A stretch of 64,000 bases of DNA from an uncultured Acidobacteriota bacterium (GCA_963770895.1 CAVYRF010000002.1:672001-736000), one strand, 5' to 3'; counted from the stretch's first letter, positions 1 through 64,000 are shown. The notes: generated by a model not told the origin, from the letters alone. Numbers and translations: made by a program.

Positions 1-1
1 C

Positions 2-910
2 AATTGGGTGCTGCACCCGGACTACCCCAACCTGCTGCCCGAGCTGTTCGCGGTCAGCGCCCTGGTCGCCCGGCGCTGGAGCGAGCCGGCCATGATGCTG
101 TGGTCTCCCATCTGCCTGGCCCTGCTGCTGGCCGCGGCGCGCGAGGCGCTGCGGCGCGCCGGGGCGAGCCGCTTCATGGGCCAGGCGGCGCTGGCGACGC
201 TGGCGATGGCGCTGGCCGCCTATGGCATCGGCGCACCCTCCGCCGGCGGCGCCGACTGGCTGATCGTCCTGGCCCTGGGCGCCGCCCTGCCACCGCTGCT
301 CGCACCGCCCGACACGCGCGGCGCGGCGCAGGTCGGCCTCATCGCCGCCGTCGCCGCCGCCGCCAAGATCGAGGGGGTGGCGCTCGCCGGCGCCCTCCTG
401 GGGGTGTACGCGGTTCGTCTGCTGGCCGCCGCCGCCCGGGCGCCCGGCTCGGCGCCGCCCAGGGCAGCCGCGCTGCGCACCGCCCTGGCGCTCGGCCTGC
501 CATCCGCCGCGGTCGTGCTGCCCTGGCTGGCGCTGGTGCGCCACTACCACCTGTTCCTGCCGTTCAACGCCGGACCGCTGGTGCCGGCGCGGCTGCCGCA
601 GGTGCTGGCGCAGTTGGGCGAAACGCTGCCGGCGCCGCCGTGGCACGGCTTCGCCTATGCGCTGGCGCTGGTGCCGCTGCTCGGCCTGGACCGCCGCCTG
701 CGCGCCGTCGCCGCGGTGGTGTGCCTGCAGGCGCTGTTCTACCTGTACGTCTTCCTGTCGGTGCGCATCGACCCGCTGATCCTCATCCAGGCGAGCCTGT
801 CGCGTCTGGTCATGCACCTGCTGCCGGCGGTGCTGGTGGGCATCGCCATCGCCCTGGAGCGCGGCCAGCCGCCGCCGGCGCTGCCGTGCGGGAGCCCGGC
901 GGACAGCTGA
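2..910 (+). CDS. Polytopic membrane protein (possibly GT-C glycosyltransferase-like), 5'-truncated by the window edge
   Basis: Frame is open from position 2. Multiple hydrophobic helices, an HPDYP motif and a KIEG loop motif; codon usage is typical of the window. Confidence 0.6.
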   Translation, partial: NWVLHPDYPNLLPELFAVSALVARRWSEPAMMLWSPICLALLLAAAREALRRAGASRFMGQAALATLAMALAAYGIGAPSAGGADWLIVLALGAALPPLLAPPDTRGAAQVGLIAAVAAAAKIEGVALAGALLGVYAVRLLAAAARAPGSAPPRAAALRTALALGLPSAAVVLPWLALVRHYHLFLPFNAGPLVPARLPQVLAQLGETLPAPPWHGFAYALALVPLLGLDRRLRAVAAVVCLQALFYLYVFLSVRIDPLILIQASLSRLVMHLLPAVLVGIAIALERGQPPPALPCGSPADS

Positions 911-965
911 ACGGGACGCCCGGCCGCCGGCTGCTGACCGGGGAGGAAGTCAGGAGCTCAGAAGC

Positions 966-1367
966 TCAGGAGTCGCCGGAAGCTGCCGTCTTGGCGGCGG
1001 CAGCCGACCCCGTCTTGGCGGAGGATTTGGCTTCACCCCCGTCGGAGGCAGACCCGGAGCTGCCGGAGCCACCGGAGTCGCTCGCTTTCTTGTCGCCCTT
1101 GTCGCCGCCACCGCTGGTGGAGGCCGAGACGGACTCCCCCGATCCCCCCGACGATTCCGCGGCATCGCTCTTGGACGAGCCACTGCCCTTTTTGGCGTAG
1201 TCGGTGACGTACCAGCCGCTCCCCTTGAACTGGAAAGCGGGCGAAGAGACCAGCTTTTTGACCTGGCCGCCGCACGCGGGACAGGCCGCGGGAGGCGGAT
1301 CTTCGAAACGCTGCAGCACCTCTGTCCTGGTACCGCATTGGGTGCACTGATACTCGTAAAGCGGCAT
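966..1367 (-). CDS. FmdB-family zinc-ribbon protein with a Ser/Gly/Lys-rich tail
   Basis: MPLYEYQCTQCG...CPACGG...FQFKGSGWYVTDY is the FmdB signature. An AGGAAGG RBS lies 6 nt before ATG 1367. Confidence 0.9.
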   Translation of the reverse strand: MPLYEYQCTQCGTRTEVLQRFEDPPPAACPACGGQVKKLVSSPAFQFKGSGWYVTDYAKKGSGSSKSDAAESSGGSGESVSASTSGGGDKGDKKASDSGGSGSSGSASDGGEAKSSAKTGSAAAAKTAASGDS

Positions 1368-1426
1368 CTCCATCCTTCCTGATTGCTTTGACGGGCCGCG
1401 GGGTGTTGCGACAGGCCGCCAGCTAG

Positions 1427-2245
1427 CTAGCCGTACTTGTCGCCCTGCGTCTTGAAGCGGATCTTGATCGCGCCCGTCTCTTCCCGCCCCGCCATCCGCG
1501 GCGTGGCCTGGGCCTGTTCGCTGCCCACGCGGCGAATCAGCTGCAGGACCTGAAAAGCGTACAGCAGCTTGCCGTTTTCGGCCGCGCCATGCGGCCCCTG
1601 GGTGCAGATCTCGAACAGCGTCCGGCGCCCGTCCACCATCTGGAGGAGGCTGAACTCGTCGGCGTCCATCGCGATCTCGATCAGCTCCTCAGCCTGATAA
1701 CAAGCTTCGAGGACCGTCTCTTTCCGCCCCAGGCGCGCCACCAGCGCCTTGGCGTTGGGGGCCCGCTTGATCCCCTGCAGGATCACCTGCCGCATCGACA
1801 GCTGGATCCGCACCGATTCCGACTCGCGGAAGTCGCCGATGCTGAAGCTGACGCTGCCCTCCTGCCAGTAGAACAGGCTCCAGACGATCGCCTCGATCTG
1901 CTTGCGGATGGCGCGATAGATCTCCCCGGGCGACAGCAGGCGGTGCTCCATCAGCAGCACGCCATACCGTTTCTGCGTGCGCTCGCGCTCGCGCATGGTG
2001 GCGTCGAACGCCTCGCGCGACAGCAGCCCCGCAACCTCCAGGTAGCGCCCCAGGCTGTCCTCGCGGTCGTTCGAGGACGCATGCACCACGTTGCCTTCTT
2101 TGATGAAGACCCGCTTGATGACCCCGCCGCGCTGCGCCTCGATCACCCCGGGGACCTGGAAGCGGTCCACCGTATGCAGGATCTCGGGCAGCGCCGTCTG
2201 TGACAGGTCACCGCGGTACTGGAAGCTGTTCTCGACCGTGGTCAA
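1427..2245 (-). CDS. DUF4388 (PatA-N-like) domain protein
   Basis: YRGDLSQTALPEILH...VFIKEGNVVHASSN...SLGRYL...LFYWQEGSVSF matches the DUF4388 pattern. Start uncertain (TTG 2245 or ATG 2284). Confidence 0.8.
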   Translation of the reverse strand: MTTVENSFQYRGDLSQTALPEILHTVDRFQVPGVIEAQRGGVIKRVFIKEGNVVHASSNDREDSLGRYLEVAGLLSREAFDATMRERERTQKRYGVLLMEHRLLSPGEIYRAIRKQIEAIVWSLFYWQEGSVSFSIGDFRESESVRIQLSMRQVILQGIKRAPNAKALVARLGRKETVLEACYQAEELIEIAMDADEFSLLQMVDGRRTLFEICTQGPHGAAENGKLLYAFQVLQLIRRVGSEQAQATPRMAGREETGAIKIRFKTQGDKYG

Positions 2246-2542
2246 GGCACAAGCCCTCTCTTCTGACAGGCGGCTGGCAATCATACCACCGCCTGACCGT
2301 CGGCGCAGGGGAGCCGCCGCAAGCCGTCCGCGCGGGACGCAACGCTTCAGCTCCTGCGGGACGCACGGCCACCTCCGGCCGAGACTATGGAATGCCGCCG
2401 GCTGCCGTCGACCTGCCGCCGCCTGACGCCAAGTTTTCGCCGATTCTCACGCAGAGCCGGCGCGGGTTGGTAGTCTACCGTGAAGCACGACGGCAAGCGC
2501 GCAGATACCATCCAACAGCATCACACGGAAGGGACAACCGCC

Positions 2543-3943
2543 ATGCAGGAGCGCCAAAGGGCAGGGGCAGTCGAAACCCATGGAGCCGAGCAGGTGTACG
2601 ACGTCCTGGGCGTGGGTTTCGGGCCGGCCAACCTGGCGCTGCTGCTGTGCCTGCACGAGCAGCCCGCGATGCCGGACGGCCGGCAGCTGCGCAGCCTGTT
2701 CCTCGAGCGCAAGCCGGACTACGACTGGCATCCCGACATGCTCATCGACGGCGCCTCGATCCAGGTGTCGTTCCTCAAGGACCTGGTGACGCTGCGCAAT
2801 CCGTGCAGCCACTTCAGCTTCCTGAACTACCTGCGGCTGCACGGCCGGCTGCTGGACTTCGTGAACCTGCGGACGTTCTTCCCCACCCGGGTCGAATACA
2901 ACGACTATTTCCGCTGGGTGGCGGCGCAGGTGCGGGACAGCGTGCACTACGACCGCGAAGTCATGGCGGTGCAGGCCGTCCCGGCGGGGCGGCAGGGAGC
3001 GCCACGGCCGGCCGACTCGCCGGCGGTCGAGCTGTTGCGCGTGGTGGCGCGGCATGGCGGCAGCGGCCTGCCGCAGGAGTACCTGACGCGCAACCTGGTG
3101 GTCGCGACCGGCGGCGTTCCCTACATCCCGGCGGGCATCGACCTCGACGCCGCGCCGCACGTCTTTCACTCGCAGAGCTTCCTGCGCAACGTGCGGCAGC
3201 ACTTTCCCCGCGCCGACGCGCCGTACCGCTTCGTCGTGGTCGGATCGGGCCAGAGCGCGGCCGAGATCTTCCAATACCTGTTCACCCAGTTTCCCCGCGC
3301 CCAGGTCACCGCGGCGATCCGCCGCTTCGCCTACAAGCCGGCCGACGAAAGCGAGTTCGTCAACGAGATCTTCTCGCCGGTCATGACCGACGTGGTCTAC
3401 GGCCTGCCACCCGAGGAGCGCCGCTCGCTGCGCGACATGCATGCCGACACCAACTATTCGGCGGTGGATCTGGAGCTGATCCGCAGCATCTACCGCTCCA
3501 TCTACGACCGCAAGCGCGACGGCGACACCCGCGTGCAGGTGCGGGCGATGATGGAGCTCGAGCACGTCGAGCAGCACGATGCGACGGTCACCGCCCGCTT
3601 CTGGAACAAGGTGGAGCGCAGGTGCGAGCACCTGGAGGCGGATGGCCTGGTGCTCGCCACCGGCTTCCAGCACTCCTGTCTGCCGCCGGTGCTCAAGGAG
3701 CTCGAGCCCTATCTGGTCACCATCCCCGGCGGCGGCGAATACCAGGTCGGACGCGACTATCGTGTGCAGAGCGTGCCGGGCTTTGCGCCGGCCGTCTACC
3801 TGCAAGGCTACTGCGAAAGCACCCACGGCCTCAGCGACACCCTGCTTTCGGTGCTTCCCATCCGCAGCCGCGAGATCCTGGAATCCATCCTCGCCGGCAC
3901 CGGCGGCCTGTGCAGCGTCACCCCGACCCCGGTCGTGATCTGA
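2543..3943 (+). CDS. Lysine/ornithine N-hydroxylase (PvdA/SidA/IucD/KtzI family flavin monooxygenase)
   Basis: FAD motif GVGFGPANL, WHPDMLI, FLKDLVTLRNP, NADPH motif VVGSGQSAAE, and LATGF. GGAAGGGA RBS before ATG 2543. Confidence 0.92.
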   Translation: MQERQRAGAVETHGAEQVYDVLGVGFGPANLALLLCLHEQPAMPDGRQLRSLFLERKPDYDWHPDMLIDGASIQVSFLKDLVTLRNPCSHFSFLNYLRLHGRLLDFVNLRTFFPTRVEYNDYFRWVAAQVRDSVHYDREVMAVQAVPAGRQGAPRPADSPAVELLRVVARHGGSGLPQEYLTRNLVVATGGVPYIPAGIDLDAAPHVFHSQSFLRNVRQHFPRADAPYRFVVVGSGQSAAEIFQYLFTQFPRAQVTAAIRRFAYKPADESEFVNEIFSPVMTDVVYGLPPEERRSLRDMHADTNYSAVDLELIRSIYRSIYDRKRDGDTRVQVRAMMELEHVEQHDATVTARFWNKVERRCEHLEADGLVLATGFQHSCLPPVLKELEPYLVTIPGGGEYQVGRDYRVQSVPGFAPAVYLQGYCESTHGLSDTLLSVLPIRSREILESILAGTGGLCSVTPTPVVI

Positions 3944-3950
3944 TAGGCGG

Positions 3951-5159
3951 GTGATCTCGCCCGACGAAGCCTGGCGGCGCATCGCCGCCACCCTGACTCC
4001 CCTGTCCCCTGAGCGTGTCGCGCGCCGCGCCGCGGGCGGCCGCGTCCTGGTCGCACCGCTCCTCGCAACCCTCGACGTTCCAGCGGCGGACGTCTCGGCG
4101 ATGGACGGCTACGCCGTGGCCGGCGAAATCCTCCCCGGCGAAACCCGGCCCGTCGCCATGACGCTCTTTGCCGGCACTCCCCCCGGCAGCACCCTGCCCC
4201 CCGGACAGGCCGCGCGCATCATGACCGGCGCCCCGGTGCCTGACGGTGCCGACCGCGTCGTGCCCGTCGAAGCCACCCAACAGCCCGCCGCGGGCGCTGC
4301 GTCCATCGTGCTGCTCGCCACCGCCGACGCCGGCCAGCACATCCGCCGCCGCGGCGAAGTGCAGCGCGCCGGCAGCGTGATGCTGCCCGCCGGCACCCTG
4401 CTGACCCCCGGCGCGCTCTCCCTTGCCGCCACCCACGGCTACGCCGAGCTGCCGGTGCACCGCCAGCCGACGGTCGCGGTGCTCGCCACCGGCGACGAAG
4501 TGGTGCCGCCCGACCGCACGCCGCAACCCGGGCAGCTGCGCGACTCGCATACCGACTTCCTGCTCGCCGCCGGCGCCACCCTGGGCCTGGCCTTCACGCC
4601 GCTGGGCATCGCCCCGGATCGCGCCGGTCCGCTCACCGACCTGTTACGAGCCGGCCTGGCCTCCGACGTCCTGCTGGTCTGCGGCGGCGTCTCCATGGGC
4701 GAGCTGGACCTGGTGGAAGGCACCCTGGAGAGCCTGGGCTGCCAGCGCCACGTCGACGCCGTGGCCATCCAACCCGGCAAACCCATGGTCTTCGCCACCC
4801 ACCCAGGCGGCCTGGTGTTCGGCCTCCCCGGCAACCCCGCCTCGGTGCAGGTCGCCTTCTGGCTCTTCGTCCGCCCCGCCCTGGCCCGCCTCGCCGGCCG
4901 CGACGCCGACTGGTGGCCGGCCCTGCCCGCCACCCTCGCCGCCACCCTCCCCGGCGCCACCTCCCGAGACCGCTTCGTCGCCGCCACCGTAACCTGGGGT
5001 GCCCAGGGCGGCCCCCTGGCCCACCCCCTCCCGCCCAAAGGCTCCCACGACCTGGCCGCCTACGCCGCCGGCACCGCCCTGCTGCGCGTCCGCGCCGGCG
5101 CCCCCCCCGCCCCGGCGGGAGCCCCCTGCGAGCTCCTCCTCCTCCCGCCCCCGTTCTAA
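3951..5159 (+). CDS. moeA: Molybdopterin molybdotransferase MoeA
   Basis: SAMDGYAV, IMTGAPVP, ATGDEV, GGVSMG, QPGKP and FGLPGNPAS motifs. Confidence 0.93.
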   Translation: MISPDEAWRRIAATLTPLSPERVARRAAGGRVLVAPLLATLDVPAADVSAMDGYAVAGEILPGETRPVAMTLFAGTPPGSTLPPGQAARIMTGAPVPDGADRVVPVEATQQPAAGAASIVLLATADAGQHIRRRGEVQRAGSVMLPAGTLLTPGALSLAATHGYAELPVHRQPTVAVLATGDEVVPPDRTPQPGQLRDSHTDFLLAAGATLGLAFTPLGIAPDRAGPLTDLLRAGLASDVLLVCGGVSMGELDLVEGTLESLGCQRHVDAVAIQPGKPMVFATHPGGLVFGLPGNPASVQVAFWLFVRPALARLAGRDADWWPALPATLAATLPGATSRDRFVAATVTWGAQGGPLAHPLPPKGSHDLAAYAAGTALLRVRAGAPPAPAGAPCELLLLPPPF

Positions 5160-5199
5160 ACCCACCTTCCCCACGGCATCCCATCCAGGCACACCGCCG

Positions 5200-5253
5200 C
5201 CCTGCCTGGGAGGCTAGTGCGCCGCACTAGCGCCGGTGGGAAAGCAGGCAGGG
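5200..5253. repeat. Nested intergenic inverted repeat (REP-like or terminator hairpin)
   Basis: Perfect stem GCTAGTGC-gcc-GCACTAGC (5213-5231), enclosed by CCCTGCCTG...CAGGCAGGG. Confidence 0.5.
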
Positions 5254-5366
5254 ATGGACTATGATTCCGGCAAGTTCTTCGCTGGCTGTAACGCGTGTAG
5301 GCAACCGGGTTTCGCGATTGCGCGGTCGGGCACAGGCTCTTGGCCCGCCGCGGACAGGAGGACTCC

Positions 5367-8270
5367 TTGAACGAGCTTGGGCGCAGGATTATCCGACATG
5401 CTGCAACGATCCTCCTGCTGCTGGCGTGCGCTGCCATGCCGGCGGTCGGCCAGCTGCAGACGGGCGACATCTACGTCACCGTCCAGGACGAAAAGGGGCA
5501 GGCGCTGCCTGGAGTGACCGTCACGGTGACGGGAATCGGCGCGCCGCGGGTTGAGACCAGCAACCAGGAGGGCCTGGTGCGGTTCCTCAGCCTGTACCCC
5601 GGCAAGTATGGCGTCAATGGCGAGCTGGAGGGGTTTTCGACGGTCGAATACCCGGACATCACGGTCACCGTCGCCGGCAAGTCGAAGGTGGTGCTGACGC
5701 TGTCCTCGTCGATCAAGGAGACGATCACCGTCACCGCCGACGCGCCGCTGCTGGACGAGCGCAAGTTGAACCGCGGCACGGTGCTCAACACCAAGGAGCT
5801 GGCCAACGTGCCGACCGCGCGCGATCCCTGGTCGCTGCTGCAGCAGGTGCCCGGCGTGCAGCAGGACCGCATCAACGTCGGCGGCAACGAAAGCGGCCAG
5901 CAATCCGACTTCCTGGGCGTCGGCGCCACCGGCCGCGACAACACGTTCGCGGTCGACGGGGTGATCGTCAGCGACATGAACGCGGTCGGCGGGTCGGCCA
6001 TCTATTTCGACTTTGGCGCCTACGAAGAGGTGCAGTTCACGGTGTCGAGCGCCGACGTCACGGTCGCCACGTCGGGCGTCACCGTCAACCAGGTCACCAA
6101 GCGCGGCACCAACGAGGTCAAGGGCAGCATCCGCTACCTGAACACCTCGGGGTCGCTGCAGGCCGCTCCCGGCATCGCCGACGGCAACCGCATCAAGGGG
6201 GTCGAGGAGTATGGCGCCGACATCGGCGGGCCGCTGTGGCGCGACCACCTGTGGGGTTGGACCGCCTTCGGTCGCAACGACATCGCCAACATCGTCGAAG
6301 GCGGCCAGGTCGATTCGACGATCATCAAGGACATCAACGCCAAGCTCAACTATCAGATCGGGCCGTCGGATTCGGGCGTCGCCCACTGGTGGACGGACAA
6401 CAAGATCAAGGACGGCCGCGACGCCGGCCCCGGCTTCGCGCCGGCGGCGACCTTCAATCAGACCACGCCGTCGTACATCTGGAAGTTCGAGAACACCTAC
6501 CTGGTCAATCAAAACCTCTACCTGACCGGGTTGTGGTCGAACAACGACGGGCGCTTCACGCTGGCGCCGCAGGGCGGCCCGAACCCCTACATCTACATCG
6601 ACGACAACGGCACCATCAACGGCACCAACCTGGATTTCCAGCAGCACGCGATCATCCAGCAGGAGCGCCTGGACGGGAACTACTTCTTCTACACCGGCAG
6701 CGCCAGCAACGAGCTGAAGTTCGGCGGCGGCTACCGGCACCAGGACAACGTGTCGAGCACCGTCTGGCCGCACGGCTACCAGGTCCTGAGCTGCGTCTAC
6801 GAAGGCTGCGCCAGCTCGGACCCCAACCTGGCAGTGATCGAATTCTTCCGCAACCGCCTGGACAGCATCCGCGGCGAGTATGCCTCAGGCTGGCTGCAGG
6901 ACACCTGGAGCAAGGGCAACTGGACGGTCAACGTCGGTGCGCGCTTTGACGACCAGGAGCTCAAGAACCGCGCCGCCTTCGAGCCCGGCGACCCGCTGGC
7001 CCAGGGCCTGCTGCCGCCGCTCAACTTCACCGGCAACGACGCCGGCGGCTTTGCCTGGCGCTCGATCGTGCCGCGCATGGGCGTCACCTACGCCATCGGC
7101 CCGGAGCGCAAGACGCTGCTGCGCGGCACCTTCTCGCAGTACGCCGAACAGCTGGGGGAGATCCCGCTGGCGACGCGCGTCAACCCCATCGGCTACAGCT
7201 ACGCGTATTACTACTTTGACGACACCAACCACAACCACCGTCTCGACCCCAACGAGATCCCCAGCCTCAACCTGCTGAGCACGGTGAACATCAATCCCAA
7301 CAGTCCGGGGTCGCTGACGACGCCCAACGTCAACAATCCCAACCTGCGGCCGGCGATGACCGACGAGCTGACCTTTGCCATCGATCAGGGGCTGACCCGC
7401 GACATGCTGGTGACGTTCACCTTGACGTATCGCCACATTTACGACATCCCCGAGGACCGCTCGCTGATCACCGATCAGAACGGCGTGACCCGCGTGGCAA
7501 CGATCAACGACTACCAGTTGAGCCCGACGACACCGTACGTGCAGGGGGTGTTGCCCAACGGCCAGATGTCGGCGATGGTGCCGGTCTACGACCTGAAACC
7601 GGGCCTGACGTACACCGGCGGCTCGTACTACACCAACGGCGATCGCACGCAGCGCTATATCGGCGGCACGCTGACGTTCACCAAACGGTTGTCGCACGAT
7701 TGGGAGGCGAACGCCCATTTCACCCTGGACGACTGGACGTGGCACATCGGCCCGCAGTTCACGTATTACCACGACCCCACCAACCTGACGTCGGACGACC
7801 TTGGCTTTGCGATTCGCGACGGCGATTACTTCGAGCAGTCGACGGGGAGCGGCAACAAGGGCGACGTGATCATCGGCAGCCGCTGGTCGTACGATGCCAA
7901 CGTGATGTACGAGGTGGCGAAGAGCCGTTCGTGGGGGTTCGACGTGACGGGGAGCGTGGACGGCCGGCAGGGGTATCCGACGCCTCCTTACGTGGACGTG
8001 ACCAACGATTTCGGGGTGCAGCACGTGCTGATCGCGAACAGCACTACGGAGTTTCGCAACCCGAATATCTTCTTGCTGAACGGACGGATCAGCAAGGATT
8101 TCACGTTCCATGACTTTGGGCTGACGTTGGGGGTCGACGGGTTCAACTTGCTCAATTCGAATCCGATCTTGCAGCGGCAGCGGGATGCTTCCGCCTTGAA
8201 CGTGGGGATGATCGAGGAGGAGTTGTCGCCTCGGGTGTTCAGGATTGGGGCTACGCTGCATTTCCGTTGA
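5367..8270 (+). CDS. TonB-dependent receptor (Oar-like, N-terminal carboxypeptidase-regulatory-like domain)
   Basis: Signal peptide, GQALPGVTVTV domain, plug motif ARDPWSLL...VPGV, beta-barrel strands, C-terminal PRVFRIGATLHFR. AGGAGG RBS before TTG 5367. Confidence 0.9.
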   Translation: MNELGRRIIRHAATILLLLACAAMPAVGQLQTGDIYVTVQDEKGQALPGVTVTVTGIGAPRVETSNQEGLVRFLSLYPGKYGVNGELEGFSTVEYPDITVTVAGKSKVVLTLSSSIKETITVTADAPLLDERKLNRGTVLNTKELANVPTARDPWSLLQQVPGVQQDRINVGGNESGQQSDFLGVGATGRDNTFAVDGVIVSDMNAVGGSAIYFDFGAYEEVQFTVSSADVTVATSGVTVNQVTKRGTNEVKGSIRYLNTSGSLQAAPGIADGNRIKGVEEYGADIGGPLWRDHLWGWTAFGRNDIANIVEGGQVDSTIIKDINAKLNYQIGPSDSGVAHWWTDNKIKDGRDAGPGFAPAATFNQTTPSYIWKFENTYLVNQNLYLTGLWSNNDGRFTLAPQGGPNPYIYIDDNGTINGTNLDFQQHAIIQQERLDGNYFFYTGSASNELKFGGGYRHQDNVSSTVWPHGYQVLSCVYEGCASSDPNLAVIEFFRNRLDSIRGEYASGWLQDTWSKGNWTVNVGARFDDQELKNRAAFEPGDPLAQGLLPPLNFTGNDAGGFAWRSIVPRMGVTYAIGPERKTLLRGTFSQYAEQLGEIPLATRVNPIGYSYAYYYFDDTNHNHRLDPNEIPSLNLLSTVNINPNSPGSLTTPNVNNPNLRPAMTDELTFAIDQGLTRDMLVTFTLTYRHIYDIPEDRSLITDQNGVTRVATINDYQLSPTTPYVQGVLPNGQMSAMVPVYDLKPGLTYTGGSYYTNGDRTQRYIGGTLTFTKRLSHDWEANAHFTLDDWTWHIGPQFTYYHDPTNLTSDDLGFAIRDGDYFEQSTGSGNKGDVIIGSRWSYDANVMYEVAKSRSWGFDVTGSVDGRQGYPTPPYVDVTNDFGVQHVLIANSTTEFRNPNIFLLNGRISKDFTFHDFGLTLGVDGFNLLNSNPILQRQRDASALNVGMIEEELSPRVFRIGATLHFR

Positions 8271-8342
8271 GGTCGTTGCGCCGGGGGGCGGCGGCGAGGG
8301 CGCGGGCGCGGGCGGAGACGGGGGCGCGGGCTAAGGCGAAGG

Positions 8343-8480
8343 GGGTTGCCTGGGGAGGAGACGGGAGGGCACCCCTCGGCGTCGCGCTGCGGGCTCGCGG
8401 AGCGATGAGGGCTGGCGGGTAGGGGGTTGCCTCGCCCCAGAGCGCCGCCGAGGGGTCCCTCCCGCCTCCTCAGGGGACCC
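8343..8480. repeat. Long imperfect inverted repeat (about 40-45 bp arms), REP/MITE-like or terminator
   Basis: Left arm ...GAGGAGACGGGAGGGCACCCCTCGGCGTCGCGCT (8343-8388) pairs with right arm AGCGCCGCCGAGGGGTCCCTCCCGCCTCCTCAGGGGACCC (8441-8480). A 12-bp direct repeat AGGGGGTTGCCT occurs at 8340 and 8421. Confidence 0.7.
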
Positions 8481-8509
8481 TCCTCTTTTGCGGGCGGAGC
8501 CGTTGGGGC

Positions 8510-10810
8510 TTGGGTGGCTTAGACTGCTGGGCTGTGGCCTGCCGGGGTTTCGAGAGAACTTTGCTGAGAGGTATTGCCCACGCCTGGGCTCGTGGGGGGC
8601 TACGGCTTTGGGTGGTGGCGTTGGGGGGAGGGTTGGCGGCGTTGGTGGGGGGGTGGGTGTGCTTGGGGGGGGCGGCTTGGGCTGCGATGGGGGGGCGTGG
8701 GGCGTTGCTTGGGGGGGCGGGGTCGGCTGCGGTGGGGGGTGGGGTGGATGTGGTTCTGATTACGATTGATACCTGGCGGGCGGATGCGGCGGGGTTTGGG
8801 GGGCGGCGGCCTTCTCCTACTCCTTTGTTGGATCGGGTGGCGGCGGGGGGGCGGGTGTTTACGAATGCGCATGCTCACAACGTGGTGACGTTGCCTTCGC
8901 ATACCAATATCTTGACGGGGCTGTATCCCTTCCAGCATGGGGTGCGGGACAACGAGGGGTTTCGGTTGGGGGGTGGGGTGCCGACGTTGGCGACGGTGTT
9001 GCGGGGGACGGGGTATGCGACGGGGGCGTTTGTGGGGGCGTATCCGCTGGATTCGCAGTTTGGTTTGGGCCGTGGGTTTGACGTGTATGACGACCACTAT
9101 CCCAAGGGGGGGCGGGCGGACCAGTTTGTGTTCGCGGAGCGGACGGGGGACAGGGTGGTGGCTCCGGCGCTGGCGTGGTGGCGGCAGCAGCGGGGGCGGC
9201 GGCGGTTTCTGTGGGTGCACCTGTTCGATCCTCATGCTCCGTATGAGCCGGCGCCGGAGTATGCGGCGCGGTTTCCGGAGAGCCCTTATTTGGGGGAGGT
9301 GGCGGCGGCGGATGGGTATTTGCGGCCGCTTTTGGAGCCGTTTCTGGCGGGTGCGGAGCCGCCGGCCTTGATCTTGATCACCGGCGACCATGGCGAGTCG
9401 CTGGGGGAGCATGGCGAGGAGACGCACGGGCTGTTTGCGTACGAATCGACGCTGCATATCCCGCTGGTGATCTGGGGGCGGGGGGTGGTGCCGGGGCGGG
9501 ATGGGCGGGCGGCGCGGCATGTGGATATCTTCCCCACGGTGCTGGCGGCGGCCGGCCTGGTGGGCGCGCGGGCGCCGGCGGGGATGGCGCGGCCGGGGCG
9601 GTCGCTGCTGGCGCCGGCGGCTGTCGACGGCCCGCAGGGGGTGGGCGCCGCGGGGGACTCGTACTTCGAGGCTCTGTCGGCAACGTACAACCGCGGCTGG
9701 GCGCCGCTGCGCGGGATCCTGCGGGCGGGGCGCAAGCTGATCGCGCTGCCCCTGCCGGAGCTGTACGACCTGCCGCACGATCCTGGGGAAATGGACAACC
9801 TGGAGGGGCGCGAGCGGCCGCTGGCGCGGTCGCTGGCGGCGCGGCTGCCGCGCGAGTCGGCCTGGCCGCCCGAGCGGCCGCGGCCGACGGCTGCCGAAGA
9901 CAAGAACCTGCGCAGCCTGGGCTATGCCGGCGGCTCGGCGCCGGTGCGGCAGAGCTACGGGCCGGACGACGACCCCAAGCGGCTGATCGGCCTCGATCGC
10001 GAGATCCATGCGGTGATCGACCTCTATCAGCGCGGCAAACCGGGCGAAGCGGCGACGCTGGCGGCCAAGCTGGTGGCGGCGCGGCCGGGCATGCCCCTGG
10101 GCCACTCCCTGCTGGCGGAGGCGCTGCTGCAGAGCGGCCACAAGCGGGAGGCGCTGGCGGCGATGGTGGACGCACGCCAGCATGGGGTGGCGTCGGACGA
10201 CCTGCTCTGCCAGCTGGGACTGACGCTGGCTGAGCTGGGGCGGCCGGAAGAGGGCGTGGCGGTGCTGCAGCCGCTGGCCCAGCGCGGCGTGCCGCAGGCG
10301 CTGGTCGGGCTGGCGCAGGCGCTGTCGGACGCCGGCCGGCAGGATGACGCCGCGGCGGCCCTGGCGCGCGACCTGGCCGCCGAGCCCGACGATGCCGCCG
10401 CCTATGAAGAGATGGCGATGGTCGAGCTGCGCCGCGGCCGGTGGACGGCGGCGCGCGACAGCTGCGACCGCGCGCTCAAGCTCAACGACCGCCTGCCGCG
10501 CGCCTGGAACGATCTGGGCGTCGCGCGCTTCCAGCTGGGAGACGCCGGCGGCGCGGTGGACGCCTGGCGGCGCGCCGTCGACCTGGACGACACGCTGCTC
10601 GACGCGCTGTGGAACCTGGGCCTGCACGCCGCCGCCGTGGGCCGCCCCGCCGACAGCCGCCGCGCCCTGGCCCGCTTCCTCGACCTGGCCCCCGACGCCG
10701 GCTACCGCGACGACCGCGAAAAAGCCCGCCACCTGCTGCGCGCGCTGGACCAAGCCGCCCCCGACGCGCCCGCCCACCCCCCCGGCCCCGGCGGCGGGCG
10801 CCACCGATGA
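8510..10810 (+). CDS. Sulfatase-like (alkaline phosphatase superfamily) hydrolase/transferase with C-terminal TPRs
   Basis: LITIDTWRAD, TLPSHTNILTG, WVHLFDPHAPY, GDHGESLGEHGE, then TPR helices. Start codon uncertain. Confidence 0.88.
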   Translation: MGGLDCWAVACRGFERTLLRGIAHAWARGGLRLWVVALGGGLAALVGGWVCLGGAAWAAMGGRGALLGGAGSAAVGGGVDVVLITIDTWRADAAGFGGRRPSPTPLLDRVAAGGRVFTNAHAHNVVTLPSHTNILTGLYPFQHGVRDNEGFRLGGGVPTLATVLRGTGYATGAFVGAYPLDSQFGLGRGFDVYDDHYPKGGRADQFVFAERTGDRVVAPALAWWRQQRGRRRFLWVHLFDPHAPYEPAPEYAARFPESPYLGEVAAADGYLRPLLEPFLAGAEPPALILITGDHGESLGEHGEETHGLFAYESTLHIPLVIWGRGVVPGRDGRAARHVDIFPTVLAAAGLVGARAPAGMARPGRSLLAPAAVDGPQGVGAAGDSYFEALSATYNRGWAPLRGILRAGRKLIALPLPELYDLPHDPGEMDNLEGRERPLARSLAARLPRESAWPPERPRPTAAEDKNLRSLGYAGGSAPVRQSYGPDDDPKRLIGLDREIHAVIDLYQRGKPGEAATLAAKLVAARPGMPLGHSLLAEALLQSGHKREALAAMVDARQHGVASDDLLCQLGLTLAELGRPEEGVAVLQPLAQRGVPQALVGLAQALSDAGRQDDAAAALARDLAAEPDDAAAYEEMAMVELRRGRWTAARDSCDRALKLNDRLPRAWNDLGVARFQLGDAGGAVDAWRRAVDLDDTLLDALWNLGLHAAAVGRPADSRRALARFLDLAPDAGYRDDREKARHLLRALDQAAPDAPAHPPGPGGGRHR

Positions 10811-13200
10811 CCTTCCGGCGGCGCCCTGCCAGCGGCACGACCGCAGCTGCGGCCTCCGCCGGCATGACCGCGCCATGCACCGCCCGGCCTGGCGGCGGGC
10901 GCGGCGGCGCCGGCACGCGGCGCCGGCACGCGGCCTGGACGAAGGCCAAAACCGGCGTGGCGGCCGTCACTGCCCCGGCCGCGGCAATCGCCATTCTCGT
11001 GGTCATCGCCGCGATCGGCGCCACCGGCTGCCGCCGCGGCAGCGCGCCGGCCCCGGGCGCGGCCGGCGCCGGCGCGACGCTCCGCGTGCCGGCGGCGACG
11101 CCCATCGTGCTGATCTCGATCGATACGCTGCGCGCCGACCACCTGCCGGCTTACGGCTACCGCGGGGTCGAGACGCCGGCGATCGACCGGCTGCGGCGCG
11201 ATGCGATCCTGTTTACCCGCGCGTACAGCCATACGCCGCTGACCCTGCCGTCGCACACCACGCTGCTGACCGGGCTGCTGCCGGCGGCGACCGGGGTGCG
11301 CGACAACGTCGGGTACACGCTGGACGCGGCGCGCGTCGCGAGCGGCGAGCTGCCGTTCTTGCCGCAGACGCTCAAGCAGCACGGCTACGCCACCGGCGCC
11401 GCGGTGTCGGCGTACGTGCTGCACGCCAGGACGGGACTGGCCACCGGCTTCGACTTCTACGAGGATTCGATCGAGTTTCGCACCGGCACGGGCCTGGCCG
11501 GCCTGCAGCGGCCGGGCGACGAGACGCTGCGCCTGGCGCTGCCCTGGCTGCGCGGCGCGGCGGCGGCGCCGGCGCGGCCGTTTTTCTTCTTCTTTCACAT
11601 CTACGAGCCGCACGCCCCCTACGAGCCGCCCGAGCCCTACGCCTCGCGCTACCCGCTCAAGTACGACGGCGAGATCGCCACCGCCGACGCGATCGTCGGC
11701 AAGCTCCTGGCCGAGCTGAAAACGCTGGGCGCCTACGACCGCGCGGTGATCGTGCTGCTGTCGGATCACGGCGAGGGGCTGGGCGACCACGGCGAGGACG
11801 AGCACGGCGTGCTGCTGTACAACGAAGCGATCCACGTGCCGCTGCTGCTCAAGCTGCCGGGCGCCCAATTGGCCGGCCGCACCGCCGGCAGCCCCGCCGG
11901 CCTGATCGACGTGGCGCCCACCCTGCTGTCGCTGCTCGGCCTGCCGGTGCCGGCGGCGCTCCCCGGCGTGTCGCTGCTCAGCCTGCTGCCCGACCGCGGC
12001 GTCTATGGCGAGACGTTCTATCCCCGGCTGCACTTCGGCTGGAGCGACCTGGCCTCGCTGGTCGGGCCGCGCTATCACTACATCGACGGCCCGGACCCCG
12101 AGCTGTACGACCTGCAACAGGACCCGCGCGAGTCCCGCAACCTGCTGCTCGCCGAGCGCCGCGTCGCCGCCGGCATGCGCCGCGACCTGGCGACCTACGA
12201 CCGCCGGCTGGCGCCGCCGGCGGCGGTCGACCCGGCGACCCGCCAGGCGATGGCGGCGCTGGGCTACGTCGGGCGCACCGGCAGCGCCGACTCCGCCGGC
12301 GCCGGCGGACCGCTGCCCGATCCCAAGAGCCGCCTGCCCGCGTTGCGCCAGCTCAAGCAGGGCTTTGCCGCCACCGCGCGCCACGACGCCACCGGCGCCG
12401 CCGCCATCTTCACCCGCCTGGTCGCGGTCAACCCCCAGATGGCCGACGCCTGGGAGTTCCTGGGCCGCGCGCGCGAGCAGCTGGGCGACCCCCAAGGGGC
12501 GCTCGCGGCCTACGCCCGGGCGCTGCGCATCGACCCCGCCGCCGCGCCGGTGGCGCTGGCCGCCGCCGCGCTCTACCTCGATCTCGGCCAGCTCGACGAC
12601 GCCACGGTCCACGCCCGGATGGCGGCCGCCGGCGCCCCCACCTCCGCCCATGCCCTGCTCGCCCAGATCGCCATGCGGCGCGGCGACCTGGACGGCGCCG
12701 AGCGCGAGGCGCACGCGGCGCAGGACGACCAGGGGCGGCGGATCGCGCCGATGGTGATCCTGGCCGAGGTGCTGCACGCCCGCCACCGCTACGACGAGGC
12801 GCTGGCGGAGACCGGCCGTGCCGAGCGCGCCTACGCCGAGCGCGGCGCCAAGGACCCGCAGCTGATCCAGGGGCTGGCGCTGGTGCGCGGCAAGACGCTG
12901 GCCGACCTGGGCGACGCAGCGGGAGCCGAGGCCGCCTTCAAGCAGGAGATCGAACGCTTCCCCACCGACCTGCGGGCCTATCCCAACCTGGCGATCCTGT
13001 ACGCCCTGACCGGCCGCGCCGGCGCCGCGAGCGCCGTCCTGGAGCGCATGGTCGCCGCCCGCCCGTCCGGCGCCGCCTACGCCGAGGCGGTGCGCACCCT
13101 GCGCGTGCTGCGCGATCCCGCCGGCGCCGCGGCGGTGCTGCGCCTCGGCCTCGCCCGATACCCCAAGGACGAGCAGCTGCACGAGCTCGCCAAGCCCTGA
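10807..13200 (+). CDS. Second sulfatase-like/TPR protein (paralogue, possible lipoprotein)
   Basis: LISIDTLRADH, TLPSHTTLLTG, HIYEPHAPY, SDHGEGLGDHGE, TPRs. ATGA overlap with the upstream stop; lipobox-like ATGC after a hydrophobic stretch. Confidence 0.88.
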   Translation: MTFRRRPASGTTAAAASAGMTAPCTARPGGGRGGAGTRRRHAAWTKAKTGVAAVTAPAAAIAILVVIAAIGATGCRRGSAPAPGAAGAGATLRVPAATPIVLISIDTLRADHLPAYGYRGVETPAIDRLRRDAILFTRAYSHTPLTLPSHTTLLTGLLPAATGVRDNVGYTLDAARVASGELPFLPQTLKQHGYATGAAVSAYVLHARTGLATGFDFYEDSIEFRTGTGLAGLQRPGDETLRLALPWLRGAAAAPARPFFFFFHIYEPHAPYEPPEPYASRYPLKYDGEIATADAIVGKLLAELKTLGAYDRAVIVLLSDHGEGLGDHGEDEHGVLLYNEAIHVPLLLKLPGAQLAGRTAGSPAGLIDVAPTLLSLLGLPVPAALPGVSLLSLLPDRGVYGETFYPRLHFGWSDLASLVGPRYHYIDGPDPELYDLQQDPRESRNLLLAERRVAAGMRRDLATYDRRLAPPAAVDPATRQAMAALGYVGRTGSADSAGAGGPLPDPKSRLPALRQLKQGFAATARHDATGAAAIFTRLVAVNPQMADAWEFLGRAREQLGDPQGALAAYARALRIDPAAAPVALAAAALYLDLGQLDDATVHARMAAAGAPTSAHALLAQIAMRRGDLDGAEREAHAAQDDQGRRIAPMVILAEVLHARHRYDEALAETGRAERAYAERGAKDPQLIQGLALVRGKTLADLGDAAGAEAAFKQEIERFPTDLRAYPNLAILYALTGRAGAASAVLERMVAARPSGAAYAEAVRTLRVLRDPAGAAAVLRLGLARYPKDEQLHELAKP

Positions 13201-13302
13201 GGGAAACTTTCGCCGCCGCCGCGGGTTACGGTGCGTGGCGGGCGGCACCGCGCCGCGGGCGCCCCCGCCTTCGCCTGGTCCGCTGCTGCCGAGAGGGATG
13301 AG

Positions 13303-14637
13303 ATGTCCAAAATGGCCTGGTCGGTTGGGGCGGCGGTCGTCGCCGCCGGGATCGGCGGCGCGCTCTACCTGACGCGCACCAAACAGGAGGCGCCCAAGTA
13401 CCGCTCGACGCCGGTCGATCGCGGCACCGTCACCGCGACCGTGACGGCCACCGGCACGCTGTCGGCGGTGACCACGGTCGCCATCGGCAGCCAGGTGTCG
13501 GGCATCATCTCCAAGCTGTACGTGGACTTCAATTCCAAGGTGAAAAAGGGCCAGCTGCTGGCCGAGCTCGACCCGACGCCGTTCATCGAAGCCGAAAACC
13601 AGCAGAAGGCGAACGTCGAAAAGGCCAGGGCCGACCTGCGGTTGTCCGAGATCACCCTGGGGCGGCAGACGCACCTGCGGGACCTGCAGCTGATCGCCGC
13701 CTCCGACTACGACACCGCCGCCGGCGCGCGCGACGACGCGGTGGCCGCGCTCAAGCAGAACGAAGCGCTGCTGCAACAGGCGGAGACCAACCTCACGTAC
13801 ACCAAGATCACGGCGCCGATCGACGGCGTGGTGGTGGACCGCGAATACAACGTCGGCCAGACCGTGGCGGCCTCGTTCCAGGCGCCGCTCATCTTTTCGA
13901 TCGCCCAGGACCTGACCAAGATGCAGGTGCTGACCAATATCGACGAATCGGACGTCGGCGGCATCCAGGTCGGCCAGCCGGCGGAGTTCACCGTCGACGC
14001 CTACCCGGATCGCACCTTCCACGGCACCGTGGCGCAGATCCGCCTGTCGACGACGACGGTGCAGAACGTCGTCACCTATCCGGTGATGATCGACGTGCCG
14101 AACCAGGACAACAAGCTGCTGCCCGGCATGACGGCCAACGTCCTGGTGCCGGTCGCGGTGCGCAAGGACACCCTGCGCGTCCCCAACGCGGCGCTGCGCT
14201 TCAAGCCCGACCCCGCGGACGTGCTCTACCCGCCGGGAGAGCAGCCCTCCCCGGCCGCCGCGGCCGCCGGGGGTGCCAGTGGCGCCGGCGCGCCCAACGG
14301 CGGTGCCGGCCCGGCCGGCCGAGGATTCCCCGACGGCGGCTCGCCATCGACCGCGGCCGGCGGCCGCTCCGGCAGCGGCGCCGGCGGCGGCGCCGCCCAC
14401 AAGACCGCGGCCAGCGGCGACCACGACGTGGTGATCTACCTGTCGCCGCCCAACAGCCGCCAGCTGCGCCCGGTGCACGTCGTCGCCTCGATCACCGACG
14501 GCACCTTCACCGCCGTGCGCTCCGCCGACCCGAAAACGCCGACCCTCAACGCCGGCGACCCGGTGGTCATCGGCCTGCAGACGGCAAAGGCCGGCAACGC
14601 CGGCGGCGGCATGCGCGGCGGCCCCCCCAGGTTCTAG
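13303..14637 (+). CDS. MacA/HlyD-family periplasmic adaptor subunit
   Basis: N-terminal TM, GSQVSGII...VKKGQLLAELD, ITAPIDGVV, GQTVAASFQAP, IDESDVG, LLPGMTA. Confidence 0.92.
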   Translation: MSKMAWSVGAAVVAAGIGGALYLTRTKQEAPKYRSTPVDRGTVTATVTATGTLSAVTTVAIGSQVSGIISKLYVDFNSKVKKGQLLAELDPTPFIEAENQQKANVEKARADLRLSEITLGRQTHLRDLQLIAASDYDTAAGARDDAVAALKQNEALLQQAETNLTYTKITAPIDGVVVDREYNVGQTVAASFQAPLIFSIAQDLTKMQVLTNIDESDVGGIQVGQPAEFTVDAYPDRTFHGTVAQIRLSTTTVQNVVTYPVMIDVPNQDNKLLPGMTANVLVPVAVRKDTLRVPNAALRFKPDPADVLYPPGEQPSPAAAAAGGASGAGAPNGGAGPAGRGFPDGGSPSTAAGGRSGSGAGGGAAHKTAASGDHDVVIYLSPPNSRQLRPVHVVASITDGTFTAVRSADPKTPTLNAGDPVVIGLQTAKAGNAGGGMRGGPPRF

Positions 14638-14641
14638 TCCA

Positions 14642-15363
<722 letters not shown>

Positions 15364-15367
<4 letters not shown>

Positions 15368-16584
15368 CCAAGTCCTCCAACATCCTCAAGGTGGCGGTGA
15401 CCGCCCTGGCCCGCAACAAGCTGCGCTCGCTGCTGACCACGCTCGGCATCATCATCGGCGTCGCCTGCGTGGTCGCCACCATCGGCATCGGCGACGGCGC
15501 CCGCATCCAGGCGGAAGACCAGCTGCGCTCGCTCGGCACCAACTTCCTGATGATCTTCCCCGGCTCGGTCACCTCGAGCGGCGCACGCGCCGGCTTTGGC
15601 GCCAGCTCCAAGCTGTCCTACGGCGACCTGGCGGCGATCCAGCGCGAAGTGCCGACCGTCAGCTACATCTCGGCCACCAACCGCACCACCCAGCAGGTGA
15701 TCTACGGCAATCAGAACTGGTCCACCTCGATCCAGGGGGCGGAGACCGACTGGCCGCTGATCCGCTCCTGGAACGTCGACCAGGGCCAGTTCTTCACCGA
15801 CCAGGACAACCGCGGCGCCAACAAGGTCTGCGTGCTCGGCAAGACCGTCGCCGACAACCTGTTCGGCAACCAGGACCCGGTGGGCAAGATCGTGCGCATC
15901 AAGAACCTGCCCTTTCGCGTCACCGGCGTGCTGGAGGCCAAGGGCGGCTCGACGATGGGACAGGACCAGGACGACACGGTGGTGGCGCCGTACGAAACGG
16001 TGCGCAAGAAGCTGCTCGGCACCACGTTCGTCGGCGGCATTCTTGCATCGGCGGTCAGCAACGACCTGGTGGAACGCGCCCAGCAGGACATCACCGCCCT
16101 GCTCCGCCAGCGCCACCGCATCGCCAGACCGAGCGACGACGACTTCATCGTCCGCACCCAGACCGAAATGCTGCAACAGGCCGAGGACCAGTCGCGCACC
16201 ATGAGCTACCTGCTGTGGTCGATCGCCGGCGTGTCGCTGCTGGTCGGCGGCATCGGCATCATGAACATCATGCTGGTGTCGGTGACCGAGCGGACGCGCG
16301 AGATCGGGGTGCGCATGGCGATCGGCGCCAAGGGCCGCGACATCCGCGCCCAATTCCTGGTCGAAGCGGTGGTGCTCGCCATCGCCGGCGGCACCCTGGG
16401 CATCGTGCTGGGCCTCGCCATCCAGAAGGGGGTCGCCCGCTTCGCCGGCTGGCCGGTCGCCATCCAGCCGCAGGCCATCGCCCTGGCGTTCGTCTTTTCG
16501 GCCCTGGTCGGCATCGCCTTCGGCTTCTACCCGGCGCTCAAGGCGTCGCGCCTCGACCCCATCGAAGCGCTGCGCTACGAATGA
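15364..16584 (+). CDS. MacB/FtsX-family ABC permease
   Basis: NKLRSLLTTLGIIIGVA, VGGIGIMNIMLVSVTERTREIG, C-terminal LDPIEALRYE. ATGA coupling to the upstream gene. Confidence 0.95.
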
Positions 16585-17762
16585 ACAGCCTGCGCGCTGG
16601 ACCGCTCGCCGGCAAGCCGGCCCGGCTGGCGCTGATCGCCGCCCTGGCCCTGGCGCTGGCGGCGGCCCTGGCGCTGGCGCTGCGGTCGTGGGCCGGCGCC
16701 GGCTCCCGCCTGCAAACGCCGCCGCCCACCGTCGCCGCGCAGATCGACGCGCTGTTCGCCCGCTTCTCGCAAGGGGCCTCGCCGGGCTGCGCCGTGGCGG
16801 TGGTCGAGCGCGGCCGCGTGGCCTACGCCCGCGGCTACGGCTTCGCCAACCTGGAGCGCCGCGTCCCCATCAGCCCGCGCACGGTGTTCGACATCGCCTC
16901 CACCTCGAAGCAGTTCACCGCCGCCTGCGTCCTGCTGCTCGCCCAGCAGCGGCGGCTGTCGCTCGACGACGACGTGCGCCGTTACGTGCCGCAGCTGCCG
17001 GCGCCGCCCGACGGCGCGGTCATCACCCTGCGCCACCTGCTCTACCACACCAGCGGCCTGCCCGATTACATCGAGCTCCTCACCAAGTCGGGCAAACACC
17101 TGCTGGACGTGACCGGCGACGCCGACGCCCTGGCGGTGCTGGCGGCCCATCCCACCCTGGAGTTCCGGCCGGGCTCGAGCTTCCACTACTCCGACTCCGG
17201 CTACTTCCTGCTCTCCCTGGTGGTTGAGCAGGTGACCGGCCAGACCCTGCGCCAGTACGCCGCCGCCAACCTGTTCGCCCCCCTCGGCATGCGCGACACC
17301 GAGTTCCTGGACGACGAAAGCCACGCCTCGCGCGAGCGCGCCGCGGCCTACGCCGTCGACGGCGACGGTGACGGCGGCAGTGGCGCCCGTTTTCGCCGCG
17401 ACGAATCCAACTGGAACCAGACCGGCGACGGCGCCGTCAACACCACCGTCCTGGACCTGGCGAAATGGGACGACAACTTCTACACCGGCGCGGTCGGCGG
17501 CAAGCAGCTGGTCGCCGCCCTGATGACCCCCGGCACCCTCGACAACGGCCATCCCCTCTCCTATGCCGGCGGCCTCACCCTGGACGACTACCGCGGCCAG
17601 CGCCGCGTCCGCCACGCCGGCAGCTGGGTCGGCTACAGCGCCGAGCTGATGCGCCTGCCCGACCGCCGCCTCTCCGTCATCACCCTCTGCAACCTCGGCA
17701 ACGCCAACCCCACCGACCTCTGCCAGCAGATCGCCGACCTCTACCTCGACCCGCCGCGCTAG
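16581..17762 (+). CDS. Serine hydrolase, beta-lactamase class C / D-aminopeptidase-like
   Basis: SxxK (ASTSKQFTA), LLYHTSGL, FHYSDSGY, HAG triad, N-terminal signal/TM. ATGA coupling. Confidence 0.88.
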   Translation: MNSLRAGPLAGKPARLALIAALALALAAALALALRSWAGAGSRLQTPPPTVAAQIDALFARFSQGASPGCAVAVVERGRVAYARGYGFANLERRVPISPRTVFDIASTSKQFTAACVLLLAQQRRLSLDDDVRRYVPQLPAPPDGAVITLRHLLYHTSGLPDYIELLTKSGKHLLDVTGDADALAVLAAHPTLEFRPGSSFHYSDSGYFLLSLVVEQVTGQTLRQYAAANLFAPLGMRDTEFLDDESHASRERAAAYAVDGDGDGGSGARFRRDESNWNQTGDGAVNTTVLDLAKWDDNFYTGAVGGKQLVAALMTPGTLDNGHPLSYAGGLTLDDYRGQRRVRHAGSWVGYSAELMRLPDRRLSVITLCNLGNANPTDLCQQIADLYLDPPR

Positions 17763-17788
17763 ATAGTGGCCGGTTTCGGCCGCGGCGC

Positions 17789-17815
17789 GTAACCTCCTGC
17801 GGCGGCGCCGGTATT
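17789..17815 (+). promoter_or_regulatory. Candidate ECF-type autoregulatory promoter
   Basis: GTAACC (-35 AAC) followed 15 nt later by GGTATT, just upstream of the ECF sigma start. Confidence 0.35.
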
Positions 17816-17816
17816 C

Positions 17817-18404
17817 GTGGATATGCTGGCGATCTTGCACGAACCCATGGGCGAGCAACCCGACACCGAGCTGATGCTGCGCGTGCGCGACGGCGACCTG
17901 GTGCAGCTGGGGGTGCTGTTCGAGCGCAATCACGTGGGGCTGTTCAATTTCTTCCTGCGCCTGACCGGGAGCCGGCAGCTGAGCGACGACCTGGTGCAGG
18001 AAGTGTTCATCCGCATCCTCAAGTACCGCAAGACGTTCCGCCCTCCCGGCGAGTTTCGACCCTGGCTGTACAAGCTGGCGCGCAACGCCGCGGCCGCCCA
18101 CTTCCGCAAACACCGGCATGAAGGACCTGCGCCGGCCGAAGTCGAAGAGCGCCAGGCCGACAGCCCGCTGCCGTGGGCGGAGATGGAGCGGGAGCAGAGC
18201 GCGCGGCTGCTGCGCAAGGCCCTGCTGCAGCTGCCGTACGAGCGCCGCGAGGTGCTGCTGCTCAGCCGCTTCGGCGAGCTGCGCTACGACGAGATCGCCG
18301 AGCTGCTGGCGTGCAGCGTCGGCGCGGTGAAGCTGCGCGTGCACCGCGCCGTCAAGAACCTGCGGGAGATTTACGACGAGATGGCCAGGAGGACTTCGCG
18401 ATGA
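17817..18404 (+). CDS. ECF RNA polymerase sigma factor
   Basis: Region 2 SDDLVQEVFIRI...FRPWLYKLARN; region 4 RREVLLL...YDEIAELL..SVGAVKLRVHRA. Confidence 0.93.
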   Translation: MDMLAILHEPMGEQPDTELMLRVRDGDLVQLGVLFERNHVGLFNFFLRLTGSRQLSDDLVQEVFIRILKYRKTFRPPGEFRPWLYKLARNAAAAHFRKHRHEGPAPAEVEERQADSPLPWAEMEREQSARLLRKALLQLPYERREVLLLSRFGELRYDEIAELLACSVGAVKLRVHRAVKNLREIYDEMARRTSR

Positions 18405-19300
18405 ACTGCAACCAGGCGATCGACCTGATGACGGAATCGCTGACGGCACCGCTGGCAGCGCCGGCCGCGGCGGAGCTGGCGGCCCACGTGGCGACCTGCG
18501 ACGCCTGCCGCGCCGAAGCGGCGGCGCAGCGGCGGACGTGGGACCAGCTGGCACGGCTGCCCGAGGAGCTGCCCGGCGACCAGGCACGCCAGCGCTTCGC
18601 GGCGATGCTCGCGCCGCACCTGGCGCGCCACCCGGCGAGCGCCTCCGGCGGCCGCCCGCGGCGTCTGCTGACCCGGCTGCTGGTGCCGCTGGCGCCGCTC
18701 GAAGAGTGGCTGGCGTGGCGCCTCCCCCGCAGCCCGCTGGCCCAGCTCGCGACGGCAGCCGCCGCGGTGGCGATCGGCATCTGGATCGGCGCCGCCGCGA
18801 CCCGGCCTGCCGGCCATGCCGCCAATGCCGCCAACATCGGCAACGCCGGCAACAGCGCCGGCGCCGCCCCCGGCAGCGAGATCGGCGCGCTGCGCCAGGA
18901 GGTCCACTCCCTGTCGCAGCTCGTCACCCTGTCGCTGCTCAAGCAGGATTCGGCCAGCGAGCGGCTGCGCGGCGTGAGCTTCGGGCGCCAGGCAGGCGGC
19001 GACGACCAACGGGTGCTCGAAGCGCTGCTCGACACGCTCGCCCGCGATCGCGACGTCAACGTGCGGCTGGCGGCGGTGGACGCCCTGGCTCCCACCGTCG
19101 GCCGGCCGATGGTGCGCGACCAGCTGCTGCGGCAGGTGGGGACGCAGAGCTCGCCGATGGTGCAGATCGCCCTCATCGACGTGCTGCTCGCCCACGACCG
19201 CCAGGGCTCGCGCCCGCGCCTGCTCGAGCTGGCCGCGGCGCCCGGGCTCGATCCGCTGGTGCGCGACTACCTGCGCTCACGCCTGCACCCCATCACCTGA
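18401..19300 (+). CDS. Anti-sigma factor (zf-HC2 zinc finger, TM, HEAT-repeat domain)
   Basis: MNC...HVATCDAC zinc motif, one TM, then SASERLRGV and DRDVNVRLAAVDAL HEAT repeats. ATGA coupling to the sigma gene. Confidence 0.88.
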   Translation: MNCNQAIDLMTESLTAPLAAPAAAELAAHVATCDACRAEAAAQRRTWDQLARLPEELPGDQARQRFAAMLAPHLARHPASASGGRPRRLLTRLLVPLAPLEEWLAWRLPRSPLAQLATAAAAVAIGIWIGAAATRPAGHAANAANIGNAGNSAGAAPGSEIGALRQEVHSLSQLVTLSLLKQDSASERLRGVSFGRQAGGDDQRVLEALLDTLARDRDVNVRLAAVDALAPTVGRPMVRDQLLRQVGTQSSPMVQIALIDVLLAHDRQGSRPRLLELAAAPGLDPLVRDYLRSRLHPIT

Positions 19301-19343
19301 GCGCCCTGAGCGGCCAAGCTCGGACAATCCCAGGAGGAGTCCC

Positions 19344-20315
19344 ATGACGATCCCACGCCCGACCTGCATCCACCCGCGCCCCGGCCCCGGCACCGGCGCC
19401 CGCACCCATAGCCGCACCCCTGTCCGCGGCAGCCTGGCGACCCTGGCCTCGGCGCTCGCCGTCCTGGCCCTGGCGCTCCCCCCGACCCAGGCCGCCGCCA
19501 AGGGTTCGGCTCCGTCGGACTGGGCGCTCAGCAAGGAGAGCACCCTGCACCAGACCTACCCGCTGGCCGCGGCACCGGGCGGCGGCCGATCGATCGAGAT
19601 CGACAACTATTGCGGCACGATCCGCGTCAGCGGGCGTGCCGGCGGCGAGGTGGCGGTCACGGTGCACCAGGTGTTCCGCGCCGATACCGCCGCCAAGCTC
19701 GACCTGGCGCAGCGCGCGGTGACGCTGCAGGCGACGGACGCGGGCGGCCGCCTGCGGCTGGTCGCGGACGGCCCGTTCCGGTCGCCGAACGGCGACGTCC
19801 ATTTCCACGGCTGGCGCGACCTGGGCTACGAAGCGTGCTTCGATTTCACCGTCGAGGCACCGGCGAACGCCGACGTCGTCGCCCACAACGTCCAGGGCGG
19901 CGAGGTGCACCTGACCGCCATCGGCGGCCACTTCGACGCCAACAACGTCAACGGCCCGATCGTCCTCGAGCAGATGGCGGGGATCGGCAGGGCGCGCACC
20001 GTCAACGGCACGCTGCAGGCAAGCTTTGCCAACGTGCCGGCGGCGGCCGCCACCTTCGAGACGGTGAACGGCCGCGTCGACGTGACCTTCCCGCCCGCGC
20101 TCGCCGCCGATCTCAGCTTCAAGACGATCAACGGCGAGGTGTACAGCGATTTCCCCTATACCTATCTCAACCCGCCGCCGGCGGTGGGCGGCGCCGGCCG
20201 CCGTCACATCTACAGCCTGCGCCGCACGATGTCCGTCAAGGTCGCCGGCGGCGGCCCGCAGCTCTCGTTCACCACCGTCAACGGCGACATCCTGATTCAC
20301 CGGGGGAACGCGTGA
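19344..20315 (+). CDS. DUF4097 beta-strand-repeat exported protein
   Basis: Signal peptide and repeated (T/N)VNG motifs, C-terminal TTVNGDILI. AGGAGG RBS. Confidence 0.8.
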   Translation: MTIPRPTCIHPRPGPGTGARTHSRTPVRGSLATLASALAVLALALPPTQAAAKGSAPSDWALSKESTLHQTYPLAAAPGGGRSIEIDNYCGTIRVSGRAGGEVAVTVHQVFRADTAAKLDLAQRAVTLQATDAGGRLRLVADGPFRSPNGDVHFHGWRDLGYEACFDFTVEAPANADVVAHNVQGGEVHLTAIGGHFDANNVNGPIVLEQMAGIGRARTVNGTLQASFANVPAAAATFETVNGRVDVTFPPALAADLSFKTINGEVYSDFPYTYLNPPPAVGGAGRRHIYSLRRTMSVKVAGGGPQLSFTTVNGDILIHRGNA

Positions 20316-20356
20316 GCGCCGCAGACCGGGCGCCGGCCGACCACCGTGGAGGACCT

Positions 20357-21175
20357 ATGAAGACAACCTGCTTCGCACTGCTGCTGACCCTGCACGCCGC
20401 CGCCGCAACCCTGGCCGCCGCCCAGACTCCGGGCCAGCGGCTCACCGTACCGTTGAGCGATCCGGCGCAGCCCGCCGTCGTCGAGGTGCACACCGTCCGC
20501 GGCGGCATCTCGGTCGAAGGGTACGGCGGCCGCGACGTGATCGTCGAAAGCTCCGGCGGCGACGTGGACGAGCGCGTCGCCGAAAAGGTGCCGCCCGGCG
20601 CCGCGGGGATGCATCACGTCCCGCGCATGACCGGCCTGACCGCGGACGAAGACCACAACCACGTGCGCATCGAAGTGGAGGGCTGGCGGCGCGGCACGAC
20701 CGACCTGCGGCTGAAGGTGCCGGTCCACAGCTCGCTGCACCTGTCGTGCGTCAACAGCTGCACCATCCAGGTTGCCGGCGTCGAAGGCGAGATGGAGCTG
20801 AGCGACGTCAACGGCTCGATCGCGGCGCACGACGTCGCCGGCTCGGTCGTCGCCCACAGCACCAATGGTGACATCAAGGTGGCGATGACCCGCGTCGACG
20901 CCAGCAAGCCGATGGCGTTCAGCACCTTGAACGGCAACGTGGACGTCACCTTCCCGCCCGGCCTGCAGGCGCTGCTGCGCCTGCACACCGAACGCGGCGA
21001 CATCTACACCGACTTCGAGATCAGCGCGACCGGCAGGCCGGCGTCCGAGCACACCGAAGGCGGCAGGAAGCGCTACGACGCCGGCCACGAGATCCAGGGC
21101 ACGGTCGGCGGCGGCGGCCCCGAGATCCTGTTCAAGACCTTCAACGGCAACATCCTGATCCACCGCGCCCGCTGA
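20357..21175 (+). CDS. DUF4097 beta-strand-repeat exported protein (second)
   Basis: GGAGG RBS, signal peptide, DVNG/STNG/TLNG/TFNG repeats. Confidence 0.82.
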   Translation: MKTTCFALLLTLHAAAATLAAAQTPGQRLTVPLSDPAQPAVVEVHTVRGGISVEGYGGRDVIVESSGGDVDERVAEKVPPGAAGMHHVPRMTGLTADEDHNHVRIEVEGWRRGTTDLRLKVPVHSSLHLSCVNSCTIQVAGVEGEMELSDVNGSIAAHDVAGSVVAHSTNGDIKVAMTRVDASKPMAFSTLNGNVDVTFPPGLQALLRLHTERGDIYTDFEISATGRPASEHTEGGRKRYDAGHEIQGTVGGGGPEILFKTFNGNILIHRAR

Positions 21176-21271
21176 CCGCCGCCAGCTGCGCCGCGGCCGG
21201 TGGACGCGGGCTCGCGGCGGCAGCGTCGATCCTCGATCGTCGATTGCCGCCGCCGCGAACCGCTCCCCAGC

Positions 21272-24151
21272 CTAGAACTTCAGCTGCACCGCGAACTGGT
21301 ACTGCCGTCCGGGATCGGCGTTGCTGACGCCGCCGAGCGGCTGGCCGAAGCCCGCCTGCGGCTGGCCGTTGGCGTTGTCGCCGTAGACGCCGTTGTAGCC
21401 GTAGACATTGGCGTGGTTGGTGACGTTGAACACCTCGGCGCGCAGGCCGACGGTGGCGGCGCCGCGCAACTTGAAGTCGCGCTCCAGGAACAGGTCGATG
21501 TCGTACAGGGTGTTGCCGCGGCCGGCATTGCGGCCGATGACGACGCCGTCGATCACCGGCCGGTCGTTGAGCATGCCGTCGCCGTTGTTGTCGGCTCCCG
21601 TCGTGATGTTGTAGGGAACTCCCGAGCCGACGGTGGCGACGCCGCCGGCCGTCAGGTCGAGCGGCAGCCGGTACCAGCCGGACAGCACCGCGCGATGCCG
21701 CTGATCCAGCTGGCTGTCGGCCCACTCGGCGGCCAGGTTGCGGGCGTCGTTGGGGCCGCCGCCGGCGCCGTCCACCTCGACGTTGTTGCGCGAGTGCGAC
21801 CAGGTGTAGCTGAGCAGCATCTCGGCCCGGCCGTCAAACGTCTTGCGCAGGTTGACCTGCAGCGCGTCGTACTTGGCCTCGCCCTCGTTGGTGACCACCA
21901 GGATCTCGCGGTAGCCGCCGTTGACCGGCACGATCGGCCGCGTCGCATCGGCCGCCGACGCCGGGCGCACCTCGCCGGGCTCGGTGCGGACGAAGGTCGA
22001 CGGTGCGTTGAGGTCGAGCGTGTCCAGGGCGTCCGACGTCTTCGAGTGCACGCCGTCCACGCTCAGGAACCAGTGATTGCCGAACTGGCGCTCGACGCCA
22101 AGGGTCGCCTGGTCGGTGTGGGGATTGAGCAGCTGGTTGGGATAGCCCGACAGCGCCCCGATGTCGAAGAACTGGCTGTAGTAGGCGGCCTCTCCCGGAC
22201 GGATGGTGATGTTGCGCGCCGGCACCACCGCTCCGGCCGGGAAGCCGGGCAGCGGCGCGAACGAGGTCGGGAACCCGGTCTGTCCGGGCGCCACGCTGTA
22301 GTTGAAGAAGCCGGTCGGACCGCCGAGCAGCCACTGCGCCGCGGTATCGGCGGGGAGCTCCGAGTAGTAGCGACCCCAGCTGCCGCGCACCGTCGTCTTG
22401 GGGTCGCCGTTCGGATTGTAGGCAAAGCCCAGGCGCGGCGAGATGTTGTCGGTGGCGTCGGTCAGCGTCTGGCGGTCGTAGCGCAGGCCGACGTTGAGCA
22501 CCAGGTCGCGCCGCACGTGGTAGTCGTCCTGGGCGTACAGCGACCACACCTGTTCGCTCACCGTGTAGCTGGCATTGCCGAACCCCTGGGTGAAGCGCTG
22601 CACGTCGGAGAGCGGCAGCTGCGACGTCGGAACCGACGCCGGAATGCCGGGCTCGAAGGTGAACTGGCCGAGGATGAACGGCGAGCCGAACTCCTGGCCG
22701 TTGCCGCCCGAACGGGAGTGCTCCAGGTCGCCGCCCAGCTTGAGGAAGTGATCGCCGAGCGCCAGCGAAAGCGTGTCGGCGCCCTGGATCTGCCGGTTGG
22801 TCAGGTCGGCGTAGCGCGATTCGCCCGCCGTCCCGACCCCTGGCCGCACCAGCTGCGTCGACGGATCGTGCGGTTCGAACTGGGTGATGGGGTCGCCGTT
22901 TTCACCGGTCAGGCGCGCGTCGTTGAAGACCGTCGGCGACAGCACGGCGGTCTCGCCGATCTCGAGCGCCTGGGTGTCGCGCCGGAACGTCCGGCCGGCG
23001 CTCGGCAGGGTGAGGCCGCCCACCACGTCGGAAGGGTTGCTGTCGGTGAAGTCGTCCAGGTCGAAGCGGCCGAACAGGTGGTTCGCCGAGTTGAGATCGT
23101 CGTCCACGCGCGCAAAGACCAGCGACTGCCGGTATTGCCCGGTATAGGTGGTCGGGTCGAGCGGCGAGGTCACCGGGGAGTCGCGGCTCTCGTTGTTGTA
23201 CTCCGCTCCCAACGCCCAGTAGGCGTGGTCCTTGACCAGCGGCCCCGACACGAAGCCGCTCCCCTGCCAGAGGTTGTCGCGCACCGGCGTGCCGGTGACC
23301 GGGTAATCGGCGTCCAGGCCGCCAGGCCGCACCAGGCCGAGGAGGTCGCCGTGGACGTCGTTGGTGCCCTGGCGGGTGACGAGGTTGATGGCCGCCCCGG
23401 CCGACCGCCCGTACTCGGCCGAGAAGCTGTTGGTCAGCACGGTCAGCTCCTGGATGGCGGCGAGCGGCACGGCGGTGAAGATCGTCTGCCTCCCCCAGGC
23501 GTCGTCGGCGGTGCCGCCGTCGATGGTGTAGCTCTGCTGACGCCGGCCGCCGCCGTCGACGACGAACAGCGTCTCGTCCAGAAAGACGTCGCCGGTGGTG
23601 CGCGTCGGGCGTACGGCCGAATCGAGCAGCGGCAGCGCGGTGATCTTGCGTCCGAGCAGCGGCGCCTCCTGGATCTGGGTGGCGTCAAAGCGGTCGCCCA
23701 GCTGCGGTTCGTCCGACCGCACGCCTTCGGCGGTGCCGTAGACGGTGATCGCCGCCTCGACTCCGGCCACCTTGAGCGTCGCGTCGATGGTCGCCGTCTC
23801 CCCCGCCCGCAGCTGGATCGCCGCCCGCTCCTGCGCGGCGAATCCGTCGTGGCTGAAGCGGATCTGCCAGGTGCCGGTGAGCGGCAGCTGCGGCAGCACG
23901 TAGAGGCCGTGCGCATCGCTACGGGCGGTGCGCGTCAGGCCGGTCGCCTGGTTGTGGATCGTCACCTCCGTGCCCGCCAGCGCCGCGCCCGATTCGTCCA
24001 CGACGCGCCCGCGCAGCGAGCCCGTCCCCGGCGTCTGCGCCGCCGCCGCCACCGCCCAAAGCGCCACCAGCAACCAGCAGACCGGCACCGCGGCGCCGCC
24101 CAGCGGACGGCGCACCGCGTCCCAAGCCAATCGCAAACAGATCATCGTCAT
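21272..24151 (-). CDS. TonB-dependent receptor (Oar-like)
   Basis: Signal peptide, GSLRGRVVDESGAALAG domain, FSAEYGRSAG plug motif, NISPRLGFAY, C-terminal QFAVQLKF. Confidence 0.92.
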   Translation of the reverse strand: MTMICLRLAWDAVRRPLGGAAVPVCWLLVALWAVAAAAQTPGTGSLRGRVVDESGAALAGTEVTIHNQATGLTRTARSDAHGLYVLPQLPLTGTWQIRFSHDGFAAQERAAIQLRAGETATIDATLKVAGVEAAITVYGTAEGVRSDEPQLGDRFDATQIQEAPLLGRKITALPLLDSAVRPTRTTGDVFLDETLFVVDGGGRRQQSYTIDGGTADDAWGRQTIFTAVPLAAIQELTVLTNSFSAEYGRSAGAAINLVTRQGTNDVHGDLLGLVRPGGLDADYPVTGTPVRDNLWQGSGFVSGPLVKDHAYWALGAEYNNESRDSPVTSPLDPTTYTGQYRQSLVFARVDDDLNSANHLFGRFDLDDFTDSNPSDVVGGLTLPSAGRTFRRDTQALEIGETAVLSPTVFNDARLTGENGDPITQFEPHDPSTQLVRPGVGTAGESRYADLTNRQIQGADTLSLALGDHFLKLGGDLEHSRSGGNGQEFGSPFILGQFTFEPGIPASVPTSQLPLSDVQRFTQGFGNASYTVSEQVWSLYAQDDYHVRRDLVLNVGLRYDRQTLTDATDNISPRLGFAYNPNGDPKTTVRGSWGRYYSELPADTAAQWLLGGPTGFFNYSVAPGQTGFPTSFAPLPGFPAGAVVPARNITIRPGEAAYYSQFFDIGALSGYPNQLLNPHTDQATLGVERQFGNHWFLSVDGVHSKTSDALDTLDLNAPSTFVRTEPGEVRPASAADATRPIVPVNGGYREILVVTNEGEAKYDALQVNLRKTFDGRAEMLLSYTWSHSRNNVEVDGAGGGPNDARNLAAEWADSQLDQRHRAVLSGWYRLPLDLTAGGVATVGSGVPYNITTGADNNGDGMLNDRPVIDGVVIGRNAGRGNTLYDIDLFLERDFKLRGAATVGLRAEVFNVTNHANVYGYNGVYGDNANGQPQAGFGQPLGGVSNADPGRQYQFAVQLKF

Positions 24152-24286
24152 GTCCTTTCCGCGGCGCCGTGACCGCGCGCACCAGCGCGCCGGCCGGCGG
24201 GCCGCACCCTGTGGAATACCGGGAGGAGGAAGCCCGCGGCGCGGCGAGCTCCACCGAATAGGGGTGGCGACGGCGGAAGGGATCGA

Positions 24287-24937
24287 TCAAATACGCAACG
24301 GCAGGGGCGCACAACGGCGCTCGCCGCCGGCCGCCGCCATGGTCAGGCGGTGGGCGGCGGGCCGCGGCGCGCCGGCAGACTGCAGCACCGAACGCGGACG
24401 CTCGGCGCGAGGCGAAGGCGGCACCAGCGAGGCGGCGACCGGCAGGCCGCGCGCCCACCGCGGCGGCGGCGCGCCCGAAGCCCACCCGCAGGGCTCTTCG
24501 GCCGGATCGCCGTCGCCCGCCACGGCGCTCCACAGCTCGCCGCTGCGACGCCGCATCGACCAGGCGCGGGAGGCGCCGTCGGCGGCGATGCGGAAGGGCG
24601 GGCTGACCCCGGCGATCACTTCGTGGCCGTCGCGATCCATGCGCACCGCCAGGCGCGCATCGCGGCTGGGCAGGGGCGGCACGCACCAGCTGTAGGAACC
24701 GTGGTCGGCGTCCAGCTCGGGGGTGACCCGCACCGGGAAATGGCGGCCGCCGTCGAGCGACAGCAGCAGCTCCATTTCATCGACACCGGCCGGGACGCCG
24801 CTCCATCGCACCTGCACCACCCGGCCGGGCTGCAGGGCTGGCCCGCCGGAGAACGGCTGGAACACCACGGGACCTGCGACCGCCGGCACGCCGGCCACCA
24901 ACGCCGACGCCAACGCGAGAAGGAGCGCCTTGGACAC
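24287..24937 (-). CDS. Exported hypothetical protein (Ig-like domain, low-complexity linker, C-terminal PLPLRI)
   Basis: Signal-like SKALLLALASALVAGVPAVA, then beta-rich VQVRWSGVP...ELLLSLDGG...YSWCVP. Start uncertain (GTG 24937). Confidence 0.6.
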   Translation of the reverse strand: MSKALLLALASALVAGVPAVAGPVVFQPFSGGPALQPGRVVQVRWSGVPAGVDEMELLLSLDGGRHFPVRVTPELDADHGSYSWCVPPLPSRDARLAVRMDRDGHEVIAGVSPPFRIAADGASRAWSMRRRSGELWSAVAGDGDPAEEPCGWASGAPPPRWARGLPVAASLVPPSPRAERPRSVLQSAGAPRPAAHRLTMAAAGGERRCAPLPLRI

Positions 24938-25183
24938 GATGACTGCGAGCCTAGAGAAGCAGCGCTCCTGAGTCAACGCCGGAGCGGGGCGCCGCGGGCA
25001 CGGCGAGGAGGACTCCCTGTCATACTCTGTAGGCCTATTTGCGCTCAAGTCCTTCTTTGTGCGACACTGAAACAGTCCGTCCGGTCGTACTAACTGGCGA
25101 CCATGGCACTTGCTGGCATTTTGGATCATGACGGCAGCCGTGGGCTGCGGAATTGCCGTCACTTTGGATGTGGCTTCTATTGT

Positions 25184-26677
25184 ATGCAGGCAGCCCCCAT
25201 GCGCGGTCTCTTGATCGGCAGCCATCCTCTGGCGGTAACCGCCTTGCTGCGCGGCGATCCCTTTGCCGCGTGCAGCCTGACCGCTTGCGAGGACATCGAC
25301 GCGGCGCTCGGCGTCATCGCGGCTCGCGGCGAACCGGATTTCGCCCTGTTCTACGTCAGCGGCGACGCACCGGCCAGCCTGAACGACCTTCAGCTCCTGT
25401 CAGCGGCACAACCGCACCTGCCCGTGCTGGCGTTGGGCGGCGCCGACATCGACCTGGCGACGGCGGCCTTCCATGCCGGTGCCGAAGACTACGTGGTCTG
25501 CGACTCGATGTTGCAGGCAATCCTGGTGCAGGCGATCCAGCGCGCCGTCCTGCGCCGGCGCAGCTCGGGACGCCTGCACCGGAAACGCTCTCGCGATCGC
25601 GAGCGGCGTCTGGCGGCGCTGGTGCGGCGCGCCACCCGCGACTGGCAGGTCGCCTTCGACGTGATCGAGACGCCGGTGGCCATCGTCGATGCCAATGGCC
25701 AGGTCCGCCGCATCAACCGCAGCGCCGAGCTGCTCGCCGGGCACAAGCCCCTCTATTCGCTGCACGACCTGGGAGCGCGCGATCCGTGGCGCACCGCCGC
25801 CGAGATCGTCGGCCTGCTCCACCGGTCGGTGAGGTCCGTTTCGCGGCAGACGACCGACGAAACGGGGCGCTCGTGGCAGGTGAAGGCCTCCCTCATCGAG
25901 CGCTCGGGAGCGCAGGGCGACGAGATCTTCGTCATGCTGCTCGACGTCAGCCAGGTGGTGGCGCTGGAAGCGTCGCTGCGCGGCAGCAAGGCCATGGCGG
26001 CGATGGGTGCCCTGGTGGCCGGCGTGGCCCACGGCGTGCGCAACCCTCTGTTCGGGATCTCGGCGACGGTCGATGCCTTCGACGCCCACCTGGGCCGGCG
26101 GCCCGAGCACGTCAAGTACATCGCCGCCCTGCGTCATGAAGTGCAGGCGCTCAACAAGCTGATGCGCAATCTGCTCGACTACGGCCGGCCGCGGCGCTCG
26201 ATTCCCACCCCCGGCGTGCTCAGCGAGCCGATGCGCGATGCCGTGCACTCGCTGCAACCGCTTGCCCAACAGCGCCAGGTGCGCTTCGCCTATCGCGGCT
26301 CACCCTCCCAGCTGACCATCCCGATGGACCGCGGCCGCATCACCGAGCTGCTGCAAAACCTGCTGGAGAACGCCGTCCTGCATTCGCCTCCCGGGTCGGT
26401 GGTGACGCTCGACGCGCGCACCGGCGGCGATGACGACGGCCGCTGGGTGGAATGCTCGGTGCTCGACAGCGGTCCCGGCTTCTACTTCGACGACCTGCCG
26501 CATGTTTTCGATCCCTTTTTCAGCCGGCGCGCCGGGGGCACCGGCCTGGGTCTGTCGATTGCGCAGCGCATCGCCGAAGAGCATCGCGGCAAGATCCTGG
26601 CGACCAACCGAGCGCACGGCGGGGCGCGCGTCACCGTTCGCTTTCCGGCCGAGTGGCGGCAGGGCGAGAGAGACTGA
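25184..26677 (+). CDS. Hybrid sensor histidine kinase (pseudo-receiver, PAS, HisKA, HATPase)
   Basis: H-box VAHGVRNPL, N-box LLQNLLENA, DSGPG, FDPFFS, GGTGLGLSI. N-terminal REC-like GAEDYV. Confidence 0.85.
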   Translation: MQAAPMRGLLIGSHPLAVTALLRGDPFAACSLTACEDIDAALGVIAARGEPDFALFYVSGDAPASLNDLQLLSAAQPHLPVLALGGADIDLATAAFHAGAEDYVVCDSMLQAILVQAIQRAVLRRRSSGRLHRKRSRDRERRLAALVRRATRDWQVAFDVIETPVAIVDANGQVRRINRSAELLAGHKPLYSLHDLGARDPWRTAAEIVGLLHRSVRSVSRQTTDETGRSWQVKASLIERSGAQGDEIFVMLLDVSQVVALEASLRGSKAMAAMGALVAGVAHGVRNPLFGISATVDAFDAHLGRRPEHVKYIAALRHEVQALNKLMRNLLDYGRPRRSIPTPGVLSEPMRDAVHSLQPLAQQRQVRFAYRGSPSQLTIPMDRGRITELLQNLLENAVLHSPPGSVVTLDARTGGDDDGRWVECSVLDSGPGFYFDDLPHVFDPFFSRRAGGTGLGLSIAQRIAEEHRGKILATNRAHGGARVTVRFPAEWRQGERD

Positions 26678-26679
26678 CC

Positions 26680-28050
26680 ATGGCCCAGGGCAACCTCGTG
26701 CTGCTGGTCGACGACGAAAGCGGCGTGCGTTTCGGCATCCGCGAGTACCTGCACGGCGAGGGCTACCGGGTGCGCGAGGCGGACAGCCGCCGCGCCGCCG
26801 TCGCGGCGTTCCACCAGGAGCACTGCGACGCGGTGATCGTCGATTACCTGTTGCCTGACGGCAACGCCCTGGAGCTGCTGTCGCAGATCCACCACGCGGA
26901 TCCCGAAGTGCCGATCATCATCCTGACCGGCCACGGCTCGATCGAGCTGGCGGTCGAAGCCATCCAGCGCGGCGCCGCCAACTTCCTGACCAAACCCATC
27001 GAGCTCGCGGCGTTGCAGGTGATCCTGCACCGCAGCATCGACGCCCAGCGCGACCGCCGGCGGCAGCGCGCCGCGCAGACGCGCGAAGCGCGCCTGGCGC
27101 ACAACCCGTTCATCGGCACCAGTCCCGCCATCCGCCAGCTCGCCCGCGAGGCTGACAAGCTGTGCATGACGGAAGCGCCGGTGCTGCTGACCGGCGAGAC
27201 CGGCACCGGCAAGGGGGTCATGGCAAGGTGGCTGCACGCCAACGGGCCGCGCGCCGAGGAGGCTTTTGTCGATCTCAACTGCGCCTGCTTCACGCGCGAG
27301 CTCCTGGAAAGCGAGCTGTTCGGCTACGAAAGAGGCGCCTTCACCGGCGCGGTGACGCGCAAGGCGGGCCTGTTCGAGGTCGCCCACCGCGGCACGCTGA
27401 TGCTCGACGAGATCGGTGACCTGGATCTGCACGTGCAGCCCAAGCTGCTCAAGGCGATCGAAGATCGGCGGCTGCGCCCGTTGGGAGGGCTGCGCGACCG
27501 CAGCGTCGACACCCGGCTGATCACCGCCACGCATCGCAACCTGCTCCAGCTGGTCGAAGAGGGGCGCTTCCGCCGCGACCTGTTCTACCGCATCAGCACC
27601 ATTCCCCTGGACCTGCCGCCGCTGCGCGAGCGGCGCCAGGACATCCCGCCGCTCGCCCGCCACCTGCTGGAAGGACCGCTGGCGCGGCGCCTGCCGAGCG
27701 CGCTGCACCTGTCGCCGGGCGCCGAACAGACGCTGGGCGACTACCCCTGGCCGGGCAACATCCGCGAGCTGGCCAACGTACTGGAGCGCGCGACGCTGCT
27801 GGTCCAGGGTGACACCATCGACGTCGCCGACCTGCGCTTCGACACCGGCGCGGCGCACGCGGCGGGCAGCGCCGAGCCGGACATGACGCTGGCCGACCTG
27901 GAGACCCATCACATCGAGCGCGTGCTGAGCGAAGAGAACGGCAGCGTCGAGCGGGCGGCAAAGCGCCTGGGCATCTCGCGCAGCAATCTCTATCAGCGCC
28001 TGAAGGTCGGCCGCGAGGCGACCACCAACCCGCAACCCCGCCCGCGCTGA
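26680..28050 (+). CDS. Sigma-54-dependent NtrC/AtoC-family response regulator
   Basis: REC (VDDE, D acceptor in IVDYLLPDG, KP), GETGTGK, ESELFG, GAFTGA, FRRDLFYRI, WPGNIREL, Fis-type HTH. Confidence 0.95.
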   Translation: MAQGNLVLLVDDESGVRFGIREYLHGEGYRVREADSRRAAVAAFHQEHCDAVIVDYLLPDGNALELLSQIHHADPEVPIIILTGHGSIELAVEAIQRGAANFLTKPIELAALQVILHRSIDAQRDRRRQRAAQTREARLAHNPFIGTSPAIRQLAREADKLCMTEAPVLLTGETGTGKGVMARWLHANGPRAEEAFVDLNCACFTRELLESELFGYERGAFTGAVTRKAGLFEVAHRGTLMLDEIGDLDLHVQPKLLKAIEDRRLRPLGGLRDRSVDTRLITATHRNLLQLVEEGRFRRDLFYRISTIPLDLPPLRERRQDIPPLARHLLEGPLARRLPSALHLSPGAEQTLGDYPWPGNIRELANVLERATLLVQGDTIDVADLRFDTGAAHAAGSAEPDMTLADLETHHIERVLSEENGSVERAAKRLGISRSNLYQRLKVGREATTNPQPRPR

Positions 28051-28081
28051 CCCGGCGCGCGCCGCTGTCTTTCGTCTTCTT

Positions 28082-28102
28082 TCTGGACAGCCGCCGTCCA
28101 GA
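28082..28102. promoter_or_regulatory. Candidate enhancer (UAS) palindrome for the sigma-54 activator
   Basis: TCTGGAC-N7-GTCCAGA about 110 bp upstream of the -24/-12 element, with an AT-rich stretch between them. Confidence 0.45.
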
Positions 28103-28208
28103 TCCTGGATTGGCCGCGCCCGCCGCGCCGCAGCGGCGGACGCCACCGGCACTCGCAAACCTTTCTTTTAGAGAACTTTGTCTAGCGAATTGAAAGCCTG
28201 ACCGCGGG

Positions 28209-28223
28209 TGGCGCGGTCCTTGC
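28209..28223 (+). promoter_or_regulatory. Sigma-54 (-24/-12) promoter
   Basis: TGGCGCGGTCCTTGC has exact GG-N10-GC spacing and lies right downstream of an NtrC-type gene. Confidence 0.7.
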
Positions 28224-28236
28224 CTTATAAGGGGGC

Positions 28237-28734
28237 ATGGTACCGGGGCGCACAATGCTGGTGATCGACGACGACGAGTCGATCGTTTTCGCATTGGAGT
28301 CGTATTTCGCCTCGGATGGATGGACCGTAGATTCGGCGAAGCGACTGGACAGCGCCTTGGACCTGCTGTCGACCGGATGCTACGCGCTGGTCCTCACCGA
28401 CCTCCGCCTGGGAGGTTGCCAGGAAACCGAAGGTCTGGAGATCGCGCGGTCGGCGGCGCGGCTGCGCCCCGCCACCCACGTGATCCTGCTCACCGCCTTC
28501 GGCACTCCCGAGATCGAGGACGAAGCGCGCCGCATCGGAGTTGACGCATTCCTCCATAAGCCGCTGCCCCTGTCCGAGATCGCGCAGGTGGCCAGACGGA
28601 TCACCACTCAGCAAAGCCAATCTTCCGCTGCGATCCCCGAGGAGAGCCATCCATGTCCATCCCCCGCTGGTCCGCTTCACCGCAAACGTTCCGCAAGTGG
28701 CTTATCGCGGCCGCCCTGCTCATCGCGCAACTGA
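28237..28734 (+). CDS. Single-domain response regulator (CheY-like)
   Basis: VIDDDE, VLTDLRL acceptor, ILLTAFG, FLHKP. The C-terminal tail overlaps the next gene. Confidence 0.85.
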   Translation: MVPGRTMLVIDDDESIVFALESYFASDGWTVDSAKRLDSALDLLSTGCYALVLTDLRLGGCQETEGLEIARSAARLRPATHVILLTAFGTPEIEDEARRIGVDAFLHKPLPLSEIAQVARRITTQQSQSSAAIPEESHPCPSPAGPLHRKRSASGLSRPPCSSRN

Positions 28735-31700
28735 CGACTGCCGGAGCCGCCGCGGCCGAAACCACCGCGGCCAGCAGCTCCTACGGCGAAGCGGTCAACC
28801 TTTCCGCCCTGCCGATCGTGGGCGGCGGCGTCACCGTCACCAGCGGCCCGGTGCCGCAGGTCGGCGGCACCGCTCCAGGCCCGTATGCGCAGAGCACTTC
28901 GCTGGCCAGCGTCGCGGCCAGCAGCTCGCTGACCGGCCCGCTCCTGAGCACCGGCGTCATCAACGTCAGCGCCACGTCGCCGGTGCCCGCCACCAATCAG
29001 GCGGCGGCCAGCGCCGAGGTCGACAACCCTTCGCTCGGAATCGTCGGCAACCTTCAGCTGCTGACGCTGTCCGCCGGCCAGATCAGCTCCAGCGCGCAGA
29101 TCGCCGGCACCTGCGGCACGGCCCTTACAACCACCGGTTCGTCGCAGCTCACCGGCGCCAAGCTGGGGGGAGCCCTGGCGAGCGGCGCGGTCAACGCTAC
29201 GCCCGCCGCCAATACCGAGCTGCTCAACATCCTGGGCATTCGCGTCGTGCTCAACGAGCAGACCGTGGCCGGCGACGGCGTGACCACGTCGTCGCTCACC
29301 GTCAACGCGGTGCACGTTTATATTGCCAACGCGCTGCTGACCGGGTTGGGGGTGTTGAGCGGCGACGTCGTGATCGCTCATTCGCAAGCGTCGCTGGATT
29401 GTAATGGGCTGCCCAATTCCGCCGACCTGTCGGTCACCAAGTCGAGCAGCCCGAACCCGGCGACCGTCGGCCAGAACCTGACCTATACGATCACCGCCGC
29501 CAACGCCGGACCGGATACGGCTACTGACGTCACGGTCACCGATCCGCTGCCGCTCGGCGTCACCCTGGTGTCCGCAACCCCCAGCCAGGGGACCTGTTCC
29601 GGCACCCTGTCGATCACCTGCAGCCTGGGCTCCATCGGCGCCGGCGCCAGCGCCACGGTCGCCATCGTGATCCTGCCGCAGCTTGCGGGGACGCTGGTCA
29701 ACAGCGCCACCGCCAGCAGCGGCACCAGCGACCCGACGCCGGGCAACAACACCGGCAGCACCAGCACCACCGTCAATCCCGCCGGCGGCGGCAGCTCCGC
29801 CGACCTGTCGGTGAACGGCAGCGCGGCGCCCAGCCCGGCGACCGTCGGCAGCCAGCTCAACTATTCCATCCAGGTGGCCAACGCCGGTCCCAACGGCGCC
29901 GGCGACGTGGTTGTAACCGATACCCTGCCGGCAGGCGTCACCTTCGTCGCCGCCAATCCCAGCCAGGGCAGCTGCTCGGGCACCTCCATCGTGGTGTGCG
30001 ACCTGGGCACCCTGGCAAGCGGCGGCGCCGCCAGCGTGGCGATCGCGGTCGTTCCCACCGCGCCGGGCATCCTGGTCAACACGGCAAGCGTCGCGAGCGG
30101 CGTCCCCGACCCCAATCCGGGCAACAACACCATCACCTTCAGCACCACCGTCAATGCCGCGGGCGGCGGCAGCACCCAGGCCGACCTCTCGCTGGTCAAA
30201 TCGGCGGCGCCCAATCCGGTCACCGTCGGCAGTCCGCTCACCTACACCCTGACGGTCCACAACGCCGGCCCCAGCGCCGCGGCCGACGTGGTGACCACCG
30301 ACACCCTGCCCGCCGGCGTCACCTTTGTTTCCGCCGGCGCCAGCCAGGGGAGCTGCTCGGGCACCTCCACGGTGATGTGCAACCTGGGCTCGGTCGCGTC
30401 GGGTGTCAACGCCACCGTCACCATCGTGGTGCTGCCGACCGCCAGCGGCACCCTGGCCAACAGCGCCACGGTTTCCAGCGGCAATCCCGATCCGAGCCCC
30501 GGCAACAACACCGGCACCACCACCACGACCGTCAATCCGGCCGGTGGCAGCGGCCAGGCGGACCTCATGCTCAGCGGCACGGTGGCGCCCAACCCGGTCA
30601 CCGTCGGCAACCAGATCACCTACACCATTCTGATCAAGAACGCCGGCCCGGACGGCGCCGGCAACGTAGTGTTCACCGACACCCTGCCGGCAGGCGTCAC
30701 CTTCGTCTCGTCGCTGGCAAGCCAGGGGAGCTGCACCGGCACCACGACGATCACCTGCAACCTGGGCACCCTGGCCGCCGGCAGCACGGCCGGCATCGAC
30801 ATCGCGGCCGTGCCCCACGTGGCCGGCACGCTCACCGATCACGCGAGCGTCGCGAGCAGCACGACCCTGACCGGCAACAACCCGCTGCAGATCGTCAGCA
30901 CCGCCACCGCCACCGGCAACCCGGCCGACCTGGCGGTGACCGCGACCGCGGCGCCCAATCCGGTGACCGTCGGCAGCCCGCTGACCTACATCCTGACGGT
31001 TCACAACAACGGGCCGAACGCGGCCGCCAACGTGCTGGCCTCCGACACGCTGCCGGCCGACGCGTCGCTCGTCTCCGCCACGACCACGCAGGGATCGTGC
31101 TTCGGGTCCTTTGCCATCGCCTGCAACCTCGGCACCGTCGCCGCGGGCGCTTCGGTCAAGATCACCATCGTGGTGACGCCGACCCAGGCAGGCACGGCGA
31201 TCGATCACGCCAACGTCTCCAGCAGCAACCCGGACCCCACCCCGGGCAACAACGACGCAACCGTCACCACGACGGTCAATCCGGCCGTCGGCGGCGGTAC
31301 GGTGACGCCGGCCGATCTCTCGATGACCAAGACGGCGGCGCCCAATCCGGTGACGGTCGGCTCCAGCCTGACCTACACCCTGACGGTGGCCAATGGCGGC
31401 CCGGCGAGCGCCACCGGCGTCGTGACCAGCGATACCCTGCCGAGCGGCGTCACGCTGGTCAGCGCCACTCCCAGCCAGGGCACCTGCTCCGGCACCACGG
31501 CGATCACCTGCAACCTGGGAACGCTGGCGTCGGGAGCGACGGCCACGGTGGCCATCGTCGTCACGCCGACGGCGGTGGAAACGCTGGTCAATTCCGCCAG
31601 CGTCACCTCCAACGCCACGGACGCCAACCCCAGCAACAACACCTCGACGGTCAGCGTCACGGTGCTGCCGCCGGGCGGTGCGGCGCAGTGCCGCATCGAC

Positions 31701-32795
31701 GACGCGCCGGCGGCAACGCTGCTCATCCCCTACTTCGCCGTCGACCTGTCGTCGCCGACCGGCATGGACACCTACTTCACCGTGGTCAACTCGGCGGCGG
31801 CGCCGCAGCTGGCCAGCGTCACGCTGTGGAGCGACTGGGCGATCCCGGTGATGACGTTCGACCTCTACCTGACCGGCTACGGCACCCAGACGATCGACCT
31901 GCGCAGCATCCTGACCTCCGGCAAGGCGCCGGTGACCGGACCCGGGGTCGACGCGCCAGGCGGCCTGTCGAGCGCCAACCAGAACTTCCCCGGTTGCAAC
32001 GCGAACAACGTCGCCGGAGCCCCTGCCCGCAGCGTCTTCCTGCAGCGCGCCCTGTCCGGCCGCAGGGTCGGCGGCCTCTGCTACGCGACCGAAAAGACCA
32101 TCACCTCCGCCACCGGCTACGTCACCATCGACGCGGCCAATTCCTGCTCGGCGCTCAACCCGTCCAGCCCCGGCTACTTCGCGAGCGGCGGCACCGGCGT
32201 GGCGAGCGATGACAACGTCCTGCTCGGCGACTACTACTACTCCAACCCCAGCGCCAACTTCGCGCAGGGCGACGCGGCGGTCCACATCGCCGCCGACGCC
32301 ACCGTCTTCGCCGGCAACCAGTACACCTTCTACGCCCGCTACGTGGCCGGCACCGGCACCGACAACCGGCAGCCGCTGGGAGCCGTGTACGGCGTGCACT
32401 ACCTGACCACCGGCGAGTTCGACGGCACGCAGCTCACGGTGTGGCGCGACACCAAGAGCGGCGACCCCAGGCCGGTGGCCTGCGGCTCGCTGCCAGCGTG
32501 GGCGCCGCTGTCCACGGCGCAATCGGTGGTATGGGACGAACAGGAGAAGAACTCCGCCGTCGGCCCCGGCACCAACATCTCGCCGCTCGCGACGCAGCTG
32601 ATCAGCGTCGGCTCGGCGGCCCTGCCGCTGGCGCCGCAGGCCGGCTGGCTGGCGCTCGACCTGTCCCACTCCGCGACCTCGCTGTTCGGCGACCAGGCAC
32701 AAGGGTGGGTCACCGTCCTGCACAGCTCCACCTCCACCACCGCCACCTGGAGCCAGCGCGCCTGGCACCTCGACAACGCCTGCATCCCACATTGA
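28653..32795 (+). CDS. Large secreted adhesin-like protein (choice-of-anchor-P-like N-terminus, six DUF11 Ig-like repeats, Cys-containing C-terminal domain)
   Basis: GAGGAG RBS and signal peptide. Six repeats of ADLS..K...PNPVTVG..LTYT..V.N.GP..A...DTLP.GVT.VS...SQG.C...C.LG; C-terminal domain starts CRIDDAPAATLLIPYF. Confidence 0.88.
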   Translation: MSIPRWSASPQTFRKWLIAAALLIAQLTTAGAAAAETTAASSSYGEAVNLSALPIVGGGVTVTSGPVPQVGGTAPGPYAQSTSLASVAASSSLTGPLLSTGVINVSATSPVPATNQAAASAEVDNPSLGIVGNLQLLTLSAGQISSSAQIAGTCGTALTTTGSSQLTGAKLGGALASGAVNATPAANTELLNILGIRVVLNEQTVAGDGVTTSSLTVNAVHVYIANALLTGLGVLSGDVVIAHSQASLDCNGLPNSADLSVTKSSSPNPATVGQNLTYTITAANAGPDTATDVTVTDPLPLGVTLVSATPSQGTCSGTLSITCSLGSIGAGASATVAIVILPQLAGTLVNSATASSGTSDPTPGNNTGSTSTTVNPAGGGSSADLSVNGSAAPSPATVGSQLNYSIQVANAGPNGAGDVVVTDTLPAGVTFVAANPSQGSCSGTSIVVCDLGTLASGGAASVAIAVVPTAPGILVNTASVASGVPDPNPGNNTITFSTTVNAAGGGSTQADLSLVKSAAPNPVTVGSPLTYTLTVHNAGPSAAADVVTTDTLPAGVTFVSAGASQGSCSGTSTVMCNLGSVASGVNATVTIVVLPTASGTLANSATVSSGNPDPSPGNNTGTTTTTVNPAGGSGQADLMLSGTVAPNPVTVGNQITYTILIKNAGPDGAGNVVFTDTLPAGVTFVSSLASQGSCTGTTTITCNLGTLAAGSTAGIDIAAVPHVAGTLTDHASVASSTTLTGNNPLQIVSTATATGNPADLAVTATAAPNPVTVGSPLTYILTVHNNGPNAAANVLASDTLPADASLVSATTTQGSCFGSFAIACNLGTVAAGASVKITIVVTPTQAGTAIDHANVSSSNPDPTPGNNDATVTTTVNPAVGGGTVTPADLSMTKTAAPNPVTVGSSLTYTLTVANGGPASATGVVTSDTLPSGVTLVSATPSQGTCSGTTAITCNLGTLASGATATVAIVVTPTAVETLVNSASVTSNATDANPSNNTSTVSVTVLPPGGAAQCRIDDAPAATLLIPYFAVDLSSPTGMDTYFTVVNSAAAPQLASVTLWSDWAIPVMTFDLYLTGYGTQTIDLRSILTSGKAPVTGPGVDAPGGLSSANQNFPGCNANNVAGAPARSVFLQRALSGRRVGGLCYATEKTITSATGYVTIDAANSCSALNPSSPGYFASGGTGVASDDNVLLGDYYYSNPSANFAQGDAAVHIAADATVFAGNQYTFYARYVAGTGTDNRQPLGAVYGVHYLTTGEFDGTQLTVWRDTKSGDPRPVACGSLPAWAPLSTAQSVVWDEQEKNSAVGPGTNISPLATQLISVGSAALPLAPQAGWLALDLSHSATSLFGDQAQGWVTVLHSSTSTTATWSQRAWHLDNACIPH

Positions 32796-32828
32796 TCCGT
32801 TTCTTCTGAAGGCCTAGCATCCTCCCCC

Positions 32829-32863
32829 CGCCCCGCCCGGCATGCCGGTCGGGGCGCTTTTTT
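32829..32863 (+). terminator. Rho-independent terminator
   Basis: CGCCCCG-CCCGGC..GCCGGT-CGGGGCG stem followed by CTTTTTT. Confidence 0.8.
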
Positions 32864-32883
32864 GTCTGGGGGCTCGCGAACTG

Positions 32884-32899
32884 TGGCAGGGATCTTGCT
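32884..32899 (+). promoter_or_regulatory. Sigma-54 (-24/-12) promoter
   Basis: TGGCAGGGATCTTGCT is close to TGGCACNNNNNTTGCW with exact spacing. Confidence 0.7.
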
Positions 32900-33079
32900 G
32901 TTATTGGGGAGCGCGGACCGAGCGATCAACATCAGGGCACGAACTTCTCCGGTCCGCCCTTTGACTCAAGGTACCAGACCGCGGCGCGACGACGCGCGGC
33001 GGGGGTTGGAGGGCGGTGGGCCGCCACCGGGCGTCCCGTCCCTCCCTGGTGTGCACGATTTTCTAAAGGAGATCCGCCA

Positions 33080-33229
33080 ATGCTTTGGACGATCATCGTC
33101 ATCCTGCTGGTGCTGTGGCTGCTGGGCTTCGTCATCGTGCCGATCGGTGGCGGCCTGATCCACATCCTGCTGGTCATCGCCCTGATCCTGGTCGTCGTCA
33201 GGCTCCTGCAAGGGCGTCGGGTTCTATAG
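33080..33229 (+). CDS. lmo0937-family small membrane protein (49 aa; absent from the ORF track)
   Basis: AAGGAG RBS; translates to MLWTIIVILLVLWLLGFVIVPIGGGLIHILLVIALILVVVRLLQGRRVL, matching the family signature WLLG...GGLIHILLV.A. Confidence 0.9.
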   Translation: MLWTIIVILLVLWLLGFVIVPIGGGLIHILLVIALILVVVRLLQGRRVL

Positions 33230-33274
33230 GCAGCGCACGTACCGCTGTCCTCTACCCTGCAGTCCGTTTCTGGC

Positions 33275-33310
33275 GCCGGCCGGTTCTCACCGGCCGGCTG
33301 ATTTTTTATT
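33275..33310. terminator. Intrinsic terminator between convergent genes
   Basis: Perfect 10-bp stem GCCGGCCGGT-tctc-ACCGGCCGGC followed by TGATTTTTTATT. Confidence 0.8.
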
Positions 33311-34589
33311 GCGGCGCAGAGATCTGGCGCGCATAGATGGTGTTGGTGTGCGCCGAGATCCAGACCGCGACGGCGCCGTTGGGGCCGCTCGCGAGCGCCG
33401 GCGCATCCTGATTGCCGGCGTCGGTCACGTCCAGCGGGAAGTCCCCACCGTACGGGGCGCCGTCGGCCGCAAGCAGGTGGCCGAAGACCCCGCCCCAAGG
33501 GTTGTTCACGCCCTCCGCCAGCCAGATCGTGAGATAGCCGCCGGCCGGCAGCCATGCGACTTGCGGCTCGGTCAGCTTGCCTTGCGGCAGGGCCCGGCGA
33601 TTGACCTGGATCACCGCGTCCCCCGCGGCCGTCCCGTCGGCGGCAAACAGCCGCCCCAGGATGCCCTGTGGCGGCGGCGCCGGCAGCCGCGAGCTGGGCG
33701 ACGATCGCGCCAGGTCCCAGGCGATGAAGAAACGACCATCCGCCGCCATCGCCAGCGAGGAATCGAAGGTATTGGGGATGCAGCAGGTGCCGTCAGGATA
33801 CACATCGTCCACCGGCAGCACGGCGCCGTCCGCCGACACCCGCACCGCGTACGCCGATACGCCGTCGCCGACGTAGGTCACCGCCGCCGCCAGCGACCCG
33901 TCCGGCGCCTGCGCGATCGCGTCGGGGTACGGCCCCGACGAATCGGTGGGCGATCCCGAGGCCAGGGTCAGCTCGCCCGACAGCGGCCGCAGCCGCGATG
34001 AAAAAATGCGCGCCACGGCGTTGAAGTAGTACGGGCCGGCATCGGGATTCCCCACGTCGGCCGTCCAGGCGACGACGACGTCGCCGCCGGGACCGCTGCC
34101 GACGATCCCCGCGTAGCGGTTGCCGGCGCTGGGCCCGCTCGCCACCTGCGGCCCGGTCAGCGGCGTGCCGTTGCGATGAAACATCTGCACGTCCACCTGT
34201 TCGACCGGCAGCCCGGTGTGGGGAGCCTTCCCCTCCGCGTCCCATACCACCGCGAAGCGATCGTTGCCGTCCGCGGCCACGCCGTCCAGCGCCAGCAGAT
34301 TCGCCGGCCGCGCCAGCAAAAACTCCCCGCTCACCGGCTGACCGTTTGCCCCAAACAGCCGTGCATGCATCACGATCGGCCCCGTCGACGCCCCGCCGGC
34401 CGCCGCCTCCCACACCACCACAAAGCCGCCGTCCGCAAACACTCCCACCCTGGGCGCACCCTGCGAATCCACCCTGCTGACGCTGACCCGGATCTCCGGA
34501 CCCAGCACCGGCGCCGCCGCCGCCGGCGCCACAGGCGCCAGCGCAACGCCCACCATCACCGCCGCAAACATCCAATCACGCATCCGCAT
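33306..34589 (-). CDS. Secreted repeat protein (beta-propeller-like P.VA..G.FVVVW repeats)
   Basis: GGAGG RBS, signal peptide, recurring GFVVVW/FAVVW/VVVAW/FFIAW/YLTIW/AVAVW strands with ARLF-type motifs. Confidence 0.7.
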   Translation of the reverse strand: MRMRDWMFAAVMVGVALAPVAPAAAAPVLGPEIRVSVSRVDSQGAPRVGVFADGGFVVVWEAAAGGASTGPIVMHARLFGANGQPVSGEFLLARPANLLALDGVAADGNDRFAVVWDAEGKAPHTGLPVEQVDVQMFHRNGTPLTGPQVASGPSAGNRYAGIVGSGPGGDVVVAWTADVGNPDAGPYYFNAVARIFSSRLRPLSGELTLASGSPTDSSGPYPDAIAQAPDGSLAAAVTYVGDGVSAYAVRVSADGAVLPVDDVYPDGTCCIPNTFDSSLAMAADGRFFIAWDLARSSPSSRLPAPPPQGILGRLFAADGTAAGDAVIQVNRRALPQGKLTEPQVAWLPAGGYLTIWLAEGVNNPWGGVFGHLLAADGAPYGGDFPLDVTDAGNQDAPALASGPNGAVAVWISAHTNTIYARQISAPQ

Positions 34590-34744
34590 ACCCGCACCTC
34601 CAACGTTCAACCCCATGATACCTAGCCTATCTTACCATTGGCAACACCACCGCCTTGGCAAAACCGCCAATCTCGCAAGCAAAACCTGCGCCGCACGCAC
34701 CACGCGGCGCCACCTGCCCCCACCTGGTCGAGTACACTTGCAGC

Positions 34745-35179
34745 ATGGCCGCGGCGCTGGATCCCGAAGCAATCGCGCGGATCGCGCCCTTTCTTTCAGC
34801 CCGGCCGGAGCTGAACGTCGCGTCCCTCTACCTGTTCGGCAGCCAGGGCGAGGGCAGGGCCCACCGCGAGAGCGACGTGGACCTGGGCGTGCTGGCATCC
34901 TGGAGCGCGTATCCGTCGCGGCGCGATCGTTTCGAGCTGCGGGTGCGCCTCGGCTCCGAGCTGATCGCCGTGCTCCATCGCAACCAGGTGGACGTGGTGA
35001 TCCTCAACGATGCGCCGCCGCTGTTCGGGCGCCACATCATCACCCATGGCCGCCGCATCTTCCTGGGCGACCCTGCCGCGGATCACGCCTACGTCCGCGA
35101 CGTCCAGCTGCGCGCCGCCGACCTGGAACCCTTTCTGCGCCGCATGCGAGCCATCCAACTGGAAGCCCTGGCCCGATGA
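34745..35179 (+). CDS. MntA-type minimal nucleotidyltransferase antitoxin (type VII TA)
   Basis: YLFGS-QGEGRAHRES-DVD is an intact GSX10DXD motif; also VDVVILNDAP. Confidence 0.88.
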   Translation: MAAALDPEAIARIAPFLSARPELNVASLYLFGSQGEGRAHRESDVDLGVLASWSAYPSRRDRFELRVRLGSELIAVLHRNQVDVVILNDAPPLFGRHIITHGRRIFLGDPAADHAYVRDVQLRAADLEPFLRRMRAIQLEALAR

Positions 35180-35589
35180 GCCCCGTCGTCGAGCGGCTTG
35201 CCGAGCTGCGCCGCCATCTCGATCACCTGCAGCAGCTGCGGCCCCAGGTGACCGGCGCCGAGGTCCTCAGCCGTGACCTGTCGCTGCACAACGACGTGCT
35301 GTTTTCCTTGCTCACCGTCTGCCAGCTGGTGATCGATCTGGCCGGCGAGCTGAGCGCGCGGCGGGGCGTGCGCTTCGCCGACTACACCGAGGCGGTCCGC
35401 AACCTGGCGTCGTTCCCTGAGTTCCCTGCCGCGCTCGTGCGGAGCCTTGAACGGCTGCCCGGCTTCCGCAACGTGCTGATTCGCGAATACGTCAGCCTGG
35501 ACCTCGGCCGCGCGGTCGAGGCGCTCGATCAGCTGGCGGCAATCGAAGCGTTCGCGGACACCCTGCGCCGCATCGAAGCGGAATCGTAA
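35176..35589 (+). CDS. HepT/DUF86 HEPN toxin with a variant active-site motif
   Basis: ATGA coupling to mntA; QLVIDLA and GFRNVLIREY (the canonical form is GFRNxLxHxY). Confidence 0.85.
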   Translation: MSPVVERLAELRRHLDHLQQLRPQVTGAEVLSRDLSLHNDVLFSLLTVCQLVIDLAGELSARRGVRFADYTEAVRNLASFPEFPAALVRSLERLPGFRNVLIREYVSLDLGRAVEALDQLAAIEAFADTLRRIEAES

Positions 35590-35601
35590 AACCCCGATTC
35601 G

Positions 35602-38562
<2,961 letters not shown>

Positions 38563-38568
38563 GACGCG

Positions 38569-39150
38569 CTAACCCAGCTCGGCGAGCAGGAAGGCGCGCG
38601 CCTTGCGCCAGTCGCGCTTGAGCGTGCGGTCGCTGACTTTGAGAACGGGCGCGATCTCTTCCAGGGGGAGGCCGCCGAAGAAACGCAGCTCCACCAGCTG
38701 GGCGAGGCGCGGGCTTTCGCGCTCCAGCCGTTCGAGAGCAGCGTCGAGCGCCATGACGGTCGGTCCCATGTGCTGGTCCGCCGCGGCCGGTTCGAAGCCT
38801 TCGGGCCACGACACCCGCAGCGCGGCCCCACGCTTGGCAGCGGCGCGCCGGCGGGCGAAGTCGATCACCACGTGGCGCATGACGCGTGCGGCCAGATTGA
38901 AAAAATGGGCCTGGTCTTCGGCCGCCAGCCCTTCGGGCTCCACCAGCCGCACATAGGCTTCGTGCACCAGGGCAGTCGTTTCCAGCGTCCCGTCGCGGCG
39001 CCGCCCCCGCCCCAGCTGCGCATGCGCCAGACGCTTCAGATCCTGGTACAGCACCGCAAACAGCTGGTCGGCGGCGCCGCGCTCGCCGGCGCGCGCGGCG
39101 CGCATGAGCGTGGTCAGATCCTGAACAGGAGTCGGTCGCTCATCGAGCAT
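38569..39150 (-). CDS. ECF-type sigma factor, kinase-associated (ECF43/EcfP-EcfK-like)
   Basis: LYQDLKRLA, TLETTALVHEAY, HFFNLAARVMR, ELRFFGGL..EEIA...RTLKRDW; directly upstream of the kinase. Confidence 0.92.
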   Translation of the reverse strand: MLDERPTPVQDLTTLMRAARAGERGAADQLFAVLYQDLKRLAHAQLGRGRRRDGTLETTALVHEAYVRLVEPEGLAAEDQAHFFNLAARVMRHVVIDFARRRAAAKRGAALRVSWPEGFEPAAADQHMGPTVMALDAALERLERESPRLAQLVELRFFGGLPLEEIAPVLKVSDRTLKRDWRKARAFLLAELG

Positions 39151-39266
39151 GAAGTAGCTTCAGATCCTCCGGTCCAGGCGCCACGTCAACCGTTCATTCT
39201 ACAATAGCCGCCTGCCCGGCCAACAGTTGCCGGACCCCCTGCCAACGCCACCGGGAGCCCTTACCG

Positions 39267-39836
39267 ATGTCGCCATCTCAGCTGCACGTCCGCACGGCGG
39301 AGCGCACCGACCTGCCGCGACTGACCGAGATCTACAATCACTATATTATCCACACTCCGATCACTTTCGACGTCGAGCCGTACACGACCGAGCGGCGCGC
39401 CGCGTGGTTCGATCAATTCGCAAGCACCGGCAGGCACCGGCTGCTGGTGGCGGAGACCGGCGGCAGGGTCGTGGGATACGCCGGCACCACCCGCTTCCGC
39501 CCCAAGGCCGCCTACGAAACGACCGTCGAAACCACCATTTATTGCTGCCACGAAACCGTCGGCCAGGGCGTCGGCGCCGTCCTCTACCAGGCGCTGTTCG
39601 AAGCCATCGCCGACCAGGACGTGCACCGCATCGTCGCCGGCTACACCCTGCCCAACCCCGCCTCGGCGGCCCTCCACCAGCGCTTCGGCTTTCAACGCAT
39701 CGGCATCTTCAGCAGCGTGGGCCGCAAGTTCGGCCGCTTCTGGGACGTGGCGTGGAACGAGCGGCCGGTGCATCCGCCGGCGCCGGCAGAGCAGATGGGG
39801 ATCGCGGACGGTGGCGAACCGGGATCGACAGGTTGA
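39267..39836 (+). CDS. GNAT N-acetyltransferase, phosphinothricin/YncA family
   Basis: EIYNHYI..TPITFD, AYETTVETTIY, GQGVG, PNPASAALH..FGF, GRKFGRFWDV. Confidence 0.9.
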   Translation: MSPSQLHVRTAERTDLPRLTEIYNHYIIHTPITFDVEPYTTERRAAWFDQFASTGRHRLLVAETGGRVVGYAGTTRFRPKAAYETTVETTIYCCHETVGQGVGAVLYQALFEAIADQDVHRIVAGYTLPNPASAALHQRFGFQRIGIFSSVGRKFGRFWDVAWNERPVHPPAPAEQMGIADGGEPGSTG

Positions 39837-39842
39837 CCGGAT

Positions 39843-39941
39843 TGGCGGAAGCGCATGGGAATCGAACCCACCTCCCGGGCCGCGACGGACCGGGACAACG
39901 GTTTTGAAGACCGCAAGAGGCACCAGCCTCCTAGCGCTTCC
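39843..39941 (-). tRNA. selC: tRNA-Sec (anticodon UCA)
   Basis: Minus strand GGAAGCGC...GCGCTTCC-GCCA gives an 8-bp acceptor stem. 6-bp D stem GGAGGC/GCCTCT with TGGT loop, anticodon loop CTTCAAA, long variable arm, T loop TTCGATT, encoded CCA. Confidence 0.95.
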
Positions 39942-40175
39942 GTAGGTGCCGCCGCGCGGCGCCTCCCAGCACCGCGGCGACGCGCCGCCGCTTGACGATA
40001 CCATGCCGGACCTGCGCTCCCGGCGCGTGATCGGCCGCCGCGCCCAGACCCGTCCGGCGCGCCCGCGCGCTATCCGCCCGGACGGGTCCGGCGGGCGGGC
40101 GCGCGCGGCGAGCGCGCAGCGGCGGAGCGAGCGGTGGCCTGACCGCTCCGCGCCCCTCCCCGCTGGTCAGCGGGG

Positions 40176-42620
40176 TCAGCGGCGGGGAGGGGTCGGGCTC
40201 GGGGCGGCGCCGGCGGCGGGCGGCGCCGCGGGGTGCTGGGGCGGCGCCGCGGAAGACGGCGAGGACGACCCGGACGACGGGTGGCTGCGATGGGCCTCGG
40301 ATTCGCGGCGGGCGAGGTCGCGCAGGACCTTGGCCTGCTGTTCGATCTCGCGCTCCATCGAGCGCAGCTCTTCGCGCTGCCGGTCCAACTTGTCGGTCAG
40401 CTCGCGGTTGCGGCGCTCCAGCTTTTGCAAGGCTTCCAGCTGGGCAGGATTGGGGCGCATCGCATCGGTCAGCCGCTTGACGTCGGCGATGACCTTTTGG
40501 CGCTCCACGGCGTCCAGGGCGGGGGGCGGCAGCTTTGCCATCACCTCGTCGACCAGGCGCCGGGTCTCCCGCCGGATGTGCTCCGCTTCGGCAGGGGAGA
40601 GCGCGGGGTGCTCCTTGAGATCGCGGCGGACCTCTTCGGCGAGCCGCCTGGCCTGCTCTTCGGTGATCTTGGGGGCGTCGGCCACCAGCTTGCGGATGTC
40701 CGCCTCCAGCCGGCGCAGATCCGCGGCGCTGGGGAGGGATTGCGCCACGGTTCCGTCAAGGTCATAGCGCAGCGGCGGCATGTCGGCGACCTGCTGCGTG
40801 GCGGCCTGCGACGCGGCGATCTCGCGGCCCAGGCGGTCGAGGTTCAGGTGCATCTGCAGGTCGATCTGCTGCGACAGCTTGTCGAGCGCCGCGCCCATCT
40901 GCGCCAGGTCCTGCGACGACAGGCCACCGCCGCCAGCGTGAGCGAAGCGGGCGGCCGCGGCCGCCATCCGCGCCGCTTCGCGCTCCATCCGCGCGGTAGC
41001 GTCCGCGCCCGCGGCGGCCCGTGCTTCGGCACCCGCCCCTGCCGCCACGGCCGCAGCGTCGCCGGACCTGTCATCGTCGGCGTCCGCACCGGCCGGCTCG
41101 GCGATCGCGGGCTCAGCGTCCGCGGCTTCGGCCGGCGAGGCAGCAGCGGCTGGCGCGACCGCGGAGCTGGCGCCTGCCGCGGCCGCGGGGCCGGCCGCCG
41201 CCACGGTTGCGGCAGGAGCGGCGGCAGCGACAGGAGCGGTGACGTGGGAGCACGCGGCGGCGCCCGAGGCAACGGCGGGGGCGGGAGCCGCGCTCACCGA
41301 AAAACCGGGAGCGGCCAGGGCCACGCCAAGCAGCACGGCGCCGGCAAGGACGGCCAGGCGGCGCGTCCAGGCACCCTCCACCGCGGCGGGAAGAGACGGC
41401 GCCGGGCGATCGAGCAGGCGGCGGATGCGCCGGGCCAGGAGCGATGAGCGGCTGGCCAGGCTGGGGACCGGCAGGCGAGCGATCTGGCGCTGCGCGGACG
41501 ACGCGCCGAGCGACCAGCCGGCAACCTCGGCCAGGCAGCCGGCGAGCGACAGCGGCCGGCCGGTGCGGGAGACCGCCCATTCGTCGCACAGCAGCTCGGA
41601 GAGCTCACGCAGGCGGCGGCGCGCCATCCAGTTGAGCGGCTGGAAGAAAAAGACGCTCACCAGCAGCTGGATGCCGACCAGCCAGGCCGGATCGCGCCGC
41701 GCCAGGTGGCCCAGCTCATGCGCCAGCATCGCGTCCTGCTGCTCGTCGTTCAATTCGAACAGCGCCCGCGGCGGCACGCACACCTCGCCGGGACGGCCCG
41801 GCAACGCCACCGGCACCCGCAAGCGCCAGGTGCACGTCAGGCGCACTGCGCCCGCCAGACCGGCTTCGCCCGCCAGCCGCGCCAGGCGCTCCAGGATGCC
41901 GCCTGCCACCACCTGCGGCCGGTAGCGCAGCCTGCCGCGCAGCGACACGAACGAGCGCGCAAACCCGGCCAGCAGCAGCGCCGCGCCGGCCATCCAAAGC
42001 GCCACCATCACCGCCAGTGGGTTCGCCGAAGCCAGCACCTGACGCAGCGCCCGGACCGCCGGGCCGGCAGTCCACGCGGCCAGCGCAGCCGTTGACAGCC
42101 TGGCCGAGGGAGCCGCACCACTCGCCCGCGCCGCCGGCACGGCCGCATGCCGCATTGCAGGCTCGCTTGCACGGCGTATCGCGAGGTCGCTTTCAAATCG
42201 CGTTGCGGGCTCGGGCGCCGCTGGCCTGGCCGACTCGTACGCCAGCGCTGCCCGCGCCGTGTCCGAGGCCGCAGCAGCCGCACCAGCCTCAGCGTGCCCG
42301 GCCATCGCCAACGCCGCCGGCACAGTCGCGGCAGGCGCAGCGATAGCCGTCGCCGCCGGCGCGGTCGGCAACAGGAAGCGGCCGGCGACGGGAGCGTGGC
42401 CGAACTGGCCCAGGGCGAGCTGCAGCGAGGCAGTCAGGATGCCGCCGACCAGCGCGCAACGCCAGATGGTCTCCTGCAGGGCGAGCGCCCGGCCGCGCAG
42501 GCGGCGGGTCACCAGGGCGGCGACCGCCAGCAGCAGCGTGCTGTGCAGGGCATAGGTGAGCAGCCACGCGGCGGCTTGGGCCAGGGGCGCCGGAATGCCG
42601 GAGAGCAGGGGGTGAGGCAT
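40176..42620 (-). CDS. BlaR1/MecR1-like M56 metallopeptidase with an Ala-rich/coiled-coil C-terminus
   Basis: N-terminal TMs, HELGHLARRD, FFFQPL, ELLCDEWAV, LARRIRRLL. Confidence 0.88.
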   Translation of the reverse strand: MPHPLLSGIPAPLAQAAAWLLTYALHSTLLLAVAALVTRRLRGRALALQETIWRCALVGGILTASLQLALGQFGHAPVAGRFLLPTAPAATAIAAPAATVPAALAMAGHAEAGAAAAASDTARAALAYESARPAAPEPATRFESDLAIRRASEPAMRHAAVPAARASGAAPSARLSTAALAAWTAGPAVRALRQVLASANPLAVMVALWMAGAALLLAGFARSFVSLRGRLRYRPQVVAGGILERLARLAGEAGLAGAVRLTCTWRLRVPVALPGRPGEVCVPPRALFELNDEQQDAMLAHELGHLARRDPAWLVGIQLLVSVFFFQPLNWMARRRLRELSELLCDEWAVSRTGRPLSLAGCLAEVAGWSLGASSAQRQIARLPVPSLASRSSLLARRIRRLLDRPAPSLPAAVEGAWTRRLAVLAGAVLLGVALAAPGFSVSAAPAPAVASGAAACSHVTAPVAAAAPAATVAAAGPAAAAGASSAVAPAAAASPAEAADAEPAIAEPAGADADDDRSGDAAAVAAGAGAEARAAAGADATARMEREAARMAAAAARFAHAGGGGLSSQDLAQMGAALDKLSQQIDLQMHLNLDRLGREIAASQAATQQVADMPPLRYDLDGTVAQSLPSAADLRRLEADIRKLVADAPKITEEQARRLAEEVRRDLKEHPALSPAEAEHIRRETRRLVDEVMAKLPPPALDAVERQKVIADVKRLTDAMRPNPAQLEALQKLERRNRELTDKLDRQREELRSMEREIEQQAKVLRDLARRESEAHRSHPSSGSSSPSSAAPPQHPAAPPAAGAAPSPTPPRR

Positions 42621-42623
42621 GCG

Positions 42624-43181
42624 TCAATCCTCCTCGCGTTGCGACTGCGTGCCGGCGGGGTCCGGCCGGCCCTGGCGCTCGCGCGCCGTGATCAGGGAGC
42701 GCAGATCGGCAAGCTCGCGCGCGTCGATCGAGTGCTCGGCCAGCAGGTGGTTGACCAGCGCCGTGACGTCGCCGGCAAAGAGGTGCTGGGTCAGGTCGTC
42801 CACCATCGAGCGCCGCACCTGCCGCTCGTCCACCAGCGCGCGGTAGATGAAACGACGTCCGTCCATCCGGTGGGCGACGACTCCCTTGCGCTCCAGCTTG
42901 GCCAGCATGGTCGCCACCGTGGTCGGCGCCAGGCCGCGCTCGGCCTCCAACTCTTCGTGTACGTCGGTGACCGCCGCTTCGCCGCGCCGCCACAGCACCC
43001 GCATGATGGCCAGCTGCAGGTTGCCAAGGCGCACGCCGCCTTCAGCATCGCCCTCCTGCTCGGCGCTCGGAGGGGTGCCGCCGGTCGCGGCGTCGAGCTG
43101 GCCGCGGCCATTCTCCCCATCAGCCCCGCGAGGGGCGTGCAAAGGCGGCGGGTTGGGAAGGGTCAAGGGCTTTTCAGGCAT
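42624..43181 (-). CDS. BlaI/MecI/CopY-family repressor
   Basis: LQLAIMRVLWRRGEA, LAPTTVATMLAKLERKG, GRRFIYRA, LFAGDVTALV. GAGGTG RBS before ATG 43181. Confidence 0.92.
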   Translation of the reverse strand: MPEKPLTLPNPPPLHAPRGADGENGRGQLDAATGGTPPSAEQEGDAEGGVRLGNLQLAIMRVLWRRGEAAVTDVHEELEAERGLAPTTVATMLAKLERKGVVAHRMDGRRFIYRALVDERQVRRSMVDDLTQHLFAGDVTALVNHLLAEHSIDARELADLRSLITARERQGRPDPAGTQSQREED

Positions 43182-43194
43182 GGTCACCTCGTCC

Positions 43195-43233
43195 ACTACC
43201 GGGATAGTACTACCGCGGTAGTTTTGACGTCAA
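43195..43233 (-). promoter_or_regulatory. blaI-like promoter with two abutting palindromic operators
   Basis: Operators ACTACCGGGATAGT (43195-43208) and perfect ACTACCGCGGTAGT (43209-43222). A minus-strand TTGACG-N18-TACTAT promoter overlaps them. Confidence 0.75.
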
Positions 43234-43498
43234 GCCCCGCTGTCAAGGCTCCCGCAAGCATCCTCAAGGTTCCCAAAGTCCGGGTCGTGCGCACGCGTCG
43301 GCCCCCTCCTCCCTCTGCAATACCGTGCAACCCTTGGCCAGGTTTCCAAGTCCCCTGCGAGGGGAGCCCGCAGCCGACCCGAGGTGTCGGGATCGGTGTG
43401 CCGTGGATTTGACCGCGCGAAGATGCCCTGGCTCGATTTTGTCGGGGCGCGGGCGCCCAGGGCCGCCCCGGTTGGGGCGGGCCCTGGGGGAGCGGCGG

Positions 43499-44755
43499 TC
43501 AGGCGCGCAGCAGGGGGAGGCGGTGACCGGTCCAGCCGGGGAAGAGGGTGTCGTCGTGATGGATGGCCAGGTGTTTGCCGGCCAGCTCGCAGAAGACGGC
43601 GCGAAAGTCGGTCGTCACCGGCAGGTCGCGCCCTTCGTACAGGCCATCGGGGTGGATGCCGGGGAAGGAGCCGTGCACCTTGCCGCCGTCCACCCGGTTG
43701 CCGAGCACGAACAGGCACGAGCCGTGGCCGTGGTCGGTGCCGCCGGAGCCGTTTTCGCGCGCTGTGCGGCCGAATTCCGTCATGGTGGTCATCACCACGT
43801 CGTCCTGGCGCGGGCCCAGGTCGGTCCAGAAGGCGGCGATCGCCTGCGCCAGATCCTGCGCGCGGCGGTAGAAGGTGCCGTTGGCGGTGCCCTGCGCCAC
43901 GTGGGTGTCCCAGCCGCCGGATTCGGCGAAGGCGACCTCAAGCCCCACGTCGGATTTGATCAGCAGCGCGATCTGGCGCAGGGAGTCGCCCAGCGGACTC
44001 TTGGGATAGACAGCGCCCGCGGCCGGCTGGTAGTGGGCGATGTCGGTCGCCGACAGCATGTTGATCGCCTCGAAGGTCTCGGTGCCGGTGTTGTGCAGCA
44101 GCCCCTGGGCGGTCTTTTCGTAGAGCGCCTCGAAGCCTTCGCCCGCCGCCGCCGCCACCTGGTCGGCGCCGGGGAGCTTCACCCGGAAGTCGGCCAGGTT
44201 GGTCACCGCCACCGCGGGCTCCTCGCCGTAGAGCGAGCGCGGCAGCGACGGCGTCATCGCCACCGCCCGAAACGGCGTGCGATCGTGGCCGAGCAGCCCC
44301 ACCGCCCGGTTGAGCCAGCCGGAGGGCGTGCCCTTGCGGCCGGGAGTGCCGGTCTCCATGTAGTCCTGGGCGTCGAAGTGCGAGCGCGTCGGATCGGGCG
44401 ACCCGACGGCGTGCACGATCGCCAGCCGGCGGTCGCTCCACAGCGGCAGCAGCGGCGCGAAGCCGGGATGCAGGCCGAAGCCGCCCAGGTCGGCCAGGGC
44501 GTTGTCGCCGGCGGCGCGCGCCGCGCTCATCGCCAGCCGCGGCCGCAGCTGCTTGAGCGTCGCTTCGTCGAGCGGCGTCACCGCCATGATGCCGTCCATG
44601 GCGCCGCGCTGGAAGATCGTCACCAGCACCTTGCGCCGCGCGTTGGGACCCGGCGCCGCCGCGGCCTGCGCCGCGCGATGGAGGAACGACGGTCCGGCGC
44701 CCAGGGTCACCAGGGCCATGCCGCCTGCCTTGAGAAAGATTCTGCGTGTCAGCAT
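43499..44755 (-). CDS. DUF1501 family protein (Tat-exported)
   Basis: MLTRRIFLK Tat signal, FQRGAMDG, TRSHFDAQ, GGWDTH, TEFGRT..EN..GTDHG, TTDFR. Confidence 0.92.
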   Translation of the reverse strand: MLTRRIFLKAGGMALVTLGAGPSFLHRAAQAAAAPGPNARRKVLVTIFQRGAMDGIMAVTPLDEATLKQLRPRLAMSAARAAGDNALADLGGFGLHPGFAPLLPLWSDRRLAIVHAVGSPDPTRSHFDAQDYMETGTPGRKGTPSGWLNRAVGLLGHDRTPFRAVAMTPSLPRSLYGEEPAVAVTNLADFRVKLPGADQVAAAAGEGFEALYEKTAQGLLHNTGTETFEAINMLSATDIAHYQPAAGAVYPKSPLGDSLRQIALLIKSDVGLEVAFAESGGWDTHVAQGTANGTFYRRAQDLAQAIAAFWTDLGPRQDDVVMTTMTEFGRTARENGSGGTDHGHGSCLFVLGNRVDGGKVHGSFPGIHPDGLYEGRDLPVTTDFRAVFCELAGKHLAIHHDDTLFPGWTGHRLPLLRA

Positions 44756-44792
44756 CGTGTGCTCCCAGGAAGCCGCGGAACGGCTCCGTGAT

Positions 44793-46970
44793 TCATCGCC
44801 GTTGAAACTCCGGCGAGCCCAGGATGAGGCCCACCACCTGCTCGATCGCCGTGGGCGGATGCCGCGGCTGGACGGCGCGCACCACCTCCGCCTGGCGCAC
44901 GCGGCCGCCGCCAGCCCCACCGCCGCCGCCCTGCCGCAGCGGCCTGACGGGCGGCGCCTGCATGTCTTCGGCGGCGGCGGCGACCGGGGCCACCGATGCG
45001 GCCGACGCCGCCGGGGCGGCCAGAGTAGGCCCGGTCGCTGCCGGCGCCGGCGCCGCCGCGTCCACGCGATGCCCGACGTCGGGATCGCTGACCAGCGGCG
45101 TCAGCAGCTTGATCGTCGTCCCCAGGTCGCGCCCAGGCAGCAGCAGGGCGGCGTAAGTGCGCAGCGCCTCCTCGCGCGATTCGGGTTCACGGCCGTCGTG
45201 CAGCGAGGGCAGATCGACGTCGAAGCCGGCGATCCGCTGGGTGGCAAACTGCAGGCCGAAATTCATCCGGTTGAGCAGCGACCCGGTATTGACCCAGGCG
45301 TCGCCGCGGTCGGGATAGCCGGTCGGCGCCAGGTACGCGTACAGCGGCTCCCCCATCCTTCCCACCCAGGCGATCAGCTGGCGCGGATCTTCGACGTGCG
45401 CGCCCGACGCCCGCACCGCCGAAACCGCCAGCTCGAAGGGCGATTTCACCTTGGCGCCCACCGCCTGCGGGCTCCAGAATTCGCGCGACTCGACAAGGGT
45501 GCGCAGCAGGGCGCGCACGTCGCCATTGGAGCGGTCGTAGGTGGCGACCAGCCGATCGATCAGCGCCTGCGGCGGGTGGTCGGAGACAAAGCGGACCGCC
45601 AGCTGTTCGGACAGGTGCCGCGCCGTCGCGGGATGAACCGCCAGCAGGTCGAGCACCGCTTCACCATCTTCGATGCCGCGCCCCGCCGGCAGGTGATAGC
45701 CCAGGATCACCTTGGCGGCGTCGTCGTGCATGTCGGCGCGGAACAGGAAGTCGCCGTCGGTATGGAAACCCAGCCCGCCGTACTGCCGCACCCGCTCCAG
45801 CCGCTTTTCGGCAGCCTCGCGCCCCGGCCCGGCGGGCAGCACCGTCCAGCCGGTAAAGGCGCGCGCCACTTCGATCACGTCTTTCTGGGTGTAGCCACCG
45901 TCCACCCCCAGCGTGTGCAGCTCCATCAGCTCGCGCGCGTAGTTCTCGTTGAGGCCGTGCCCCTTGGCACGCTTGGCCGGCCTGGCCAGCGGCCCGCGCC
46001 GCACGTTCATCGCGCTGATTTCGTCGCCCATCAGGGTGGGCGCGTCGGGCGATGCCGTGGATTCGGCGTTGTTCAGGTAATAGAGCATCGCCGGGTGGCG
46101 CGCCGTGGCCTCCAGCAGGCCGCGCACCGTGCCCAGGGCGTTGGGCCGGATCGCGTCGCGCTCGTACGACAGCAGGTAGGGGCGGGCCTGTCCGTTGGTC
46201 TGCGAGACGTTGAAGTGGTTGAACCAGAAATCGGTCATCACCTCGCGCAGCTGGTTGCGCGACTCGGCGGCCCGCAGCAGCTTCTGCGCCTGCAGCTGCA
46301 AGGTCAGCTCGCGCTCGGGCCGGTAGCCGCGCTGGCGGGCGAAGTCCAGCAGCTTGGCGCGCAACCCCGACCGCTCCATCTCCTCCAGTCCGTTGACCGG
46401 TTCACCAGCGGCACCGTTGGCCGCCGCGCCGCCACCCACCGCGGGCACCGCGCCCGGCATCGCGCCGCCGCCGGCACCCCCCTGCCCCCCTCGGCGAAAC
46501 AGGTTCTGCAGCGCCTTGTCGGCCTTGGCCGCGGCCACCTCGTCCTTGGTGATGATCCCTTCCTTGAGCGCCTCGGCCAGGATCTGTCCGGGGTTCCGGT
46601 ACACTCGCACGATGTCTGCCTCGGAGAGCGACAGAGCCGGCAGCTCCCGCAGCCGCGCCTCCAGGTTGGCGTCCGGCAGCTGCCCCGACAGCTGGGCCTC
46701 AAACCACTTTTCCAGGCCCATGGCGACAACCTGGTCGATCTCGCCCGGCAGCGGCCCGAACCCAAAACGGTTCAGCAGGTGCGCCGCCGCCTGCCGCTCG
46801 TTCAACCCCGCGTCCTGCCACGGCATGTGCTTGACCGTACGGACCAACGGCGCCGCCGGCGCCGGCGCGGCCATGGACGACGCGGCCATCCCGGCGCTGC
46901 CGGCCACGCCGCAGGCAAGGGCCACAAGGCCCATGGTGCTTACAATCTTGGGTGCTCGGGCTGCTCTCAT
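44793..46970 (-). CDS. DUF1800 family protein
   Basis: HLLNRFGFG, QLREVMTDFWFNHFNV, HPAML.YLNN, NENYARELMELHTLG, KSPFE, C-terminal SPEFQRR. GGAGG RBS. Confidence 0.93.
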   Translation of the reverse strand: MRAARAPKIVSTMGLVALACGVAGSAGMAASSMAAPAPAAPLVRTVKHMPWQDAGLNERQAAAHLLNRFGFGPLPGEIDQVVAMGLEKWFEAQLSGQLPDANLEARLRELPALSLSEADIVRVYRNPGQILAEALKEGIITKDEVAAAKADKALQNLFRRGGQGGAGGGAMPGAVPAVGGGAAANGAAGEPVNGLEEMERSGLRAKLLDFARQRGYRPERELTLQLQAQKLLRAAESRNQLREVMTDFWFNHFNVSQTNGQARPYLLSYERDAIRPNALGTVRGLLEATARHPAMLYYLNNAESTASPDAPTLMGDEISAMNVRRGPLARPAKRAKGHGLNENYARELMELHTLGVDGGYTQKDVIEVARAFTGWTVLPAGPGREAAEKRLERVRQYGGLGFHTDGDFLFRADMHDDAAKVILGYHLPAGRGIEDGEAVLDLLAVHPATARHLSEQLAVRFVSDHPPQALIDRLVATYDRSNGDVRALLRTLVESREFWSPQAVGAKVKSPFELAVSAVRASGAHVEDPRQLIAWVGRMGEPLYAYLAPTGYPDRGDAWVNTGSLLNRMNFGLQFATQRIAGFDVDLPSLHDGREPESREEALRTYAALLLPGRDLGTTIKLLTPLVSDPDVGHRVDAAAPAPAATGPTLAAPAASAASVAPVAAAAEDMQAPPVRPLRQGGGGGAGGGRVRQAEVVRAVQPRHPPTAIEQVVGLILGSPEFQRR

Positions 46971-47213
46971 CGCTCCTCCCCACAACCACCGGACTGCGGC
47001 GGCCGGGAATCCATTCTGCTTAAACCCGCGGCCGCCGCAATTCCTACGCGGCGCCGCGCCAACCCCACCTCCCAACGCTCCGCGCCAGCCCGCCCACCAC
47101 CACCGCTCAGGGCCGCCCGGGCGTGCCATCGCGACCCGCGCCCGCCGGCGCCGCGGCCGCTCGCGCGTGCCGTCGCGACTCTCGCGCCCACCAGCCATGG
47201 CACTTGCGCCACG

Positions 47214-47786
47214 ATGAATGACAGCGGACCCGCCGCTCCGGCGCCGGGGACCGGCGACGAGGAGAGCCGCCGCGACGTCGGCCGCAACGGTGGCAGACGC
47301 CGCGTCGACTGGCGGCGGCTCCTGCTCGCCGTACTCATGAATTTCTACCCGCCCTACCTGGGCGCCGGCATCCGCGTGCGCCTGGCGCCGGCGGTATCGC
47401 CCGCGGCAGGCGGCGCCACGACCAGCGACGGCGCCATCGAAGTGCGCATGGGCCTGCACTTCTGGAACCGCAATATCGTCGGCACCCACTTTGGAGGGTC
47501 CCTCTATAGCATGTGCGACCCCTTCTACATGCTCATCTTGCGGCAAAAGCTGGGGGCGGGCTACATCGTCTGGGACAAGTCCGCGGCCATCCGCTTCCGC
47601 CGCCCCGGCCGCGGCCCCGTCAGCGCCATCTTCGACGTGCCGGAAGATGTGGCCGCCGACATCCGCGCCCGCGCCGATCGCGGCGAAACCGTCCAACCCA
47701 CCTTCCACGCCGAGGTCACGGACCGCAACGGCGAAGTCGTCGCCATCGTCGAAAAGCTCCTGTACGTGCGTCGCCGCCCAATCTGA
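47214..47786 (+). CDS. DUF4442 / PaaI-like hotdog-fold thioesterase
   Basis: NFYPPYLGAGIRV, NRNIVGTHFGGSLYSMCDPF, VWDKSAAIRFRRPG. Confidence 0.88.
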   Translation: MNDSGPAAPAPGTGDEESRRDVGRNGGRRRVDWRRLLLAVLMNFYPPYLGAGIRVRLAPAVSPAAGGATTSDGAIEVRMGLHFWNRNIVGTHFGGSLYSMCDPFYMLILRQKLGAGYIVWDKSAAIRFRRPGRGPVSAIFDVPEDVAADIRARADRGETVQPTFHAEVTDRNGEVVAIVEKLLYVRRRPI

Positions 47787-48055
47787 TCGCCAGCCTGCTT
47801 GTAAGCTCCCCCCACCCCCCTCCGCCCCCCATCCCCATCCTCGACCTGCGGCACCGCCCGCAGCGCTTGCTGGATTTTTAGCTCCATATGGGCAGACCTC
47901 AATCGACCAGAGACGCTAAGACACTGCCCGAAAAGCTCGCGGCTGTCGCGTTGTAGAGCAGGATGTCTGGAACAGCTTGAGACGCCGCTAAACAAACGCG
48001 GCTGGACCGCATCCAAGCTGTCGGCAGGCAGCGCCGGTCAGTGCCGGGAGGCCCG

Positions 48056-51000
48056 ATGGACTGCGAGGACTTGGTGCTCCACCTGGGGGTGCACCCGCTC
48101 GGCGGCTACGACGTGCGGGTAATGGAGTCGCCGGCGGGGCGCGCCCGAGCGCGCTGCATCCAACCGCTGACGGTAAACGGCCAAGCCGCCTTCGCGGGTG
48201 CGGGGCGCAACATCGGCTTGACGCCCCTGGGGTCCGGCCCGGGTGGGCCGCGCCTGTCCCCGCAGGCGATCGGCGACCAGCTGTTCCGCACCCTGTTCGC
48301 CGGCGATGTCAAGGCGGCCTTCGACAAAAGCCTACACCTTGTCGCACAACGCGACCGCATGCTGCGCTTGCAGCTGCGCATCGAGCTGCCCGCCCTGGCA
48401 GACCTCCTCAACCTGCCCTGGGAGCTGCTGTACAACGCCGAGCTCGAAGAGTTCCTGTGCCTCAACCGCCAGACCCCTTTCGTCCGGGCACTCAACGTCC
48501 CCAGATCGGAGCTTCCGGCCGTCCTGCCCGCTGCCCTGCGTGTCCTCGCTGTCGCCGCGACGATCGATGCGCCGAGCTATCCATCGCTTGGCATTGCCGA
48601 CGAGCTGGCCAGGCTGGCGGACGCCGCACGCCGGGCCGGCATCCATTTCGAGGTCGTCGAAGACGTGCGCCGCGCGTCGCTGGCCGCGGCCTTGGACAAG
48701 GGGCGCTTCCATGTCCTCCATTTCCTGGGCCACGGCTGGTTCAACAGCGCAAGCGGGCGCGGCGGCCTCTGCTTCAAGGCGCCGGACGGCACTGCGGAGC
48801 TGGTGGACGGCGCCGACCTAGCGATCGAGCTCAAAGGGCTGCGCGATCTGCAGCTAGTCTTCCTGAACGCCTGCAACACGGGGCGCATCGCCAGCGACGG
48901 CGCCCACCACAGCCCATTTGCAGGCGCCGCCACCGCCCTGGTCCTGGGCGGCCTGCCGGCGGTGATCGCCATGCGCGAGCGCATCGCCGACGTGCCGGCG
49001 ATCGATGTAAGCGTCTCCTTCTATCAAAGCCTGCTGGCCGGGCTGCCGATCGAGGAGGCCGTGCGGCAGGGACGCCTCACCCTGCAGCGGCAGCGCCCGC
49101 GCGAGCTGGCCGAGTGGGCGATCCCCATGCTCTTCCTGGCCGGACGGAGCGTCCCCATGGGCGCCTCCGATGAGCCCGCAGGCGCGGTCGGCTCAGGATG
49201 GGTGCGCGGCCTGCTGGATCGCACCCTGCCACGCTGCCACCAGCTCCTCACCCGCCGCGGCTGGCTGCGCGAGCCGGCGCCGGACATTCGGCGGTACCTT
49301 GCGCAACAGCGGGCCGAGCTCCAATCGGCCCTGCAGGGCAAGACCTACCTGCCGGGTCAGGCCCGGACGGTGCCCACCGGAATCGCCGACCGCGACAACG
49401 ATGCGGCCGGCCCCGTCCACCGGTCCATAGCCGTTTCCATCCGCCAGCTCAGCAGGCGCAGCGGCGAGGCCGATGCCGTCGCCACCGCGACCGCGCAAGT
49501 CACGGCCAGGACCCGCCGGGTCCGCAACCTGATTCAGGCGCTGCTGCAGGCCCGCGAACCGCTGGTGCTGCTGGGTGATCCGGGCAGCGGCAAGACCATG
49601 GCCCTGCAGGCGGCCATGCTGGACCTCATCGACCGCCAGGCGCGTCGCCTCTTCCCCGATGTGCCGATCTATGTGCGGCTGGGTGAGTTCCACGTCGACG
49701 GCCCGGTCGATGCGGACAGAGTGCGCCAGCTGATCCGCCAGGCTGCCTCGCCCCTGGTCCGCCCTTTCCTGGGCGAGCTGGAGCGCGATCGCCGCCTTAT
49801 CCTGCTCTTCGATGGCATCGACGAAATGAGCCGCGACCGCTATGGCGAGCACGTGCGGGCGCTCAACCAGTTCGCGGGTGAGAACCGCGACTCCATCAGG
49901 ATGCTGTTCACCTGCCGCATCGACGACTTCAGCGCAGCCTTCACCCATCGCCGCCTGGTGGTGCTCCCCTTTGGACCGGCCGAGATCGCGCAATACCTGC
50001 GCAGCCATGTGAACGCCTCCTCGCTGCTGATCGACGGCAGGTCGTGGACCGCCGGCGAGCTGGCACGCTACTTCACCGAAAACGAGATCGCCGTCGACAC
50101 CTCCAACCCCTTCGCCCTGTCGCTGCTCTGCGACCACCTGAGCTTTGAAAAGGCCTGGCCCGGCTCGCGCATGGACCTGATTGAATCCTTCCAGAACCGC
50201 AACTATCAGAGAAAGAGCCGCGAAGCGCAGCAGCAGTGGCGAGACCTGCCGCCCGCCGCCACCTGCTTCAGCGCCTGGGCACGATTCGCCTACCTGATCA
50301 CCGAGCGCAGTCGCGGCGACGCAATCCCCGTGCAAGAGCTGCTGGAGCAGCTTGCCGGCGACACGCTGCAGACCATCGCCGCCGGCCTCTGGTGCGGCAC
50401 CCTAGCGCCGGTGGGCGGAGGCCAGGCCGATCAGGTCCGTTTCGAGCATCAACGCTATCGGGAGTACTTCTGCGCACTCTGGATCCACCAGGCAGCGGCG
50501 CAGATCTCGTGGCGCGAAAAACTGGCTTCGCCGCCATGGCAGGAGGCCATGCTGAACCTGGCCCTCATGGGCGGCGGCGGCGGCGGCGTAGAGTCATTGG
50601 CCATACTCATCGTCGACGACCTGCACAGCCTTGCCAAGATCGCCACCAACAACGGCCGGCAGCCCGCATCCGATTCGCCCGCACCGGACGGCGCCGCCCC
50701 GCCGCCGAGCTTCGCGGAGGCAGGGGTGCCGTACGAGCAGGAGGCCGCGCTGGCCGAGCTGGTCGATCTTGCCGCACGCCTCCTGCAAGCCGCGCCCACC
50801 GCACCTGCTGTGCACGAATCGCTGCGGCCCGCGCTAGAGGAGACGCTAAGCGCCCTGGTGGACCGCGGCCGTCCGGTGACCCAGCTCAGGATGATGCGGG
50901 CCTTCCGGCATCTTGACGATATGGAGCTCGGCCAGGTACTCGACCAGCTGACCGCCTCACCGGTGCGCATGGTGAGCGAAATGGCGCTGATCATGGTCAA

Positions 51001-52309
51001 CGGCGCCCGTGGGGGCAGGGGCGTGGGCGCCACTGATCTCGCAACTATTTTTGCTTACAACCTTACGGCCAATCGCATTATCGATCAATGGTTGACGTTG
51101 AGACGCGCGGCGAGGGCCGCCGGCCGCCATAGAAACCTGGCTCATCTGCGCTGTGCGACGGCCTTCGCGGTGCTCGAGCTCGGCCTGCTCCAGCTTCTTG
51201 CAGCAGGTCTTTTCATCGCCATCGTGGCCTCCCTGCACGCCGTGGACAGCAAGGCTCTCCACCCGGCGTTCCTGATCGGTCTGCGGCGACTGACCGGTCT
51301 GCAACTTGCAACTTTCCAATGCGCTATCACCGGCATGGCCACGCTGGTCGGGCTGAAACGCTACCCTTCCAGCGTCGAAGTCTATACCTTGCTCAGTGTA
51401 CCCATCGGCATCCTGTTCCTGGTCGGTTGCTTTTCGATGCTGAATGGCTCGGGGGCGGCGATCTATCTGCTGCTTGCCAGCCCCTTCATCTTCCTGGCGG
51501 GGCCGATCTGCGCGATCCTGTTTGCGCCAATACACCTATTGATCGTGTACCTGTACACCAGGCTACCTGCTTATCTTCGTCCATTTCGCTGCAGCCAAGC
51601 AGCGCTCTTCCGGATGGCGAAGGCGGAGCTGAACCATGCCCTGGATGCGACCAAAGAGGACGGACGAAGTCTGGTGAAGGCCGCCACGGTGCTGCTCCCA
51701 AGGTTTGGCTTCATCGCCCTCCTCTTCTGTGCCGCAGCCAGCGCGCGCGCCGTCAGCGGACTGCTGGGCCTGCCGTATCACCCCTTGATCAGTGAAGCAG
51801 CCGGCGCATCGATGGCGGCCATCATGGCCGCGACAGCCATGCATTTGATCCGCCGCGGCAGCATCTGGTCGATCGTCAAGGTCATGGCAGACACGCTGAT
51901 CAGGTTTGCGCTTGCCGCGACCGTTTCGATTGGATCGATGTACCTGGCGACCCGCTTCACGCACGCAGTCGGCAAGGCAGTCGCCATCTTTGCAGCATTG
52001 ATCGCTTCGCTCATCGCCGGCCGCAAGCTGTGGGACTGGTTGCTTCTTTCACGTGCTCGCCGGCACAAGCTGACCCCAGGCGAAGACTCGCCACAGGAGT
52101 GGACCGAGCGCTTGAGCGGCGCCGATCCCGAAGCGCAAATGCGCCTGCTCGCCGCCACCACCCCCGAAAGCTTAGGGCTATCGCTCGCAGCCTTCGAGCA
52201 CCTGCTGATTCAGGCCGAGCGCAGGGTACTCGCCGAGCCTGCGCTGAGCTTCTATTGGAAACTTCGCGACCAGATCGAACAAGCGCTCCGCCAGGAGCGG
52301 ATCGGTTGA
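48056..52309 (+). CDS. CHAT (caspase-like) protease - NACHT NTPase - multi-TM fusion protein
   Basis: CHAT motifs LPWELL, LHFLGHG (His) and VFLNAC (Cys). NACHT Walker A GDPGSGKT, Walker B LLFDGIDE, sensor TCR, NPFAL, FEHQRYREY. Several C-terminal TM helices. Confidence 0.88.
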   Translation: MDCEDLVLHLGVHPLGGYDVRVMESPAGRARARCIQPLTVNGQAAFAGAGRNIGLTPLGSGPGGPRLSPQAIGDQLFRTLFAGDVKAAFDKSLHLVAQRDRMLRLQLRIELPALADLLNLPWELLYNAELEEFLCLNRQTPFVRALNVPRSELPAVLPAALRVLAVAATIDAPSYPSLGIADELARLADAARRAGIHFEVVEDVRRASLAAALDKGRFHVLHFLGHGWFNSASGRGGLCFKAPDGTAELVDGADLAIELKGLRDLQLVFLNACNTGRIASDGAHHSPFAGAATALVLGGLPAVIAMRERIADVPAIDVSVSFYQSLLAGLPIEEAVRQGRLTLQRQRPRELAEWAIPMLFLAGRSVPMGASDEPAGAVGSGWVRGLLDRTLPRCHQLLTRRGWLREPAPDIRRYLAQQRAELQSALQGKTYLPGQARTVPTGIADRDNDAAGPVHRSIAVSIRQLSRRSGEADAVATATAQVTARTRRVRNLIQALLQAREPLVLLGDPGSGKTMALQAAMLDLIDRQARRLFPDVPIYVRLGEFHVDGPVDADRVRQLIRQAASPLVRPFLGELERDRRLILLFDGIDEMSRDRYGEHVRALNQFAGENRDSIRMLFTCRIDDFSAAFTHRRLVVLPFGPAEIAQYLRSHVNASSLLIDGRSWTAGELARYFTENEIAVDTSNPFALSLLCDHLSFEKAWPGSRMDLIESFQNRNYQRKSREAQQQWRDLPPAATCFSAWARFAYLITERSRGDAIPVQELLEQLAGDTLQTIAAGLWCGTLAPVGGGQADQVRFEHQRYREYFCALWIHQAAAQISWREKLASPPWQEAMLNLALMGGGGGGVESLAILIVDDLHSLAKIATNNGRQPASDSPAPDGAAPPPSFAEAGVPYEQEAALAELVDLAARLLQAAPTAPAVHESLRPALEETLSALVDRGRPVTQLRMMRAFRHLDDMELGQVLDQLTASPVRMVSEMALIMVNGARGGRGVGATDLATIFAYNLTANRIIDQWLTLRRAARAAGRHRNLAHLRCATAFAVLELGLLQLLAAGLFIAIVASLHAVDSKALHPAFLIGLRRLTGLQLATFQCAITGMATLVGLKRYPSSVEVYTLLSVPIGILFLVGCFSMLNGSGAAIYLLLASPFIFLAGPICAILFAPIHLLIVYLYTRLPAYLRPFRCSQAALFRMAKAELNHALDATKEDGRSLVKAATVLLPRFGFIALLFCAAASARAVSGLLGLPYHPLISEAAGASMAAIMAATAMHLIRRGSIWSIVKVMADTLIRFALAATVSIGSMYLATRFTHAVGKAVAIFAALIASLIAGRKLWDWLLLSRARRHKLTPGEDSPQEWTERLSGADPEAQMRLLAATTPESLGLSLAAFEHLLIQAERRVLAEPALSFYWKLRDQIEQALRQERIG

Positions 52310-52563
52310 CCTTTCTCTGGAGGTGATCATGTGGAAAAGCCTTGTCGTGGGTTTCGTGTCCATGCCCCTATCCGGTCTGGCCTTGGTGATCGGTTGGGCT
52401 TCAGGTGGCTTCAAGACGGGGGGGGTGGCAGGGGCCTGCGTCCTGGCGCTGGGCTGGGCTGCCGCCGCCGTCTTGCTTTTCACCATCCGTCATCTGTCGT
52501 TGGTAGACGTCTTTCTACCCATACCGGCGGCGGTTGTCTGGTCGCTTCTGCTGACCGCGGTTA

Positions 52564-53855
52564 GTGACTGGCACGAAATAACTGCTTGATATCTACCCTC
52601 GCGTCAGGTACACTTGATGGGTGGACATCGAGTCCCTGCGCGCGAAATACGAAAGCCTTGCTCCAGCACTGACAGAACGATCACGGCGACTCTGGGCGGC
52701 CACCGAGGCGCGGGCGTTGGGGCACGGCGGGATTGCCTTGGTGGAGCGCGCGACCGGCATCTCTCGATCCACGATCGCACGTGGCATCCAAGAGACGAAA
52801 GCCGGCGCCAGGTTCGGGCCGGAGCGCACGCGTAGGCCGGGGGGCGGCCGCAAGAAGACGATCGATAAGGACGCGACGCTGCTGACCGACTTGGAAGCCT
52901 TGGTCGAACCGACGGCTGCCGGTGATCCTCAGTCGCCCCTGCGTTGGACGTCAAAGAGCGTGCGTCGCTTGGCGGCGGAGCTTCAAGTGTTGGGGCACAT
53001 TGCAAGCCACCGTCTGGTCGCCGAGCTCCTGCAGGCGAGCGGCTACAGTTTGCAGGCTAACCGGAAGACCCGCGAGGGATCTCAGCATCCTGATCGCGAC
53101 GCGCAGTTTCGCTACATCAACGAGCAGGTGCGTCGCTACCACAAACGGGAGCAGCCGGCCATTTCGGTGGACACGAAGAAGAAGGAATTGATCGGAGACT
53201 TCAAGAATGCCGGCCGGGAGTGGCGGCCGAAAGGCGAGGCCGAGCCCGTGCGGGTGCACGACTTCGTGATCCCCGAGCAGGGCAAGGCGATTCCCTACGG
53301 CGTCTACGACCTGCACCGCAACGAGGGCTGGGTCAGTGTCGGGATCGATCACGACACGGCGAGCTTCGCGGTGCACGCGATCCGGCGATGGTGGCAACTG
53401 ATGGGCCGAGCGGTTTACGGTAGCGCCACATCGCTGCTCATCACGGCGGATAGCGGCGGGAGCAACGGAGCCCGCGTCCGCCTGTGGAAGTGGGAGCTAC
53501 GAGAGCTCGCCGAACGCACTGGCCTCTCGATCACCGTCTGCCACCTCCCTCCCGGGACCAGCAAGTGGAACAAGATCGAGCACCGCTTGTTCTCCTACAT
53601 CGCGATGAACTGGCGCGCCAAACCGCTGGTGAGCCTGGCCGCCATCGTCAGCCTGATTGGCTCGACCACCACGACGGCTGGGCTGAGGGTCAGGTCCGAG
53701 ATCGACAAGGGTAGCTATCCGCAAGGCCTCGCCATCACGGACCAACAGATGGATCAGATCAATCTCAAGCGTCACACCTTCCACGGGGACTGGAACTACA
53801 CAATTTACCCAGGCAAACCTCAGAGCAAGTAAAGCAGTTATTTCGTGCCACGCCC
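52564..53855 (+). mobile_element. ISAzo13-family insertion sequence, 1292 bp, 3-bp TTA target duplication
   Basis: Left IR GTGACTGGCACGAAATAACTGCTT and right IR AAGCAGTTATTTCGTGCCACGCCC share a 19-bp perfect core. TTA at 52561-52563 and 53856-53858. Confidence 0.92.
52621..53832 (+). CDS. ISAzo13-family DDE transposase
   Basis: RRPGGGRK, GDPQSPLRWTSKS, GYSLQAN.K, ISVDTKKKE, PYGVYD, DHDT, ITADSGGSN, PGTSKWNKIEHRLFS, FHGDWNY. Confidence 0.95.
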   Translation: MDIESLRAKYESLAPALTERSRRLWAATEARALGHGGIALVERATGISRSTIARGIQETKAGARFGPERTRRPGGGRKKTIDKDATLLTDLEALVEPTAAGDPQSPLRWTSKSVRRLAAELQVLGHIASHRLVAELLQASGYSLQANRKTREGSQHPDRDAQFRYINEQVRRYHKREQPAISVDTKKKELIGDFKNAGREWRPKGEAEPVRVHDFVIPEQGKAIPYGVYDLHRNEGWVSVGIDHDTASFAVHAIRRWWQLMGRAVYGSATSLLITADSGGSNGARVRLWKWELRELAERTGLSITVCHLPPGTSKWNKIEHRLFSYIAMNWRAKPLVSLAAIVSLIGSTTTTAGLRVRSEIDKGSYPQGLAITDQQMDQINLKRHTFHGDWNYTIYPGKPQSK

Positions 53856-54584
53856 TTAGCGTGGGTGGGAATGCTTTTACCGCACCCGCATGCATCGGCT
53901 CGGCCATCCTACTCTCCATCAACCTGTGGATGGTGCGCCAGGGGAAGTTTGCCAAAAGCTGGGCGATCATCCCCATCACCGTCTTCATCTACGAGATGCT
54001 GCCGGTCAACATCCCGGGGCCGTTCGACGACTACTTCTCATTTGGCGGCGATGCCGCCGTCCTGCTGCTGCAGGGCGCGATGTACACGTTCCGCAAAGAG
54101 TCGGCGCCGCTCGACGCCGCTGAACCGACCCGCAGGCTCTATCCGTAGGACCCGGCGATCGGCGCTGCTGTGCCTGCCTGCCGGCCGGCAGGTGCGGCAG
54201 CGGGCCGGCGCCCGGTAGACGGCAGGCGACTCGCGGGGCGCCGTGGCATGCGCGAAGCGGGGGTGTCTTCGCCTACGCGCCCCGGTGCGGGGCGAGGCGC
54301 TGCCATCGGAACTTGCGGCCGCCCGCGAGGACACGACCTGCAGCCACTCAGCCTTGCGCAGGCTCTGCGTATCGGATAAGAATGAGCGCGTATTGTCGTT
54401 TCCACAAAGAGACGGCCAGCAGTGCCGGCCACCCGGCCATCGCACCGGGCGTTTCGCGGCGGCCAGGCCGGCGGGCGCCAACCGGCGGCGAGCGCCGCTC
54501 CCAAACCGGATCTTGCCATGGCGCTCCGCGGCGCACCGGATATCGAGATCGCCGGGCGAGAACAACGGCAACAAGGAGCTGTGA

Positions 54585-54917
54585 TTGAGTCTCTCAACTC
54601 GTGGGCACAAGGGGTCTGGCGCGGAATCCGGCGAAGGAGGCGCTGTAGCAAGTATATATAGGACCTTTGTCGAGTTAGCGGCCGAAGTCGCTGTTCTTCT
54701 GCTCGTTGTCGGCATCATCGCGGTGCTCAATTTTCTACTGCGCCTGACGATCGGCAACGCCAGCAGCCGTTGGACATGGATACCGATCGAGATCCTGGAT
54801 GCAGTGACCTTGTTGGCCGGCTGTACTCTCGCAGTGGACCTGGTGGGTCGCAGTTTGTGGAAAGTGTACAAGGAGCTGTCGCGAGAAGACGCCCATAAGG
54901 CACCCTCCGATGACTAA
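54585..54917 (+). CDS. Small two-TM hypothetical membrane protein
   Basis: Two hydrophobic helices; its stop overlaps the next ATG. Start uncertain. Confidence 0.55.
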   Translation: MSLSTRGHKGSGAESGEGGAVASIYRTFVELAAEVAVLLLVVGIIAVLNFLLRLTIGNASSRWTWIPIEILDAVTLLAGCTLAVDLVGRSLWKVYKELSREDAHKAPSDD

Positions 54918-55329
54918 GGATCAGGAGAAGCCAGAAGCCCGACCAGGGAAGCTCGGCGGGCTCCTGCGGTCTGACCCGGAACTGTCCTTCGTCGTCGGCG
55001 TCCTGAAGAAAATGGCAGGATTCCTCGTCATCGCCCTGTCCGCCGTCGGAATTGAGAAAATTGTCGACGTCCTCACAGCGCATCACGCCTCGAAGCTGGT
55101 CATCTTGCTCCTAAACCTTCTGGCAGGCGCAATCGTGATCGTCGATGCCGTCTGGTTCACCATCTACCTGATCGTCGAAGCGGTCGAATCGATCGCAACC
55201 TTGCTCAAGGGCAAGGCTTCAAAAGTAGCAATAGCCGCGACACTGATCATCCTGGGAGCCATCGCCAGCCCCTACCTGAAGACCTGGCTTGCAGCCTTGA
55301 TCCAGACCATCGCCAGCCAGAATCGCTGA
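54910..55329 (+). CDS. Small three-TM hypothetical membrane protein
   Basis: Three hydrophobic helices; translationally coupled (ATGACTAA) to the upstream ORF. Confidence 0.65.
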   Translation: MTKDQEKPEARPGKLGGLLRSDPELSFVVGVLKKMAGFLVIALSAVGIEKIVDVLTAHHASKLVILLLNLLAGAIVIVDAVWFTIYLIVEAVESIATLLKGKASKVAIAATLIILGAIASPYLKTWLAALIQTIASQNR

Positions 55330-55599
55330 CCGGACCGGCCGCGACGGCCGACCCGCGGTTCAGGAATCTGCCGCCCAGGTTGGACTAGGATGCGCCGGGT
55401 CGATCCGCTCCTTCCAGGACTGCCCCCAATCAGGGACAGGCGGCGCAGCCGCGGCGGCGGGCGGCCCGCATCGTGGACCTGCGGCAGGGGCTGGGAACAC
55501 CGGAAGCATGGATGCTGTCCTCGTACGGTGCGGCGCTGCCGCCCGGTCGCCAAGTCGGCCCGCCTTGTCAACGGTGCGGGCGGCGGTTAAGCTACCGGG

Positions 55600-56385
55600 A
55601 TGCATCGCTGCACACGGATTTCCCGCTTCCTTCGGCCTGCCGGCCGTCCCGTCGTCGTGCTTTGCCTGCTGCTGACGGTGGCGCTCGCGGCGCTCACCGC
55701 CGCCGGGGCCGCGGCCGATACGCTGCTCACGGTCAAGGGGCATACGGACGGGGTGAAGATCGGCACGCGGGCGCAGGAGCCGCGCGATTCCGAAGTGAAA
55801 ATCTGGATTGCCAGCGACAAGATGCGGCGCGACGAAGGGACGCTGTCGGCGATCGTGCGCCTGGACCGCAAGAGGCTCTACTTGATCAACCACACCGACC
55901 GCACCTACACGATGGTGGACCTGCCGGTCGATTGGACCAAGCTGGTGCCGCCCCGTGACCAGGACAGCTTCAACCGCTTCTTGACCGACAACGCGATGAA
56001 GGCGGCGGTCACGCCCTCCACGGAAGCCAAAAAGATCCGCGGTTGGGACACCCATCGCGTCGATGTGGAGCTGACCAACTCCCACGGCCTGAAGGTCTCG
56101 ACGCAGATGTGGGTGACCAAGGACCTGGCGTTCTACACCGCCTACAATCAGATGTCCGCCAACCTGGCCTCGCTGCAGCCCAACGCCGCCGAATGGGCGC
56201 AGAAGATGAGCCAGCTGGGCGGCTTCCCGGTGTTCCAGGAAACCACGGTCAACGTCGGCGGCAGCAGCTTCAAATCGCGGGAAGAGCTGGTGGCGGCCGA
56301 CACCAAGGACGCACCCGCCGGCACCTACGACATCCCGGCGGGATTCACCGCCACCCCGTTCGACCCCTACAACGCGCCGCACTGA
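55600..56385 (+). CDS. DUF4412-like exported protein
   Basis: Signal peptide, KIWIASDKMRRD, LYLINH..RTY, EAKKIRGW, MWVTKD, GFPV, YDIPAGF. Confidence 0.7.
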   Translation: MHRCTRISRFLRPAGRPVVVLCLLLTVALAALTAAGAAADTLLTVKGHTDGVKIGTRAQEPRDSEVKIWIASDKMRRDEGTLSAIVRLDRKRLYLINHTDRTYTMVDLPVDWTKLVPPRDQDSFNRFLTDNAMKAAVTPSTEAKKIRGWDTHRVDVELTNSHGLKVSTQMWVTKDLAFYTAYNQMSANLASLQPNAAEWAQKMSQLGGFPVFQETTVNVGGSSFKSREELVAADTKDAPAGTYDIPAGFTATPFDPYNAPH

Positions 56386-56481
56386 CGCACCGCCGCCCCC
56401 TGACCGGCAAGGCCGCCGCCGGCGAGCGCGAGCGCTCGGCGGTTGACCTGGAGCGCAAAACCAGCTATCACTAGTCGCGTG

Positions 56482-56772
56482 ATGCTGGCCGGATTCTCGC
56501 AGCGCGCCACACGCCTGGCAGGGGCGGCGGTCACCATTGCCGCGCTTCTGTTAGTGCTCTTCACGTGCGCCATGCATCACCACGGCGCCAGCGAGCAGCA
56601 CTCGGATTGCCCGCTCTGCCAGTGGATCACCGACACTGGCGCCAGCCGGCTCACCAGCCCGCCCAGCTTGTCTTTGCCGGCGCCTGCCGGCGGGGTCGTG
56701 CCACAGGCTGCCGCTGCGGTCTGCGACCTCTCGCCCGCAACGATCGGCGCCCGCGCTCCTCCCTCCGCCTGA
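56482..56772 (+). CDS. DUF2946-like leader protein (TM, His cluster, CxxC, C-terminal RAPP)
   Basis: Hydrophobic segment, then MHHH...HSDCPLCQ, a Pro-rich linker and IGARAPPSA-stop. A TTGACC...TATCAC promoter-like sequence lies just upstream. Confidence 0.75.
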   Translation: MLAGFSQRATRLAGAAVTIAALLLVLFTCAMHHHGASEQHSDCPLCQWITDTGASRLTSPPSLSLPAPAGGVVPQAAAAVCDLSPATIGARAPPSA

Positions 56773-56911
56773 ACCGACTCCAGGCCTGAGCCCTTTTCCA
56801 TCCCGCTCCCCCGAAGCATCGCCGGGGCGGGTGCGATAGCGGCTTACCCACCCAACGGCAGGAAGGTTCGCCGTGCGGCCGACCAGCGCAGGGTACGAGG
56901 AGACATTCATC

Positions 56912-57898
56912 GTGGCATCCGATCGAGCGGCGGTCGTCGACGACCCGCCGTTCCGCAACCCACCGCCGCCGGTTCGCATCGCGCGGCGCGTCCTGGCGGC
57001 AGCCGCCGCGCCAGTCGTGGCGGCGCTGCTGGCTCCGGCACTGTACGCGGTGCCCGCGCCGTCCGCGTCCGCCGCGGTCAGGCAGGCTCCGCTGCCTGTC
57101 GCGGCCAGCATCGCGCCCGCGGCCTACCTCGTGGACCGCCTCGCCGGCCCCCTTGCGACCACCACCGTCATGGTGCCGACGGGGGCCGAGGAGGAAACCT
57201 GGTCACCCACCCCGCGCCAGCTCGCCGCGCTGCTCGCGGCGCGCGTGTACGTCGCCGTCGGTCACCCCGCCTTCGTTTTTGAGAGCCGCGACCTGCTGCC
57301 GCTGCTCCGCATCCACCCCGAGATCCGCCTGATTTCCATGGCGCAGGGCGTCGATCCGTTGCCGATGGGACCGCCGCCGCACGGCGGCACTGCATCGAGC
57401 GATCCGCACATCTGGCTGGCGCCGGCGCCGATGGCCGCCGCCGCGCGCTCCGTTGCCGCCGCCTTGGTTGCCGTCGATCCGGCGCACAGCGCGATCTACG
57501 CCGCCAACCTCCGGCGCCTCGAACAGGACCTGCTGGTCCTGGACACGGCCTTCCGCCGGGTCGCCGCCGGCCCGCAACGCGTGCGCTTCGTCTCCTATCA
57601 CCCTGCCTGGGGTCACCTGGCCCACCAGTACGGCTTCGAACAGCTGGCCGTCGAGGCCGACGGCAAAGATCCGGGGACCGCCAGCCTGGTGGCGCTGGTG
57701 GCGGCGGCACGCTCCCACGACGTCCATCTCGTGCTGGTGCCTGCCGGCCTGCCGGCGCGTCTGACCGACTCGCTCGCGGCGGCGATCCGCGGCCAGGTGG
57801 TGACGGTCGACTACATGGCGCGCGACTGGCTATCCATGATGCAACGCCTGGCCGTCTTGTTCGCCGAGGTGGCGGCCCATGGACAAACCCATGGATGA
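56912..57898 (+). CDS. Metal ABC transporter substrate-binding protein (ZnuA/TroA cluster A-I)
   Basis: GAGGAG RBS before GTG 56912; VAASIAP, SPTPRQ, DPHIWL, DPAH...YAAN, SYHPAWG, YGFEQ. Confidence 0.85.
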   Translation: MASDRAAVVDDPPFRNPPPPVRIARRVLAAAAAPVVAALLAPALYAVPAPSASAAVRQAPLPVAASIAPAAYLVDRLAGPLATTTVMVPTGAEEETWSPTPRQLAALLAARVYVAVGHPAFVFESRDLLPLLRIHPEIRLISMAQGVDPLPMGPPPHGGTASSDPHIWLAPAPMAAAARSVAAALVAVDPAHSAIYAANLRRLEQDLLVLDTAFRRVAAGPQRVRFVSYHPAWGHLAHQYGFEQLAVEADGKDPGTASLVALVAAARSHDVHLVLVPAGLPARLTDSLAAAIRGQVVTVDYMARDWLSMMQRLAVLFAEVAAHGQTHG

Positions 57899-58577
57899 AC
57901 CCTGGCCTCTCCTCGAGGTGCGCGGCGTGACCTTCGGCTATGGGCGCGAGGTGGTGCTCGAAGACGTCGACCTGACGGTTGGCGGGCGCGACTTCCTGGT
58001 CCTCGCGGGTCCCAATGGCGGCGGCAAGACGACGCTGCTCAAGCTCATGCTCGGCCTGCTCAGCCCCTGGCGCGGCGAAGTGAGACGCCATCTCCGGCGC
58101 CGCCGCGGCGGCATCGGCTACGTGCCGCAATTCTCCACCTTCGACCGCAACTTCCCATTGCGCGTTGAAAGCCTGGTGCTGATGGGACGGCTTGCGCACG
58201 GCGGCCTGCTGCGCGCCTACAGTCGCGACGACCGCCGCGAGGCGGCGCGGGCGCTCCATCGCCTGCGCTTGACCCACCTTGCCAAGCTGCCGATCGCCGA
58301 CCTTTCGGGCGGCGAGGCACAGCGCGTGCTGATCGCCCGCGCGCTGGCCGGCGATCCCGAGATCCTGATGCTCGACGAGCCCACCGCGTCGGTGGATCCC
58401 AACGCGCGTGACGTGCTGGCCGCGGTGCTCGTCGAGCTCAACCGCCGCATCCCGGTGGTGGTCGTGACGCACGACCTCGCCTCGTTCTGCGGCCAGGCGA
58501 CGCGGATCGCCCACATCCATCGCACGCTGACGCTGCGAACCTGGCCTGCCGCGGCCACGCATGGGGTCCCGCAATGA
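57879..58577 (+). CDS. Metal ABC transporter ATP-binding protein (ZnuC-like)
   Basis: GPNGGGKT, IGYVPQ, FPLRV, LSGGEAQRVLIARAL, LDEPT, VTHD. Confidence 0.92.
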   Translation: MDKPMDEPWPLLEVRGVTFGYGREVVLEDVDLTVGGRDFLVLAGPNGGGKTTLLKLMLGLLSPWRGEVRRHLRRRRGGIGYVPQFSTFDRNFPLRVESLVLMGRLAHGGLLRAYSRDDRREAARALHRLRLTHLAKLPIADLSGGEAQRVLIARALAGDPEILMLDEPTASVDPNARDVLAAVLVELNRRIPVVVVTHDLASFCGQATRIAHIHRTLTLRTWPAAATHGVPQ

Positions 58578-59425
58578 GCGCCTGGCGTGCCGCGCTCGAC
58601 CTTGGCCTGGTGCGCAACGCCGTCTGCGCCGGGCTGGTCGCCAGCGTGTTGTGCGGCGTGGTCGGCGTCTTCGTGGTCGCCAAGCGCCTGACCTTTATCG
58701 GCGACGGCATCAGCCACGCCGCATTCGCCGGCCTCGGCCTCTGCTTTTTGCTGGGCGCCGATCCTCGTCTGGGAGCCCTGGCCACCGCCGTGCTGTTCGC
58801 GCTCATTCTGGGGTTCGCCGGCACCTCCGCTGCGCGCCGCCACGACGCTCTCATCGGCGTCCTGTACGCCGTCGGCATGTCGCTTGGCATCGTTTTCGTG
58901 CATCAGGCGCCGGGGTATGCCCCCAACCTGATGACCTACCTGTTTGGCAACCTGCTGCTCACCACGCCGGCGGACGTGCACCTCACCCTGGCACTCACCG
59001 TGGCCGTCCTTGTGGCGCTCGCCCTGCTGCGCAAGCCGCTGGTCGCCGTCGCCTTCGACGAGGAGCTCGCCTTCGTGCAGGGGGTGCCGGTAAAGACAAT
59101 GGTGATCGTTCTCCTGCTGCTCGTTGCCGTCACCGTGGTGCTGATCATCCAGGTCGTCGGCGTGATCCTGGTCCTCGCGCTGCTGACCCTGCCGCCGCTC
59201 ACCGCCATGGCCCTGGCCCGCGACCTGCGGCCGGTGATTGCGCTCTCCGTGACGGCGGCGCTGGCCAGCACCACGGGCGGCCTCGCCCTCTCCTACCGCT
59301 GGGACCTGCCCTCAGGACCGGCCATCGTGCTGCTTGGCGCAGCGCTTCTCGCGACGGCGCACCTTGCCGCGCTGCTAGGTCGCGGTGACCGGCGGCGCCG
59401 CCTTTCCGGGAGACCTCGGAGATGA
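58574..59425 (+). CDS. Metal ABC transporter permease (ZnuB/ABC-3)
   Basis: GVFVV.KRL.FIGDGISHAAF.G, YLFGNLL, FDEELA...G, VVGVILV.ALL, DLPSGPAIV. ATGA coupling. Confidence 0.92.
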   Translation: MSAWRAALDLGLVRNAVCAGLVASVLCGVVGVFVVAKRLTFIGDGISHAAFAGLGLCFLLGADPRLGALATAVLFALILGFAGTSAARRHDALIGVLYAVGMSLGIVFVHQAPGYAPNLMTYLFGNLLLTTPADVHLTLALTVAVLVALALLRKPLVAVAFDEELAFVQGVPVKTMVIVLLLLVAVTVVLIIQVVGVILVLALLTLPPLTAMALARDLRPVIALSVTAALASTTGGLALSYRWDLPSGPAIVLLGAALLATAHLAALLGRGDRRRRLSGRPRR

Positions 59426-61785
59426 CCGTTCCGCCTCTGCTGTCCGCCATCCTTACCGGCACCTGGGACGCTTTCTTGCTTGCCGCGCCCTTCGTGCTCT
59501 TCGGCCTGCTGATCGCCGCACTGCTGCAGGTGCTCATCCCGCGATCGCGCATGGCGCGCTTCATGGGGGGCGGCGGCCTGGCGGCGGCGGGGCGCGCCGC
59601 GCTCCTCGGCATCCCCTTGCCGATCTGCAGCTGCGGCATCGTACCCGTCGCCATCGCCCTGCGCCGTCGCGGCGCCAGCCGTCCGGCGATCCTCTCTTTC
59701 CTGATCACCACGCCGGAGTCGAGTGTGGATGCGATGGTCCTCACCTGGGGCCTGATGGGGCCGCTGATGGCCACCGCCCGCCTGGTCGCCGCCCTGGCCG
59801 GCGCCATGGCCGCGGCGGTGCTGGCCATCGCCGGCTTTGCTCCCGAAGGCGCCGCCGCCGCTGGAGGCAGCGGCGATCCCGGCAGCGGCGGCGAGGCCGC
59901 CGGCAGCGTTCCCGATCGCGCCAACCACGCTGACCATCCCGATCACGCCGGCCACTCCCATTCCCACCCGGCGGACCAGGACGACGGCACCATCGGCTGG
60001 CGCACCCTCTGGGCATCACTGCGGACGGCGGTGGTCAAACCCTGGCGGTCGGTGTCACCGCCGGCGCCGCCGCCGTCGACACCCGCGGCGGTCGAGCCGG
60101 CAGCTCCGCACCAGCCGCCAGCGGTGGCCGCGCCGCCGCTTGGCAGGCTGCTGCGCACTGCCCTGCGGGGCCCCTTCCTCGAACTTGTGGATGACGTCGT
60201 GTTCTGGCTGGTGATCGGCCTGTTCGCCGCCGGGACGATCGAGGCCCTGATGCCGTCGGGGCTCGCCGCGGCGAGCGCGGGCGGCGGCCTGGCGGCCATG
60301 CTCCTTCTCCTTCTTGTGGCCGTGCCGATGTACGTCTGCGCCTCCGCCAGCACTCCCATCGCCGCCGCGCTAGTCGCCAAGGGCGTCAGCCCGGGCGCAG
60401 CCCTGGTCTTTCTGCTGGCGGGTCCCGCCACCAACATGGCGACCATCACCCTGATCGCCCGCCACTTCGGCGCCCGCTTCCTGCGCATCTATCTCGCGAG
60501 CGCCATCGGCGTCGCGATCGCCTGCGGCCTGGCGCTCGATGCGCTCGCCGGCGCGCTCGGCTGGCGGATCACCGGCCAGCTCGCCTCCCAGGCCGACGAC
60601 ACGTCCGCCTCCTTCGAGCTGCTCTGCGCCCTCGCCCTGCTCGCCCTGATCGTCTGGCGCCTGTGGGCAGGCGCGGCGCACAAGGGCATCGGCGAGCTGC
60701 GCTCCAACCTGCGCGGCCTCGGGCGCTGGCTGAAGTCGACGCCCGCCGCCCGGCGGTTCTCGCAGCGGTGGCCGCAGGCCCGGCGCCGGCTGCCGCACGC
60801 CGTCGCGGCCGGCCTGCTGTCCGCCTATCTGCTATCCGGCCTTGCCGCCGTGCCGGCCGGCTCGCAGGGATTCGAGCTGTGCTTTGGCCACCTGCTGCCC
60901 GGCCGGCTGGGACCGGGCCTCCACTGGCTGCCACCCCGGCCTTTCGCCCGCCTGGATGTCTGGCGGGTCGCCTACCCGCGCTTGTCGGAAGTCGGTTTTC
61001 GCACCGACCCGGCCCTGCTTGCCAACCGCCAGGCGATGCTGCGGAGCGCCGATCCCGCCCAGTGGCACAGCCCGGTGGCGGCGATGAACACCGACAGCCG
61101 CGAGGCGGCATACCTGGCGGGCGACGAGAACCTGCTGGAGATGAGCTTCGCGGTGCAGTATCAGCTGGCCAACCCGCGCGCCTTCCTCTACGGCCTGGAT
61201 CGCGAGCACGACCTGGTGGGACTCTGCGCCCAGGCGGCGGCGCGCCAGCTGGTGGCCGCCGCGGCGCTCGATGAGCTGCTGACCGCCGGGCGCAGCCGTC
61301 TCGAAGCCGCGCTGGCCGCCGAGATCCAGCGCCGCCTCGACCGGCTGGACGCCGGCGCACACGTTGCCTCGGTCCAGATCGTCGATCTTCATCCGCCCCA
61401 AGACGCCGTGTTCGCCTTCCGCGACGTCGCGAGCGCGCGCGAGGACAGGGATCGCCGCATCCAGTCGGCGCTCGCCGAAAGCGAGACGCAGGTGCCGCTG
61501 GCGCGCGGCAACGCCAGCATGGCGGTGCGCGGCGCGCAGGCGACCGCCGACGCCGCTCGCACCGAGGCCGCCGGCAGAGCCGAGGCGTTTGAGGCGCGCG
61601 CCGACGCCTTCGCACCTCACCGCGACATCCTGCGCGATCTCCTGTGGCTGGAGACCGAGGAGAAGGTGTTGCCAGGACGTCGTAAGTTCATCGTGCCGCC
61701 GGGCACCGCCGGCCGCCGTGTCGTGCTTTGGCCCGATCAACCGGCAGCAGCCCCGCCGGCGTTTCCTGACACGGGAGAGAGGTAG
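59422..61785 (+). CDS. DUF318/SO_0444-type (ArsP-like) permease fused to a C-terminal HflK-like SPFH domain
   Basis: LPICSCG, FLITTPE, His-rich loop HADHPDHAGHSHSH, PMYVCASASTP, FLLAGPATN; then GPGLHW, LAGDENL, VQYQL, QIVDLHPP...AFRDVASARED, PLARG. Confidence 0.85.
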   Translation: MTVPPLLSAILTGTWDAFLLAAPFVLFGLLIAALLQVLIPRSRMARFMGGGGLAAAGRAALLGIPLPICSCGIVPVAIALRRRGASRPAILSFLITTPESSVDAMVLTWGLMGPLMATARLVAALAGAMAAAVLAIAGFAPEGAAAAGGSGDPGSGGEAAGSVPDRANHADHPDHAGHSHSHPADQDDGTIGWRTLWASLRTAVVKPWRSVSPPAPPPSTPAAVEPAAPHQPPAVAAPPLGRLLRTALRGPFLELVDDVVFWLVIGLFAAGTIEALMPSGLAAASAGGGLAAMLLLLLVAVPMYVCASASTPIAAALVAKGVSPGAALVFLLAGPATNMATITLIARHFGARFLRIYLASAIGVAIACGLALDALAGALGWRITGQLASQADDTSASFELLCALALLALIVWRLWAGAAHKGIGELRSNLRGLGRWLKSTPAARRFSQRWPQARRRLPHAVAAGLLSAYLLSGLAAVPAGSQGFELCFGHLLPGRLGPGLHWLPPRPFARLDVWRVAYPRLSEVGFRTDPALLANRQAMLRSADPAQWHSPVAAMNTDSREAAYLAGDENLLEMSFAVQYQLANPRAFLYGLDREHDLVGLCAQAAARQLVAAAALDELLTAGRSRLEAALAAEIQRRLDRLDAGAHVASVQIVDLHPPQDAVFAFRDVASAREDRDRRIQSALAESETQVPLARGNASMAVRGAQATADAARTEAAGRAEAFEARADAFAPHRDILRDLLWLETEEKVLPGRRKFIVPPGTAGRRVVLWPDQPAAAPPAFPDTGER

Positions 61786-61787
61786 AT

Positions 61788-62663
61788 ATGAGCCGCCGAT
61801 TCTCGACCGTCGCGTACCTGGCCGGCGTCGCCGCCGCCGGTCTGCTCCTGACCTCGCTCTTTACCGTCGACGAAGGGCAGGTGGCGATCGTCACCCGCTT
61901 CGGCCGCCCCCTGGCGGGCGTCGACGGCCCCGGCCTTCATCGCAAGGCGCCATGGCCGATCGATACCGTCCTGCGCTTCGACTCGCGACTGCTGGTCTTT
62001 GCCAGCGGTCCCACCGAGATGCTGACCGCGGATCGGAAGAACGTCGTCGTGGACAGCTTCCTCTGCTGGCGCATCGCCGATCCCGTTCTCTTCGCCCAGA
62101 CCGTCCGCACGCGGCAAGAGGCCGAAGCGCGGCTGCTCGACTTCATCGCCTCGGAGATGGGCGCCGCCGTCGGGCGCGAGCCAATGGAAAGCTTCATTCA
62201 CGCCGGCGGCTCGGTGCGCCTGCGGGCCGTGGCCGACGGCGCCGCCGCGTCGATCGGCCGCCTGACTGCGGCCAGCCTGGGCGTCAAGGTGGTGGACCTG
62301 GAGATCAACGGATTCAACCTGCCGGCGCAGAACCGCGACAGCGTGATCGAGCGCATGCGCGCCGAGCGCGGTCGCATGGCCAGCCGCTACCGCAGCGAGG
62401 GCGACGAGCAGGCGCTCAAGATCCAGGCGCAGGCGGCCGCCGAGCGCGAGGCCATCCTGGCCGCCGCCGGCTCCCAGGCCGAGGCAATCCGCGGCCACGG
62501 CGAGGCCGACGCGCTGCGCATCTTTGGCGCCGCCTATGCCAAGGACCCCGCCCTGTATCGCTTCCTGCGCACCTTGGAGAGCTACGAGACGGTCATCGAC
62601 GACAAGACGACCCTCTTCCTGCAATCCGATTCGAAGCTCCTGCGAGCCCTCGATGGCAACTAG
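61788..62663 (+). CDS. hflC: HflC-like SPFH protein
   Basis: FTVDEGQVAIVTRFG, PGLH.K.PWP, LTADRKNVVVD, WRIADP, RMRAER, YRSEG, YAKDP.LYRFLRTLESY. Confidence 0.88.
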   Translation: MSRRFSTVAYLAGVAAAGLLLTSLFTVDEGQVAIVTRFGRPLAGVDGPGLHRKAPWPIDTVLRFDSRLLVFASGPTEMLTADRKNVVVDSFLCWRIADPVLFAQTVRTRQEAEARLLDFIASEMGAAVGREPMESFIHAGGSVRLRAVADGAAASIGRLTAASLGVKVVDLEINGFNLPAQNRDSVIERMRAERGRMASRYRSEGDEQALKIQAQAAAEREAILAAAGSQAEAIRGHGEADALRIFGAAYAKDPALYRFLRTLESYETVIDDKTTLFLQSDSKLLRALDGN

Positions 62664-63669
62664 CGACATGCCCCCCAGCGTGCGCATCCTGCGCGCCGCC
62701 GCTGCCTACCTGCGTCAGCGCCGTCGCCTCGCCTTGGTGATCCTGGCGCTCGTCGCGATCGGCGGTTGGCTCGGCGCCGGCGTCTACACCGTCGGCAACG
62801 GTGCCGCCGCCGTCGTCCGCCGCTTCGGCCGCCTGGCGCACGGCGGCGTCGAACCCGGCCTGCACCTTGCGATGCCGCCCGGTATCGATGCCGTCACCTC
62901 GGTCAAGACTGGACAGGTCCAACGGATCACGGTCGCTGGTGACGAAGGGCGTCCGCTATCGCTCGTCACCGGCGACGAAAACCTCATCGACACGATCCTG
63001 GTGGTGCAATATCGCGTCAGCTCGCCAGGCTCGTATCTGTTTCGCGCCGAGGATCCCGCCGCGCTGCTCGCCCGGGCAGTCCAGGCCGCCCTGGTGGACG
63101 AGGTGGCCCACCGCACCGTCGAAGACGTGCTGACTTCCGGCAAGGCGGCCGTACAAAACGAGGTGCGGCGCAAAGCACAGGAGATGTTGCAACGGTACGG
63201 CGCCGGCCTCAGCCTGGTCGCCGTCGCTTTTCAGACGATCACCCCGCCCGCCGAGGCGGCGCCCGCCTTCCTCGCCGTAAGCGACGCACGGGCACAAGCG
63301 GCGCGTGCCGTCAACCTGGCGCAGAGCCGCCGCGAGACCTCTCTCAACCTGGAGCATGGACGCGCCGAGCGCTTGGTGGACGAAGCCCGCACCTGGGCCG
63401 ACCAGCGGGTGCAGAAGGCCCGCGGCGCCGCCAGCCGCTTCGAGCAGGTGCTTGCCCAGGCCCGCCGGGTCCCCGAGCAGACCCATACTGACTTCTACCT
63501 CGCCATGGTTCGCAAGGTCCTGCCCAAGGCCCGCATCGTCGTCCTCGCTCCCGGCGAGACCCCGCGCCTCGACATCTATCTGACCCCACCGCCGCACGTC
63601 GCCGCACCGCCCGCCGGCGCCGGCCTGCCGGCGGAGGGTGTGCCGCCGGCCAGTCCTGATGGGAGTTAG
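62653..63669 (+). CDS. hflK: HflK-like SPFH protein
   Basis: N-terminal TM, GVYTV...AVVRRFG, EPGLH, LVTGDENLID, VQYRV, TPP...AF..V..AR, ARGAASRF. Confidence 0.85.
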   Translation: MATSDMPPSVRILRAAAAYLRQRRRLALVILALVAIGGWLGAGVYTVGNGAAAVVRRFGRLAHGGVEPGLHLAMPPGIDAVTSVKTGQVQRITVAGDEGRPLSLVTGDENLIDTILVVQYRVSSPGSYLFRAEDPAALLARAVQAALVDEVAHRTVEDVLTSGKAAVQNEVRRKAQEMLQRYGAGLSLVAVAFQTITPPAEAAPAFLAVSDARAQAARAVNLAQSRRETSLNLEHGRAERLVDEARTWADQRVQKARGAASRFEQVLAQARRVPEQTHTDFYLAMVRKVLPKARIVVLAPGETPRLDIYLTPPPHVAAPPAGAGLPAEGVPPASPDGS

Positions 63670-63682
63670 GGTTAGCGACTCA

Positions 63683-64000
63683 CTAGTCGTCGCGGTTCTG
63701 CGAGATCTGGCGGCGCAGCAGCTCGTTTTCGAAGGCCATGCCGACCTGGGCGGTCGCCAGCTCCAGGATGTCGATGTCTTCGATCGGCTCTTCGCGGTCG
63801 CCATTGTCGGTGTAGATGACCGAGATCACGCGCTGCGCGCCCAGGACGGGGAAGACCACGACCTGGCCGTTGCGCGACCGTCCGACCAGGGTGCGGAACG
63901 GTTCGGCCAGGCCGGCTTCGTCGAAGTGCACCGACTGCACTTCGCCCAGCGCCAGGCTGCGGGAAAAGACGCTTTCGGAGTTTGTGGCCAGTTTGATGCC
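63683..64000 (-). CDS. C-terminal fragment of a GAF-like domain protein (truncated by the window edge)
   Basis: Frame is open to the window end; VVVFPV...RVISVIYTDN...LELATAQVGMAFEN fits a GAF pattern. Confidence 0.65.
   Translation of the reverse strand, partial: GIKLATNSESVFSRSLALGEVQSVHFDEAGLAEPFRTLVGRSRNGQVVVFPVLGAQRVISVIYTDNGDREEPIEDIDILELATAQVGMAFENELLRRQISQNRDD

Follow-up and report, generated by a model that had tools for sequence, protein, structure and literature searches.

The gene at positions 48056–52309 of the window (the whole 64,000-nucleotide stretch of soil-bacterium DNA analysed here) encodes a 1417-residue protein that, judged by its sequence, is a member of one distinct bacterial NACHT (NLR-like STAND) clade. 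The account that we favour, and consider reasonably probable, is that such proteins are membrane conflict switches in which a fixed NACHT chassis carries a swappable effector, here a CHAT caspase-like protease, and that this copy belongs to an island cassette whose partner gene has been split by an insertion sequence.

Results

The gene occupies a single open frame on the plus strand (48041–52309), its ATG at 48056 is preceded by GGGAGG, and it is intact throughout. Translation, Pfam, motif searches, hydropathy and AlphaFold2 (AF2) modelling together recovered the following elements of the preliminary description: the CHAT dyad, the NACHT Walker motifs, a helical region, transmembrane (TM) helices and a soluble tail. 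The CHAT domain spans residues 71–357 (48266–49126, plus strand, as for all parts of the gene) and matches PF12770 with an E value of 6.2e-33 (114.9 bits against a gathering cut-off of 24). Its dyad, His226 and Cys273, lies in the motifs HFLGHG (222–227) and FLNAC (269–273), which align to HFIGHG and LNAC of the solved CHAT protein 8tl0_A; among CHAT-type sequences covering the site, window protein included, the histidine is kept in 9/9 and the cysteine in 10/10. A conserved pre-NACHT linker (residues 374–500; 49175–49555; alignments A1 and A3), where the chassis shared by the family begins, leads into the NACHT NTPase at residues 502–653 (49559–50014; Pfam E 2.5e-10, 40.9 bits against a gathering cut-off of 26.7). 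The Walker A sequence GDPGSGKT (507–514) fits GxxxxGK[ST], and the Walker B sequence LLFDGIDEM (583–591) contains DGIDE (586–590), which fits the D[GAS]hDE signature given for NACHT in the part of Kibby et al. available (bioRxiv 10.1101/2022.07.19.500537). Both are invariant in all 16 rows of alignment A3; across the 154 family sequences, which include fragments, the Walker A pattern is present in 145, and the Walker B pattern is found in 151/154.

Beyond the NTPase, residues 654–850 (50015–50605) hold many invariant alignment columns and presumably make up the STAND module's helical and winged-helix portions. Residues 887–1025 (50714–51130) are predicted to form a HEAT/ARM-like helical repeat region, modelled with pLDDT of about 72–89 in blocks; VIA-align Z scores against HEAT/TOG/ARM repeats are 8.2–9.3, values that for helical repeats fall under the noise level of the tool. 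The polytopic membrane region follows at residues 1026–1325 (51131–52030), with about eight predicted TM helices: strongly hydrophobic 19-mers fall within 1031–1323, where AF2 also predicts long helices, with pLDDT below 50 in the later half of the bundle. Arg and Lys abound in the middle loop and on either flank of the region, which would fit eight spans with both ends cytoplasmic. The protein closes with a conserved soluble tail (residues 1326–1417; 52031–52306) bearing EPALSFYW and LRQERIG, modelled at pLDDT of about 85–93, in which W, Q, L, P, A and Y columns are invariant in 16/16 rows.

An exhaustive profile search over 1.84 billion cluster representatives gave 339 matches at E ≤ 1e-30, and the same NACHT-to-tail chassis was found in at least 150 representatives, the 150 matches listed all having E ≤ 1.6e-156; the tail is reached by 123 of 154 family sequences. 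The chassis is encoded at 21 of 37 genome loci and at 3 full-length metagenome loci, in at least eight phyla according to database records. What precedes it differs from locus to locus: at the 21 genome loci the N-terminus is TIR (8), trypsin (4), TIR/SEFIR (2), CHAT (2), caspase (1), Mrr (1) or EAD1 (1), and two loci have none. TIR is likewise commonest among 121 N-termini (40), with 22 of trypsin type and 8 CHAT, and SMEK, PNP, SIR2, EAD2, EAD11, bDLD1, bDLD3 and DUF4062 also occur. On a chassis tree with 98 labelled tips and 10 effector types, 28 effector changes are needed against a minimum of 9. A constant chassis from NACHT to tail combined with exchanged N-terminal effectors therefore marks these as conflict-system STAND proteins, in agreement with the initial reading of the window protein as an NLR-like conflict protein. 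A Trypco1 gene adjoins the trypsin forms at three loci (L016, L017 and L021). Of 139 neighbour ORFs, 14 matched PADLOC profiles, and these were spread over 9 of 18 loci, a raw count that carries no background rate; the matches include bSEFIR, mad3/mad8, a TIR protein, a LeoA-like protein, a caspase and a type II methyltransferase, and some are generic (kinase, sigma-54 activator).

The large gene lies in a 7.9-kb insertion (47776–55696) between DUF4442 and DUF4412 genes, delimited by flank synteny and by lower GC and GC3. In the same-genus genome G009 the corresponding gap is 89 nt; the flanking synteny is supported by three further genomes of the genus (G003, G001 and G008), and a fourth (G002) carries a different insert of 2.7 kb between the same two genes. 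The GC content is 0.701 for the window, 0.669 for the large gene and 0.565–0.635 for the island ORFs. A compositionally distinct island had been proposed from the sequence, and these boundaries bear it out. A match to the large gene was found in none of the 9 same-genus genomes searched and in 1 of 24 same-family genomes, and Pfam, NCBIfam and PADLOC profiles recognised no defence gene in the island apart from it. The island is thus a recent gain and the large gene an accessory, island-borne gene.

These observations bear on whether the protein might instead be a housekeeping or developmental membrane protease, akin to HetF, that serves regulated proteolysis. The HetF cell-division protease is indeed the best NCBIfam match of the CHAT domain (NF045509, E 1.6e-18), and half of the loci examined (9/18) have no PADLOC neighbour. 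The match, however, scores 66.5 bits against a required 1200 and covers the CHAT part alone, the gene sits in an insertion and is missing from every same-genus genome searched, and the same chassis bears TIR, SIR2, Mrr nuclease and Death-like adaptor domains. We regard this alternative as scarcely credible.

The TM-coding part of the large gene is more AT-rich, as had been noticed at the outset (GC 0.613 against 0.66–0.74 upstream), and this had suggested a swapped sensor module. GC3 declines gradually along the gene, from 0.87 to 0.74, and remains low in the tail and in the downstream genes, while the drop in the TM part is in part a matter of amino-acid composition (GC1 0.61). Since P0003 is the nearest relative of every region of the protein, TM region included, and GC3 falls gradually, the swap finds no support.

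The TM region is nevertheless the fastest-evolving part of the protein, with 39% identity to P0003 against 55–58% elsewhere. BLAST matches by region among the 154 family sequences number 91 for the linker, 119 for the HEAT-like region and 111 for the tail, against 2 for the TM region. Such hypervariability could mean that selection on a simple anchor is relaxed, and not that the region senses. The bundle would then only tether the protein, and the HEAT-like repeats and tail would sense a cytoplasmic cue in the manner of soluble STAND repeat sensors; the better conservation of those two regions is in keeping with this, as are the very short periplasmic loops indicated by sequence and hydropathy. 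Yet one or two helices would be enough for an anchor, whereas a crude count from hydropathy predicts four or more spans in 127 of 128 family sequences, the region having a median length of 338 aa. A few positions within the bundle recur in the family alignment, such as an LP[YFW] motif and a histidine of helix four, and conserved parts make improbable receptors for fast-evolving invaders. We therefore judge a pure anchor unlikely.

A different possibility is that the bundle is itself the effector, the oligomerised TM regions making a pore or channel and the N-terminal enzyme acting as a second arm. Plant resistosomes, with their membrane-inserting helices, offer a comparison. The constancy of the chassis, the two of 21 genome loci lacking a recognised N-terminal enzyme and the family members that bear adaptor domains alone lend themselves to this idea. 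Against it, the members that lack an enzyme (L003 and L012) have a separate, adjoining EAD1-trypsin gene and so still recruit an enzyme, and a Foldseek search gave no match to a channel fold (0 matches at E ≤ 0.001). Furthermore, in the published STAND proteins covered by the available part of bioRxiv 10.1101/2022.07.19.500537, sensing falls to the variable C-terminal part. An effector role for the bundle seems to us very unlikely.

A second gene starts 19 nt past the stop codon of the large gene, its start preceded by GGAGGTG. The preliminary description had pointed to a neighbouring membrane protein, and tblastn with P0012, its orthologue at locus L001, shows that the gene is present, that it accompanies the close CHAT forms as a conserved neighbour and that an insertion sequence has broken it. 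The 5′ part (52329–52564, plus strand) comprises codons 1–78 plus 2 nt and is 79% identical to the intact relative P0021; the 3′ part (53860–54148, plus strand), an ORF with the invariant YEMLPVNIPGPFDDYFSFGGD motif, is 67% identical to P0012 by tblastn and 84% to P0021 (alignment A5). Intact, the protein is a 174-aa, six-helix, all-helical polytopic protein that matched no Pfam, NCBIfam or PADLOC family, and its relatives share an invariant acidic YEMLPxNIPGPFDD loop.

This gene was seen directly adjoining CHAT forms at two loci, the window and L001, and it is probably also on the contig of P0003, because P0014 and P0003 both sit on 7814-bp contigs. No partner gene was found in the genome of L008, a member with a truncated CHAT domain, and there is no conserved partner gene beside the TIR-type relatives. 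The partner family comprises 21 clusters, more than the close CHAT forms, and may serve other systems too. From gene order and sequence conservation, the close CHAT forms appear to constitute a two-gene cassette with the small membrane protein, which would most likely be a dedicated target or executioner of the protease.

What separates the two halves is a 1291-bp ISAzo13-family element (52565–53855, plus strand; transposase 52621–53832), which confirms the insertion sequence first noted in the island. The transposase matches Pfam DDE_Tnp_ISAZ013 (E 1.3e-139) and the NCBIfam ISAzo13 equivalog (580.9 bits, cut-off 200). The terminal inverted repeats are imperfect, with 33-nt arms that are 82% complementary, and a TTAG target duplication is found at 52561–52564 and 53856–53859, so that the element interrupts codon 79 of the partner. 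Because a second copy elsewhere in the genome is 100% identical, the break must be recent, and the element is an active one. A metagenome contig from run X1, which may derive from the source sample, bridges 51719–53150.

With its partner split, the system may be disabled in this genome, and we give nearly an even chance to the cassette being a decaying relic that is out of action here; this concerns present function and is compatible with the conflict switch that we favour. The position of the element within the partner's coding sequence points that way, and none of four metagenome runs, at a low depth that makes this weak evidence, was reported to hold an IS-free joint. On the other hand, the large ORF and all its motifs are intact, the partner halves are otherwise undamaged, the break is recent, and the large protein might act alone, as the TIR-type relatives manage without a conserved partner gene.

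Discussion

The conflict switch that we consider reasonably probable has a chassis running in order from pre-NACHT linker through NACHT NTPase, HEAT-like repeats and a hypervariable bundle of about eight spans to a conserved cytoplasmic tail, with an interchangeable effector at the N-terminus. At rest the protein would be an auto-inhibited monomer in the inner membrane. A cue in the membrane or at its outer face, candidates being a membrane protein of a phage or a disturbance of the envelope, would alter the bundle and tail, whereupon the NACHT module would exchange nucleotide and oligomerise in the plane of the membrane. Caspases become active by clustering on the apoptosome or inflammasome; clustered CHAT domains may likewise be activated and cut target proteins, halting growth of the infected cell.

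A bolder version of this scheme, which we hold to be quite unlikely, is a gasdermin-free membrane analogue of the inflammasome, in which the bundle would be an intramembrane receptor and CHAT would trim the tail of the partner and turn it into a membrane-permeabilising executioner. Phage membrane proteins or envelope breach would be the receptor's targets, and the cut would fall in the cytoplasmic C-terminal tail of the six-helix partner. Were it true, a new membrane death effector, gated by a protease, would have been found in the partner, and in the large protein the first NLR-kind receptor to sense inside a bilayer.

How does the window protein relate to known systems? The 2023 PADLOC library names no system for it, reporting only a partial match to SAVED_CHAT over residues 162–337 (E 4e-9), plus a weak one to AAA. 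None of the Avs, bNACHT and EruA models matched beyond its P-loop, and the EruA NACHT antiphage protein (NF058535) was rejected at 26.8 bits against 1000 required, over 26 residues of the P-loop. In the literature searched, no experimental test of any clade member was found.

Avs/AVAST and other defence STAND NTPases (Nature 2026, PMC13581612) share the STAND switch, the N-terminal effector, the C-terminal sensor and oligomerisation upon recognition; in the material available, however, the sensors of known Avs proteins are soluble and recognise phage proteins by direct binding, and the part of the supplements covered contains no mention of transmembrane or membrane regions or of CHAT. The NTP-dependent conflict systems of Kaur and colleagues (PMC7159879, PMC8195603) are alike in their N-terminal EAD1, EAD2, EAD11, bDLD1 and bDLD3 domains, in adjoining EAD1-trypsin or Trypco1 genes, and in displacement of caspase, trypsin and TIR on a constant core. 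Their focus is on vWA-MoxR ternary, GTPase and FGS/STAND systems, and the parts covered do not describe a polytopic membrane sensor placed C-terminal to a NACHT core. Bacterial gasdermin operons (Johnson et al., bioRxiv 10.1101/2021.06.07.447441, as far as covered) encode proteases of the CHAT or Peptidase_C14 type, in some cases as fusions with NACHT or repeats, and so resemble the window locus in pairing a caspase-like protease and NACHT with an adjoining membrane-acting partner, under a proposed logic of sensing, proteolysis and membrane damage. The locus differs in lacking a gasdermin, since its conserved neighbour is all-helical, polytopic and without a family and no Pfam family was found on the island neighbour ORFs, and in having a sensor that is itself predicted to be membrane-embedded.

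The closest likeness is to bNACHT proteins. With multiple predicted TM helices after NACHT (hydropathy, AF2), the window protein falls within the ‘TM regions’ class of C-terminal sensors in the list of Kibby et al. (bioRxiv 10.1101/2022.07.19.500537), which also includes peptidase effectors, caspase-like ones among them. The available part of that preprint describes the same tripartite effector–NACHT–sensor plan with D[GAS]hDE Walker B and multiple post-NACHT TM helices, and there too effectors vary between relatives while the sensor tracks NACHT phylogeny. The category there is a general one; that part gives no description of the fixed HEAT-like region, eight-span bundle and tail of the present clade, of its CHAT form or of the small membrane gene that is its partner. 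Thus the suggestion that no recognised system is involved holds as far as PADLOC goes, but ‘TM regions’ sensors and peptidase effectors were already in print, and on what is available of that source the window protein adds a CHAT-type member to a described kind. New here are the partner gene conserved downstream of the close CHAT forms, the insertion sequence that splits it, and the placing of the cassette on a 7.9-kb insertion.

An intact CHAT–NACHT protein with a membrane bundle

The large gene occupies a single uninterrupted plus-strand frame (48041–52309), with its start at the ATG at 48056, in front of which stands GGGAGG, and a product of 1417 residues. Pfam places a CHAT domain at residues 71–357 (E 6.2e-33, 114.9 bits against a cut-off of 24) and a NACHT domain at residues 502–653 (E 2.5e-10, 40.9 bits against 26.7). 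By motif search the CHAT dyad consists of His226, in HFLGHG (222–227), and Cys273, in FLNAC (269–273), while the nucleotide-binding motifs are GDPGSGKT (Walker A, residues 507–514) and LLFDGIDEM (Walker B, residues 583–591); in sequence, all are intact. The dyad motifs line up with those of 8tl0_A, the sole solved CHAT protein reached by sequence search (E 0.01), and among CHAT-type sequences spanning the site, this one included, the histidine is retained in 9/9 and the cysteine in 10/10. The DGIDE of Walker B fits D[GAS]hDE, the signature by which Kibby et al. (bioRxiv 10.1101/2022.07.19.500537) define NACHT proteins. Strong hydrophobic stretches are confined to residues 1031–1323, together with three buried segments in the soluble domains. 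The preliminary description of a single reading frame with an intact CHAT dyad, intact NACHT Walker motifs and a hydrophobic region is confirmed.

Arginine and lysine are abundant before the first span, in the middle loop and after the last span, and by the positive-inside rule the protein would therefore have eight spans with very short outer loops and both its N- and C-terminal ends in the cytoplasm. An AlphaFold2 model of residues 880–1417, built from 16 aligned sequences (mean pLDDT 70.7, pTM 0.61), predicts the helical-repeat region well and places long helices across the hydrophobic part, the second half of which falls below pLDDT 50; the C-terminal tail is predicted to be helical and confidently folded.

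One chassis, many effector domains

A word-indexed homologue search returned just six relatives, so that the family looked far rarer than an exhaustive search showed it to be. What these six share is everything from residue 374 to the C-terminus, a chassis of pre-NACHT linker, NACHT, repeat region, membrane bundle and tail, and their N-termini were CHAT, TIR/SEFIR, SMEK_N or unrecognised. In a scan restricted to a single genome for each species, 37 loci came up, 21 of them with the same chassis at 27–42% identity; going by record titles, these belong to Acidobacteriota, Gemmatimonadota, Planctomycetota, Chloroflexota, Verrucomicrobiota, Bacteroidota and several lineages of proteobacteria. Metagenomes contributed a further three full-length members and one fragment. 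When a profile limited to the chassis (1058 positions, from 16 sequences) was searched exhaustively against 1.84 billion cluster representatives, 339 proteins matched at E ≤ 1e-30 and at least 150, all among the matches listed, at E ≤ 1.6e-156. The C-terminal tail is reached by 123 of the 154 family sequences collected. The chassis family is patchy and thinly spread, yet not tiny.

In the 21 genome loci the N-terminal domain is TIR in eight, trypsin-like in four, TIR/SEFIR and CHAT in two each, and Peptidase_C14, Mrr nuclease and EAD1 in one each, with two unrecognised. Clustering of 121 N-termini gave 40 TIR, 22 trypsin-type and eight CHAT sequences, plus smaller groups that include SMEK_N, PNP_UDP_1, SIR2_2, EAD2, EAD11, bDLD1, bDLD3 and DUF4062. 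On a FastTree phylogeny of the NACHT-to-repeat region (147 sequences, eight with fewer than 450 aligned positions omitted), the 10 effector types borne by 98 tips require 28 changes against a minimum of nine, a count that takes the topology without regard to support values. In this tree the CHAT forms make up two adjacent groups, with one further placement far away. This combination of a fixed chassis and varying effectors lends good comparative support to the proposal that the large protein would be an NLR-like, membrane-embedded conflict protein.

Some members depart from the simple architecture. P0051 (1538 aa) carries an HTH and an NB-ARC domain ahead of the NACHT–TM chassis, and so combines two STAND NTPase modules. 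At locus L019 the Peptidase_C14 member (8996–13030) is preceded, with a 4-nt overlap, by a 1021-aa protein whose C-terminal domain is CHAT (5934–8999), and two caspase-like proteases hence stand in tandem. In loci L001 and L012 the frame of the large gene is interrupted shortly before the tail (at about 12631 and 12946, respectively) and the match resumes in another frame, which reflects either assembly frameshift errors or true decay.

The membrane bundle varies in sequence

The nearest relative, P0003, is the same for every region of the large protein, with identities of 58% in CHAT, 45% in the linker, 57% in NACHT, 55% in the repeat region, 39% in the TM region and 58% in the tail. The AT-rich TM-coding part had been read as suggesting a swapped sensor module. 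That reading finds no support, since the TM region too is nearest to P0003, and it is unneeded, the AT-richness being accounted for by GC3, which falls from 0.87 to 0.74 between the CHAT part and the tail, together with a bias towards hydrophobic amino acids (GC1 0.61).

Used as a BLAST query, the TM region matched only two of the 154 family sequences, as against 91 to 154 for the other chassis regions, and the membrane part is thus hypervariable in sequence. On a rough count from hydropathy, 127/128 sequences keep four or more predicted spans, the TM region having a median length of 338 residues, and the tail has columns invariant in 16/16 sequences. Foldseek against the PDB gave no hit at E ≤ 0.001 for the C-terminal module. 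A wide VIA-align search returned only HEAT/ARM-type repeats for the first 165 residues of the module, at Z ≤ 9.3, which for helical proteins is within the noise of the tool, and no meaningful match for bundle or tail. The chassis profile found nothing in PDB sequences except P-loop matches to dynein.

A small membrane protein accompanies the close CHAT forms

Clustering the neighbours of all loci revealed genes that go with particular effectors. Trypco1 lies upstream of trypsin forms in L016, L017 and L021, an EAD1–trypsin gene precedes the two forms whose N-terminal domain is unrecognised, and the CHAT forms of L001 and the window are each followed immediately by a small ORF. The product of this partner gene in L001, P0012 (173 aa), aligns to the window as two segments, 52329–52565 and 53858–54082, which meet at query residue 79. 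Its family comprises 21 clusters of 146–194 residues with an invariant YEMLP-N-PGPFDD-F-GG motif, and has no match in Pfam, PADLOC or NCBIfam. The predicted structure (pLDDT 82.5) consists of helices only, six of them of membrane length; in fold searches the best match (Z 8.4) was a designed protein, and Foldseek gave no hits at E ≤ 0.001. A search of the ESM Atlas reached clusters of ‘hypothetical protein’ only.

One member of the partner family, P0014, sits on a 7814-bp JGI contig, equal in size to the contig bearing the CHAT form P0003, and for this reason the CHAT–partner pairing is probably present in 3/3 close CHAT loci. No same-size contigs were found for other CHAT-type and partner clusters. 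The genome of L008, which has a truncated-CHAT member, contains no partner gene; the partner alignment matched only the two known genomes among 401 of the window's phylum and 401 of the phylum of L001, and a search of viral contigs found no relative of the partner. The TIR-type loci have no conserved neighbour in common, which argues that the partner tracks the effector or this sub-clade and not the chassis. Complex prediction of the TM-plus-tail part (alignment A4, residues 135–538) with the partner family (alignment A5), run without controls, scored 0.00, a value that weighs neither for nor against an interaction. The small membrane protein may be a non-gasdermin target of the caspase-like protease.

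An insertion sequence splits the partner gene

Between the two matching pieces the partner gene is split by a 1291-bp element (52565–53855). The IS noted previously in the island is borne out and belongs to the ISAzo13 family, with a transposase scoring 580.9 bits against a cut-off of 200, imperfect inverted ends and a TTAG duplication. A second copy (G000:C2:758713–760003), identical throughout its 1291 bp, follows some 34 kb downstream of the copy in the partner gene, and nine diverged partial copies occur elsewhere in the genome; the element is probably active there. The broken halves of the partner gene are 79% and 84% identical to the intact homologue P0021 and otherwise without defect, which, with the identical second copy, indicates a recent break. 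Four soil-metagenome DNA runs of one study carry the stretch as short, low-depth contigs, none of which joins across the IS, gaps in cover being uninformative here, and no RNA sequencing run is listed as carrying it. Within the window's genome by itself, the large gene amounts to an ordinary accessory gene, probably crippled by the IS.

The gene lies in an insertion at a variable site

The location of the gene in a compositionally distinct island, already proposed from composition, is upheld by flank synteny, which delimits an insertion at 47776–55696 between DUF4442 and DUF4412 genes where same-genus genome G009 has a gap of 89 nt. The large gene is single-copy in the 8.16-Mb genome and has a match in 0/9 same-genus and 1/24 same-family genomes searched, the single match being a distant form at 33% identity. 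GC3 is distinct, at 0.86–0.91 in flanking core genes and 0.63–0.83 in other island genes. In another genome of the genus, G002, a different insert of 2.7 kb lies between the same two genes (L082 1078–3766, G002:C112), with no Pfam family on any of its eight candidate ORFs; the site is therefore variable and looks like a hotspot. The DUF4442 gene is missing from three other same-genus genomes.

Just inside the insertion ends lies an imperfect 21-nt direct repeat (18/21; 47833–47853 and 55466–55486, 7633 nt apart), which could be an attachment-site remnant or could have arisen by chance; there is no integrase near it and no tRNA within 40000–62000. A C-rich tract with CCCC/CCCCC runs (47806–47850) marks the insertion's left edge, in the 270-nt gap between DUF4442 and the large gene, and scans for promoters and terminators stayed at chance level. 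Two small plus-strand ORFs with several hydrophobic helices (54585–54917, 110 aa; 54910–55329, 139 aa; 8-nt overlap) occupy the part of the island lowest in GC (0.565 and 0.574; GC3 0.63 and 0.74). Neither belongs to a Pfam, PADLOC or NCBIfam family, neither is conserved beside relatives, and the two could be a separate small membrane module on the same insertion.

Discussion

The neighbourhoods of family loci are suggestive of defence. Within 6 kb, PADLOC models (E ≤ 1e-5) matched 14/139 crude neighbour ORFs in 9/18 loci, counts that stand without a background control; the 139 omit two near-duplicate loci, the window's own neighbours and twelve more ORFs (one very large, the others covered by the Pfam scan). 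Represented among the matches are bSEFIR, mad3/mad8, a TIR protein, a caspase, a type II methyltransferase, and a Cas4-like nuclease with a LeoA-like pair. In viral contigs no family member was found, the chassis giving generic NACHT matches only (23–26%). At L008 (8685–13914, a Longimicrobium MAG), the truncated-CHAT member is directly followed by a glycine-zipper GTPase of the dynamin family (564 aa) and a LeoA-like protein of 1073 aa, which may be a membrane-remodelling pair tied to the membrane NACHT protein.

Such a protein would act by sensing its cue at the membrane, oligomerising and cleaving its partner. To our knowledge, every bacterial STAND/NLR-like sensor of known trigger binds soluble phage or host proteins. 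The family amounts to a natural experiment, in which one chassis has been joined, across at least 150 sequence clusters, to more than 10 interchangeable outputs, so any convenient one, a TIR NADase for example, could report the trigger of the shared membrane sensor. To this the CHAT form adds a compact cassette of two genes.

The preliminary description had not recognised a named system, and in this it needs correcting, since the kind of protein is already in print. Kibby et al. (bioRxiv 10.1101/2022.07.19.500537) divided about 20,000 bacterial NACHT proteins into categories by their C-terminal regions, one of them ‘TM regions’, described N-terminal effectors that include caspase and trypsin peptidases, TIR, SIR2, REase, EADs and Death-like domains, and found that sensors track the NACHT phylogeny while effectors vary. 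Johnson et al. (bioRxiv 10.1101/2021.06.07.447441) describe CHAT and C14 proteases beside gasdermins, some of them NACHT-fused, and Kaur et al. 2020 (PMC7159879) and 2021 (PMC8195603) set out the grammar of EAD, bDLD and Trypco domains. A full-text search, whose coverage excludes supplementary lists that might name members, found no published study of the chassis clade. What is new is modest: the member described here, the definition of the clade's chassis, and the CHAT-specific two-gene cassette with its uncharacterised small membrane protein, broken by an IS in this genome. The pattern reported by Kibby et al., a sensor constant with its NACHT and a variable effector, is exactly that of the chassis family.
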